DNA of 35,317 nucleotides, from positions 1 through 35,317 of the forward strand of contig CAISYW010000004.1 in assembly GCA_903889795.1 (NCBI GenBank), written 5' to 3'. Each line of letters begins with the position of its first letter. Positions within the stretch are counted from its first letter, which is position 1. Under the pieces are notes generated by a model. That model saw only the letters and a program-made list of their open reading frames with translations. It searched no databases and was not told where the DNA came from. Shown piece by piece: positions 1 to 35,317 of this stretch. This stretch comes from an uncultured Chlamydiae bacterium (lineage in GTDB: Bacteria > Chlamydiota > Chlamydiia > Chlamydiales > SM23-39). The translations under genes were made by a program, and so were the position numbers.

Positions 1-79
1 CTTCATATTAGAAATATGGGCCGACTTACGATCGTCGATCCCCGAGGCTTTGGCCAAGCCGAAAATCCGATTTTTGAGT
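1..79. repeat. Partial palindromic MITE/RPE-like element (right half, cut by window start)
   Basis: Small hairpin catatt-aga-aatatg at 4-18. Ends in aaaatccgatttttgagt, resembling the end motif at 12424-12452 (aaatccgatttttcaag) and 2562-2592 (aaaaaccgctttttcaagt). Confidence 0.4.
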
Positions 80-312
80 CACGTTCGGTATAAAGGGGTT
101 TTCAATTGATCGAGGAGCAAAGCAGAAAGGAAAAAGCTGTCAGCTATTTGAATTTCTTGGATTTGCGGGTATTTGTCGAGCAGAGCAAAATATGAATCAA
201 GCCTCCGTGAATCCGTATATTGTCGATAAACATATGAAGAAAGGAGAGTAAATGCGGTTCCGGTCAGACCGCCCAAAATAAATCTATTTCGCATAAGAAC
301 AGGAAACATCAC
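79..312 (-). CDS. Small hypothetical protein with N-terminal hydrophobic segment
   Basis: 77-aa ORF with one TM-like stretch (FILGGLTGTAFTLLSSYVY). No recognisable family. Confidence 0.4.
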   Translation of the reverse strand: MMFPVLMRNRFILGGLTGTAFTLLSSYVYRQYTDSRRLDSYFALLDKYPQIQEIQIADSFFLSALLLDQLKTPLYRT

Positions 313-488
313 ATCACATAGAAATTTTTAGAAAGTTTGATTATTGCAAAAGATATTGTCAATGGAGTTTGAGAATATATCTTAATCTCTGCGAAGGAGA
401 AAAAGGATCACGAATCATAAAAAAAACAGCCCGGTATTGATGTATTTTGCTATCATAAAAACCTTTTTTATCGAGAAATGAGGATTTT

Positions 489-860
489 ATGAGAAGGTAC
501 CATCATTATGGGATTCCGACTGAAGAAAAACGTAAAGACGAAGCTTATGTCGAAGTAGGAGGTTTTAAGTTTTATTCCACTCCTTATGAAGCAAATAAAT
601 GGCATATACAATGGCATCGTTTTCCGGAAGGTCATGGATTGCCTGAATTAGTTACCAAGGTTCCACATATTGCTTTTCAGGTTGATGATTTGAAAGCTGA
701 GATAAAAGGGTGCAAGATACTTTTTGGCCCTTATAGTCCGTTGAAAGGGTACCATGTTGCTATGATTGAAGATCATGGAATTCCCATTGAGTTGGTACAG
801 ACAGAGTTAACTGATGAAGAACTTTCCGCTCTTGAACATGAGAAGTTTGGAAAATGCTAA
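489..860 (+). CDS. VOC (glyoxalase/bleomycin-resistance-like) family protein
   Basis: Motifs YHHYGIPT, PHIAFQVDDL and IPIELVQ. RBS-like gagga just upstream. Confidence 0.8.
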   Translation: MRRYHHYGIPTEEKRKDEAYVEVGGFKFYSTPYEANKWHIQWHRFPEGHGLPELVTKVPHIAFQVDDLKAEIKGCKILFGPYSPLKGYHVAMIEDHGIPIELVQTELTDEELSALEHEKFGKC

Positions 861-1034
861 ATTTATTCTGAACGCAATTCATAAATCGGTTTTTGAATTT
901 GTTGTTGGTGATTGTATTTATATCCGCTCGCATTGATCGACTGATTCAATTTTCTCTGTTTTTGGAATCAAAGGATCTCGACTTAAATTCAATCCCCTCT
1001 CTTGTCAAGCTCGCAAATCCAAGGAGTATGAATA

Positions 1035-1373
1035 ATGGATAACAAAAAGTATCGTTTTAATCATATCGGGATACCGACTACACGAAAATTGAAAAATGAA
1101 AAATATCTTCCTGATTTAGATATCTATGTTTCTGGTTATGAAGAAAATGAATTTAACGTTGAATGGATGCGATATGGGAAACAGTGTAAAGCTCCAGATA
1201 TTGTCAAACGGTTGCCTCATGTTGCTTTCGAAGTAGATGATATTTTTGAAGCGATCAAAGGTCATGAAGTAATAATCGAGCCGAACGCTCCTTCCGATGG
1301 AGTGATTGTTGCTTTTATTCTGGTGAATGAGGCCCCGATAGAATTGATGCAGTGGGTTTGCGAGCGCTCCTAG
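1035..1373 (+). CDS. VOC family protein, paralog of 489-860
   Basis: Motifs FNHIGIPT, PHVAFEVDDI and APIELMQ. RBS aaggag at 1021-1026. Confidence 0.8.
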   Translation: MDNKKYRFNHIGIPTTRKLKNEKYLPDLDIYVSGYEENEFNVEWMRYGKQCKAPDIVKRLPHVAFEVDDIFEAIKGHEVIIEPNAPSDGVIVAFILVNEAPIELMQWVCERS

Positions 1374-1443
1374 GAGCGATAATGAAAATATGTGAAGGTG
1401 AAAATGAGGGCGGCTGGACGCGTTCAGAACGTTTTGATTGGAG
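1270..1443 (+). repeat. Direct repeat copy 1 (3' part of VOC gene plus downstream DNA)
   Basis: taataatcgagccgaacgctccttccgatggagtgattgttgcttttattc is identical to the sequence starting at 3983. Similarity continues with mismatches to about 1443. Confidence 0.9.
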
Positions 1444-1593
1444 GAAACTTCAAGAGAGCAATCGTTATTTGAGTTGGCTATTTTTTCATAAAGCGACGGG
1501 CTAAAGGGGAGAACAACTACAAGCAGCTAGAGCAAACTCGCAATTTTTCCACCTATCTTCAAAAATCTCTAGTAATTCGCGACATACGTCCGA

Positions 1594-2193
1594 TTAACTG
1601 AAAATTGTCCGCGAAATCAGATTAATTTCATGACTTGCCAATTCAGCAGAACGATAAGCCCCTTCACTCAGCAATTTAACAAATTTCGCATTATCCAAAC
1701 TTAACGCAACCAATCCTTCTGCACATCCAAACCGAATATAGGAAGAGAAGCAACGAATACCGCTTTCTAACATTTGACTTACTAGAAAAATTTTCAGCCC
1801 TGTCAATTTCTGAGGTCCCCATTGTTCTAACAAGAAATCAGAAAAATTTACTCTTCTTGAAGAGGTTAGGTTCCCAATGTGTGAATCACATTTTTTCACC
1901 CAAGCTAATCTCGGGCTCAAAATCCCCAAAATGGAATAGATCGTCATTTGAAATGAAAAGGCAACATCATCCCAAGAAAGAAGACTTGCTTTGTTAAGCA
2001 ATGAAGACTGACCGAAAAAAACAAAAGCTAGAGCACCAGCAAAGATAGACCTCACCACTTTTGCAACTGTTTGTATAGTGTCAACACAACTGCTAACGAC
2101 GTAATAGAGCCTACCAAAAATTTCATCCGACAGTGTCATCTGAGGTAAACAAATTCTACCAACTAAATCTGCAATCACCTTCTCCCCTTCCAA
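1594..2193 (-). CDS. Hypothetical protein, probably membrane-associated
   Basis: 199-aa ORF (TTG start, uncertain) with hydrophobic segments. No family recognised. Confidence 0.55.
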   Translation of the reverse strand: MEGEKVIADLVGRICLPQMTLSDEIFGRLYYVVSSCVDTIQTVAKVVRSIFAGALAFVFFGQSSLLNKASLLSWDDVAFSFQMTIYSILGILSPRLAWVKKCDSHIGNLTSSRRVNFSDFLLEQWGPQKLTGLKIFLVSQMLESGIRCFSSYIRFGCAEGLVALSLDNAKFVKLLSEGAYRSAELASHEINLISRTIFS

Positions 2194-2417
2194 TGGATTG
2201 AATAAATTTTACTTTTACACCTATCAGAGCGATAACTAGAAAATTTTTCCAAATTCTATAGACATAAGCACCTATTTAGCACAGCAAAGATTAAACTCGA
2301 GCTGCATTAACATCAAATCAAAATAACTTAAAATATAATTATTTCATTTTTTATAATTTAACTTTGTTTAATTACATTTATCGCCATTATCGTAAATATT
2401 ATATTCAAATTCCTTAA

Positions 2418-2592
2418 TATAGCAAAACAACTTGAAAAAACGGAATTTTGACAAGGAAGCGCCCAAGATTTGAGCCAGGCAATACCGACGCGGAAGTAGC
2501 CCAACTTGAATAAGTTAGGCGATGGACGCGGGCTCAAAGATTGTGTCCGGTTGACGCTGCCAAAAACCGCTTTTTCAAGTTGTTTGGGTATA
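2418..2592. mobile_element. Palindromic MITE/RPE-like element with terminal inverted repeats
   Basis: TIR aaacaacttgaaaaaacgg versus ccgctttttcaagttgttt (18/19 match), TATA at both extremities, central hairpin gcccaactt-gaat-aagttaggc. Confidence 0.75.
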
Positions 2593-2791
2593 ATTTGCAA
2601 CTGGATTTTTCATCTTTTGGTGGCTTTGTTCTCTAAATGCGCGCAATTAGAAAACAAAGCCACCGCGCACAGTTGATGCAGCTTGCCTCGAACACATAAC
2701 ACGAGCCCTAAACCAAAAAAGACGTAGTAACGCTGAAGCGGATCTTTCCCCCAAAAATGATGCATTTTTTTGGAAGGAACTCTTTCTGTAA

Positions 2792-3562
2792 TCACTCAGC
2801 TAATTTGAACCATATGTCCTGCAAATCAAATTGTTTTCCGTCAGGTTCAGTACCTATCTGTAGCGTAGTTTTTTTATGAACGACAAAACCTAAAGAAGTA
2901 ATGAGTTCCAATAGCTGAGCTGGTGTCCAAGAATTGCGTCTCAACCAGCCTGAGTTGAATTCGCAAATAATATTCTTCACCATTCCTCGTCGGCATAGGT
3001 TCGACATTCCCCGTATAACGTTGGGCTCAGAACCCTCAACATCTATCTTAATGAGGTTAATCGGGCGTCCATCAGCAAGTAATGCGTAAGAATCGAGTGA
3101 AATCAAAGGCACTTGCAAAGGAACAAAATTAGGATCACTAAAAAAAACGCTAGGCGAATGAAGAGATTCGTTCATCGGCATATAAAGCGATATCTCTCCA
3201 ACACAGTCACCCACAGCAGAACGTACTAGGGTAACATTGTGTAGATGATTTTCATCAATAGTAGTCGCAATCACTTGAGCTGCAACAGAGCTCGGTTCAA
3301 AAGCAAATACATCTAAGGATCGATTATGAAGAGTAGACACAAGAGCTGTATACCAACCAAAATTTGCACCGATATCGACAAAACGATCCCCAGGGGCAAG
3401 ACATTCTAACACCCAGCCGGTCTGTTCTGGTTCGTAACTACCGTTTGCAATTTCTCTTTGAATTGCTTCGCTCAGATCAAGCCGCATTATCAATGAATGA
3501 ACTTTTATCTGAGTCAATTTCACATGTTTAGATTGAAAACCTTTTACTTTTGCATTAGCCAT
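2792..3562 (-). CDS. FkbM family SAM-dependent methyltransferase
   Basis: FVDIGANFGWYT (SAM binding), VFAFEP, and LIKIDVEGSE motifs. Confidence 0.9.
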   Translation of the reverse strand: MANAKVKGFQSKHVKLTQIKVHSLIMRLDLSEAIQREIANGSYEPEQTGWVLECLAPGDRFVDIGANFGWYTALVSTLHNRSLDVFAFEPSSVAAQVIATTIDENHLHNVTLVRSAVGDCVGEISLYMPMNESLHSPSVFFSDPNFVPLQVPLISLDSYALLADGRPINLIKIDVEGSEPNVIRGMSNLCRRGMVKNIICEFNSGWLRRNSWTPAQLLELITSLGFVVHKKTTLQIGTEPDGKQFDLQDIWFKLAE

Positions 3563-3937
3563 CTAACTTCCTTTTAAATAATTATTATATTCGTTAGTAA
3601 TTCTCTTTGATTCCCCAAATAGAGCAAAAAAATTATCCAAGTTATTTATTCAGGTATACTTTATAAAACTCACGCCAAAAAAGAACTTCATAAGTTCTTA
3701 TATTTCTGAAAAGAAAAAGAATCTACATATTATTCTAATCCTCTAAGTCATTCATTTTTAATTATCATCAAACAGCAAGAAGCACCAAAGTAACCACCAT
3801 ACATTTATAATAAATATATAAAACAAAAATTAAACGCTATAAATATTTATACATATAAAACCAAGCAGCAGTTCAAACTAATAAATCAATTAATCTGACA
3901 GGGATCACGTAATCGTTGGAAATTGAAGATTGCTTTA

Positions 3938-3984
3938 TATACTGCTGTCGCCAAAAATCAAAGCTTCAGGCCGACAGCAATATA
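3938..3984. repeat. Short inverted repeat at the duplication breakpoint
   Basis: tatactgctgtcg (3938-3950) versus cgacagcaatata (3972-3984), 12/13 complementary, TATA ends. Confidence 0.7.
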
Positions 3985-4154
3985 ATAATCGAGCCGAACG
4001 CTCCTTCCGATGGAGTGATTGTTGCTTTTATTCCGGGGAATGAGGCCCCGATAGAATTGATGCAATGGGTTTGTGATCGCTCCTAGGATCGATCACGAAA
4101 ATATGGAAAGGAGAAATTGGGGGCGATGGGACGGATTCAGAACGTTTGACTGGA
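3983..4154 (+). pseudogene. Direct repeat copy 2: orphan 3' fragment of the VOC gene at 1035-1373
   Basis: Reads IIEPNAPSDGVIVAFIPGNEAPIELMQWVCDRS* with no 5' part, followed by diverged downstream sequence. Confidence 0.85.
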
Positions 4155-4266
4155 AAGGATTCTACGGAAAATTGCAAATTTTTCAGAATTGCTTAGAGGC
4201 AGTTTAACTGCGTTGAATGTTTTTTTGATTGGAAAGCAATCACAATTCATCTCTGGAAAATTCCTT

Positions 4267-5121
4267 TTACTTATGAAATAAAACCTTGTTGCAACTCATT
4301 TTTAAGGACCTTCCCTTCATACACCGATGGATAATCTGATCAAGCTCGTCTCTATAAGTTTGATCGAGAGTTCGGTCAAAATAAGGGATCAACTGAGAAT
4401 CTTCTTGCTGCAAATATTCATATAACCTTGATTTGATAAAACCATTAAGGTTGATGTGTTCAAACCAGACCTCTAGAACTCCCACTTCTTGTAATTTATC
4501 TAAAAGTTCTTCGATTTTATGTTCTATCGCAGTGAAATAAGGGAGGATAGGGCCTATAAAGGCATAGGTTGATACGCCATTATCATGAAGTTTTTGTAGA
4601 GCTTTGATTCTTTCACTCGATTTAGGTGCGCTGACTTCCAAGAATTGAGATACCTTATCATCAAGGGTGGTAACCGTAAAACCCACAGTGACATTTTTCA
4701 GACGTTTTAACACGTCCAAATCTCTGATCACTAGAGGAGATTTTGTTTGTATAGATATCTTTCCTTCGTATTCAAAATCTGCAAGAACCTCCAGGCATCT
4801 GCGGGTCAATCGGTACTTTGCTTCAAATCCAACATAAGGATCAGTTACAGAACTTAGAAATATCGATCCAAAATTCTTAGCTTTAAATCTGTTAAAGAGT
4901 TTTCCAAGCTCAACATGGAGAAGCTCCGGAGCGTTCTTTTTAACGTCCAAATAAGAACCCCACTCATCATGCGGGTGCTTCCAGCGAGCCATGCTGGCTG
5001 CATAGCAATACATGCAACCAAACATGCAACCATTGTAAGCATTGATGACCCAATCGGATGCTGGCAACCCAGATTTGACGAGAATAGATTTTGCTTCAAC
5101 TAGATTGAGTTTAACCGGCAT
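4267..5121 (-). CDS. Radical SAM protein, SplB/Rv2578c-like (DNA repair photolyase-related)
   Basis: INAYNGCMFGCMYCYA (CxxxCxxC), LSSVTDPY, IQTKSPLVIRDLD, and FIGPILPY motifs. Confidence 0.88.
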   Translation of the reverse strand: MPVKLNLVEAKSILVKSGLPASDWVINAYNGCMFGCMYCYAASMARWKHPHDEWGSYLDVKKNAPELLHVELGKLFNRFKAKNFGSIFLSSVTDPYVGFEAKYRLTRRCLEVLADFEYEGKISIQTKSPLVIRDLDVLKRLKNVTVGFTVTTLDDKVSQFLEVSAPKSSERIKALQKLHDNGVSTYAFIGPILPYFTAIEHKIEELLDKLQEVGVLEVWFEHINLNGFIKSRLYEYLQQEDSQLIPYFDRTLDQTYRDELDQIIHRCMKGRSLKMSCNKVLFHK

Positions 5122-5272
5122 AGGTTGATTTTTGATCAGTTGTTTAAGGAAATTCTGGTCGCATTCTCGAATCTTTTTTCCTCGATAGTTTTAAATATTG
5201 CATACAGAAGCGGAAGCAAGCAAATTGCGAAAAGACAATACATAGCAAGAGCAAATCTCGAGGAAGATAATA

Positions 5273-5354
5273 TGGGGGTGGCTGGACTCGAACCAGCGGA
5301 GGCCGAAGCCGGGGGATTTACAGTCCCCTGCAATTGCCGCTATGCGACACCCCC
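5273..5354 (-). tRNA. tRNA-Tyr(GTA)
   Basis: Minus strand GGGGGTGTCGCATAGCGG...GGGGACTGTAAATCCCC...long variable arm...GGTTCGAGTCCAGCCACCCCCA. Confidence 0.97.
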
Positions 5355-5403
5355 AGAAAGAAGGAGGAAGTTCCATGCCATAATCAAAACATGGAAAAAA
5401 TGA

Positions 5404-5476
5404 TGCTGGCGAAAGGAATTGAACCCTCAACCATCCGATTACAAATCGGGCGCTCTGCCAATTGAGCTACGCCAGC
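5404..5476 (-). tRNA. tRNA-Thr(TGT)
   Basis: Minus strand GCTGGCGTAGCTCAATTGGCAGAGCGCCCGATTTGTAATCGGATGGTTGAGGGTTCAATTCCTTTCGCCAGCA. Confidence 0.97.
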
Positions 5477-5494
5477 AAAACGAACAACGAGTTT

Positions 5495-5753
5495 TTGACA
5501 TCCTCCCCTTCCTAAAGGAAGGAGATTCCTACGGCCTCAAACCACGGTGGTTTGATGACTTCGGCGGGTTCCTGCTTCACAGACCCTCTAACGAGGGATC
5601 TCCACAGGCTACTAAGCGATATCCTCGCTCTGGAGTCTCTTAGTTATCGAAACTCGGCTGAGAGAATAGCTAAGGGAAGGAATTATGGGAAAGAAGAAAT
5701 TAATAGACACGCTAACTCTGCCCTAAAGGACGAGGTTCGAGCGTGTCCCCGTG
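5495..5753 (-). mobile_element. Non-autonomous IS200/IS605-family derivative (PATE/MITE) retaining both ends and a TnpB reRNA-like scaffold
   Basis: Minus strand begins right after TTGAT (5758-5754). Left-end hairpin GACACGCT..GTCCTTTAGGGC..AGCGTGTC. Internal GCCTGTGGAG..GTGAAGCAGGAACC. Right end GGAATCTCCTTCCTTTAGGAAGGGGAGGATGTCAA. No tnpA or tnpB ORF. Confidence 0.82.
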
Positions 5754-5782
5754 ATCAAAAAGAAGGAATCATTCAATAAGTC

Positions 5783-5998
5783 TTAAGATTTGTCAGAAGG
5801 CGGCTCTGAATCTGTGGGAGGAGCTTTTTGTTCAGTAAAGAACCGGGATTTAAAGAGATGAGACAAACCTTTTACTTTGGTTTGATCTTCAATTTTACGG
5901 GCAGACATGCCCTTATGGCTCAACTTGGCCTCACAGCACTTCTTAAATTTTTTACCTGATCCGCAAGGACAGGGATCATTGCGTCCAACTTTTTCCAT
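5783..5998 (-). CDS. SEC-C motif (zinc-binding) small protein
   Basis: [22 protein letters not shown]. Start moved to ATG 5998 because the upstream extension overlaps ttcA. Confidence 0.88.
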
Positions 5999-6060
5999 AT
6001 ATTTTCTTAATTTGTAGTAGTTCAATATTATAACATATTTTCTTCCGAATTGTCCATTCC

Positions 6061-6091
6061 TATTGACCTTGAGGGTCAATAACGGTAAAAT
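6061..6091 (+). promoter_or_regulatory. Sigma66/sigma70-type promoter of ttcA with overlapping palindrome
   Basis: TTGACC (6063-6068), 17 nt, TAAAAT (6086-6091). Inverted repeat TATTGACC-N5-GGTCAATA at 6061-6081. Confidence 0.6.
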
Positions 6092-6114
6092 ACATGCATT
6101 CAAAGATTTACGAT

Positions 6115-6867
6115 ATGAAAATTGATTTACCAATCGCCAGATTGCCCTGGAACGGTCTGGGCGATGAGCTCGAGAGCGCTTGCCGCAAGGCAATTTATGA
6201 CTTCCATCTGTTAGAAAATGTCCAGAAAGTCGCCATCGCTTTGAGCGGCGGCAAGGATAGCCTGAGCCTTCTTTACCTGCTCCATGCCTTACGAGGCAGA
6301 GGATTTCCTTTATTCGACCTCATCGCAATTCACGTCAGCGGAGAATTTTCTTGCGGCGCAGGAATTGATGAAGGATTTCTGAAAGGAATTTGCGATGAGC
6401 TCAGCGTGCCGCTCATCGTCAGAAACTCGACAATCAAACAAGATGATCTCGAATGTTATTCTTGCTCCAGAGACAGACGCAAACACATTTTCGATGCTGC
6501 CAAAGAGAACGGAGCTACGACTGTGGCCTTTGGACACCACCGCGATGATAGCGCCCAGACTTTACTGCTCAATTTGCTGCACAAGGCCGAATTTGCCGCG
6601 ATCCTTCCCAAACTCTACATGCAGCGCTATGGCGTAACAATCATCCGGCCATTGATCTATATCAAAGAAGAATCTCTAAAAATTTTTGCCAAGCAATATG
6701 GATTTTTACGCATCAGCTGCCAATGCCCCGTAGGACAAAACTCCCGAAGAAAAAAAGTAGACCGGCTGATCAAAGAAATGGAAGAAGAATTTCCTCACGC
6801 GCGTAGCAACTTATCACGTGCCGCTCTTTTATATGGATCAGACAAGGCAACTCGATCAGTTAACTAG
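6115..6867 (+). CDS. ttcA: tRNA 2-thiocytidine biosynthesis protein TtcA (PP-loop ATPase)
   Basis: [10 protein letters not shown]-loop, CYSC, FGHHRDD, IIRPL and CQCP motifs. Start could be 6094 or 6115. Confidence 0.85.
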
Positions 6868-7826
6868 AAAAAATATTCCACTTCAAAGATCGAAGAAAAT
6901 GCCGACCACCGCGCCTGAATTGCAGCCTTTTGCTTATTCGACGAATTCACCAAAACCGGAAAAACTTGCCTGATTTCCTGTCTATATTTCGTCTTCTTTT
7001 TTTTCGTAGCGAAGCGGTAGAGATCCCAGCGCCAATTCACTCTCCATGCCTCAGCCACCTGAGCCTTGATTTTTCCACAAAAGGATTGTCCCTGAAGAGC
7101 GTTGAAATCAGCCTTATTCTCCGCTTTCGTGAAAAACTCTGAAGTCGGTCCCGGATTGAGATAAATCAAATGCTGCTCGAAGCCAAATTTTTGCTTGAAT
7201 TGGAGAAAGTAATAATAATAACCCGCTTCAAATGACCATGCTTGGAGCATCTGATAAACTAAACGGCCTCCGGCCAGAGGCCCCCACCATTGACGCTGCA
7301 AGGCAAAATGAGACAAATCACACGACAAGATTGCTTGAGCGGGGATTGTGAGCGATTCGGGTTGATTGACCTTGCGGTTGATATGCTGATAAAAAACACT
7401 ATAGCCTATTTCCGGAATAATTTTGAAACCGCCTCTGCGATCCGTAAAATCAAAAATAAAGCCAACGTTCTGCTTGCCATCAGCCAAAAAACCACCGACA
7501 TTTTGCCTGAACGAACTGCGATAGAGCGGATCCGGGGAAATTCCCATCATACAAGTATCATGCGTACGACCCGATACAAACCAACCTACATCCGCATAAC
7601 TCGAAAACAGAAAACCCGACAACTTCAAGTCCAAATATCCATCGAGAATGACCGACTTGAGATCTCGATCCCGTTCCTTATAAATAAGGCTTTTATCTTG
7701 AGCCATCGAAAAAAGCATCTGATCATTTCGATAGCCAATACCGAATCCGAGGTTAAACCCATTTTTTTGAGCCGCCCCGACCGTAGCACCAAGCAGAATA
7801 AAAAAAAGACCAATCAATTGTTTCAT
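6864..7826 (-). CDS. Outer-membrane beta-barrel protein
   Basis: Signal peptide MKQLIGLFFILLGATVGA, amphipathic strands, and C-terminal FEVEYFF (aromatic terminal BAM signal). Confidence 0.72.
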   Translation of the reverse strand: MKQLIGLFFILLGATVGAAQKNGFNLGFGIGYRNDQMLFSMAQDKSLIYKERDRDLKSVILDGYLDLKLSGFLFSSYADVGWFVSGRTHDTCMMGISPDPLYRSSFRQNVGGFLADGKQNVGFIFDFTDRRGGFKIIPEIGYSVFYQHINRKVNQPESLTIPAQAILSCDLSHFALQRQWWGPLAGGRLVYQMLQAWSFEAGYYYYFLQFKQKFGFEQHLIYLNPGPTSEFFTKAENKADFNALQGQSFCGKIKAQVAEAWRVNWRWDLYRFATKKKKTKYRQEIRQVFPVLVNSSNKQKAAIQARWSAFSSIFEVEYFF

Positions 7827-7902
7827 AGACCAAAAATGTACTTGAACGGCTCTTTTTCTTCATTGAGAGAATTCATCAAAGGAGGTATAAAAATAGAACC
7901 TT

Positions 7903-9336
7903 ATGCTTGAAATCACGACATTAATTGTCTATTTCTCTCTTCTTTTGGCCGTTGCTTTTTTTTCATATCAAAAACAGCGGTCCGATACCGATTTCGTGAT
8001 CGGCAACCGCTCGATGAATTTTTGGCTAACCGCCCTCTCCGCTCATGCGAGCGATATGAGCAGTTGGCTCTTCCTCGGCTACCCTGCCATGATTTTTACC
8101 AACGGACTCATTGGTGCTTGGGCAGCCATCGGACTGACTTTTTTCATGTTTCTCAATTGGCATTTTATTGCCCCGCGTATCCGCACCGCTACCGAGCAAT
8201 TCAATAGCGTAACAATCAACGCCTATTTCGAAAGCCGTTTTGCCGATCGCTCCGGATCAATCCGTCTCATTTCCGCCGTCATGTCCATTCTTTTCTTTAC
8301 TATCTATATCTCATCCGGACTAGTTGCCTTAGGCGTTCTCGTTGAATCGCTGTTCAACATGCCCTATACGATCGGAATCTCCATCGGCCTTTTAATCGTC
8401 GTCGTCTATGTTTTTATGGGTGGATATCGCACAATTGCCTGGATCGACGTCTTTCAAGGCTTTTTTCTCTTGGCTGTAATCGTATTTATTCCCACGATTT
8501 TGCTTATGCAAATCGGAGGAATTCACCCCGTAATGAATGCCGCTGCAGCTCAAAAACTCTCAACGTCGCTTTTCCCCGACTTCAGCGGCCGCACATTGCT
8601 ATACATTATTCTCACAGCTGCAGGCTGGGGCCTAGGATATTTTGGCCAACCTCAGATCATCACCAAGTTCATGGGCATTCGCCATGTAAGTGAGATGAAC
8701 AAAGCCAAATGGCTCGGAATCAGCTGGCAATTTACCGCACTGACCGCCGCGACTCTCGTTGGTCTCATCGGCATCTACTTTTTCCCTTCCGGTCTCGATG
8801 ATCCCCAGCGAGTTATTTTAAATATCGTGCAAACGACCTTGCCTGCTTTTTTTGCCGTGTTGGTGCTCTGCGCAATCTTGGCTGCCTCAACCAACGTCAT
8901 GGCCGCTCAAATTCTCGTCGTCGCCTCCAATCTATCAGAAGATTTTTACAAAAGAATTCTTCGAAAAGAAGCGACTCCATCCGAACTGCTGCGGGTATCG
9001 AGGATCAGTGTTTTGATTATTGCTGTGATTGCTTTTGTCATCGCCTATTTCAAAATCTCTACGATCTATCGTCTCGTTCTTTACTCTTGGTCCGGCCTTG
9101 GCGCTTCGTTTGGTCCCCTTCTTTTGCTTTCCCTCTATCGAAAATCGATCAACCGATATGGCGCCTTCGTGGGAATACTCGTCGGCGGCTTAACCGCAGC
9201 GATCTGGCCTTATGTCGAAAATTTCTATCACTGGGAAACCCCCAGCTCACTCGTTGCGGGTTTCATTTTGAGTCTTTTCTCGATTGAGATTGTCTCTTAC
9301 TTCACACGTCAAAGAACAACAATAAAAAACAATTAA
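7903..9336 (+). CDS. putP: Sodium/proline symporter (SSS family)
   Basis: ALSAHASDMSSWLFLGYP, WGLGYFGQPQI and SWSGLGASFGP motifs, with many TM helices. Confidence 0.92.
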   Translation: MLEITTLIVYFSLLLAVAFFSYQKQRSDTDFVIGNRSMNFWLTALSAHASDMSSWLFLGYPAMIFTNGLIGAWAAIGLTFFMFLNWHFIAPRIRTATEQFNSVTINAYFESRFADRSGSIRLISAVMSILFFTIYISSGLVALGVLVESLFNMPYTIGISIGLLIVVVYVFMGGYRTIAWIDVFQGFFLLAVIVFIPTILLMQIGGIHPVMNAAAAQKLSTSLFPDFSGRTLLYIILTAAGWGLGYFGQPQIITKFMGIRHVSEMNKAKWLGISWQFTALTAATLVGLIGIYFFPSGLDDPQRVILNIVQTTLPAFFAVLVLCAILAASTNVMAAQILVVASNLSEDFYKRILRKEATPSELLRVSRISVLIIAVIAFVIAYFKISTIYRLVLYSWSGLGASFGPLLLLSLYRKSINRYGAFVGILVGGLTAAIWPYVENFYHWETPSSLVAGFILSLFSIEIVSYFTRQRTTIKNN

Positions 9337-9346
9337 ATGGACCATT

Positions 9347-10171
9347 ATGACGCGCCCTTTCATCCTCATCACCAATGACGACGGAATTCAAGCACTAGGT
9401 ATTAAACATCTGTGGCACGCGATTCGCGATTTCGCTGACGTAGCCATCGTTGCTCCCTATTCGGAAAAATCGGGCAGCAGCATCTCCTTTACCTGGACCA
9501 AACCTCTCGACATCAGCGAATATGCCTGGGAAGACGCCACACCCGCTTGGACTGTCAATGACGGCACCCCTGCCGATTGTGTAAAAATGGCTATGAGCGT
9601 ACTGCTAACCCGGCGTCCCCATCTCATCGTATCCGGAGTCAATCGTGGCTCGAATGCCGGACGAACCGTTCTGTATAGCGGGACCATTGGAGGCGTAATA
9701 GAAGGAGTGATGCGCAATATTCCGGGGATCGCCTTTTCGTTTTCAGACACCAACTTCCCCGCATTAGGCACTGCCAAATCCACCATTTCTGCCATTGTCA
9801 AACACTTTTTAGCTTCTCCCCTCCCCTTCGGATCGTTTATGAATGTAAACTTTCCCTCTAAATTCGAACAAGGCGTTAAAGGCATTCGGATGGCTCGGCA
9901 AGGCCGCAGTTATTGGATTGAAAATCCCGATAAACGCCGTCATCCCGGCGGGAGCACTTATTATTGGCTCGGAGGTCAATGGGAAAAGCATGAAGAAGCC
10001 ACCGACAGCGACATCGCTTTACTACAGCAAGGTTATGTCACCATTGCGCCCATTCATGTCGGCGATCTCACAGATCAACAACTTCTGCAAAAACACAGCG
10101 ACTCGATCCAACAGATTGTTCCATGTTGTAAGACAGATGTTGAGGAAAAAGATCTTTTCAGCCTAAAATAA
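9347..10171 (+). CDS. surE: 5'/3'-nucleotidase SurE
   Basis: ILITNDDGI, GTPADCV, VSGVNRGSNAG and YSGTIG motifs. Confidence 0.95.
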   Translation: MTRPFILITNDDGIQALGIKHLWHAIRDFADVAIVAPYSEKSGSSISFTWTKPLDISEYAWEDATPAWTVNDGTPADCVKMAMSVLLTRRPHLIVSGVNRGSNAGRTVLYSGTIGGVIEGVMRNIPGIAFSFSDTNFPALGTAKSTISAIVKHFLASPLPFGSFMNVNFPSKFEQGVKGIRMARQGRSYWIENPDKRRHPGGSTYYWLGGQWEKHEEATDSDIALLQQGYVTIAPIHVGDLTDQQLLQKHSDSIQQIVPCCKTDVEEKDLFSLK

Positions 10172-10201
10172 TCTCACGTTTTTGGACGATCTCGTCCTTG
10201 A

Positions 10202-10274
10202 GGGCGTATAGCTCAGTTGGTAGAGCTCCTGTCTTACACACAGGTGGTCATAGGTTCGAGTCCTTTTGCGCCCA
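10202..10274 (+). tRNA. tRNA-Val(TAC)
   Basis: GGGCGTATAGCTCAGTTGGTAGAGC-CCTGTCTTACACACAGG-GGTTCGAGTCC-TGCGCCCA. Confidence 0.96.
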
Positions 10275-10286
10275 AAGTTTTTTTTT

Positions 10287-10360
10287 GCGGGAGTAGCTCA
10301 ATTGGTTAGAGCGCCGCCCTGTCACGGCGGAGGTTGCGGGTTCGAGCCCCGTCTCTCGCG
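10287..10360 (+). tRNA. tRNA-Asp(GTC)
   Basis: GCGGGAGTAGCTCAATTGGTTAGAGCGCCGCCCTGTCACGGCGGAGGTTGCGGGTTCGAGCCCCGTCTCTCGCG. Confidence 0.97.
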
Positions 10361-10611
10361 TTTTTCATAACGCTACATTACGATTTATTTTGTTGAAAAC
10401 GATGAAAGGTTTTGACGAGCAAATAATTTAATATTTGAACGAATTACCTAACTGGTTAATCAAGAATAAATTGAATCATCAAAAACCCCCAAAAAAAATC
10501 GACATGGCAACGAAAAACATGTTGTAAATCTGTGCTTGAACAGATTTTTTTCATATAAAGTCGTAAACGTTTTCTTTTACTAAATTTTTCTTTTGGTTAT
10601 TTCAAGGATAT

Positions 10612-11532
10612 ATGACTGATAAATTTTCGCCTTCCCGATCGCTAGTTCACTATCTGATCAGCTTCTGCGGAATTACGCTAGGAGCTTTGTTAGCTGCGCT
10701 CGCCATCCGCATTTTTTTAATCCCAAACGAATTAATTGACGGAGGCGTCATTGGTATCGCATTGATCCTCGGTCGATTATTTGGCAATTCCTACCTCTCC
10801 TATTTTCTGATCGCCTTAAATATTCCATTTTTGTTTCTTGCCTGGCGCTACATACGGCGTTCGTTTGTTATTTACATGCTGGTCGCCACTATTATTTTTG
10901 CCCTCTTTTTGTCAATCTTGCAGAAGATTCCCACCTTTGCAGCGGACCCCCTTGAAGCAATCGTGATTGGCGGCGTAATGCTAGGCGCCGGAGCAGGCCT
11001 TATTATCCGCAATGGCGGCTGCACGGATGGCACAGAAATTCTCGCCATTATTATCAACCGCAAAAAAGGGTTCACGGTTGGACAGGTCGTTCTTTTCATT
11101 AATATTTTCATCTTCTCAGCCTATGGCTGGATTTTTCACGACTGGCACATTGCCCTCCGCTCTCTGATGACCTATATCGTTGCGTTTAAAATGATCGATA
11201 TCGTGATCGCAGGACTCGAAGAACTCAAGTCCGTACTCATCATGTGTTCGCATCCGGAAAAACTGAGTAAAATCATCACCCATGAGCTAGGGTTAGGCCT
11301 CACCTTCATAAAAGGTAAGGGCGGATACTCAGGCGAAGACCGCGATATTTTATTTATCATCGTCGAGCGACTCGATTTGGCTGAATTAAAAGAAATTGTC
11401 CTAAGAGAAGACCCTTCGGCTTTTATGGCGATCGAAAACTTGCATGAAGTCGCCTACGGACGAACGGCCCGCATCGCCTTAAGCCGCAAAGCACGCAGCA
11501 GCTTTACGAAAAGACTGATTGGGAAAAGATAA
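10612..11532 (+). CDS. YitT family membrane protein (DUF161/DUF2179)
   Basis: FLIPNELIDGGVIGIA, GGCTDGTEILA, GKGGYSG and EDPSAFM motifs. Confidence 0.9.
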   Translation: MTDKFSPSRSLVHYLISFCGITLGALLAALAIRIFLIPNELIDGGVIGIALILGRLFGNSYLSYFLIALNIPFLFLAWRYIRRSFVIYMLVATIIFALFLSILQKIPTFAADPLEAIVIGGVMLGAGAGLIIRNGGCTDGTEILAIIINRKKGFTVGQVVLFINIFIFSAYGWIFHDWHIALRSLMTYIVAFKMIDIVIAGLEELKSVLIMCSHPEKLSKIITHELGLGLTFIKGKGGYSGEDRDILFIIVERLDLAELKEIVLREDPSAFMAIENLHEVAYGRTARIALSRKARSSFTKRLIGKR

Positions 11533-11560
11533 TAAAGGAGACGCTGAATAAGTGCTGTTT

Positions 11561-11675
11561 TGAAGATCGAGAGCGATTTTCGTAGTGAGATTGAGTTTGG
11601 AGCACGACGCTAACTTCTTGCAAGTTAGCAGAGTGCGAAAACTCGATCGGAACAGAAAACTCGCCTCGAGATTCA
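11561..11675. repeat. Long imperfect intergenic hairpin (RPE/MITE-like)
   Basis: Nested pairs tgaa/ttca, tcgag/ctcga, gcga/tcgc, gagttt/aaactc, gcac/gtgc around core gctaactt-cttgc-aagttagc (11609-11629). Confidence 0.65.
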
Positions 11676-11678
11676 TTC

Positions 11679-12419
11679 ATGACTTATTCAGCGTTTCCTG
11701 AAAGAGACGCCTACATGATTGATGATGACGAATACGCCCAAGAACATATGAAGCCTCATAAGAGAATTCATTCTCTCGATTCCTGGCGTATTTTCCGCAT
11801 CATGTCGGAATTTGTCGACGGCTTTGAAACGATGACCTTTCTCGGTCCTTCCGTTGCCATTTTCGGATCAACCAACCCCAATCCCATAAATCCCCATTAT
11901 TATGAACTGACCACTCAACTGGCAGAAAAAATTGTCAAGAAAGGCTTTGCTATAATTACGGGCGGCGGCCCGGGTATCATGGAATGCGCAAATAAGGGGG
12001 CGCAAATGGGGGGCGGCAAATCATGCGGTCTCTGCATTAACCTTCCCAGCGAGGGAAAGCAAAATCCCTATATCGACCCCAAATATAAACTCGAGTTTCG
12101 CTATTTTTTCGTTCGAAAAGTAATGTTTGTTCGTTATGCGCAAGCCTTTGTCGTAATGCCGGGCGGCTTTGGCACTCTCGACGAACTCTTCGAAGCCCTG
12201 ACTCTCATTCAAACGGGCAAAATCAAATATTTTCCGGTTTATCTTGTCGGCAAAGATTATTGGAAAGGTCTTCTCGATTGGCTTCGCAATACGGTAATGG
12301 AGAATAATAACATTAAAAAAATTGATTTCGATCTCATTCGCCTTTCCGACGATCCCGATGAAATTGCCGAAGGCATTGAAAAGCACTACAGACAGACAAA
12401 GTCGATCGAAAACTTTTAA
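11679..12419 (+). CDS. LOG family nucleotide monophosphate nucleosidase-like protein (TIGR00730 type)
   Basis: ITGGGPGIME, FRYFFVRKVMFV and MPGGFGTLDELFEALTL motifs. Confidence 0.92.
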   Translation: MTYSAFPERDAYMIDDDEYAQEHMKPHKRIHSLDSWRIFRIMSEFVDGFETMTFLGPSVAIFGSTNPNPINPHYYELTTQLAEKIVKKGFAIITGGGPGIMECANKGAQMGGGKSCGLCINLPSEGKQNPYIDPKYKLEFRYFFVRKVMFVRYAQAFVVMPGGFGTLDELFEALTLIQTGKIKYFPVYLVGKDYWKGLLDWLRNTVMENNNIKKIDFDLIRLSDDPDEIAEGIEKHYRQTKSIENF

Positions 12420-12476
12420 CCCCAAATCCGATTTTTCAAGCAGCTTGTATATACAGCCGTAGAAATATTTACTTAT

Positions 12477-12644
12477 GGAGTTGTCAAACAATAAGTTAAA
12501 GCATTACAAGGCCATTATACCGGATCATTTTTCACATGTTCTTGCGCAGAAGATATTGAACAAGAATATCTTCTACGCAAGAACATGTGAAACCTGAACC
12601 AGTCTAAGACCTTTTAATGCTATAACTTATTATTTGACATCTCC
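12477..12644. repeat. 168-bp imperfect palindrome
   Basis: Outer arms ggagttgtcaaacaataagttaaagcatta / taatgctataacttattatttgacatctcc (3 mismatches). Inner arms 12530-12557 / 12565-12592 (27/28) with a 7-nt loop. Confidence 0.92.
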
Positions 12645-12741
12645 TAACTCGTCTTATCCATACCATATACTTTTTAATTTAAATTACAAAAAAAACCCAA
12701 AAAAACTTATTATGTTCCACCTTTACAGCTAACGCAAAAAC

Positions 12742-14040
12742 ATGACATTAAAAAATGTTATCTTCAAGGATCCTCAGGTTGGATATTGCATAGCAAATCT
12801 AAGTATTGCTGAAGGCCGTATTCAAAAAATCGAGATACTTGATCGTTCGTTAAAAGATTTAAGCCAGGTTGATTTTTACGTCACACCGGGATTTGTTAAT
12901 TCTCATTTACACCCCAATCAACTCCTCGACCGACGATTGCTGGATGAGCTGAATATCTCCCAGCTTATTGACTGCATGCATGGGGATTACAAAAAAACTG
13001 ATCAGATACGTTATGCGCAAGCCGTTTTTGTTTTGATGGATGCAATCAAATCCGGGACCACATCTATTTATGCGGTAGCCAGCAATCCTTATCCTGTAAT
13101 CGATGCTTTCAAGAAATTACGAATAAAAGGCGCAGTGGCTTGTTTTTATAACGACCGATGGGAAGGCTTCGGAACACCCCCGGCTCTTTCTTTGCTTCAT
13201 GCCATCGAAGAGCAATTCAAGCAGGTCGTCAAAGAGAAAAACGAGCGTTTTGCGATTCACATCGGTTCCGCCTCTGTAGAGAGCGCTTCTAACGAATTAT
13301 TAGTCTTGATGGATCGCTTGGCAAAAGACTTTGCAAGTAAAGTCAATATTCATGTGTGCGAAGGGTGGGATTCTGTCCGCTCCTGCATGAATTCGCGGCA
13401 ACTTTCGCCGATTCATTTATTATCGCAGTTAAATGTTTTAGGTTCGCACTGGAACTTAATTCATGCTGCATCGCTTAATCCGGAAGAAATTGCTCTTATT
13501 GCTAAACATCAAGCGTCCGTTATTCATTGCCCTGTCAGCAATGCCAAAACCGGCGTTGGTATAGCACCCGTAATCGAGTTGATGAATCGAGGCGTCAGAA
13601 TTGGACTGGGAACCGATGCCTGCAGCAACAACAACACGAACAACATCCTCAACGAAGCCTATTTTGCCTCATTGATTCATGCGGCTGATCAACAAAATGC
13701 CAAGGCGCTCTCAGTTGAGACCCTAATGCAATGGATAACAACCCGGGGTCACGAAATTATCGGGACAGGTCAACAAGGAACCATTTCTGTTGGAGAACCC
13801 GCAGATTTGCTGCTCTGGTCACTTCATGAAAATTCCTTCGTGCCTCTCGCTTATGGCAAATTCGATGCGGCGCTGATCTATAATGCTCCCGATCTAAAAC
13901 CTCATACAGTGATAATTGATGGAGTCATCGTCGTTGAAAATTATACGTTTACACTACTTTCTGAGAAAGAAATCAGAGAAGAAGCCAATCAATGTGGCTT
14001 TAATATGCAAACATTTATGAACGGAAATATCTGCAAATGA
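12742..14040 (+). CDS. Amidohydrolase-superfamily metal-dependent deaminase (COG0402, MTA/SAH-, cytosine- or guanine-deaminase-like)
   Basis: PGFVNSHLH (HxH), IHVCE (HxxE), LIHA, HCPVSNAK, GLGTDA and GEPADL motifs. Confidence 0.88.
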   Translation: MTLKNVIFKDPQVGYCIANLSIAEGRIQKIEILDRSLKDLSQVDFYVTPGFVNSHLHPNQLLDRRLLDELNISQLIDCMHGDYKKTDQIRYAQAVFVLMDAIKSGTTSIYAVASNPYPVIDAFKKLRIKGAVACFYNDRWEGFGTPPALSLLHAIEEQFKQVVKEKNERFAIHIGSASVESASNELLVLMDRLAKDFASKVNIHVCEGWDSVRSCMNSRQLSPIHLLSQLNVLGSHWNLIHAASLNPEEIALIAKHQASVIHCPVSNAKTGVGIAPVIELMNRGVRIGLGTDACSNNNTNNILNEAYFASLIHAADQQNAKALSVETLMQWITTRGHEIIGTGQQGTISVGEPADLLLWSLHENSFVPLAYGKFDAALIYNAPDLKPHTVIIDGVIVVENYTFTLLSEKEIREEANQCGFNMQTFMNGNICK

Positions 14041-14597
14041 GTCAAAAAACACAGAGAAAGCTCGCGCTCTTAGGTAATACAGGAGTCGGCAAAGACACCT
14101 TTGTAAGGATTTTTCAAAAGCGATATGCATATCTTTCGATGCATTTGATTAAGTTGGCAACGCCGCTCTATGAGGGGCAAAATGCGATCTATGAGCTTTG
14201 CGGCAGAAAAATTGAACGGGAAGTTCAAGATGGAATTCTATTAAACTTTTTAGGGAATCACATGCGCCGCATCAATCCCGATGTGATCAAAGAGTGCTTT
14301 TTAAGAGACCTACATAAAAAAGGGCAAGAACCTGACTTAATCATCTGTCATGACACTCGTCCTCTTGATGTGTCCTTTGTCAGAGATGCGGGATTTTTTG
14401 TTTTGAATATTGCATCGGATTCAGAAATTGCCTTAGAACGCCGGAAAGCGCGCGGAGATTTATCCTTAGGGTCATCCGATCATCATACTGAAAAAGGGCT
14501 CTCAAGCGAGCTGTATGATGCACAGATTTTAAACAACGGAACTTTAGAAGACTTCGAACAAAAGATTGTAAAATTCATAGATGGGTGGTTTCTATGA
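14037..14597 (+). CDS. P-loop nucleotide monophosphate kinase (dNMP kinase-like)
   Basis: Walker A GNTGVGKDT, LATPLY, LLNFLG..MR, HDTR, HHTE and ILNNGTLEDF. ATGA overlap with the upstream gene. Confidence 0.78.
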   Translation: MSQKTQRKLALLGNTGVGKDTFVRIFQKRYAYLSMHLIKLATPLYEGQNAIYELCGRKIEREVQDGILLNFLGNHMRRINPDVIKECFLRDLHKKGQEPDLIICHDTRPLDVSFVRDAGFFVLNIASDSEIALERRKARGDLSLGSSDHHTEKGLSSELYDAQILNNGTLEDFEQKIVKFIDGWFL

Positions 14598-15139
14598 TTC
14601 TCACTGGTCAAGAAATAAAAAAACAAGTAGCTCTCAAGCGAATTCATATATCGCCTTTTATAAAAAACAACATCAATCCGAATAGCTACAATTATTGTTT
14701 GGCTTCAGAATTGCTCGAAATTATCGATAATCCCATCGACCCCAAGTCTGAGCAGCAATTTCGCAAAATTCAGATATCGGAAGAAGGGTATGTTCTTCAA
14801 CCGGGCCATCTTTATCTTGGCAGTACAATGGAAGAAATCGGCAGCGATTATTACGTCACAAGCTTGATTGGACGCTCATCCGTTGGAAGATTGGGAATAT
14901 TTGTACAAATTACCGCAGATTTAGGGCATCTGGGCGCCAAGCACCGCTGGACTCTTGAACTTAAAGTTGTACAACCGGTGATTTGTTATCCCGGAATGAA
15001 AATCGGCCAGGTCAGTTTCTGGAGCGTTAAAGGAGAAACGAAGCAGCTTTACCAAGGTAAATATGCTGAATATTCAAGTGCGCACCGCAGCGAAATCCAT
15101 CGAGAACTATCCTTAACAACAAATGAGATAACACTATGA
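14594..15139 (+). CDS. dcd: dCTP deaminase/dUTPase-fold protein, paralog A (Glu retained, motif Asp replaced by His)
   Basis: MILTG, INPNSYN, GRSSVGRLG, TADLGHLG, WTLE, YPGMKIGQ and YQGKY. Start set at ATG 14594 (ATGA overlap). Confidence 0.82.
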   Translation: MILTGQEIKKQVALKRIHISPFIKNNINPNSYNYCLASELLEIIDNPIDPKSEQQFRKIQISEEGYVLQPGHLYLGSTMEEIGSDYYVTSLIGRSSVGRLGIFVQITADLGHLGAKHRWTLELKVVQPVICYPGMKIGQVSFWSVKGETKQLYQGKYAEYSSAHRSEIHRELSLTTNEITL

Positions 15140-15651
15140 TCCTTAGTGGAATGAAAATTCAAGAGAAGGTTTTTTCAAACGAAATCACAATTGATCCATT
15201 TTTTCCTTCTCAAATCAACCCCAACTCCTACAACTTTCGACTTGGAAAGACGTTAAAAGTCTATGACGATGAAATCCTCGACCCGAAAAAAGAAAATAAG
15301 ACACGATTAATTGAGATTCCGTCGGAAGGATATCTTTTAGAGCCGACGAAACTTTATTTGGGTCACACCGAAGAGATCATGGGGAGCAATCTCTATGTTC
15401 CAATTATTCGCGGACGTTCTTCAATCGGCCGAATTGGCCTTTTTATCCACATTACCGCCGATTTGATCGATATAGGCTCAATTAATCAATGGACTTTGCA
15501 AATGCATTGCGTTCAGCCTTTACGAGTTTATTCCGGTATGTTAATAGGTCAGGTAACTTTCTGGACGGTGGAAGGCGAAATCAAGCTTTATAACGGAAAA
15601 TATCAAGGAAGCCGCGGACCAATGTCTTCGCAAATCCACCAAGATTTTTGA
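15136..15651 (+). CDS. dcd: dCTP deaminase/dUTPase-fold protein, paralog B (Asp retained, Glu replaced by Gln)
   Basis: MILSG, INPNSYNFRL, GRSSIGRIG, TADLIDIG, WTLQ and YNGKYQG. ATGA overlap. Confidence 0.82.
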   Translation: MILSGMKIQEKVFSNEITIDPFFPSQINPNSYNFRLGKTLKVYDDEILDPKKENKTRLIEIPSEGYLLEPTKLYLGHTEEIMGSNLYVPIIRGRSSIGRIGLFIHITADLIDIGSINQWTLQMHCVQPLRVYSGMLIGQVTFWTVEGEIKLYNGKYQGSRGPMSSQIHQDF

Positions 15652-15700
15652 CTGATTAATCAAAGGAAAAAAAGAAAACAAACAGAAGGGGATTAACAAC

Positions 15701-17206
15701 GTGGAGAAAGTAAACACTTTAGAAGACCAACAAACATCCAAATTTGGTAAGTGGCGTCAGCGCCTTTGGCCTGTACACGCCAGTGAGTCGAAAAAGTTTT
15801 TCCCTCTCTTGCTAATGAAATTGTGTATTTCATTCGTTTATACGATTTTATTAGCAACAAAAGACACCCTGATCGTCACATCGAAGGGTTCCGGAGCAGA
15901 GACAATTCCTATTTTAAAGGGTGGTTTCGTTCTCCTTTTTGCTTGTATTTTCATGATCATATATTCGAAATTAAGCAATCATCTATCGAAAAGCCGCCTT
16001 TTTTATGCGACTTTATTGCCATTTATTTGTTTTTTTGCGTTCTATGGATTTTTTCTTTATCCCAATCGCGAATGGCTTTTGCCTCATCAAACAGCTGACA
16101 AGCTTATTTCACTGATTGGGCCAGAACGCGCTCATTGGGTTGCCGTTTACCGCTACTGGATGGACTCGATATTTTTCTTGATGGCAGAACTGTGGGGCGG
16201 AGTCGTCATTGCATTATCCTTTTGGGGGTTGGCTAACCGCATCAACAACCTCAACGAAGCCTCACGATTTTATTCTTTGCTTTCCGCAGGAGGACATGTC
16301 GGGGTGATTATCGCCGGCCCGCTAATCTGGCATTTTTCCCATGCGTCTGATCACTTTGCTTTCACGATTCAATGGCTGATGGGAATCGTGTCAGGAGTAG
16401 GATTGCTGATACTATTTATTTATTGGTGGATCAATCGAAATATTATTCAAACACAAGAACATTTGGGACAAAAAAGAGCAAATGAACCAACTAAATTATC
16501 CCTCATTGACAGCCTCAAACATCTCATACGTTCGCCAAGCTTAAACTATATTGCCCTAATGGTCATCGGCTATAGTCTTTCTGTGAATATGATCGAAGTG
16601 GTTTGGAAAGCTGCCTTAAAAATTCAGTATCCGAATCCGCAAGACTACGAAGCCTTCATGGGGCTTCTAACCATGATTACCGGATGCGTGTCCCTGTTTA
16701 TTGCTCTCTTTGTCGGGGGTAATGTAATCCGTAAATTCGGTTGGTTCGTCGCCGCACAGGCTACCCCCGTTGTACTTGGATGTGCCTCGCTTCTTTTTTT
16801 AGGAGTTTATTTTTCAAATGACATATGGAATACCTCAACCGTATTTATGGGTGTAGGGGCTCTTACGCTACTCGTATTCATCGGAGCAATGCATAACGTT
16901 TCTTGCAAATCGATGAAGTATTGTCTCTTTGATCCCACAAGAGAGATGGCCTATATTCCTTTAGACGATGAAACCAAAGTTAAAGGAAAAGCGGCAGTCG
17001 ATGTCGTTGCTTCACGTTTTGGAAAATCCGGCTCTTCCTGGCTACAAGTGGTTTTTATGGAAATCGTAGGTACCGGTTCGATATTCGGCGTAGTGCCCTA
17101 TCTGGCGCCGTTCATACTCGTAGCCGTCGTTGGCTGGATCATTGCAATCTTTTATCTGCAGCGTCAAATCAATCAAAAATTGATCGTTTCAGCCGAAAAC
17201 GCGTAG
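15701..17206 (+). CDS. NTT/Tlc (ATP/ADP translocase family) nucleotide transporter, divergent paralog
   Basis: FGKWRQRLWPVH, TKDTLIVT, AELWG, FWGLAN and KYCLFDPTREMAYIPLD..KVKGKAAVDVVASRFGKSG motifs. GTG start. Confidence 0.93.
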   Translation: MEKVNTLEDQQTSKFGKWRQRLWPVHASESKKFFPLLLMKLCISFVYTILLATKDTLIVTSKGSGAETIPILKGGFVLLFACIFMIIYSKLSNHLSKSRLFYATLLPFICFFAFYGFFLYPNREWLLPHQTADKLISLIGPERAHWVAVYRYWMDSIFFLMAELWGGVVIALSFWGLANRINNLNEASRFYSLLSAGGHVGVIIAGPLIWHFSHASDHFAFTIQWLMGIVSGVGLLILFIYWWINRNIIQTQEHLGQKRANEPTKLSLIDSLKHLIRSPSLNYIALMVIGYSLSVNMIEVVWKAALKIQYPNPQDYEAFMGLLTMITGCVSLFIALFVGGNVIRKFGWFVAAQATPVVLGCASLLFLGVYFSNDIWNTSTVFMGVGALTLLVFIGAMHNVSCKSMKYCLFDPTREMAYIPLDDETKVKGKAAVDVVASRFGKSGSSWLQVVFMEIVGTGSIFGVVPYLAPFILVAVVGWIIAIFYLQRQINQKLIVSAENA

Positions 17207-17212
17207 AGCTTT

Positions 17213-17247
17213 ATTTCGCTGTCATTAAGTTATGATGACAGCGAAAT
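17213..17247. terminator. Probable bidirectional terminator hairpin
   Basis: Perfect 13-bp stem atttcgctgtcat / atgacagcgaaat, 6 nt after the NTT stop, between convergent genes. Confidence 0.7.
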
Positions 17248-17322
17248 TACCCCCTTAAACGGCTTTGTTGTATAAATAGCACCACAGAGATAGAAACCAC
17301 AGAGAAAGAACCCTCCATCAAA

Positions 17323-18732
17323 CTACATTTTTTTGAAAAAACCCAAATCCCTGAAAAGGGATAAATCATCCATGATGATTGTGAAAATAGAATACAATGC
17401 TGCATAAACTTTATTCAAACTCTTAAAATCAATGAATTTGAATATCTCAGTATAACTAAATACTTCAAGCGGAATGCAAAGCAAATTTAAAGCTAAGTTA
17501 ACAATGCCCATAAACTTAGAAAATTCCTGCGCAGCAATGCTTGTTTTAAAACATTGTTGAACTTTTGCTTGAAGGACTGCATTATTTTTTTCTGTTAATA
17601 GCTTCTCATCAACACCAAAACGATTCGCAATCAAACGTTTTTTGACTAATTTTTCTTCCATGCGTTTTTCAATTTTCGACTGAAAATGCCGGCATTTTTC
17701 GCAAATTTTTATTTTTTGCTCTTCAGTAACATTGACCAACCGCTCAATAAACCTTCGCGATGCTTTTTGTTTTTCGCGTAGGTTCAATTTTTCATTTTTC
17801 ACAATTCCTTCCTCAAAAAGACGTTGGTGTTTTTCGATGCTCTGTATGGTTTTAAAATTCGTCGACAGACTAACGAGCGAATCAGCCGTATAAGCGCCGT
17901 AATTTAATGAATATTTCAAAATACTAAAAACCAGAGCCACTATAAAACACACAATCAACAGTGGAGAAAAAGCAAAAAGTATAATTCCAAGAATCAACCC
18001 TAAAACTCCTTCAACAACAACAATCAATGCATTGATTATTTGCTTCTTAAAGATAGCGATCCCATCGACATCATGAACACTCTTAGCTTCTCGATATTGT
18101 TTAATCGATTGGGCCGTTTTGGTAATTCCCAATAAAATAGATAAGCACCCTTGAATCATTTGAAAAACTGCGATGCTGACGCCAAGAACCGAACTCAAAG
18201 TCGCAACCAAACAGGATATCCCCACAAGAGTCATCGCGAATTGTGCGAGACCGCATGATTTGCGAAAAGTGCCAATCACAGTAGACATTCGTTTCGCATG
18301 CTTTAGTACATTTTTCGTTAAAGGCGCTATCGGTTTAGGCGATGCAGATATAGCTTCTGACGTCCGACTAATTGATCGACCGATCAGTGAGCAGAATCGA
18401 TCCCAATATGAATGTTTTATCAAATTCAAATGAGCGGCATGCTCTTGAAGTTCTTTGATTGCGCTTCGTAGTTTTTCTGCCGTTTTTCCTTCAATCTGCC
18501 GATCTTTTCGGTTGGCTTCCTGGATAACCACCGATTTTGAGCCCGGTGTAAACCAAAGTTTTTTTTCTCCGACCTGGACACTATGACCGTTAATTTTAAT
18601 CGATAGAGAAGGTTTAAATTCGACAGCCCGATCTCCCGCCGATTCAAAAAAACACGATAAAGAATCTTCTGTTTTATTTTGAATCAAACTGGAATATTTA
18701 CAATGATGTAGCGGAAAACAAATACCCAGCAT
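17323..18732 (-). CDS. Multi-hydrophobic-segment protein, paralog 1 of 3 (Inc/T3SS-substrate-like)
   Basis: Shares IKINGH.VQVGEK..WF, IQGCLS, HDVDG, YTADS and IAAQE motifs with the two neighbouring ORFs. Long hydrophobic stretches separated by Lys/Glu-rich helices. Confidence 0.75.
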   Translation of the reverse strand: MLGICFPLHHCKYSSLIQNKTEDSLSCFFESAGDRAVEFKPSLSIKINGHSVQVGEKKLWFTPGSKSVVIQEANRKDRQIEGKTAEKLRSAIKELQEHAAHLNLIKHSYWDRFCSLIGRSISRTSEAISASPKPIAPLTKNVLKHAKRMSTVIGTFRKSCGLAQFAMTLVGISCLVATLSSVLGVSIAVFQMIQGCLSILLGITKTAQSIKQYREAKSVHDVDGIAIFKKQIINALIVVVEGVLGLILGIILFAFSPLLIVCFIVALVFSILKYSLNYGAYTADSLVSLSTNFKTIQSIEKHQRLFEEGIVKNEKLNLREKQKASRRFIERLVNVTEEQKIKICEKCRHFQSKIEKRMEEKLVKKRLIANRFGVDEKLLTEKNNAVLQAKVQQCFKTSIAAQEFSKFMGIVNLALNLLCIPLEVFSYTEIFKFIDFKSLNKVYAALYSIFTIIMDDLSLFRDLGFFKKM

Positions 18733-18734
18733 TT

Positions 18735-18766
18735 TAATAACCGTTAATTATAATTAACGGTTATTA
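18735..18766. promoter_or_regulatory. Perfect 32-bp palindrome directly upstream of the start codon
   Basis: taataaccgttaatta|taattaacggttatta, with TATAAT on both strands at the centre. Confidence 0.65.
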
Positions 18767-18855
18767 TTACACAATAAACGCAAGAAATCAACTAAAGACA
18801 ATTAATGAACATAGTTACAATTCTAATTGAAGGGGCTATGACTCGCCACAGCGAC

Positions 18856-20637
18856 TTATTGGTACTCTTTTTTCAGAAACTTGCTCAAAAAAATTTGCCG
18901 CATCGAAAAGATTTTTTGCCCCAACGTAGGATGAAAACCAGCTGAATGAGTTATTTGATACCAACGACTTTTCTCGTGAACCTTGCGCTGACTCTTTTCA
19001 AAGAATTTTGTAAACCTGCCCAGGATATGTTCACAGAAGAAAAGAAAGTTGATCAGTATCCAACCACCGTCATTCTGTCCAACCAAAACTTTTCTCGGCA
19101 ACCCCATCTGTACGACATTACAGAAATTCTTTGCTTCGCTATTGGAAACGCCCGCTATCGAAAGTCCGGTTGGTATATCAATTAATAGACCCGATCCGAT
19201 AAGTGCCAGGCAAAGAATATTCAGAAATCTCGAAGCATCCTGTTGTGCAATATGATGTTCAAAACATTTTAAAACATTTTGAACGAGTTGATTATTTGGA
19301 TCTTTGAGAACTGCCTCCATTTTTTTCCGACCGAAACCAAAGGTTCTTTTCAGATCCCCCCGTTTTTTACCGAGTTTTTGCTGGATGCGCAGTCGAATCA
19401 GCTCTTCAATATTATCAAGTTCCGAAGGTAAAAGAGTCTCGCGATCGACTTTAGTACGGAATTTTGCAATTACTTTTTCGCGTATTTTCGCTTTTTCAAC
19501 CCCGGAAACTTCTTGAAATCTTCTCAGAAATCCCTTCGTAGCAGCTGTCATCTGCTCAGGGGTTAATCCACTATTATTCAAAATGTTGTGCAATAAATAA
19601 AGATGATGCTTATCAACAGACCGCAAGATTTTGTTCGCGAGGTGAATCTCAAGGGATGAATCGGCTGTGAACAAACCATAAACCAATATCCACGACAAAA
19701 TGGTATATGCAAGAGAAAGAGCGATTCCACCGGCAAGAAGCTGGGGACATGATAAAAACAAAATCCCAAGAGTAATCCAAAAAACACCCGTTAGTATGTT
19801 AACGAAGGCTATTCCTATCTTCAGACGTGCAATCTCCATTCCGGCGACATCGTGATTTTTCAGGCATTTATTATATGCCTTCACAGCCATATGAAGTTTG
19901 TAGATACCACGCACTAACGATGCGCATCCCTGCAAGATCCGAAATCCTGCGATGATCGATCCAAAGAGATACGCCGCATTCAGAACAGTGTGACCCGCGA
20001 TTGTCATCGTCTCCAAAAACCAGGGTGAAGACACAAGCGTTCCGATCACTTGAATTAGATCGAGCAGATTTCGAATCACGCCAACAGCGTCAATTCCAAT
20101 AATTGCGATCAAAAACATAATTGTTGAAAGATTTTTTTTAGCCCAAACCCTAATTTTATTAGCACCAATTTGGAGTCGCGTTTCCGGCTTTGAAACCGTC
20201 TCAGATGTCGAGGAAAGGATCATTTCAGAAATGCTTCCGATCAATGCTTTTGCACCCCATGCGACAGCATCGATCGCATTCCCGTAAGACTGCAACGCAG
20301 ACATTTCTCTCTTCATTACCTCTAAATCCGATGCATGCGCAGAAATTGCTTTAACAGCGTCTCGTACTGTTTTTGATTCTTTTTTAGAAAGAGGGGTTCC
20401 AACAACTTTTCCGTTTTCATAAAACTGGGGTTCACTGAGAACATTCTTGCTGTCCGAGTCAAACCAAAAAGCTTTTTCTCCAACGTCGACCCTATGCCCG
20501 GTAATTCTCATTTTTAGCGAAGTGTTCTGAGATAAATCAACCCCCAAAAATTGGCACAATGCATCTACCTTTGTATTCATCGGAGAAGAATACGACACAT
20601 GGCGCAAAGGGAAAGAGTACGTTTCTATAGTTGGCAT
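18856..20637 (-). CDS. Multi-hydrophobic-segment protein, paralog 2 of 3
   Basis: MPTIETYSFPLR, ITGHRVDVGEKAFWFD, IAGFRILQGC, KNHDVAG, CPQ, YGLFTADS and IAQQDA motifs. Confidence 0.8.
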   Translation of the reverse strand: MPTIETYSFPLRHVSYSSPMNTKVDALCQFLGVDLSQNTSLKMRITGHRVDVGEKAFWFDSDSKNVLSEPQFYENGKVVGTPLSKKESKTVRDAVKAISAHASDLEVMKREMSALQSYGNAIDAVAWGAKALIGSISEMILSSTSETVSKPETRLQIGANKIRVWAKKNLSTIMFLIAIIGIDAVGVIRNLLDLIQVIGTLVSSPWFLETMTIAGHTVLNAAYLFGSIIAGFRILQGCASLVRGIYKLHMAVKAYNKCLKNHDVAGMEIARLKIGIAFVNILTGVFWITLGILFLSCPQLLAGGIALSLAYTILSWILVYGLFTADSSLEIHLANKILRSVDKHHLYLLHNILNNSGLTPEQMTAATKGFLRRFQEVSGVEKAKIREKVIAKFRTKVDRETLLPSELDNIEELIRLRIQQKLGKKRGDLKRTFGFGRKKMEAVLKDPNNQLVQNVLKCFEHHIAQQDASRFLNILCLALIGSGLLIDIPTGLSIAGVSNSEAKNFCNVVQMGLPRKVLVGQNDGGWILINFLFFCEHILGRFTKFFEKSQRKVHEKSRWYQITHSAGFHPTLGQKIFSMRQIFLSKFLKKEYQ

Positions 20638-20714
20638 AATTCACCAACTATATTATTACATAATTAGATATTTAAAACAATAATACTTATTATTACTTAA
20701 AAAGGAAATAATTT

Positions 20715-22388
20715 TTATATTGATTTACTATTAATAGCTTTAATGTCATGAGTCTGCGCCCACCAGCGAGTCTCTCGATGAGGCTTGGGCCCAATCTTTT
20801 GAAGCAAGCGCGTAACCCAGCTTAGAGTGGGAATATCTTCGCCAAGGTAGAAGCCGTTCACATTTATCCAGCCAAAATCATTCGTAACGCCCCAAGCACC
20901 CTCACCCATCCCCAAAGGCAAAATACTGCAGATGCTCTTCACAATCCCCACAGAATCAATTTTAAGAAGGTGTGCAATAACAGGGAAATCGCACTGAATA
21001 CCCAGAATATTCACAGCTAGGCAAATAATGGCCAGCAATCTCTGAGCATCCTGTTGAGCGATCGTTGTTTCAAATGATTTTAGAACTTGGTCAACAGGAG
21101 CGGATGATTTGAGAATCTCCCCAATCGTGGTAAGATTGAGCCCTAATGTCCTGTCCACATCGGCTCTTTTTTTATCGCGTTTATTTGCAATACGCCGTTC
21201 AATCTCTGATGGCAAAGGCTTATGTCCGAGCTTATTATTGAGTTTTTCGATCGCTTTGGCTTTGTCTTTTTCAGAAACCTCCGAGATTCTTTGGAGAAAC
21301 CGTTTTGTTGCATCGTTCATTTGCTTAAGACTTAAATGTTTGTTATTCAGAATTTCTTTGAAAAAATACAAATAATGCTTATCAATAACCTGCATGGTTT
21401 TGTTGACTATTTTCAACGAATTGACTGAATCTGCGGTGAATAATCCATAAAATAAAATCCATTGCGCCACGGTAAAGACGATAGCCACAGCAGTTCCGAC
21501 AACCATTGCTTGAGGACATGTTAACATCAGAACTCCAAGAGATACCCAGAAAAGCCCCGTTAAGATCGAAACCACAGCACCATTTCTCTGCGCTTTTGCT
21601 ATCTCCAAACCAACTGCATCGTGATTTTTTTCACACCGTTCGATGGCTTTGAGCGCGAGATGAAGTTTAGCGATACCGACTACTAGCGATATGCAGCCTT
21701 GAATAATCCTAAATCCTGCGATCCATTGGCCTAAAACAAGAGCCGCCTTCAAAACCTCCTGCCCCGCGATGAGAACGGTCTCTTGAAACCAGGGTGAGAA
21801 CACTGTAAGCGTTCCGATAACCAAGACCAAATCGATCAGATTTCGAATAACTCCAATTATATCGGATAAAGGAAAGAGAATCGTAAGTACTTTTTGAGCG
21901 AGAATATCAATTTTATTTGCCCGCTGTTGAGCGCAAGATATGGGTTCCGGTTTTGATATTTCGGGAGATATCAATTTACAGCTTCGTCCGATTAATGCTC
22001 GGACGCCGCTTGTTGCGGTGCAAATCAAATTCCCGCAAGCCTGTAGAACAGACTCTTCTTTCTTCATTAACCCTAAATCGGAGGCATGATCAGAGATTGC
22101 CTTGACGGCGCTTCGAATTGTTTTAGATTCTTTATCAGATAGAACTGCACCAACGACCTTGCCATTGGCTTTAAATCGAGGCTGGCAAAAAACCCTCTTG
22201 GTATCCGGATCAAACCAAAAAAATTTTTCACCAATCTCAACCTGATGTCCGGATATTTTAATTTTTACAGAGGGATCTTGAACCAAACCTTTCGGTAAAA
22301 ATTGACTTAACGCATCGGCCTTCGTTTGCAGGAAGGGAGAATAAGAAGCACCACGTAAAGGAAAAGAGTAAGTCTCAATAGTAGACAT
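20715..22388 (-). CDS. Multi-hydrophobic-segment protein, paralog 3 of 3
   Basis: MSTIETYSFPLR, ISGHQVEIGEKFFWFD, IAGFRIIQGC, KNHDAVG, CPQ, YGLFTADS and IAQQDA motifs. Confidence 0.8.
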   Translation of the reverse strand: MSTIETYSFPLRGASYSPFLQTKADALSQFLPKGLVQDPSVKIKISGHQVEIGEKFFWFDPDTKRVFCQPRFKANGKVVGAVLSDKESKTIRSAVKAISDHASDLGLMKKEESVLQACGNLICTATSGVRALIGRSCKLISPEISKPEPISCAQQRANKIDILAQKVLTILFPLSDIIGVIRNLIDLVLVIGTLTVFSPWFQETVLIAGQEVLKAALVLGQWIAGFRIIQGCISLVVGIAKLHLALKAIERCEKNHDAVGLEIAKAQRNGAVVSILTGLFWVSLGVLMLTCPQAMVVGTAVAIVFTVAQWILFYGLFTADSVNSLKIVNKTMQVIDKHYLYFFKEILNNKHLSLKQMNDATKRFLQRISEVSEKDKAKAIEKLNNKLGHKPLPSEIERRIANKRDKKRADVDRTLGLNLTTIGEILKSSAPVDQVLKSFETTIAQQDAQRLLAIICLAVNILGIQCDFPVIAHLLKIDSVGIVKSICSILPLGMGEGAWGVTNDFGWINVNGFYLGEDIPTLSWVTRLLQKIGPKPHRETRWWAQTHDIKAINSKSI

Positions 22389-22470
22389 AGTTCACCACAA
22401 CTATTATCTCATAATGTGGTGATAAACAAAACAAAAACAAAAACTATTCAAACAGCTAATAGTTTAACAT

Positions 22471-23379
22471 TCAAACATTAAGTTTTTCATTACAAAAAGA
22501 CAAATGAATATTTTCCTCTTCGGCTATGTGGCAAAGATACTCTCCATATTCATTATTCTTGAATCGCTGTGCGATAGATAAAAGCGAATGCCTATCAATG
22601 AATCCCATACGAAAAGCGATCTCTTCAATACATGAAATTTTAATTCCCTGGCGTTCCTGGATTGCTTGTACAAAAGAAGCCGCCTTCTGAAATGCATCAA
22701 AAGTACCCGTATCGAGCCATGCATATCCGCGGCCCAAAAGACGCACTTGTAATCGACCTTGTGCCAGATAAACACGATTTACATCCGTAATCTCCAACTC
22801 GCCGCGAGAAGATGGTTTAATCTGTTTCGCAATAGCAACGACATCGGGGCCATAAAAATAAATTCCAGGAACTGCGTAAGATGATCGTGGCACTTTAGGT
22901 TTTTCCTCAATGTCGATAGCGCGCATCTGGCTATTAAAAGTAATAACGCCATAGCGCTCGGGATCCTTGACCCGATAACCGAACACAAGTCCACCCGTCA
23001 AATTTTCTATCGACTCACACAATAATCGCGGCAGATCATGGCCATAAAAAATATTGTCTCCCAAAATGAGTACGACCGAATCATGATCGATAAACTTTTC
23101 GCCAATAAGAAATGATTGGGCAATCCCTTGCGGCTGCGCCTGAACGGCATAAGAAATTTGTAAACCAAGATGCGAACCATCCCCCAACAACAGCTTAAAT
23201 CGCGGGGTGTCCAAAGGAGTGGAAATGATGAGGATCTCTCGAACATTGGCGTGCATCAAAGTCGCTAATGGATAGTAGATCATCGGTTTGTCATAAATCG
23301 GCAAGAGCTGCTTGCTAATTGCCATTGTGACAGGAAAAAGACGAGTTCCGCTGCCGCCAGCCAGAATAATACCTTTCAT
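22471..23379 (-). CDS. rfbA: Glucose-1-phosphate thymidylyltransferase
   Basis: MKGIILAGGSGTRLFP, SKQLLPIYDKPMIYYPL, LGDNIFYG, RGELEITD and WLDTGT motifs. Confidence 0.96.
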   Translation of the reverse strand: MKGIILAGGSGTRLFPVTMAISKQLLPIYDKPMIYYPLATLMHANVREILIISTPLDTPRFKLLLGDGSHLGLQISYAVQAQPQGIAQSFLIGEKFIDHDSVVLILGDNIFYGHDLPRLLCESIENLTGGLVFGYRVKDPERYGVITFNSQMRAIDIEEKPKVPRSSYAVPGIYFYGPDVVAIAKQIKPSSRGELEITDVNRVYLAQGRLQVRLLGRGYAWLDTGTFDAFQKAASFVQAIQERQGIKISCIEEIAFRMGFIDRHSLLSIAQRFKNNEYGEYLCHIAEEENIHLSFCNEKLNV

Positions 23380-23424
23380 TAGACCTCTTTCGAAATTCTC
23401 GTAGATAAAAATCCTGAAAGACTA

Positions 23425-24816
23425 TCAGCGGTCTGTTTTTGACCGATCAACAGCTTCAATTTTACCAAAAGTACACCCATCGCTGATGAGTTGATCAATA
23501 TAACCAATTGAGTACTCATTGGTCAAAAACCGTGTATCTTCCAGCATAAATTGATGAAATGGAATGGTGGTATGAACGCCCTGGATATGAAAATCGCTGA
23601 GAGCACGCTTGGCATGCGCAATCGCTTCACTGCGCGTCCTTCCGCGAACAATGAGCTTTGCAATCATAGAATCATAATTCGGCGGTATGCGATAACCGCC
23701 ATAGCAGGCGCTGTCAACGCGAATATGGGGGCCGCCCGGAGGAACATAATGTTCAAGGCAGCCGGGACTCGGCGAAAATTGGTTATGCGGGTTTTCCGCA
23801 TTGATACGCAGCTCAATGACATGGCCGTCAAATTTTACATCTTTCTGTCGAAACGGAATTTTTTCCCCGCGAGCGATGCGTATTTGCCATTGAACCAAAT
23901 CGATACCCGTTAACTCTTCCGTTACGGTGTGCTCAACCTGGATGCGGGTATTGACTTCCATAAAATGAAAATTACCGTTCGAATCAAGGAGGAACTCAAC
24001 AGTGCCGACCGAATGATACTTGGCCGCTCGCACAATCTCAACCGCAGCCTGTCCCATTTTTTTTCGCAGCGAATCATCGACGCATGGGCTCGGGGCTTCT
24101 TCAATTAATTTCTGACGTCTGCGTTGGATCGTGCAATCGCGCTCTCCTAGATAAAGGTAATGACCAAACTTATCTCCGATTACCTGCACTTCGACATGGC
24201 GCGGATTGAGAATCATTTTTTCAAGATAAACATCGGGATTATTGAAATTCGCTTCCGCTTCGGCTCGAGCGGCAACAAATTTTTTCACAAAGTCTTCTTC
24301 TGAGTAGGCAATGCGGATCCCTTTACCCCCACCGCCCGCAACCGCTTTAATAAAAATCGGAAAGCCAAACTTCTGAGCTTCTTTTAAGCCGGAATCGATA
24401 TCTCTGACAATACCCTCTGTCCCCGGAATGACAGGACAGCGAACGGAGCGTGCCGTAGCTTTGGCGCGCGCTTTATCTCCTAAAAGAGAAATCGCTTGCG
24501 GCGGCGGACCGATAAAATTTAAACCGCAGCTTTCACAAATCGAAGCAAAATTGGCATTTTCACTTAAAAAGCCATATCCAGGATGAACCGCGTCTGCTCC
24601 CGTGATCTCACAGGCCGAGATAATATTGGCAATCTTGAGATAAGACTTATTCGCTGCCGCTTCTCCAATGCAAACCGCTTCATCGGCATGATGGACGTGG
24701 AGCGCATCGGTATCGGCTTCCGAATATACCGCGACCGTTTGCAACCCCAAATCATGGCAGGCCCGAATAATCCGGACGGCGATCTCTCCACGATTGGCAA
24801 TGAGTACTTTTTGCAT
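23425..24816 (-). CDS. accC: Acetyl-CoA carboxylase biotin carboxylase subunit
   Basis: KVLIANRGEIAVR, HPGYGFLSENA, GGGGKGIR, EVNTRIQVEH and YDSMIAKLI motifs. Confidence 0.97.
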   Translation of the reverse strand: MQKVLIANRGEIAVRIIRACHDLGLQTVAVYSEADTDALHVHHADEAVCIGEAAANKSYLKIANIISACEITGADAVHPGYGFLSENANFASICESCGLNFIGPPPQAISLLGDKARAKATARSVRCPVIPGTEGIVRDIDSGLKEAQKFGFPIFIKAVAGGGGKGIRIAYSEEDFVKKFVAARAEAEANFNNPDVYLEKMILNPRHVEVQVIGDKFGHYLYLGERDCTIQRRRQKLIEEAPSPCVDDSLRKKMGQAAVEIVRAAKYHSVGTVEFLLDSNGNFHFMEVNTRIQVEHTVTEELTGIDLVQWQIRIARGEKIPFRQKDVKFDGHVIELRINAENPHNQFSPSPGCLEHYVPPGGPHIRVDSACYGGYRIPPNYDSMIAKLIVRGRTRSEAIAHAKRALSDFHIQGVHTTIPFHQFMLEDTRFLTNEYSIGYIDQLISDGCTFGKIEAVDRSKTDR

Positions 24817-24832
24817 GCTTGATCAACTCAAT

Positions 24833-25321
24833 TTATATTATACGATAAATCTTAGAGCCAAACTCAACAGGGTGCGCATTTTCAACAAGAATTTCGGCGA
24901 CAGTTCCCCTCACGTTGGCTTTCACTTCATTCATCACCTTCATCGCCTCGATAATACAAACGACGGTGTTCTCCTCAACCTGATCGCCAACCTTGACAAA
25001 GGAGGGCTGATCCGTAGCAGGAGATGCATAAAATGTTCCGACCATAGGAGAAGTGACATACTTACCATCAGCGGGAACCTCTGCCGCGCGTGATTTTCCT
25101 CCCCTTTCGCCCTTATGAACATGCTCTATATGAAAAACAGGCTCGGGGCTCTCAGATGCAAATATAGGACGCGGCGAGTGGCCCTGAGACAAACCCCCCG
25201 CATGGAAATGGTCGCCTTCCATTTCGATCTGCAATTCAAAATCCCCCTTCTTCAAAAGAAGCTTCTTGATCTTGCTCTTCTCGACTCTCTCCATTAATTC
25301 TTTAATCTGATCTAATTCCAC
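24833..25321 (-). CDS. accB: Biotin carboxyl carrier protein
   Basis: SPMVGTFY and EAMKVMNE biotinylation motif. Confidence 0.97.
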   Translation of the reverse strand: MELDQIKELMERVEKSKIKKLLLKKGDFELQIEMEGDHFHAGGLSQGHSPRPIFASESPEPVFHIEHVHKGERGGKSRAAEVPADGKYVTSPMVGTFYASPATDQPSFVKVGDQVEENTVVCIIEAMKVMNEVKANVRGTVAEILVENAHPVEFGSKIYRII

Positions 25322-25323
25322 AC

Positions 25324-25884
25324 TTAGACCCTCTGTACGTATTCGTTTGTCTGCGTATCGACTTTGATCACGTCGCCACTTTCAATAAACAACGGAACCT
25401 GCAATTTAGCGCCCGTTTCCAATACTGCTTTTTTAGTGGCGCCGGACCCGGAAGAAGCATCTCCTTCCGCGCTTTCGGTCTTAACAACCATGATTTCCAA
25501 AAATTGCGGCAGTTCGATCTCAAAGATTGTTTCGCCATAAAACAGGGCTTTTACTTGAATGCCTTCCTTGAGAAAGTGCACCTTATCACCCAGGATCTGA
25601 GAAGAGACACGCGTCTGCTCTAAAGTACCGACATCGAGAAATAAATAATCTTTCCCTTCCGGATAGAGAAACTCCAAGATTCGCTCGGCAAGAGCAACTT
25701 CTTGGATTACTTGATCGAGCTTAAAATTTTTCTCGATCGCATCATCAGTGATCAAGTTGCGCAGCTTCGTTTTTACGAAAGGCGTTCCCTTCGCAACAGT
25801 CACTTTAACGCTCGACTCAACGCGGAAAATTTTTCCGTCAAGGTTGATCGTCATGCCAGGCGAGATTTGATTTGCCGTTGTCAT
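25324..25884 (-). CDS. efp: Elongation factor P (or EF-P paralog)
   Basis: KGTPFVKTKLRNL, LETGAKLQVPLFIESGDVIKVDT..EYVQRV. Position upstream of accB as in chlamydiae. Confidence 0.92.
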   Translation of the reverse strand: MTTANQISPGMTINLDGKIFRVESSVKVTVAKGTPFVKTKLRNLITDDAIEKNFKLDQVIQEVALAERILEFLYPEGKDYLFLDVGTLEQTRVSSQILGDKVHFLKEGIQVKALFYGETIFEIELPQFLEIMVVKTESAEGDASSGSGATKKAVLETGAKLQVPLFIESGDVIKVDTQTNEYVQRV

Positions 25885-26534
25885 AAAATTTCCAATAGCT
25901 CGGACAGTTTACAGATCGAATGATCGACCCAATCTTCTTTCTTCCAGATCTTCCCTCTTCCCCAGCGCATATGCACCGTTCGCCAACCCAGATCATGAGC
26001 GGGAACAAGGTCCATCAAGATCCGGTCGCCCACAGCATAGCACTCTGCGAGAGGTTGTGAAAACTCATTCAAAAGCGCCTCATAATGAGACTTTTTTTGA
26101 GAGTCTTCAGAGACTGTAATTTTACTAAATATAGAAGGTTCCAAGCCAGCCTTTTCCAGCTTTTCAAGCTGAAAAAGCTTCTTACCGCTCGTTAACAAGG
26201 TTAATGTATGTCCGCGTTGGCTAAGAATATGCAACACATTTTTTGCATCGGGCGTCGTTGGAATAATAAAATTTTTAGGCAATGGCTCTGAATAGAGCGC
26301 CATCGCCTCTTCATACAAATGAGGGGCTTGTAATCGTTCGAGGGTCAGCCGAACCGTCTCTTTTGAGCTGATACAACACAGATCAAGAGCTTGAATTTCT
26401 CGAAGAGATCGATCAAATGAGCCGACCGCGACATTCCGGCGAATCAAAAATCCAATAAATTCTCGTAATTTATAAGGGGTCACGCTACCGGATGTATCGA
26501 TAATCGTGTCATCGAGATCAAAGACTATCAACAA
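25881..26534 (-). CDS. HAD-superfamily hydrolase
   Basis: IVFDLDDT (DxD), LLTSG and VGDRILMDLVPA motifs. Confidence 0.88.
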   Translation of the reverse strand: MLIVFDLDDTIIDTSGSVTPYKLREFIGFLIRRNVAVGSFDRSLREIQALDLCCISSKETVRLTLERLQAPHLYEEAMALYSEPLPKNFIIPTTPDAKNVLHILSQRGHTLTLLTSGKKLFQLEKLEKAGLEPSIFSKITVSEDSQKKSHYEALLNEFSQPLAECYAVGDRILMDLVPAHDLGWRTVHMRWGRGKIWKKEDWVDHSICKLSELLEIL

Positions 26535-27480
26535 TTTTCACCAACTCCTGTGCAAGTTTTTTTGAATCATGCCGAATCAAACTTCGCTTCAAAATATCCC
26601 CTTTTAAATTTTCTCTTGGTCTGCCGAGAAGATCTGCAAAGATAATTCGGCTATCATTAATATCGCTTTCAACCAGCTCTCCTTCAATCGCATAAAGCTG
26701 GATAACTGCTTCAGGGGGTTTTTGTCGATTAATCAAAATATGGTCAAAGATATCTTGACCGACATATTGAAGAATCTCCTTCATATAGTGGCTGGTTTTA
26801 TAACCGGTCGTCTGTCCCTTGCGATTCATTAAATTCATGACAAAAACTTTGCGCGCCCTTGAATTGCGCAACGCCTCGCAAACTCCGTCGACAAGAAGAT
26901 TCGGAATAATCGAAGTATGCAAACCACCCGGACTCAATACAATCAAATCCGCTTTATGAATCTCTTCGAGGACGCGAGGATTCACCGTAGGAATCGGATC
27001 GAGATAGATGGATTGGTACCCCTGATCGATTTCCTGCGAAAGATAAATCTCTTTCTCGCCTTCCAAAAGACGTCTGTTATTCAAAATCATCTTTAAACGA
27101 ACCTGATGAACTGTCACAGGGATCACTTTCCCTTGAATGAAAAGAATCTTACCCGCTTCTTCCACCGCTTTTTCAAAACTACCCGTCACTTTTTCTAAAG
27201 CCGACAACAATAAATTTCCAAAGCTATGCCCGCCAAGCCCGCCATTTTCAAAGCGATAATTCATCAAGCTGCGAAGCAGACGGCTTGAATTGGATAATGC
27301 CACCAAACATTGCCGTACATCACCCGGAGGCAACACGCCCAGCTCATCGCGCAAAATTCCGGTACTTCCCCCGTCATCGGCCATTGAAACAATCGCCGTA
27401 AGCTCGAGAGGGTACTTTTTTAAACCGCGCAAAACGACGAAATTTCCTGTTCCTCCACCGATAACAACAACTCGTTTCAT
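26518..27480 (-). CDS. yvcK: YvcK/GlmR (CofD-like, UPF0052) family protein
   Basis: VVIGGGTG, MADDGGSTGILRDELGVLPPGDVRQC and GHSFGNL motifs. ATG 27480 forms an ATGA overlap with rpe. Confidence 0.9.
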   Translation of the reverse strand: MKRVVVIGGGTGNFVVLRGLKKYPLELTAIVSMADDGGSTGILRDELGVLPPGDVRQCLVALSNSSRLLRSLMNYRFENGGLGGHSFGNLLLSALEKVTGSFEKAVEEAGKILFIQGKVIPVTVHQVRLKMILNNRRLLEGEKEIYLSQEIDQGYQSIYLDPIPTVNPRVLEEIHKADLIVLSPGGLHTSIIPNLLVDGVCEALRNSRARKVFVMNLMNRKGQTTGYKTSHYMKEILQYVGQDIFDHILINRQKPPEAVIQLYAIEGELVESDINDSRIIFADLLGRPRENLKGDILKRSLIRHDSKKLAQELVKIVDSL

Positions 27481-28187
27481 AAGCAATTTCTCAATGATTC
27501 AATGGCTATTTTTAAATCTTTCTGACTAAAAAGATAGTTACCGCTGACCAATATATTGGCTCCCGCTTCGACACATAATCGAGCTGTCTCCAAATTAATC
27601 CCTCCATCTACCTTAATATCGTAGGGAGGCAAGTTGGAACCCGGTTTTTTCGGAAGAACAACGCCCCCTTGACGGATCCCATTTTTGTCGCAGAATTCGC
27701 GCGTCAGTCTAATTTTTTCAAGCATTTTAGACAGAAACTCTTGGCCGCCAAAACCTGGATTCACCGTCATCAAAAGCACCTGATCGCATAGAGTCAAAAA
27801 TTTATAAATCATAGAAAAAGAGGTTTCGGGCCGAAAGGACAACCCGGCTCTGATTCCGCATCGTCGAATGTATGCAAGAGTATCTTCTACGTCTTCAGTC
27901 GCCTCAAAATGAAAAGTAATGCAATCCGCTCCCGCTTCAATAAAAGGCTCAATGAAATCGAAAGGATTATAAATCATAAGATGGACATCAAGAGGAATCG
28001 TCGTAGCACGGTTGATAGCAGAGACAGCACGGGGGCCCAGCGTTAAATTGGGCACAAAATGACCATCCATCACATCAATATGAATCGCATCAGCCCCTGC
28101 CTGTTCTAGGCGTTTCGCTTCATCGGCGAGATGTCCAAAATCCGCTGAGAGAATAGAGGGTTCGATTTTAATAGGTTTTTGAGTCAT
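27477..28187 (-). CDS. rpe: Ribulose-phosphate 3-epimerase
   Basis: PSILSADF, HIDVMDGHFVPNLTLGP, MTVNPGFGGQ and VDGGIN motifs. Confidence 0.96.
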   Translation of the reverse strand: MTQKPIKIEPSILSADFGHLADEAKRLEQAGADAIHIDVMDGHFVPNLTLGPRAVSAINRATTIPLDVHLMIYNPFDFIEPFIEAGADCITFHFEATEDVEDTLAYIRRCGIRAGLSFRPETSFSMIYKFLTLCDQVLLMTVNPGFGGQEFLSKMLEKIRLTREFCDKNGIRQGGVVLPKKPGSNLPPYDIKVDGGINLETARLCVEAGANILVSGNYLFSQKDLKIAIESLRNCL

Positions 28188-28218
28188 GAAAATATCCAAA
28201 TGAAGTTTTACAAAAAGA

Positions 28219-30183
28219 TTAAATTATATCCAGGGAACTCGATTTTGAGCCATTGAGATTAGATAAAGAGTGTTCAATGACATCATAAAATCGCTTTTGC
28301 TCTAAAAGATTATCGGATTGAAGAATATAACCGGCGTACGAAACTTCCTGAATATCGATTGAGAACGAGATCAATTGATAAGGAGGTAAGCTCAATCGAT
28401 CAATCTCGCGATTCACCTTTTCCTTAAATGCTGAGCTGACGTGGGGCAAAACAATAAAAAGACGCTTTTCTTCTTGTCGAAAAAGCCAATCCCCATTCTT
28501 TTTACGAAAACTTTGATGTTTTTTTTGAGACTGAAGCAGCAAAAGAAATAACTGCTTGAGATGCTCCACGTCCATCACGGAGCGCAATTCGACAGGCGTT
28601 AATGCAAAAAAGAATTTTTCAAGAAGCATTGCATGCTGATGAACCGAACGTCCAAGAGAGCGCTTTAAAGCTAAAAACACTTCATTTTGCTTGCCAATCA
28701 TGCCGCCATTATAATCTCTCACCTCGCCGATCACGCGAAAAATTTCAGATAGAAGATATTGACGGGCCTGATAAAGATCTAACGAATGATCGGGGCGCAA
28801 AAATTTTTGACTGTCCACAAAGAGTCGAAAAACCGTCGCCTCCTTAATGTGTTTGCGGCCTAAAGAACCCAACGATCGAATACGATCGGGAACGATTTTT
28901 AAATTTGATTCCGCTTTTTCAAACAATTCAACAACCGTTTTTCCATCAGGACAGAGAACTCTCAAAAGAATGACCGTAAAACCAAGTTCGGAGCCTCGCT
29001 GCTCCTCAAAAGAAATAATGACCTGAGGAATATCAGTTACAAAGCGTAGCTGCCGCGAGAGAACCATGATATTTCGCAAAACTTCTTCTTCATTACGAGG
29101 CATAAAAACAGGATGGGTCAACTGCTCAACGTGCGTTTTGAGCTGGTCGGGAAGTTGCGTACGAAGAGCGTGAATCTCCTCATGATTGAAATCCTGCCCA
29201 TCGCTTTTTCCGATTTCAAGATAATTCATTTGGATCTGAGTTTCCTGAGAGCGATCAACAAAAAAAGATCCTTCAATAAAGTGAACATTCGCAATACTTT
29301 GAGAGATCGCTCCGATTAAATGCTCTTTTTCAAAGACCTCATGTTCTCTGAGAAAATTAAAGCCGACTAATATACCGAGGACGAGGCGGCCTTCATTCGT
29401 TTTTTGAGAAGAAGCCAAACGTGTTTTAAAGAACTTCAATATAATATGGCGTTGATTTGGAACAACTTCGACGTTATGTTTTAGCTGATTTCGAAGAGAA
29501 TAGAGATTCGAGATAATACGGCTGATATGGTGATAGTCCCGCTCTTTTTTAAATTCATCGCGGCAAGTGACGAGAAAGTGCTGCATTTGAGAAAAAATAC
29601 CGCGATCAAAATCTTTCGATCGGCTCTGAATTAATGAACTGATCTTATCTTGAATCATCGCCGTTTTGCCATCATTCGACAGCCCCTTGAACTCCAAGAT
29701 GCGCGTCGCTTGATAGTGGGAAATCAACCCTAATCGAAGTTCCGTTTCGATTTGTTTAAAATTGCGACGGATTTCTTCTAATTCCTGAGTACTCTTTATT
29801 TGTACTACGATTTCAGCCACGCTAAGCAAATCATCGCTCAATCGAGGAAGCCGTACATCCGAAGAAAAGAACAGTTCGACATTCAATCTTTTATGCGGCA
29901 AAAGCCACCGGCTGATCATCTCATAAAAAAAATGAGAAGTATTTTGGCGATATTTGCAGAGCAAGGAAACAGAAAAATTACAGGGAGCTTCAGTTAGATC
30001 GGAAATTTTGATCAATGGAAGCAAGTCATTGAATCGGACGCGAGTAACCAAATCCTCCATTGAATAGAGGATATCAGTCGGAATGAGCTTGCGGATTAAA
30101 TCCCGAGCACCGTCGCGATAGTACTCTGACTCCAGAGAACCGCACCCGAATTCAAAATCATCTAACTCAACAAGCATATTCAC
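28219..30183 (-). CDS. Large hypothetical cytoplasmic protein
   Basis: 654-aa open frame co-oriented with rpe. Motif-like blocks VFMPRNEEEVLRNI and GEVRDYNGGMI. No function assigned. Confidence 0.75.
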   Translation of the reverse strand: MNMLVELDDFEFGCGSLESEYYRDGARDLIRKLIPTDILYSMEDLVTRVRFNDLLPLIKISDLTEAPCNFSVSLLCKYRQNTSHFFYEMISRWLLPHKRLNVELFFSSDVRLPRLSDDLLSVAEIVVQIKSTQELEEIRRNFKQIETELRLGLISHYQATRILEFKGLSNDGKTAMIQDKISSLIQSRSKDFDRGIFSQMQHFLVTCRDEFKKERDYHHISRIISNLYSLRNQLKHNVEVVPNQRHIILKFFKTRLASSQKTNEGRLVLGILVGFNFLREHEVFEKEHLIGAISQSIANVHFIEGSFFVDRSQETQIQMNYLEIGKSDGQDFNHEEIHALRTQLPDQLKTHVEQLTHPVFMPRNEEEVLRNIMVLSRQLRFVTDIPQVIISFEEQRGSELGFTVILLRVLCPDGKTVVELFEKAESNLKIVPDRIRSLGSLGRKHIKEATVFRLFVDSQKFLRPDHSLDLYQARQYLLSEIFRVIGEVRDYNGGMIGKQNEVFLALKRSLGRSVHQHAMLLEKFFFALTPVELRSVMDVEHLKQLFLLLLQSQKKHQSFRKKNGDWLFRQEEKRLFIVLPHVSSAFKEKVNREIDRLSLPPYQLISFSIDIQEVSYAGYILQSDNLLEQKRFYDVIEHSLSNLNGSKSSSLDII

Positions 30184-30767
30184 CTAATAGGTCGATGAAC
30201 CCATCTTTTTTCGCTACGCAATTAAATATTTCATTAAAGCGTAGAAATTTTCAATCTACGAACAGAGGTAAAAAAAATAAAGTCAAAATTTTAATTTTTT
30301 AAAAAGAAACATTGAGTTTTTAGGAAATTTAACAAAACCAAAAACTAGAAACAGACATCTAAAATATTGTTCATGAATGACTTACATAAAAACGTCATAG
30401 AGAAAGAAAAAAACACAAAAAATCTTTAAAAAAGTTAAACCCATGATTTTTTCGGTCAAAAATCTATATTGCATATTGATTTAAGGAAGATCAGAGAACA
30501 TATATAAATATTTCAAAATCATATTGCGATATTTTTTACAAAAAATCGATCGAAGAAGTTGAGATATCAAAAATTATTCAAAAGATTGCATTACGCATAA
30601 TTTCCCCACCGATTCGTGCAGGAGTCTGTCGCTTCTCCTTGATTATATTGAGAACCATTTGGTAATCTTTTTCCTTTAAGCAAGCACTAAGTGTCATTGC
30701 ATCGGTATGTCTTTATCTTTGCTTTGTCTTGACGTGCATTAAATTAGAAACAGGAGAAACCCTCAAA

Positions 30768-32537
30768 ATGTCACCCAAAAACCCCACTCATGATTGGAAT
30801 ACCAGTAACGTACTCGATGATGTCGATTTCCAGGAAAATGAAGCACGTCAATTCCGCGATTTACTCTCCGGTAAAGGAAAATCGAGCGCTGAAACTGCAT
30901 TATCAATGCTAAGCGTAGGTCAAATTCTTGAAGGACGCATTGTCGAAATTTCAAAAGATTTTGTTGTCATCGACGTGGGATTAAAATCGGAAGGACTTGT
31001 TCCAATCTCCGAATTTATTGAGCCGGAAGAGCTTGAGCTGGGTAAACAAGTTGAAGTATATCTTGATCAGACGGAAGGCGAAGACGGCCAGATCGTTTTA
31101 TCTAAAGAAAAAGCCCGAAAATTCCGCCAATGGGAACACATTGTCAAGAATTGCAAAGAGGGTTCGATTGTCAAAGGCGAAGTGATTCGCAAAGTCAAGG
31201 GCGGTTTAATGGTCGATATCGGCATGGAAGCCTTCTTGCCCGGATCGCAAATTGATAATAAGCGGATCAAGAACCTCGATGACTTCATTGGCCGCACGTA
31301 TGAATTCAAAATTCTAAAGATCAATATTGAAAGGAAAAATATCGTCGTTTCCCGCCGAGAATTACTCGAAGAAGAGCGTGTATCTCGCAAAACCGAACTT
31401 CTGGAAAATATTAAAGAAGGAACGACACGAAGAGGCGTTGTGAAGAACATCACCGATTTCGGAGTGTTCCTTGATCTGGATGGAATCGATGGCCTCCTTC
31501 ATATTACTGACATGACTTGGAAGCGCATTAAGCACCCATCCGAGATGGTTCACCTCGGTCAAGAGCTCGATGTCGTAATTCTTCATATTGATCGTGAAAA
31601 AGGACGCGTAGCTTTAGGACTCAAACAAAAAGAAATGAATCCTTGGGAAGAGATCGAAAGCCGCTATCCTCAAGGAACTCGCATTCGTGGAAAAATTGTC
31701 AACCTTGTTTCTTACGGCGCCTTTATCGAAATCGAGCCGGGCATCGAGGGCCTGATCCACGTTTCTGAAATGTCCTGGACCAAAAATGTGACCGATCCCA
31801 GTGAAATTGTCCGAGTTGGCGATGAAGTCGAAGCGATCGTGCTCTCTGTCCAAAAAGAAGAGGGTAAAATTTCGCTAGGCATTAAGCAAACCGAACGCAA
31901 TCCTTGGGAAGATGTCGAGCGAAAATATCCTGTAGATAGCAGCGTTGTCGCTGAAATCCGCAACCTCACCAACTATGGCGCATTTGTCGAATTAGAGCCT
32001 GGCGTAGATGGCCTCATTCATATTTCGGATTTGAGCTGGATTAAAAAAGTTTCCCATCCTTCAGAAGTCCTCAAAAAGGGCGATAAAGTAGAAGCAGTCA
32101 TTCTCTCTGTCGATAAGGAAAGTAAAAAAATCACGCTCGGTGTCAAGCAATTAAGCACCAACCCATGGGAAACGATCGAAAGGTCTCTTCCTGTCGGCAC
32201 AATCGTAAATGGCGTTGTCACTAAAACGACAGCGTTTGGCGCCTTTGTTCAGCTTGATAACGGAATTGAAGCGTTGATTCACGTCACAGAACTTTCGGAT
32301 CAGCCATTCGGTAAGGTGGAAGACATTATCCAAAAAGGAGACAATGTCACCGCCAAAGTGATTAAGCTCGATCCTGAACACAAAAAAATTGCCCTTTCGA
32401 TCAAAGAATACTTGATTGAGAAAAACCAGCAAAATCGCGACGATATCGTCGTAAGCACGAAAGGGAAGAAAGGCAAAAAGAAATCCGAAGAAAGCAAAAA
32501 GAAAGCGGAAGAAGACGAAGAAGAAGAATCTCTTTGA
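30768..32537 (+). CDS. rpsA: 30S ribosomal protein S1
   Basis: Repeated S1 domains ([38 protein letters not shown]). RBS aggag at 30752-30756 favours ATG 30768. Confidence 0.97.
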
Positions 32538-32577
32538 TTCTCCTGAATTAGAGAATCAAAATAAAAGGTAAGAACGA

Positions 32578-33852
32578 ATGAATAAAGACCTCATCGCTAT
32601 CTTTGAATATCTCGAACGCGAGAAAGGGATCAAACGCGACATTGTGATCGCGGCCATCGAAGATTCTCTCAGAGCTGCTGCTCGCAAAAGCATCAAGGGA
32701 ATCGGCGAGAAAGTGACCGTGCAGATCCATCCCAAAACGGGCGAAATCGAAGTATATGCCCAAAAAAAGATTGTCGAAAAAGTGCTGAATCCCAGCGATG
32801 AGATCTCTCTAGCCGCTGCTCGTGAGATGGAGCCTGATTGTAATATTGGCCAACTGCTCGAAATTTCAGTCACTCCTCAGGATTTTGGCCGTATCGCGGC
32901 GCAGGCTGCTCGGCAAATTATTACTCAAAAGCTGAAGGGTGCGGAACGCGATGTAATCTATGAAGAATATCGCCATCGAGCTGGCGAGATCATATCAGGG
33001 ACGGTTAAACGATTCATTCGCGGGCGAACGATTATTGTTGATTTGGGTAAAGTAGAAGCTATTTTACCTGAGCGCAACTATCCGAAACTCGAGAGATATA
33101 ATCTGGGCGACAAAGTGCAAGCTTTGCTACTCGAAGTACATGATACAGATACGGGAGGCGCTGAGGTCATTCTCTCGCGCAGCCACCCCGAGTTTGTGTC
33201 CCAGCTTTTTGTTCAGGAAGTTCCAGAACTGCATGACGGTACAGTTGCGATAGAAAAAATCGTTCGCGATGCAGGTTACCGCACGAAACTGGCCGTACGT
33301 TCCTTTGATCCTAAAGTAGATCCCGTTGGAACATGCGTTGGTGTTCGCGGAACTCGAATTAAGAATATTATTCGAGAACTGAATAACGAAAAAATTGATG
33401 TTGTCCCCTACTCGGATAACGCTCAAAGTCTGCTCGAAAATCTGATAGCGCCGGTTGTTCCCCGAAAACTGAAAATGGGCGACCAGAAGATCTTCATGGT
33501 TGTCGCTGATGATGATTATCCAATGGTGATCGGAAAGAAGGGAATGAATGCACGTCTCATCGGCCAATTGCTCGATTGTACGATCGAAGTGCAAAAAATC
33601 ACTGAATATCAAAAGCTTCTCGCCGTTCAATTGGCCGAGCTTTCCTCTTCAGAAGATCCATCCTTAGATGAGCGGCTTAAGATCGAAGGTGTCAACAGTT
33701 TGATCGCCGAAAGCTTAGTCGGAGCTGGCCTTGACACGATACGTAAAGTGATGAAGGCTGACCCAGCTGAAATACCTGTCAAAGTGCCGGGTGTGAATTA
33801 CTATGACTTGGCCGACAAAATCCTCGAACAAATACGCAAAAAAAAGGGATAA
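32578..33852 (+). CDS. nusA: Transcription termination/antitermination factor NusA
   Basis: FGRIAAQAARQII, ILSRSHP, RDAGYRTKLAV, DPVGTCVGVRG and IGKKGMNARL motifs. Confidence 0.97.
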   Translation: MNKDLIAIFEYLEREKGIKRDIVIAAIEDSLRAAARKSIKGIGEKVTVQIHPKTGEIEVYAQKKIVEKVLNPSDEISLAAAREMEPDCNIGQLLEISVTPQDFGRIAAQAARQIITQKLKGAERDVIYEEYRHRAGEIISGTVKRFIRGRTIIVDLGKVEAILPERNYPKLERYNLGDKVQALLLEVHDTDTGGAEVILSRSHPEFVSQLFVQEVPELHDGTVAIEKIVRDAGYRTKLAVRSFDPKVDPVGTCVGVRGTRIKNIIRELNNEKIDVVPYSDNAQSLLENLIAPVVPRKLKMGDQKIFMVVADDDYPMVIGKKGMNARLIGQLLDCTIEVQKITEYQKLLAVQLAELSSSEDPSLDERLKIEGVNSLIAESLVGAGLDTIRKVMKADPAEIPVKVPGVNYYDLADKILEQIRKKKG

Positions 33853-33855
33853 CCG

Positions 33856-35317
33856 TTGGCTAAAATTAAGCTCAACATTAAAAACACTCAACTTGCTCAA
33901 GCTTTTAAGATCGGCAAACCCAAAATAACACCTGCCGCTGAACCGGAAGCTGAACCGATCAAGAAAAATTTGAGTACCAAGGCTGAGGAAGAAGTTCTTC
34001 CGGACGGATCTATCAAGAAACGGAAATCCCGTATTGTTCAGCCTTTAGCAGAAGTAGCTCCATCTGTTGTCGAAATTCCTGTACCCGAAATTAGTGAACC
34101 TACTCGCGAAAAAAAGAAACTATTTGACGATTCTCCAGCTCCGATTGCTCCACAAAAAGAAGTTGAACCGCAACCGGCAAAAGCTGAATCGAAAACGACG
34201 CCTCTGGAAGAGACAAAAAAGCCCCCCGTAAAACCTCCAGAAGCACCTGTCGCTGAAGCTCCTGCAATGCCACGCAAAGAAGCTCCTAAAGAAATGCGTT
34301 TACCGCAAAAGCGTGTGGAGCAACGGACATTCGACGCGAGAGACCGTCAAGGCTTAAGAGACACCGAAAACGAAGCCTGGCGGAAACGACGTGCCTTCAA
34401 ACCGGCTAAAAAGCGGTTTGAGGAACAGGTCATCATTCGTCCGAAAGAAGTTTCGGTTCGTCTCCCGATCATGATTAAAGATCTTGCCCATGAAATGAAG
34501 CTGAAATCATCACAGCTGATCGCCAAGCTCTTTATGAAAGGCATTATTTTAACTTTAAACGACTTTCTCGATGATGAAACCGTCATTCAACTCCTCGGAC
34601 ACGATTTTGACTGTGAAATTAAAATCGATACATCGGAGAAAGAGCGTATTCAAATTACGGACCGTGGCATCCGACAGGAAATCGACTCAACCAACCAGGA
34701 TCAACTTTTACTACGACCTCCCGTTGTCACTTTCATGGGTCATGTCGATCACGGAAAAACGAGTTTAATCGACGCAATTCGCAAATCCAACCGCGCTGCG
34801 TCAGAAGCCGGAGCGATTACACAGCATATTGGGGCATTTAAGGTTCACACTAAAGCGGGCGATGTAACGATTCTCGACACCCCCGGCCATGAAGCTTTTA
34901 CCGAAATGCGTTCGCGTGGTGCGATTGTTACCGACATTATTATTCTTGTTATCGCAGGCGATGAAGGAATTCGAGCTCAGACAGAAGAAGCGATTCGTCA
35001 AGCCACAGAAGCGAAGGTTCCTATTCTCGTCGCTGTCAATAAATGCGATCGACCGACGTTTGACGCTCAAAAAATCTATCGTGAATTGGCCGACCGGGAA
35101 TTGCTGCCGGAAAGCTGGGGCGGAACCACGATCACTGTGAATTGCTCAGCTGTATCCGGACAAGGCATCAACGAATTGCTTGAAATGATCGCTTTGCAAG
35201 CCGAGATCCTCGAGCTCCGCGCGAATCCAAACAGCCGTGCACGCGGAACCGTCCTTGAATCTGAGATGCATAAGGGCTTAGGAGCCGTTGCTACGATTCT
35301 CGTGCAAAACGGAACCC
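33856..35317 (+). CDS. infB: Translation initiation factor IF-2 (partial, runs off window end; absent from ORF track)
   Basis: TTG start ([14 protein letters not shown]). In-frame [49 protein letters not shown] and NKCD. Confidence 0.97.

Follow-up and report, generated by a model that had tools for sequence, protein, structure and literature searches.

What is the role of a block of five nucleotide-metabolism genes in an uncultured Chlamydiae bacterium, and do these genes belong together? The block lies in a stretch of 35,317 nt (contig CAISYW010000004.1 of assembly GCA_903889795.1; hereafter the window), and a literature search found no published description of it. We read the five genes as a single operon that was gained by horizontal transfer and probably serves specialised nucleotide metabolism. 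In its conserved core, a T4-Dnk-like kinase precedes two paralogs of the Dcd fold, referred to here as DcdA and DcdB.

The operon consists of five open reading frames, and these and all features below are given on the + strand. A metal-dependent amidohydrolase of the COG0402 type (12742..14040, 432 aa; Amidohydro_1 2.8e-37) is followed by a kinase with an NMP-kinase fold, of the T4 Dnk-like dNMP kinase kind (14037..14597, 186 aa), by DcdA (14594..15139) and by DcdB (15136..15651, 171 aa). DcdA has 181 aa when counted from the ATG at 14594, the start used here; the ORF lister also gives a GTG upstream, at 14585. The sequence reads as ATGA stop/start overlaps at 14037, 14594 and 15136. After a 49-nt spacer (15652..15700), which carries the purine-rich AGAAGGGG 8 nt before the next start codon, comes a gene for an NTT transporter of the TLC family (15701..17206, 501 aa, GTG start). 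Hairpins stand to the left and right of the operon, so that the unit is bracketed on both sides. The left one (about 12530..12592), in the interval after a LOG-family gene, is long and near-perfect (-43.3 kcal/mol, z -12.1), and is likely the terminator of that gene as well as the left boundary of the unit. The right one (17213..17247), between the NTT gene and a convergent downstream gene, has a 15-bp stem (-20 kcal/mol, z -7.8) and forms the right boundary of the operon; it is missing from a consensus terminator scan because no T-run lies behind the stem. For both hairpins, none of 200 shuffles was equally stable. Within the operon there is no excess of promoter-like sites (14, against 13.5 +/- 3.9 in shuffles), and the sole + strand terminator-like site is a 5-bp stem in dcdB. 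The sequence-only reading had described four enzyme genes with three ATGA overlaps, a 49-nt gap, an NTT gene and a hairpin, all of which were found as described on re-reading, and its family assignments for the five genes agree with Pfam, NCBIfam and phrog profile matches.

In three close relatives (G804, G805 and G173, the last of the same genus), the genes flanking the operon, YitT-LOG and w22471-w23425, are kept in order. None of the five operon genes is present at this syntenic site, and no orthologue of the NTT was found in these genomes (best match 46%, against 75-88% for the flanking genes); the unit, including its transporter, is therefore accessory. The absence of the whole block from all three relatives also argues, at the level of sequence, that the genes form one unit, as had been proposed. 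The kinase is present in 5 of 401 Chlamydiota genomes and the DcdB type in 6 of 400, with two matches each time, five of the six being kinase genomes; a kinase relative occurs in 9 of 401 Streptomyces genomes. Some clusters adjoin a recombinase, DUF3987 and DUF5681 (L014) or three tRNA genes (L039). For Streptomyces, a four-gene cassette is the only part common to all five loci; the flanks differ between loci (except L025 vs L026), and GC3 is ~0.82 in the cassette vs ~0.9 in the flanks.

Gene-neighbourhood comparison finds the core in three phyla, in line with the expectation that the genes would co-occur in other genomes. The order kinase-DcdA-DcdB is the same in 10/10 genome loci (4 Chlamydiota, 1 Verrucomicrobia and 5 Streptomyces) and in all nine metagenome loci whose contig continues beyond the kinase. 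With the amidohydrolase in front, it occurs in 5/5 PVC genome loci and in 12 of 14 metagenome loci. In Streptomyces, the amidohydrolase of the four-gene core put forward earlier is replaced by a SAMHD1-like-HD/TIR protein. The five-gene form, on the other hand, is not a conserved entity: the transporter may be an NTT, MFS or ABC type, and an NTT is absent from the cluster in all 10 genome loci compared. A linked transporter is found in obligate intracellular Chlamydiota, whereas the cluster in Verrucomicrobia and the cassette in Streptomyces have none. Partners in variant loci include MFS, ABC exporter, LuxR, HIT, HAD, PNP and aminotransferase proteins, as well as methyltransferase, APH-like, PPDK-like, phosphodiesterase, desaturase, Na/H exchanger, 5'-nucleotidase-like, glycosyltransferase-like and P450-like proteins; the more distant variants have tailoring-type enzymes. 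The core moves between phyla and picks up different partners, in the window's lineage the COG0402-type amidohydrolase and a dedicated NTT paralog.

The Streptomyces cassette opens in 5/5 loci with a 665-aa protein whose N-terminus is an EF1143/SAMHD1 dNTPase homologue (2o6i 2.5e-15; SAMHD1 about 1e-6) with an HD motif that reads QD, and whose C-terminus matches TIR_2 at the cut-off (E 3.3e-6, 28 bits). NB-ARC/STAND-TPR proteins adjoin the cluster in L022, L021, L015 and L032, of which L015, L032 and L021 are related loci and not independent cases. L022 has two such proteins, the second overlapping the amidohydrolase start, and those of L015 and L032 bear a caspase domain. Among the Pfam families listed for the Streptomyces flanks, no biosynthetic cluster was seen, nor any defence family among the 25 listed of 52.

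The kinase matches PF21448 DNMK (29.4 bits, cut-off 27.1) and the phrog_139 dNMP kinase profile (7.5e-18). Its P-loop, GxxGxGKD, is invariant in 16 relatives, as are D106-x-R108 and the lid arginines in the alignment of relatives. It has no match in the PDB by sequence; in a Foldseek search with its AF2 model (pLDDT 86), dephospho-CoA and NMP kinases are matched, with T4 Dnk (1dek) ranked 20, and its look-alikes in the atlas carry DNMK. No member of the kinase family turned up among viral contigs. At the other end of the operon, the NTT is a clear member of its family (PF03219, 506 bits, 1.2e-151; TIGR00769, 458.9 vs cut-off 387.2). The genome's two other full-length NTTs share 42% and 35% identity with it and the best match across 5 related genomes 46-47%, but the NTT after dcdB in L031 shares 62%, which makes the operon's NTT a cluster-specific paralog and upholds its description as a dedicated transporter.

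DcdA and DcdB, 48% identical in the window, are both members of PF22769 DCD (3.7e-34 and 1.6e-37, respectively), but their motifs differ. In an alignment to PDB 4xjc, the deaminase Glu is still present in DcdA (WTLE), whereas the ID-x-G Asp is gone (ADLGH); this paralog scores 83.1 against TIGR02274, under the cut-off of 92.8. DcdB, aligned to 4xjc and 2qxx, has Gln for the deaminase Glu (WTLQ) and keeps the Asp (ADLIDIG), and it matches the archaeal-type dUTPase NF002598 weakly (5.2e-5, far under the cut-off). Among 15 orthologues each, E122 and Q105 of DcdA and Q122, D112, I113 and G114 of DcdB are invariant, and the complementary motifs hold throughout 16 A sequences, 15 B sequences and the distant pair of L016. 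DcdB-type proteins have Gln or Met in place of the Glu; of the best 120 DcdB relatives, 118 have Gln, Met or Lys there, the other two lie outside the search pattern, and none reads WTLE. The A and B clades both contain PVC and Streptomyces rows, the kinase-linked loci studied have both proteins, side by side, and in L034 they are naturally fused (355 aa). By their motifs, they are a complementary pair and not redundant enzymes; DcdB is the predicted partner that does not deaminate but binds nucleotides or acts like a dUTPase, probably in a heteromer with DcdA. The role of the ID-x-G Asp and the dUTPase-like character of DcdB are what we take to follow from general Dcd/dUTPase enzymology, together with the sub-threshold profile match. 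DcdB-type proteins are very widespread (1780 at E <= 1e-20, including CPR bacteria), so that in some lineages the pair may be no more than an ordinary dCTP-deaminase/dUTPase split between two proteins.

The amidohydrolase is probably a base, nucleoside or nucleotide deaminase. Its best NCBIfam rows are purine/nucleoside deaminases, all far under their cut-offs (best 159.5 vs 522), and its best PDB sequence matches are 4dyk/4gbd, the MTA/SAH deaminase 4f0r, and 8-oxoguanine and guanine deaminases; its HxH, H-x-x-E, His and Asp positions align with those of 4dyk, and it has no paralog in the window's genome. That genome encodes a canonical Dcd (contig C82) and Tmk (C184) elsewhere, so the operon genes are not its sole dcd and tmk equivalents, a point on which the earlier proposal depended. 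The housekeeping Dcd is a separate, distant gene that tblastn does not retrieve at 1e-3. ThyX is present in 4/4 other cluster-bearing genomes, ThyA was found in 0/5 cluster-bearing chlamydial genomes, and no PF00692 dUTPase scores above cut-off in the window's genome.

That these are ordinary nucleotide-metabolism genes adjacent by chance, with no functional unit, is scarcely credible: all five families are common in bacteria, but the stop/start overlaps, the gene order kept across three phyla in every genome locus, the joint absence in syntenic relatives and the natural fusion all speak against it. We tentatively favour an accessory operon for producing or processing a non-canonical, deaminated nucleotide or nucleoside that is exchanged with the host; its role would be secondary-metabolite-like or conflict-related, and not a housekeeping thymidylate supply. 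Here, the kinase and the general NDP kinase of the cell would together phosphorylate a (deoxy)nucleoside monophosphate of the cytosine type up to the triphosphate, which DcdA would deaminate; DcdB, probably bound to DcdA, would hold the triphosphate or hydrolyse it like a dUTPase. The amidohydrolase may carry out a second deamination, of the same or a purine nucleotide. NTTs are an exchanger family, and this one would link the operon to the host nucleotide pool, by precursor import or by exchanging the product out. The variant partners, if judged correctly from their families as metabolite-like, favour this role. The Streptomyces HD/TIR swap and the STAND NTPases beside four PVC loci point instead to immunity, and the Streptomyces flanks, with no biosynthetic cluster seen, also speak against metabolite production. 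An anti-virus system of this kind, which we think rather unlikely, would either drain and uracilate the dNTP pool on infection or make a deaminated dNTP alarm, with the deaminase-dead DcdB or the QD-bearing HD domain as sensor and the TIR domain or the amidohydrolase as effector. The patchy, mobile distribution fits, as does a faint match of the kinase to the kinase part of the PADLOC dCTPase model (E 0.0066) and the precedent of Kongming, where a dead nucleotide hydrolase is the sensor and a deaminase and dNMP kinase make the signal. Yet the five proteins have no other PADLOC match, the PVC form lacks a recognisable suicide effector, and it is unusual for defence systems to include transporters, exporters, aminotransferase, HAD, HIT or PNP. 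STAND-TPR genes may be common in the host genomes, in which case their adjacency, seen partly in related loci, may be chance; nor do the listed Streptomyces flank families or viral contigs supply a defence or phage link.

All enzyme classes in the PVC form (deaminases, kinase, pyrophosphatase-like) are of a degradative or salvage type, so that it could as well be a salvage route. In such a salvage or sanitising route, a reading we regard as doubtful, cytosine-type deoxynucleotides, either imported or recycled, would be phosphorylated, then deaminated and finally cleaved to the monophosphate, yielding dUMP or dTMP. Modified nucleotides of host or viral DNA, for instance 5-methyl-dCMP or 5-hydroxymethyl-dCMP, may be the substrates. 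Salvage of a purine or modified base would fall to the amidohydrolase, and substrate entry to the NTT. The established pathway runs from dCMP through dCTP and dUTP to dUMP, an order that the kinase, the apparently deaminase-competent DcdA and the Asp-retaining DcdB would match. The HIT, HAD, PNP and 5'-nucleotidase-like neighbours, the transporter linkage in obligate intracellular Chlamydiota, the close DcdB relatives in reduced-genome CPR bacteria and the searches that found no ThyA, and no PF00692 dUTPase above cut-off in the window's genome, are consistent with this route. Against it, the cluster is an insertion with a frequency of 5-6 in about 400 genomes, which is not what one expects of a needed pathway; canonical Dcd and Tmk are already in the genome and ThyX in the others, and the HD/TIR, P450-like, methyltransferase and glycosyltransferase-like partners misfit.

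Each component has known relatives from which it departs. Both paralogs have the PF22769 domain, GRSS phosphate-binding motif and motif order of Dcd and the bifunctional dCTP deaminase-dUTPase (4xjc, 2qxx, 1ogh, 1xs1; trimeric dUTPase-like fold), and DcdA also the catalytic Glu, but here they form a diverged pair with complementary losses, fused in one lineage and linked to a Dnk-like kinase. The kinase has the sequence family, NMP-kinase fold, P-loop and lid arginines of T4 Dnk (1dek; PF21448; phrog_139), but its Pfam match is confined to the C-terminal end of the profile (positions 146-232 of 232), and the fold search puts dephospho-CoA kinases first. The amidohydrolase has the Amidohydro_1 fold and the metal and catalytic positions of COG0402 deaminases (the MTA/SAH, 8-oxoguanine, guanine deaminase and atrazine chlorohydrolase group), but reaches no NCBIfam equivalog cut-off and accompanies a Dcd pair; its sequence does not tell the substrate class. 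The NTT, like chlamydial and rickettsial NTTs, is a full-length TLC member above both curated cut-offs, but it is an extra paralog found only with the cluster (in the window's lineage and L031), 35-47% identical to the NTTs of its own and related genomes.

As a whole, the operon is distinct from AvcD and Kongming, as claimed from the sequence, and gene membership bears this out. The AvcD/dCTP-deaminase anti-phage defence of Tal et al. is reportedly one polypeptide with a zinc CDA-fold deaminase, and is said to drain and uracilate the dNTP pool on infection. AvcD and the operon both combine a P-loop kinase-like and a dCTP-deaminating part and are accessory and patchy, but the operon has separate genes with the unrelated Dcd fold, and only its kinase gives the faint PADLOC dCTPase match. 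Kongming comprises the deaminase KomA, the dead HAM1 protein KomB and the SIR2 protein KomC; a deaminase and a dNMP kinase make the alarm signal, dITP, and the catalytically dead nucleotide hydrolase senses it (preprint 10.1101/2024.12.20.629578). The likeness lies in the logic of deaminase plus dNMP kinase leading to a deaminated dNTP, in a nucleotide hydrolase homologue with a catalytic residue replaced, and in an NAD-cleaving-type domain (TIR) in the Streptomyces form. Pfam scans of the operon and its neighbours contain no HAM1 or SIR2. All folds differ, the PVC form is without an NADase, and the kinase, phage-encoded in Kongming, is here encoded by the operon itself.

The cluster consists of five open reading frames, all on the forward strand and lying where the sequence-only reading had placed them: an amidohydrolase (12742-14040), a kinase (14037-14597), the Dcd-fold (dCTP deaminase) paralogs DcdA (14594-15139) and DcdB (15136-15651), and an NTT transporter with a GTG start (15701-17206). 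The ATGA overlaps at 14037, 14594 and 15136 are present in the sequence, as is the 49-nt gap ahead of the NTT gene, and the hairpin 3' of that gene (17213-17247) is indeed strong (-20 kcal/mol, z -7.8). Within the operon, promoter-like sites number 14 versus 13.5 in shuffled sequences, and a site scan of the unit found no convincing terminator. We rejected the LOG-family gene (11679-12419) as a member, since it is kept in relatives that do not have the cluster and a strong hairpin separates it from the operon (about 12530-12592; -43.3 kcal/mol, z -12.1). This inverted repeat, 3' of the LOG-family gene, is near-perfect and unusually long, with 27 paired bases, and is perhaps just a terminator. 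Metagenome runs on freshwater and sediment, from 14 studies, contain DNA near-identical to window positions 12600-17300, and at least half of the sampled words of this segment are present in seven of those runs.

The window is a complete contig of a 1.57-Mb genome bin (83% complete). In G173, a genome of the same genus, and in the relatives G804 and G805, the flanking genes YitT and LOG, and w22471 and w23425, are kept in order at 71-88% identity, and none of the five operon genes lies between them. Judged by this synteny, the operon, NTT included, is accessory. The best match to the NTT across five related genomes is 46-47% identical, and the other NTTs of the window's genome are 42% and 35% identical to it. 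At metagenome locus L031 an NTT with 62% identity stands in the same place after dcdB, and the core genes there are 61-76% identical; low identity in the relatives together with this positional match indicates that the NTT of this lineage is a paralog specific to the cluster. The expectation that the genome would hold separate canonical genes is borne out for Dcd (a distant, separate gene on contig C82) and for Tmk (on contig C184), but the bin, which is incomplete, yielded neither a PF00692 dUTPase above cut-off nor ThyX. All four other cluster-bearing chlamydial genomes have ThyX, and ThyA was found in none of the five. Directly downstream of the operon, on the reverse strand, are three paralogous membrane-type proteins (17323-18732, 18856-20637 and 20715-22388). 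Pfam scans of the first two gave no match; a single G173 gene at the syntenic site is matched by all three (27-28% identity), which suggests that a lineage-specific family has expanded locally.

The family assignments made earlier hold for each gene: Amidohydro_1 for the amidohydrolase, PF21448 (DNMK) and phrog_139 for the kinase, PF22769 (DCD) for both Dcd paralogs, and TLC/NTT for the transporter. The kinase scores 29.4 bits against PF21448 (cut-off 27.1), over profile positions 146-232 only, and matches phrog_139 across residues 1-181 (7.5e-18). With an invariant Walker A P-loop (G13, G16, G18, K19 and D20), it passes the test for T4-type dNMP kinases, which is based on the PF21448 cut-off and the P-loop. 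A fold search returns generic enzymes of the NMP-kinase fold, among which dephospho-CoA kinase ranks first and 1dek twentieth. The amidohydrolase scores 129.2 bits against PF01979, its HxH, H-x-x-E, His and Asp positions align with those of 4dyk, and it passes the COG0402 deaminase fold and motif test. Among the 25 matches listed, it falls far under the cut-off of every named COG0402 NCBIfam model (best 159.5 versus 522); the named equivalogs tested are 5'-deoxyadenosine, MTA/SAH, 8-oxoguanine, guanine and cytosine deaminase. The NTT passes as a full-length NTT/TLC nucleotide transporter (PF03219, 506.4 bits over residues 10-489, cut-off 21; TIGR00769, 458.9 versus 387.2).

Both Dcd paralogs are well above the PF22769 cut-off of 27 (118.5 bits for DcdA, 129.4 for DcdB), and against the equivalog model TIGR02274 (cut-off 92.8) DcdB passes with 96.9 and DcdA fails with 83.1. 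The glutamate of the T-L-E motif is catalytic in Dcd enzymes. In alignments to solved Dcd structures, DcdA retains this residue as part of WTLE, and DcdB reads WTLQ where 4xjc and 2qxx have TLE, invariantly in 15 orthologues. DcdB thus fails the catalytic-glutamate test for dCTP deaminase and DcdA carries the residue, so that DcdA can be a deaminase and DcdB cannot. When 16 DcdA and 15 DcdB sequences from three phyla were compared, together with the distant pair of locus L016, two motifs proved to be fixed in each paralog: Q-x-T-A-D-L-G-(H/Q)-x-G and W-T-L-E in DcdA, and (H/N)-I-T-A-D-L-I-D-I-G and W-T-L-Q in DcdB. The first DcdB motif keeps the Asp that dUTPases use. In canonical Dcd the Asp is followed by an aromatic residue that screens out ribose; this residue is absent from both paralogs, and their sugar specificity may therefore differ. 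Neither paralog matches PF00692 at E <= 0.01, and DcdB fails the dUTPase family test, with just 22.8 bits against the archaeal dUTPase model NF002598 (cut-off 130). Our reading, which draws on general Dcd and dUTPase enzymology and on the weak NF002598 match, is that DcdA would be the deaminase and DcdB a non-deaminating partner, either a dUTPase-like protein or a nucleotide-binding subunit; the former is suggested because the Asp used by dUTPases is kept. A Dcd-fold heteromer with its catalytic residues split over two paralogs would be a new build of this enzyme class.

In a tree, the A-type and B-type sequences fall into separate clades, each with members from PVC bacteria (Chlamydiota and Verrucomicrobiota) and from Streptomyces, which argues that the duplication is older than the spread and that the pair travels together. 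At loci L033 and L034, DcdA and DcdB form one 355-aa reading frame (L034:8540-9607). DcdB-type proteins are widespread (1780 at E <= 1e-20), and the best 120 of these 1780 comprise 103 with WTLQ, 14 with WTLM, one with WTLK, two outside the pattern and none with WTLE. Relatives labelled "dCTP deaminase" occur in Saccharibacteria, Brennerbacteria, Paenibacillus tundrae, Nocardia abscessus and Nonomuraea, and this label is probably a systematic mis-annotation, as judged from the motif. Parts of the cassette are routinely annotated as plain "dCTP deaminase" though the catalytic residue is missing from one partner, a problem that touches at least 1780 proteins in databases. A phage or viral origin gained no support from DcdB, for which viral contigs gave one distant relative (28% identity; 1/140).

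The kinase is rare: of 401 Chlamydiota genomes sampled, five have it. Searching 5.8 billion proteins by shared words gave 23 proteins at E <= 0.001, and the kinase profile matched 104 of 1.84 billion representatives at E <= 1e-30. Six of 400 Chlamydiota genomes have DcdB-type genes, with two matches in every case, and five of the six are those that carry the kinase. Scanning species genomes for the pattern yielded ten loci (four in Parachlamydiales/Chlamydiia, one in Verrucomicrobia and five in Streptomyces), and all ten have kinase, DcdA and DcdB in that order. Fourteen further loci come from metagenomes, five of which end at the kinase; in the nine that reach past it, DcdA and then DcdB follow, DcdB being cut by the contig end in L030. 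The amidohydrolase adjoins the triad at all five PVC genome loci, at 12 of the 14 metagenome loci and at none of the five Streptomyces loci. The four-gene core that had been proposed thus recurs across phyla as kinase-DcdA-DcdB (10/10 loci), but its amidohydrolase does not extend to the five Streptomyces loci. A phage or viral origin was set aside, with no kinase relative found in viral contigs (0/34 pattern matches). No kinase-Dcd fusion was found among the longer kinase proteins sought, which is weak evidence, and the kinase fusions present in the representative library involve proteins other than Dcd.

What accompanies the triad depends on the lineage. The first gene encodes a COG0402 amidohydrolase in PVC bacteria, and in Streptomyces a 665-aa protein, 91-92% conserved at five of five loci, with an N-terminus homologous to EF1143/SAMHD1 dNTPases, in which QD replaces HD, and a TIR_2 C-terminus. 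This HD/TIR gene is translationally coupled to kinase-DcdA-DcdB at L026:6007-8004, and likewise at L023, L024, L025 and L027. An NTT lies near the cluster in three chlamydial lineages, namely those of the window, L031 and L033/L034; in the last, two different NTT paralogs are encoded directly downstream of the DcdA-DcdB frame, on the opposite strand. Other transporters with the cluster are of MFS type (L014/L020, L021 and L016) or ABC exporters (L016/L017), and the small chlamydial neighbours are Xre-type HTH, HIT, HAD, PNP and aminotransferase genes. STAND NTPase-TPR proteins of NB-ARC or AAA_16 type adjoin four loci (L022:1077-6703, L021:3456-5702, L015:1748-5974 and L032:742-4950); two of the four carry a caspase domain or resemble a carrier, and in L022 a second STAND protein overlaps the amidohydrolase start.

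More distant kinase/Dcd variants occur in seven further Streptomyces genomes among 401 sampled and in one further chlamydial genome (G201), and A/B pairs occur in 3 of 401 sampled genomes of other Actinomycetota, one of which (G401) has the HD/TIR cassette. The partners of these variants, several named from PDB sequence matches alone, include a methyltransferase, APH-like, Na/H exchanger, phosphodiesterase-like and desaturase genes, a DcdB-like domain fused to PPDK_N/PEP-utilizers, and 5'-nucleotidase-like, GT4-like glycosyltransferase and P450-like genes. A second, larger system (L057 and L062 in one Streptomyces genome, and L060 and L061) comprises a phosphodiesterase-like protein, a P-loop-like protein of ~350 aa, the kinase and an A-type Dcd; L057 and L062 add a fusion of a B-type Dcd domain with PPDK_N/PEP-utilizers, and a desaturase is present in L062, the one locus scanned for it. 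Among database proteins there are fusions of the kinase with either the ~350-aa or the phosphodiesterase-like protein. In G201 (L067:7332-9547), A-type and B-type Dcd flank a protein of 394 aa in which a P450-like cysteine motif was recognized by eye, and the kinase was not detected at this locus. Signs of mobility are a recombinase, DUF3987 and DUF5681 in L014, three tRNA genes directly ahead of the cluster in L039, and, for the Streptomyces cassette, a lower GC3 (about 0.82 versus about 0.9) and flanks that vary between strains. Around that cassette no larger biosynthetic cluster was found (41 flank ORFs, 52 Pfam families, 25 of them listed); the 25 families listed have unrelated housekeeping functions, apart from two transposase domains.

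We regard it as firmly supported that the kinase and the complementary Dcd pair form a mobile module of nucleotide chemistry, here joined with a deaminase and a dedicated NTT. A nucleoside monophosphate would be converted to the triphosphate, which DcdA would deaminate; DcdB would handle the product, and the amidohydrolase would carry out a second deamination. Because the partners are of tailoring and export types, we lean tentatively towards an accessory pathway in which a non-canonical, deaminated nucleotide or nucleoside would be made or processed and exchanged with the host. A route that salvages or sanitises cytosine-type nucleotides, which may be modified, seems rather doubtful to us; in its favour are neighbours of salvage type, transporter links that are confined to intracellular bacteria, and relatives of DcdB in CPR bacteria.

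An immune role for the operon or its core is about as unlikely as salvage. The joining of the Streptomyces core to a SAMHD1-like/TIR protein suggests that the same module may serve bacterial immunity, and the STAND neighbours and a parallel with Kongming, as far as the accessible part of that preprint goes, are consistent with this. The STAND adjacency may be due to chance, and the support from PADLOC amounts to a faint kinase match. A bolder version, which we consider very improbable, casts the operon as an antiviral weapon or alarm that is based on a nucleotide and encoded by the symbiont. Here the kinase, DcdA/DcdB and amidohydrolase would build a deaminated deoxynucleotide of dUTP or dITP type, and the dedicated NTT, being an exchanger, would deliver it to the cytosol of the amoeba, there to poison the cytoplasmic DNA factories of giant viruses; in Streptomyces the catalytically altered SAMHD1-like domain would sense the same nucleotide and switch on the TIR NADase. 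Protection of amoebae by Parachlamydia against giant viruses has been reported, with no mechanism in the accessible part of the text (PMC9457554), and such a weapon or alarm, if real, would supply a molecular route for protection of the kind described there for another strain. An extra NTT paralog tied to a defined enzyme set offers a concrete handle on the exchange between environmental chlamydiae and their hosts beyond energy and standard nucleotides.

Our analysis defines a cross-phylum cassette, a Dnk-like kinase with a complementary DcdA/DcdB pair, that is undescribed in the literature searched; no description of the gene combination or of paired Dcd paralogs was found there, and searches on PDB codes 8Y1W, 9LN0 and 9LN3 found only unrelated papers. 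The PADLOC dCTPase model of AvcD/dCTP-deaminase defence is matched by the kinase only, in its kinase part (E 0.0066, 13.3 bits), and by neither Dcd paralog. No domains like the HAM1-like KomB or SIR2 KomC of Kongming turned up when the five genes and four of their neighbours were scanned against Pfam, and there is no PADLOC match to that system, which PADLOC 2023 may predate. For RADAR and the other PADLOC models, the amidohydrolase, DcdA, DcdB and NTT match no family at E <= 0.01. The earlier distinction from AvcD and Kongming is thus upheld by the PADLOC and Pfam scans, and by membership the operon is not AvcD, Kongming or RADAR. It is composed, as far as family tests define it, of DcdA as a deaminase of the Dcd family, DcdB as a member of that family failing the catalytic-residue test, a kinase resembling Dnk, a COG0402 amidohydrolase assigned to no named equivalog, and an NTT. 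The feature of Kongming (deaminase KomA, dead-HAM1 KomB, SIR2 KomC) that it parallels, judging from the accessible part of the preprint (10.1101/2024.12.20.629578), is the dead-hydrolase sensor.

Follow-up and report, generated by a model that had tools for sequence, protein, structure and literature searches.

Homotrimers whose three sites between subunits are identical are the textbook picture of the dUTPase/dCTP deaminase superfamily. Its bifunctional members (Dcd:Dut), which are homotrimers or homohexamers, carry in each chain both an Asp and a Glu of motif III, and in dUTPases the aromatic residue three positions after the Asp (Asp+3) serves as a deoxyribose gate. For the dCTP deaminases, we take Ser111, Arg115, and Glu138 to be the residues of catalysis and substrate binding; the monofunctional enzyme of E. 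coli (Dcd, 1xs1) also keeps the Asp, with a Trp at Asp+3. Single-chain or pseudo-heterotrimeric dUTPases are known in some viruses and animals, the two-domain Agrobacterium “2'-deoxycytidine 5'-triphosphate deaminase” (2r9q, PF06559) is a fused member of the fold, and the anti-phage dCTP deaminase combines an N-terminal kinase domain and a canonical site in one fused protein. Here we describe two adjacent chlamydial genes whose products, DcdA and DcdB, each keep only one of the two motif III residues. No description of such a pair was found in the openly accessible literature searched, as judged on abstracts.

DcdA and DcdB compared with solved enzymes

In the window, by which we mean the whole stretch of 35,317 nucleotides that was analyzed, DcdA is encoded at positions 14594–15139 and DcdB at 15136–15651, both on the forward strand, with the start codon of DcdB overlapping the stop codon of DcdA by 4 nt. 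DcdA has 181 amino acids when read from its ATG; a GTG at 14585, 9 nt upstream, is an alternative start, and we chose the ATG because the homologues begin at MILTG. DcdB has 171 amino acids. The two proteins are 48% identical, and both belong to the dCTP deaminase fold, matching the Pfam family DCD (PF22769, cut-off 27) with 118.4 bits (E 4e-34) for DcdA and 129.4 bits (E 1.6e-37) for DcdB. Neither protein matched the trimeric dUTPase family PF00692 at an E value of 0.01, and DcdB reached 22.8 bits against the archaeal-type model PRK02253, for which the cut-off is 130. With the dCTP deaminase equivalog TIGR02274 (cut-off 92.8), DcdA (83.0) fell below the cut-off and DcdB (96.9) exceeded it despite having no deamination Glu. 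When AF2 models of DcdA and DcdB (pLDDT 85 and 92.5, respectively) were compared with solved Dcd and Dcd:Dut chains by Foldseek, TMq was 0.70–0.76 for DcdA and 0.89–0.93 for DcdB, and the closest solved structures were the bifunctional enzymes of M. tuberculosis, B. halodurans, and M. jannaschii. Bifunctional enzymes were the best match to both proteins in sequence and structure (phmmer E 1e-13 to 1e-18; TMq at most 0.93), and they resemble them in length, in motif II (GxSSxGRxG), in an IGQ motif, and in the overall reaction that we propose for the pair. Their C-terminal lid, KYQGxRGPxxS, is that of DcdB, which is very like the lid of the M. tuberculosis enzyme. The monofunctional E. coli Dcd has the same fold, and its Ser, Arg, and Glu deamination residues are as in DcdA.

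Motif II is intact in both proteins, reading GRSSVGRLG in DcdA (14870–14896, forward strand, residues 93–101) and GRSSIGRIG in DcdB (15412–15438, forward strand, residues 93–101). A sequence-only reading of this DNA had claimed that both paralogs keep GRSSxGRxG and have lost complementary residues of motif III, and the translated open reading frames bear this out, with each motif lying exactly where it was first placed. The motif III region of DcdA, TADLGHLGAKHRWTLE (14912–14959, forward strand, residues 107–122), has His112 at the position of the Asp and Ala115 at that of the aromatic residue, and keeps Glu122, the deamination Glu. Its counterpart in DcdB, TADLIDIGSINQWTLQ (15454–15501, forward strand, residues 107–122), keeps Asp112 and has Ser115 and Gln122 at the positions of the aromatic residue and the Glu. 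Neither chain therefore combines Asp and Glu in the way that every chain of a bifunctional enzyme does; the pair further differs from these enzymes in always needing two genes and in having lost the aromatic residue after the Asp. It had also been supposed that the substituted sites are the catalytic positions, and alignment to the enzyme of M. jannaschii and to other solved enzymes agrees: phmmer placed “ghlga...tle” of DcdA and “idigs...tlq” of DcdB, at high posterior marks, against “idpgf...tle” of M. tuberculosis, “vdpgf...tle” of B. halodurans, and “idagf...tle” of M. jannaschii. This indicates that the substituted sites are the homologous Asp, aromatic, and Glu positions. Titles of Protein Data Bank (PDB) entries name the catalytic Glu (E145 in M. 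jannaschii and E138 in E. coli), and Asp+3 is F in the solved relatives 2qxx, 4xjc, and 1ogh. The engineered E145Q variant in PDB 3gf0 reads “tlq” as DcdB does, and resembles DcdB at this one position only.

The sequence-only reading had offered a division of labor, a mixed trimer, or an altered sugar or base specificity, and any of these may hold together with the others. The residues argue against either protein being an ordinary dCTP deaminase by itself, and they fit a division of labor in which DcdA deaminates and DcdB hydrolyzes. We therefore favor, tentatively and at a little under an even chance, the reading that the pair is a two-protein version of the dCTP deaminase:dUTPase. The motif III sites of DcdA, with a Glu and no Asp, would deaminate a cytosine nucleoside triphosphate to its uracil counterpart, and those of DcdB, with the water-activating Asp and with Gln or Met for the Glu, would convert the uracil triphosphate to the monophosphate and pyrophosphate. 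As both proteins keep motif II, which binds phosphate, such sites could be completed within homotrimers of each protein or, with greater likelihood, within mixed trimers. The Asp is present in monofunctional Dcd enzymes too, and its loss in DcdA might thus impair sugar binding and not only hydrolysis. In dUTPases, an Asp-to-Asn substitution in motif III is reported to abolish catalysis nearly completely and to leave binding unaffected (PMC5519681, with an efficiency of 0.0002 for the D83N variant; PMC4827122).

Conservation, pairing, and fused relatives

The pattern of losses extends well beyond this genome and is far from anything that chance would give. Among the homologues listed (120 of each type), the A-type proteins have the Glu in all 120 and the Asp in none, the Asp position being occupied by His (69), Gln (28), or Asn (23); the B-type proteins have the Asp in all 120 and the Glu in none, with Gln (105) or Met (15) in its place. 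Not one of these 240 chains carries both residues. The lack of the aromatic residue, which had been pointed out for the two paralogs of the window, is equally general, with an aromatic at Asp+3 in none of the 120 A and 1 of the 120 B homologues listed. At 79 genome loci, all 73 readable A proteins have Glu together with His, Gln, or Asn, and all 76 readable B proteins have Asp together with Gln or Met; the complementarity that had been seen in one pair is thus conserved in every homologous pair examined. The Ser and Arg of motif II (GxSSxxRxG) are nearly invariant in both alignments, with Gly-93, Arg-94, Ser-95, Gly-98, Arg-99, Leu-100, and Gly-101 invariant in A, and Arg-92, Ser-95, Arg-99, and Gly-101 invariant in B, where LIDIG is almost invariant as well. 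Further invariant residues near the pocket are Lys-His-x-Trp in A and Asn-Gln-Trp in B. By mean column identity, B is the more conserved protein (63% versus 56% for A).

Both genes are under purifying selection. The dN/dS ratio ranged from 0 to 0.30, and pairs with dS below 1 gave an ω of 0.007–0.30 for A and 0–0.27 for B; a ratio near 1 had been named as the mark of a decaying paralog, and neither paralog is decaying. These ratios, together with the conservation counts for the 120 A and 120 B homologues listed, rule out pseudogene formation. The best 80 loci, taken out of 355 species with a match, span many phyla, and at 79 of them the gene immediately upstream of B is A; the sole exception among these 80 (L026) has B and the kinase described below without an adjacent A. 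The 4-nt overlap of stop and start codons is found here and at 21 loci. The distribution is patchy, resembling that of horizontally transferred genes (355 of 185,579 species; 3 of 300 sampled genomes of the phylum). In the tree, B forms a single clade (support 97) and A a single clade except for one long branch. A mirror-tree comparison of A and B distances gave r = 0.60, which is expected for adjacent genes and is no evidence of binding. When B was used as a tblastn query against 50,697 phage records, the pair was absent and only six distant Dcd matches (29–35% identity) were obtained, which rules out a phage origin. Because the same pairing of half-sites recurs across many phyla, we conclude that DcdA and DcdB probably work together in turning cytosine nucleotides into uracil nucleotides.

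Such co-inheritance would also be expected of two consecutive metabolic steps, so the pairing is no proof of a mixed trimer. Among longer proteins, a word-based search turned up no fusion of A with B in the exact family, which is weak evidence, and returned only fusions of a B-like protein with PPDK_N and one unrelated protein of 596 amino acids. An exhaustive search detected two- and three-domain fusions of more distant relatives (about 35–39% identity), and other fusion partners among relatives are methyltransferase, HAD, and PPDK_N domains. In the three-domain proteins P0244 and P0245, the first domain has motif III and the lid only, the third has motif II only, and the second has neither; in the two-domain protein P0322, the first domain has motif II only and the second has motif III only, with an A-like His/Glu site. 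Since these proteins split motifs II and III by domain, the motifs of one site come from different protomers. To judge from these fused sequences, mixed or heteromeric assemblies do exist in the superfamily. The fused proteins resemble the pair in having unlike protomers, complementary motif loss, and sites at particular interfaces only. They differ in that one polypeptide has lost motif II in some domains and motif III in others, whereas A and B are separate genes and are split inside motif III. The strict adjacency, the overlapping codons, and the fused relatives all make a mixed trimer of DcdA and DcdB more plausible. A complex prediction for A and B scored 0.45 against 0.00 for the best control and was graded “weak support,” a mark that 116 of 157 solved complexes and 2 of 215 mismatched pairs attain in the calibration of the method; scores of 0.60 or below were given by only 18 of the 157 solved complexes and by both of these mismatched pairs. 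At least 97% of contacts agreed between runs, with a partner pLDDT of at least 89, and the pass may reflect likeness only, as solved homotrimers of this fold exist.

An obligate mixed trimer could also work with one kind of catalytic site, the A sites deaminating and DcdB being silent, lending motif II and the lid and perhaps binding a regulatory nucleotide (dTTP or dUTP). We give this only a minor share of the probability. The fused relatives have been pared down to one complete site per pseudo-trimer, and the one kept by P0322 is the A-like His/Glu site, which suggests that this type of site suffices for the job; moreover, DcdB retains motif II, the IGQ motif, and the M. tuberculosis-like lid that such a role would call upon, and the change from Glu to Met in 15 of the 120 B homologues listed also agrees with it. 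However, a motif III Asp present in all 120 of these homologues, within the near-invariant LIDIG, is hard to square with a silent site, and the greater conservation of B than of A also counts against this reading.

The five-gene block and neighborhoods elsewhere

The chlamydial genome carries the pair within a block of about 4.9 kb (12420–17322, forward strand) that encodes an amidohydrolase, a dNMP kinase, DcdA, DcdB, and an NTT transporter and is missing from a genome of the same genus (G178). On a contig of the latter, the genes for SurE, tRNAs, YitT, and LOG match positions 9347–12418 of the window at 72–90% identity, and the next gene after LOG is a homologue of the open reading frame at 17323–18732 on the reverse strand (28% identity, E 2e-48, full length); the G178 genome contains no DcdB match at an E value of 1e-40. 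The left edge of the block, in the gap between LOG and the amidohydrolase gene, has an inverted repeat with 43-nt arms that are 86% complementary and a 7-nt loop (12515–12607). The first gene of the operon (12742–14040, forward strand; Pfam Amidohydro_1, E 2.8e-37) encodes a protein of the amidohydrolase fold that resembles deaminases of the TRZ/ATZ, SsnA, and MTA/SAH/guanine deaminase group. Its NCBIfam matches are all far under the cut-offs, and its best solved relatives are unnamed amidohydrolases, atrazine chlorohydrolase, and MTA/SAH deaminase. Its stop codon overlaps by 4 nt the start of the kinase gene (KIN; 14037–14597, forward strand), which encodes a P-loop protein like the T4-type deoxynucleoside monophosphate kinase. 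KIN matches Pfam DNMK (PF21448) in its C-terminal part only (29.4 bits, cut-off 27.1) and PHROG 139, “deoxynucleoside monophosphate kinase,” over residues 1–181 (E 7.5e-18); comparison of structures gave no close or informative solved relative. The gene for the TLC/NTT-family nucleotide transporter (15701–17206, forward strand; Pfam TLC, E 1.2e-151; TIGR00769, 458.9 bits) starts 50 nt past DcdB. This genome has three TLC matches (707, 623, and 506 bits), of which the copy in the window is the lowest (506), and the pair has no TLC gene nearby at any of the other 79 loci. A perfect 13-nt inverted repeat just past the transporter stop codon (17213–17247, forward strand) is likely the operon terminator; a scan of the operon for promoters and terminators gave counts at chance level.

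Elsewhere, the neighborhoods are heterogeneous, and no partner other than A and B themselves occurs in more than 25 of the 79 loci. A KIN homologue on the same strand and within 3.5 kb of the pair reaches this number (25 of 79). The amidohydrolase gene precedes KIN, A, and B on the same strand at three loci (L005, L007, and L019); at two more (L006 and L008), it is close by on the opposite strand. Phosphotransferases recur near the pair, as a PurM-like gene (7 of 79 loci) and as PPDK_N fused to a B-like protein. On Streptomyces plasmids, the neighbors are MurA-like, metallophosphoesterase, TauD dioxygenase, PIG-L, GT4, aminoacyl-tRNA synthetase-related, MurG-like, HIT, radical SAM, and LD-carboxypeptidase genes; in Paenibacillus and Clostridium, they are methyltransferase, metallophosphoesterase, AlaRS-like, ATP-grasp, and exporter genes; and in CPR bacteria, they are GT4, sugar nucleotidyltransferase, Nudix, and HIT genes. 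The actinomycete and Firmicutes loci resemble gene clusters for nucleoside antibiotics. STAND/NB-ARC-TPR, caspase-STAND, or nSTAND1-FGE proteins adjoin the cassette at L005, L007, L019, L048, and L076, toxin-antitoxin genes flank the pair at L046, and some neighbors at the loci surveyed match GT4-conflict. In Holosporaceae and in rumen alphaproteobacterial metagenome-assembled genomes, the neighbors are housekeeping genes such as lpxB, fabA, clpX, lon, and lnt. The antibiotic cluster-like and STAND/TPR-adjacent loci make it clear that the physiological role of the pair varies. Further, the pair is present in a complete WWE3 genome in which there is no ThyA, ThyX, Dut, CTP synthase, or CDA-fold deaminase. 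Without ThyA or ThyX, dUMP for thymidylate cannot be the purpose of the pair there, and a housekeeping thymidylate route is ruled out as its general role.

We considered whether the fold might act on another substrate than dCTP, i.e. CTP/UTP or a base- or sugar-modified nucleoside triphosphate, in supplying or tailoring precursors of nucleoside products such as antibiotics and glycoconjugates. Both proteins are without the Asp+3 aromatic that all of the solved relatives shown have. The Met in 15 of the 120 B homologues listed and the new invariant residues near the pocket hint at a changed pocket, perhaps for such a substrate. The neighbors in Streptomyces plasmids, Paenibacillus, Clostridium, and CPR bacteria, the methyltransferase, HAD, and PPDK_N fusions among relatives, and the WWE3 genome, in which thymidylate synthesis has no use for dUMP, point the same way. 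We nevertheless regard this explanation as unlikely, given that the kinase upstream belongs to a deoxynucleotide kinase family, that the remaining apparatus for recognizing cytosine (Ser, Arg, and Glu) is canonical, and that the neighborhoods share so few partners.

The combination of a nucleotide kinase with a Dcd-fold protein and the patchy distribution, suggestive of horizontal transfer, are likenesses to the anti-phage dCTP deaminase (PADLOC dCTPase). By analogy with the kinase-fused defense enzymes, the block might be a conflict module that depletes deoxycytidine nucleotides upon infection; KIN matches the kinase part of PADLOC dCTPase weakly (E 0.0066, 13.3 bits), and the STAND-type, toxin-antitoxin, and GT4-conflict neighbors described above would suit such a module. 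NB-ARC-TPR and XRE-TPR proteins are, however, also ordinary regulators of actinomycete gene clusters. At an E value of 0.01, neither DcdA nor DcdB matched any PADLOC model, including dCTPase (PDLC02373), which rules out a known defense system. With, in addition, the absence of the pair from phages, the housekeeping neighbors in Holosporaceae and the rumen genomes, and no defense gene adjoining the block in the window, we consider an anti-phage role improbable. Simple redundancy of recent dcd duplicates, one or both drifting toward pseudogenes, would suit the public records, which annotate both genes simply as dCTP deaminase, the score of B above the NCBIfam cut-off, and the separate canonical dcd that adjoins ruvB in this genome, and can be dismissed as highly improbable for two proteins only 48% identical that form separate ancient clades across many phyla, each with invariant substitutions of its own and low dN/dS.

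Proposed role of the pair and its implications

Returning to the division of labor that we favor, DcdA and DcdB would be the two parts of an ancient enzyme with the dCTP deaminase/dUTPase fold that always occurs as a pair and moves horizontally between genomes. What the analysis shows is the residues and their conservation, the pairing, the purifying selection, the indel, and the fold; the activities, the substrate, and the assembly are inferred. With a dNMP kinase gene just upstream, the net reaction would be from (d)CMP/(d)CTP to (d)UMP. In neither protein is there still an aromatic side chain to pack against the deoxyribose, so that ribonucleotides may be accepted as well; that this loss is conserved and that the WWE3 genome has the pair without a thymidylate synthase both suggest an altered sugar specificity, and both proteins may be relaxed in this respect. 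Here, the pair would have arrived in the five-gene block, together with an amidohydrolase-type deaminase, a kinase, and an extra nucleotide transporter, contents that suggest import and conversion of host pyrimidine nucleotides. A bolder proposal, which we regard as rather unlikely, is that of an obligate A/B mixed trimer with two site chemistries, acting as a portable C-to-U converter that lacks deoxyribose gating and takes ribonucleoside or modified triphosphates (e.g. CTP to UMP). It would be served by interchangeable kinases (T4-type dNMP kinase, PurM-like, and PPDK-like) and be placed in actinomycete and Firmicutes nucleoside-antibiotic clusters, in sugar-nucleotide loci of CPR bacteria, and here in a nucleotide-parasitism island with its own NTT importer.

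If the division of labor is true, this widespread two-gene form would be a natural system that separates deamination from triphosphate hydrolysis in a superfamily of homotrimers, and a clean case of subfunctionalization inside one active-site motif. Since DcdB passes the NCBIfam dCTP deaminase cut-off without the Glu and both genes are labeled “dCTP deaminase,” reconstructions of pyrimidine pathways in reduced genomes may be in error wherever the pair is the only member of the family, a problem that concerns CPR bacteria, Holosporaceae, and chlamydiae. Finally, the pair in the company of a nucleotide transporter, a kinase, and a second deaminase offers a hypothesis as to how an intracellular bacterium may convert the host nucleotides that it imports.

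Division of catalytic residues between DcdA and DcdB

The adjacent dCTP deaminase-fold genes DcdA (14594-15139, +) and DcdB (15136-15651, +), whose products are 48% identical and both contain the Pfam DCD domain, lie in a tight operon that begins with an amidohydrolase-fold deaminase-like gene (12742-14040, +), continues with a small P-loop kinase gene (14037-14597, +; Pfam DNMK, PHROG 139), and is followed, after a 50-nt gap behind DcdB, by a TLC/NTT nucleotide transporter gene (15701-17206, +). Each junction among the first four genes is a 4-nt overlap. The kinase scores barely above the cut-off of Pfam DNMK, and PHROG 139 ("deoxynucleoside monophosphate kinase") matches it over its whole length (E 7.5e-18). 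A sequence-only reading had proposed that both paralogues keep motif II (GRSSxGRxG) and have complementary losses in motif III, and the motif coordinates it gave match the window translation exactly. When both proteins were aligned with solved chains using phmmer, "ghlga..wtle" of DcdA and "idigs..wtlq" of DcdB aligned with "idpgf..itle" of Mycobacterium tuberculosis, and the same columns placed "vdpgf..itle" of B. halodurans and "idagf..itle" of M. jannaschii opposite them; the Glu of "tle" is E145 in M. jannaschii and E138 in E. coli, according to PDB titles. This alignment bears out the proposed split: DcdA keeps the deamination Glu (Glu-122) and has His-112 at the motif III Asp site, and DcdB keeps Asp-112 and has Gln-122 at the Glu site, with motif II intact in both. 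The engineered M. jannaschii variant E145Q (3gf0) reads "tlq", as DcdB does. Also as proposed, the aromatic residue three positions after the Asp, a Phe in the solved enzymes, is absent (Ala-115 in DcdA and Ser-115 in DcdB); in dUTPases, this aromatic stacks against the deoxyribose and keeps ribose out. Invariant residues have been gained beside the pocket, namely Lys-His-x-Trp in the A family and Asn-Gln-Trp in the B family.

Among solved structures, those nearest to both proteins are bifunctional dCTP deaminase:dUTPases (Dcd:Dut), with TMq values of 0.89-0.93 for DcdB and 0.70-0.76 for DcdA. These enzymes carry the catalytic Asp and Glu in one chain, whereas DcdA and DcdB keep one half each; because neither chain has both residues, neither qualifies for the Dcd:Dut family in the strict sense. 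In profile searches, neither protein was a member of the dUTPase profile or matched the anti-phage dCTP deaminase model, and the archaeal dUTPase model matched DcdB weakly and DcdA not at all. DcdB scored above the NCBIfam dCTP_deam equivalog cut-off (96.9 versus 92.8 bits) despite missing the catalytic Glu, and DcdA scored below it (83.0 versus 92.8 bits) despite having it. Both genes go by "dCTP deaminase" in public records (e.g. DcdB at 15136-15651 and the plasmid loci L085 and L086), indicating that the family is systematically mis-annotated.

Conservation and pairing of the two families

Word-based searches at E 1e-5 or better returned 1413 cluster representatives for A and 1781 for B, cross-hits between the families included, and motifs were counted in the best 120 of each. 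The motif III Asp position holds His (69), Gln (28), or Asn (23) among the best 120 A proteins and Asp in all of the best 120 B proteins; the Glu position holds Glu in all 120 A and Gln (105) or Met (15) in B; and an aromatic at Asp+3 is found in no A and one B. When 185,579 species were scanned with one genome each, 355 had a relative of B, with hosts in Chlamydiota, Saccharibacteria and other CPR groups, actinomycetes, Paenibacillus, clostridia, Holosporaceae and other alphaproteobacteria, Verrucomicrobiota, Nitrospirota, cyanobacteria, and others. By tblastn, an A-type gene lies directly upstream of B in 79 of the best 80 loci from these species, the sole exception being L026, in which B is followed by a kinase gene. 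A census based on ORFs comprised 79 loci, L049 having dropped out at ORF calling. All 73 A proteins with a readable motif combine Glu with His, Gln, or Asn (six were unread owing to ORF-calling failures in L023, L026, and L042, variant spelling in L045 and L052, and a truncated A in L056, a MAG), and all 76 readable B proteins combine Asp with Gln or Met (three were regex or start-site misses). The best 120 lists and the locus census both show the H/E-type and D/Q-type split to be conserved in homologous pairs, a check that the earlier reading had suggested. The stop and start codons of A and B overlap in the window and in 21 loci.

In a FastTree phylogeny of 156 rows rooted on the own genome's canonical Dcd (L023, L026, L042, L056, and L083, for which ORF calling was not clean, were omitted), B forms one clade with support of 97, and A forms one clade save one long-branch row. 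In an exhaustive HMMER search at a threshold of E 1e-30, B matched 238 representative proteins, each standing for a 50%-identity cluster. Judged by their sequences, A and B are two old families defined by residue pattern. Decay of one paralogue, with dN/dS near 1, had been named as an outcome that would undo the proposal; Nei-Gojobori estimates for 75 locus pairs with B proteins at least 78% identical rule it out, as ω where dS is <1 lies between 0.007 and 0.30 in A and between 0 and 0.27 in B. The comparison of the window pair with its relatives is saturated at synonymous sites, with dN of 0.16-0.40 pointing in the same direction. In the literature searched, outside which the key Dcd mechanism papers lie, no description of such a pair was found.

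Active-site architecture and proposed mechanism

Each active site of the dUTPase/Dcd enzymes lies between protomers, with motif III (the base and sugar pocket, Asp, and Glu) contributed by one and motif II by its neighbor. Published work confirms that the homotrimeric architecture is shared, and substitution of the motif III Asp with Asn nearly abolished dUTPase catalysis with binding unchanged (PMC4827122; PMC5519681, in which the efficiency of D83N was 0.0002). The two best matches of the exhaustive search, P0244 (532 aa) and P0245 (549 aa), each carry three DCD domains on one chain, in which domain 1 has motif III (G-D..F..WTLE) and the C-terminal lid and has lost GRSS, domain 2 is without motif II and motif III, and domain 3 has GRSSxGR without the Asp and Glu. 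A two-domain protein, P0322 (347 aa), has only motif II in its first domain and only motif III in its second, the latter being a DcdA-like His/Glu site. In all three proteins, one complete active site is left per covalent pseudo-trimer. These complementary losses imply that heteromeric designs exist in the superfamily and that a single site draws its motif II and its motif III from different protomers. As motif II is kept in both DcdA and DcdB, the motif III donor would set the chemistry of a site, whether in A3, B3, or mixed particles.

It is somewhat more likely than not that DcdA and DcdB form a mixed trimer, an estimate that draws mainly on their strict adjacency, the overlapping stop and start codons, and the fused relatives. 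A search of longer proteins found no A-B fusion proper. Complex prediction scored A+B at 0.45 compared with 0.00 for the best control, graded as weak support, with at least 97% contact agreement between runs and partner pLDDT of at least 89. Of the 157 solved complexes used in calibration, 116 attained the tool's mark, as did 2 of 215 mismatched pairs, and scores of 0.60 or less came from only 18 of the 157 and from both passing mismatches. Solved homotrimers of this fold exist, so that likeness alone may account for the pass.

The likeliest and simplest mechanism, put forward tentatively, is that of a two-protein Dcd:Dut, with A deaminating and B hydrolyzing. A-type sites would convert a cytosine NTP to the uracil NTP by deamination, and B-type sites would convert the uracil NTP to NMP and PPi. 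Of the 79 loci, 25 have a dNMP kinase-like gene near the pair and 7 have a PurM/ThiL-like gene; the B-like protein of a sister subfamily is fused to a PPDK_N kinase domain. Such a recurring phosphotransferase would fit an enzyme whose substrate must reach the triphosphate level. Besides A-B, no partner is common to more than 25 of the 79 loci. In the sister subfamily (P0241, P0242, P0246-P0248; L083 7770-10487; L080), the A-like protein reads SAPLGH..WTLE and the B-like protein SA.LGDIG..WTLQ, and the fusion comprises a PPDK_N ATP-binding domain and a PEP-utilizer mobile domain.

Genomic setting and possible roles

The window neighbors of the operon (a Protochlamydia outer membrane protein, SurE, YitT, a LOG-type protein, and further housekeeping genes) indicate a chlamydia-like host, whose assembly is 1.57 Mb in 202 contigs and 83% complete. 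Three large ORFs in the window have no Pfam match (18856-20637(-), 593 aa; 20715-22388(-), 557 aa; 28219-30183(-), 654 aa), the first two also having no DNA-level match in the same-genus genome. The pair is uncommon in the phylum: B was matched at E 1e-40 in 3 of 300 scored genomes, the own genome included, with 46-47% identity in the other two; the one same-genus genome among the 300 had no match at this threshold. In the same-genus genome G178, SurE, two tRNAs, YitT, and LOG are collinear with window 9347-12418, a homologue of ORF 17323-18732(-) directly follows LOG, and collinearity is back from 22516 onwards. This implies that 12420-17322 (4.9 kb), containing the amidohydrolase, kinase, DcdA, DcdB, and transporter genes, is an indel between congeners. 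LOG and the amidohydrolase gene are 323 nt apart, and in this gap, at the left edge of the indel, lies an inverted repeat (12515-12607; 43-nt arms, 86% complementary), possibly a terminator or operator or else the scar of an insertion. Behind the transporter gene stands a perfect 13-nt hairpin. The right edge (~17265-17313), past the transporter gene and ahead of the next one, carries a short intergenic element of 30-48 nt that is dispersed, with 87-100% identity, over many contigs of the own and same-genus genomes. The membrane proteins of window 17323-18732(-) and L089 2202-3644(-) are positional orthologues in the two congeners with 28% identity over their full length, and this gene evolves very fast compared with its neighbors (72-90% DNA identity between congeners).

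Neighborhoods elsewhere vary widely between groups and, together with the lost aromatic, the invariant residues gained beside the pocket, and the gene content of a WWE3 genome, argue for a less ordinary role. Near the pair, Streptomyces plasmid loci have MurA-like, metallophosphoesterase, TauD dioxygenase, PIG-L, WbqC, GT4, aaRS-related, MurG-like, HIT, radical SAM, and LD-carboxypeptidase genes; Paenibacillus and Clostridium loci have methyltransferase, metallophosphoesterase, AlaRS-like, ATP-grasp, and exporter genes; and CPR loci have GT4, sugar nucleotidyltransferase, Nudix, and HIT genes. At some loci, a third Dcd-fold gene with a canonical-looking motif III (IID..Y..LE) follows B, making three different tandem paralogues (L014 8531-9097, L029 8531-9088, L046 8528-9091, L048 8549-9127, and L056 8801-9388), often with a PurM-like gene upstream. 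STAND-type NTPases adjoin the kinase-A-B cassette in several unrelated genomes (L005 583-4806(-), L019 26-5649(+), L007 2432-4675(+), L048 3844-6393(+), and L076 3160-6198(+)); their architectures are NB-ARC/AAA_16 with TPR, one with a caspase domain, and one nSTAND1 with an FGE-sulfatase domain. In a complete 0.9-Mb WWE3 genome (G002, which holds L047), the A-B pair are the only Dcd/Dut superfamily members, ribonucleotide reductase is present, and no match was found to Dut, ThyA, ThyX, a CDA-fold deaminase, CTP synthase, or OMP decarboxylase. Without ThyA and ThyX, the pair there cannot feed thymidylate synthase, and its role may be C-to-U conversion or dUTP clean-up.

The window's organism has a separate canonical dcd beside ruvB (L002 1222-2055, contig C82); this chlamydial gene reads FEPEW..TLE, with Glu at the motif III Asp site and the aromatic kept. 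No dut, thyA, thyX, or class I/II RNR gene was found in its 83%-complete assembly, and two TLC transporters elsewhere in the genome score higher than the window copy. Four further Chlamydiota MAGs and a single Verrucomicrobiota MAG share the amidohydrolase-kinase-A-B cassette, which in them adjoins MFS transporters or nucleoside phosphorylase and phosphomutase genes. The most economical reading is that, in the window's organism, the pair would convert imported pyrimidine nucleotides.
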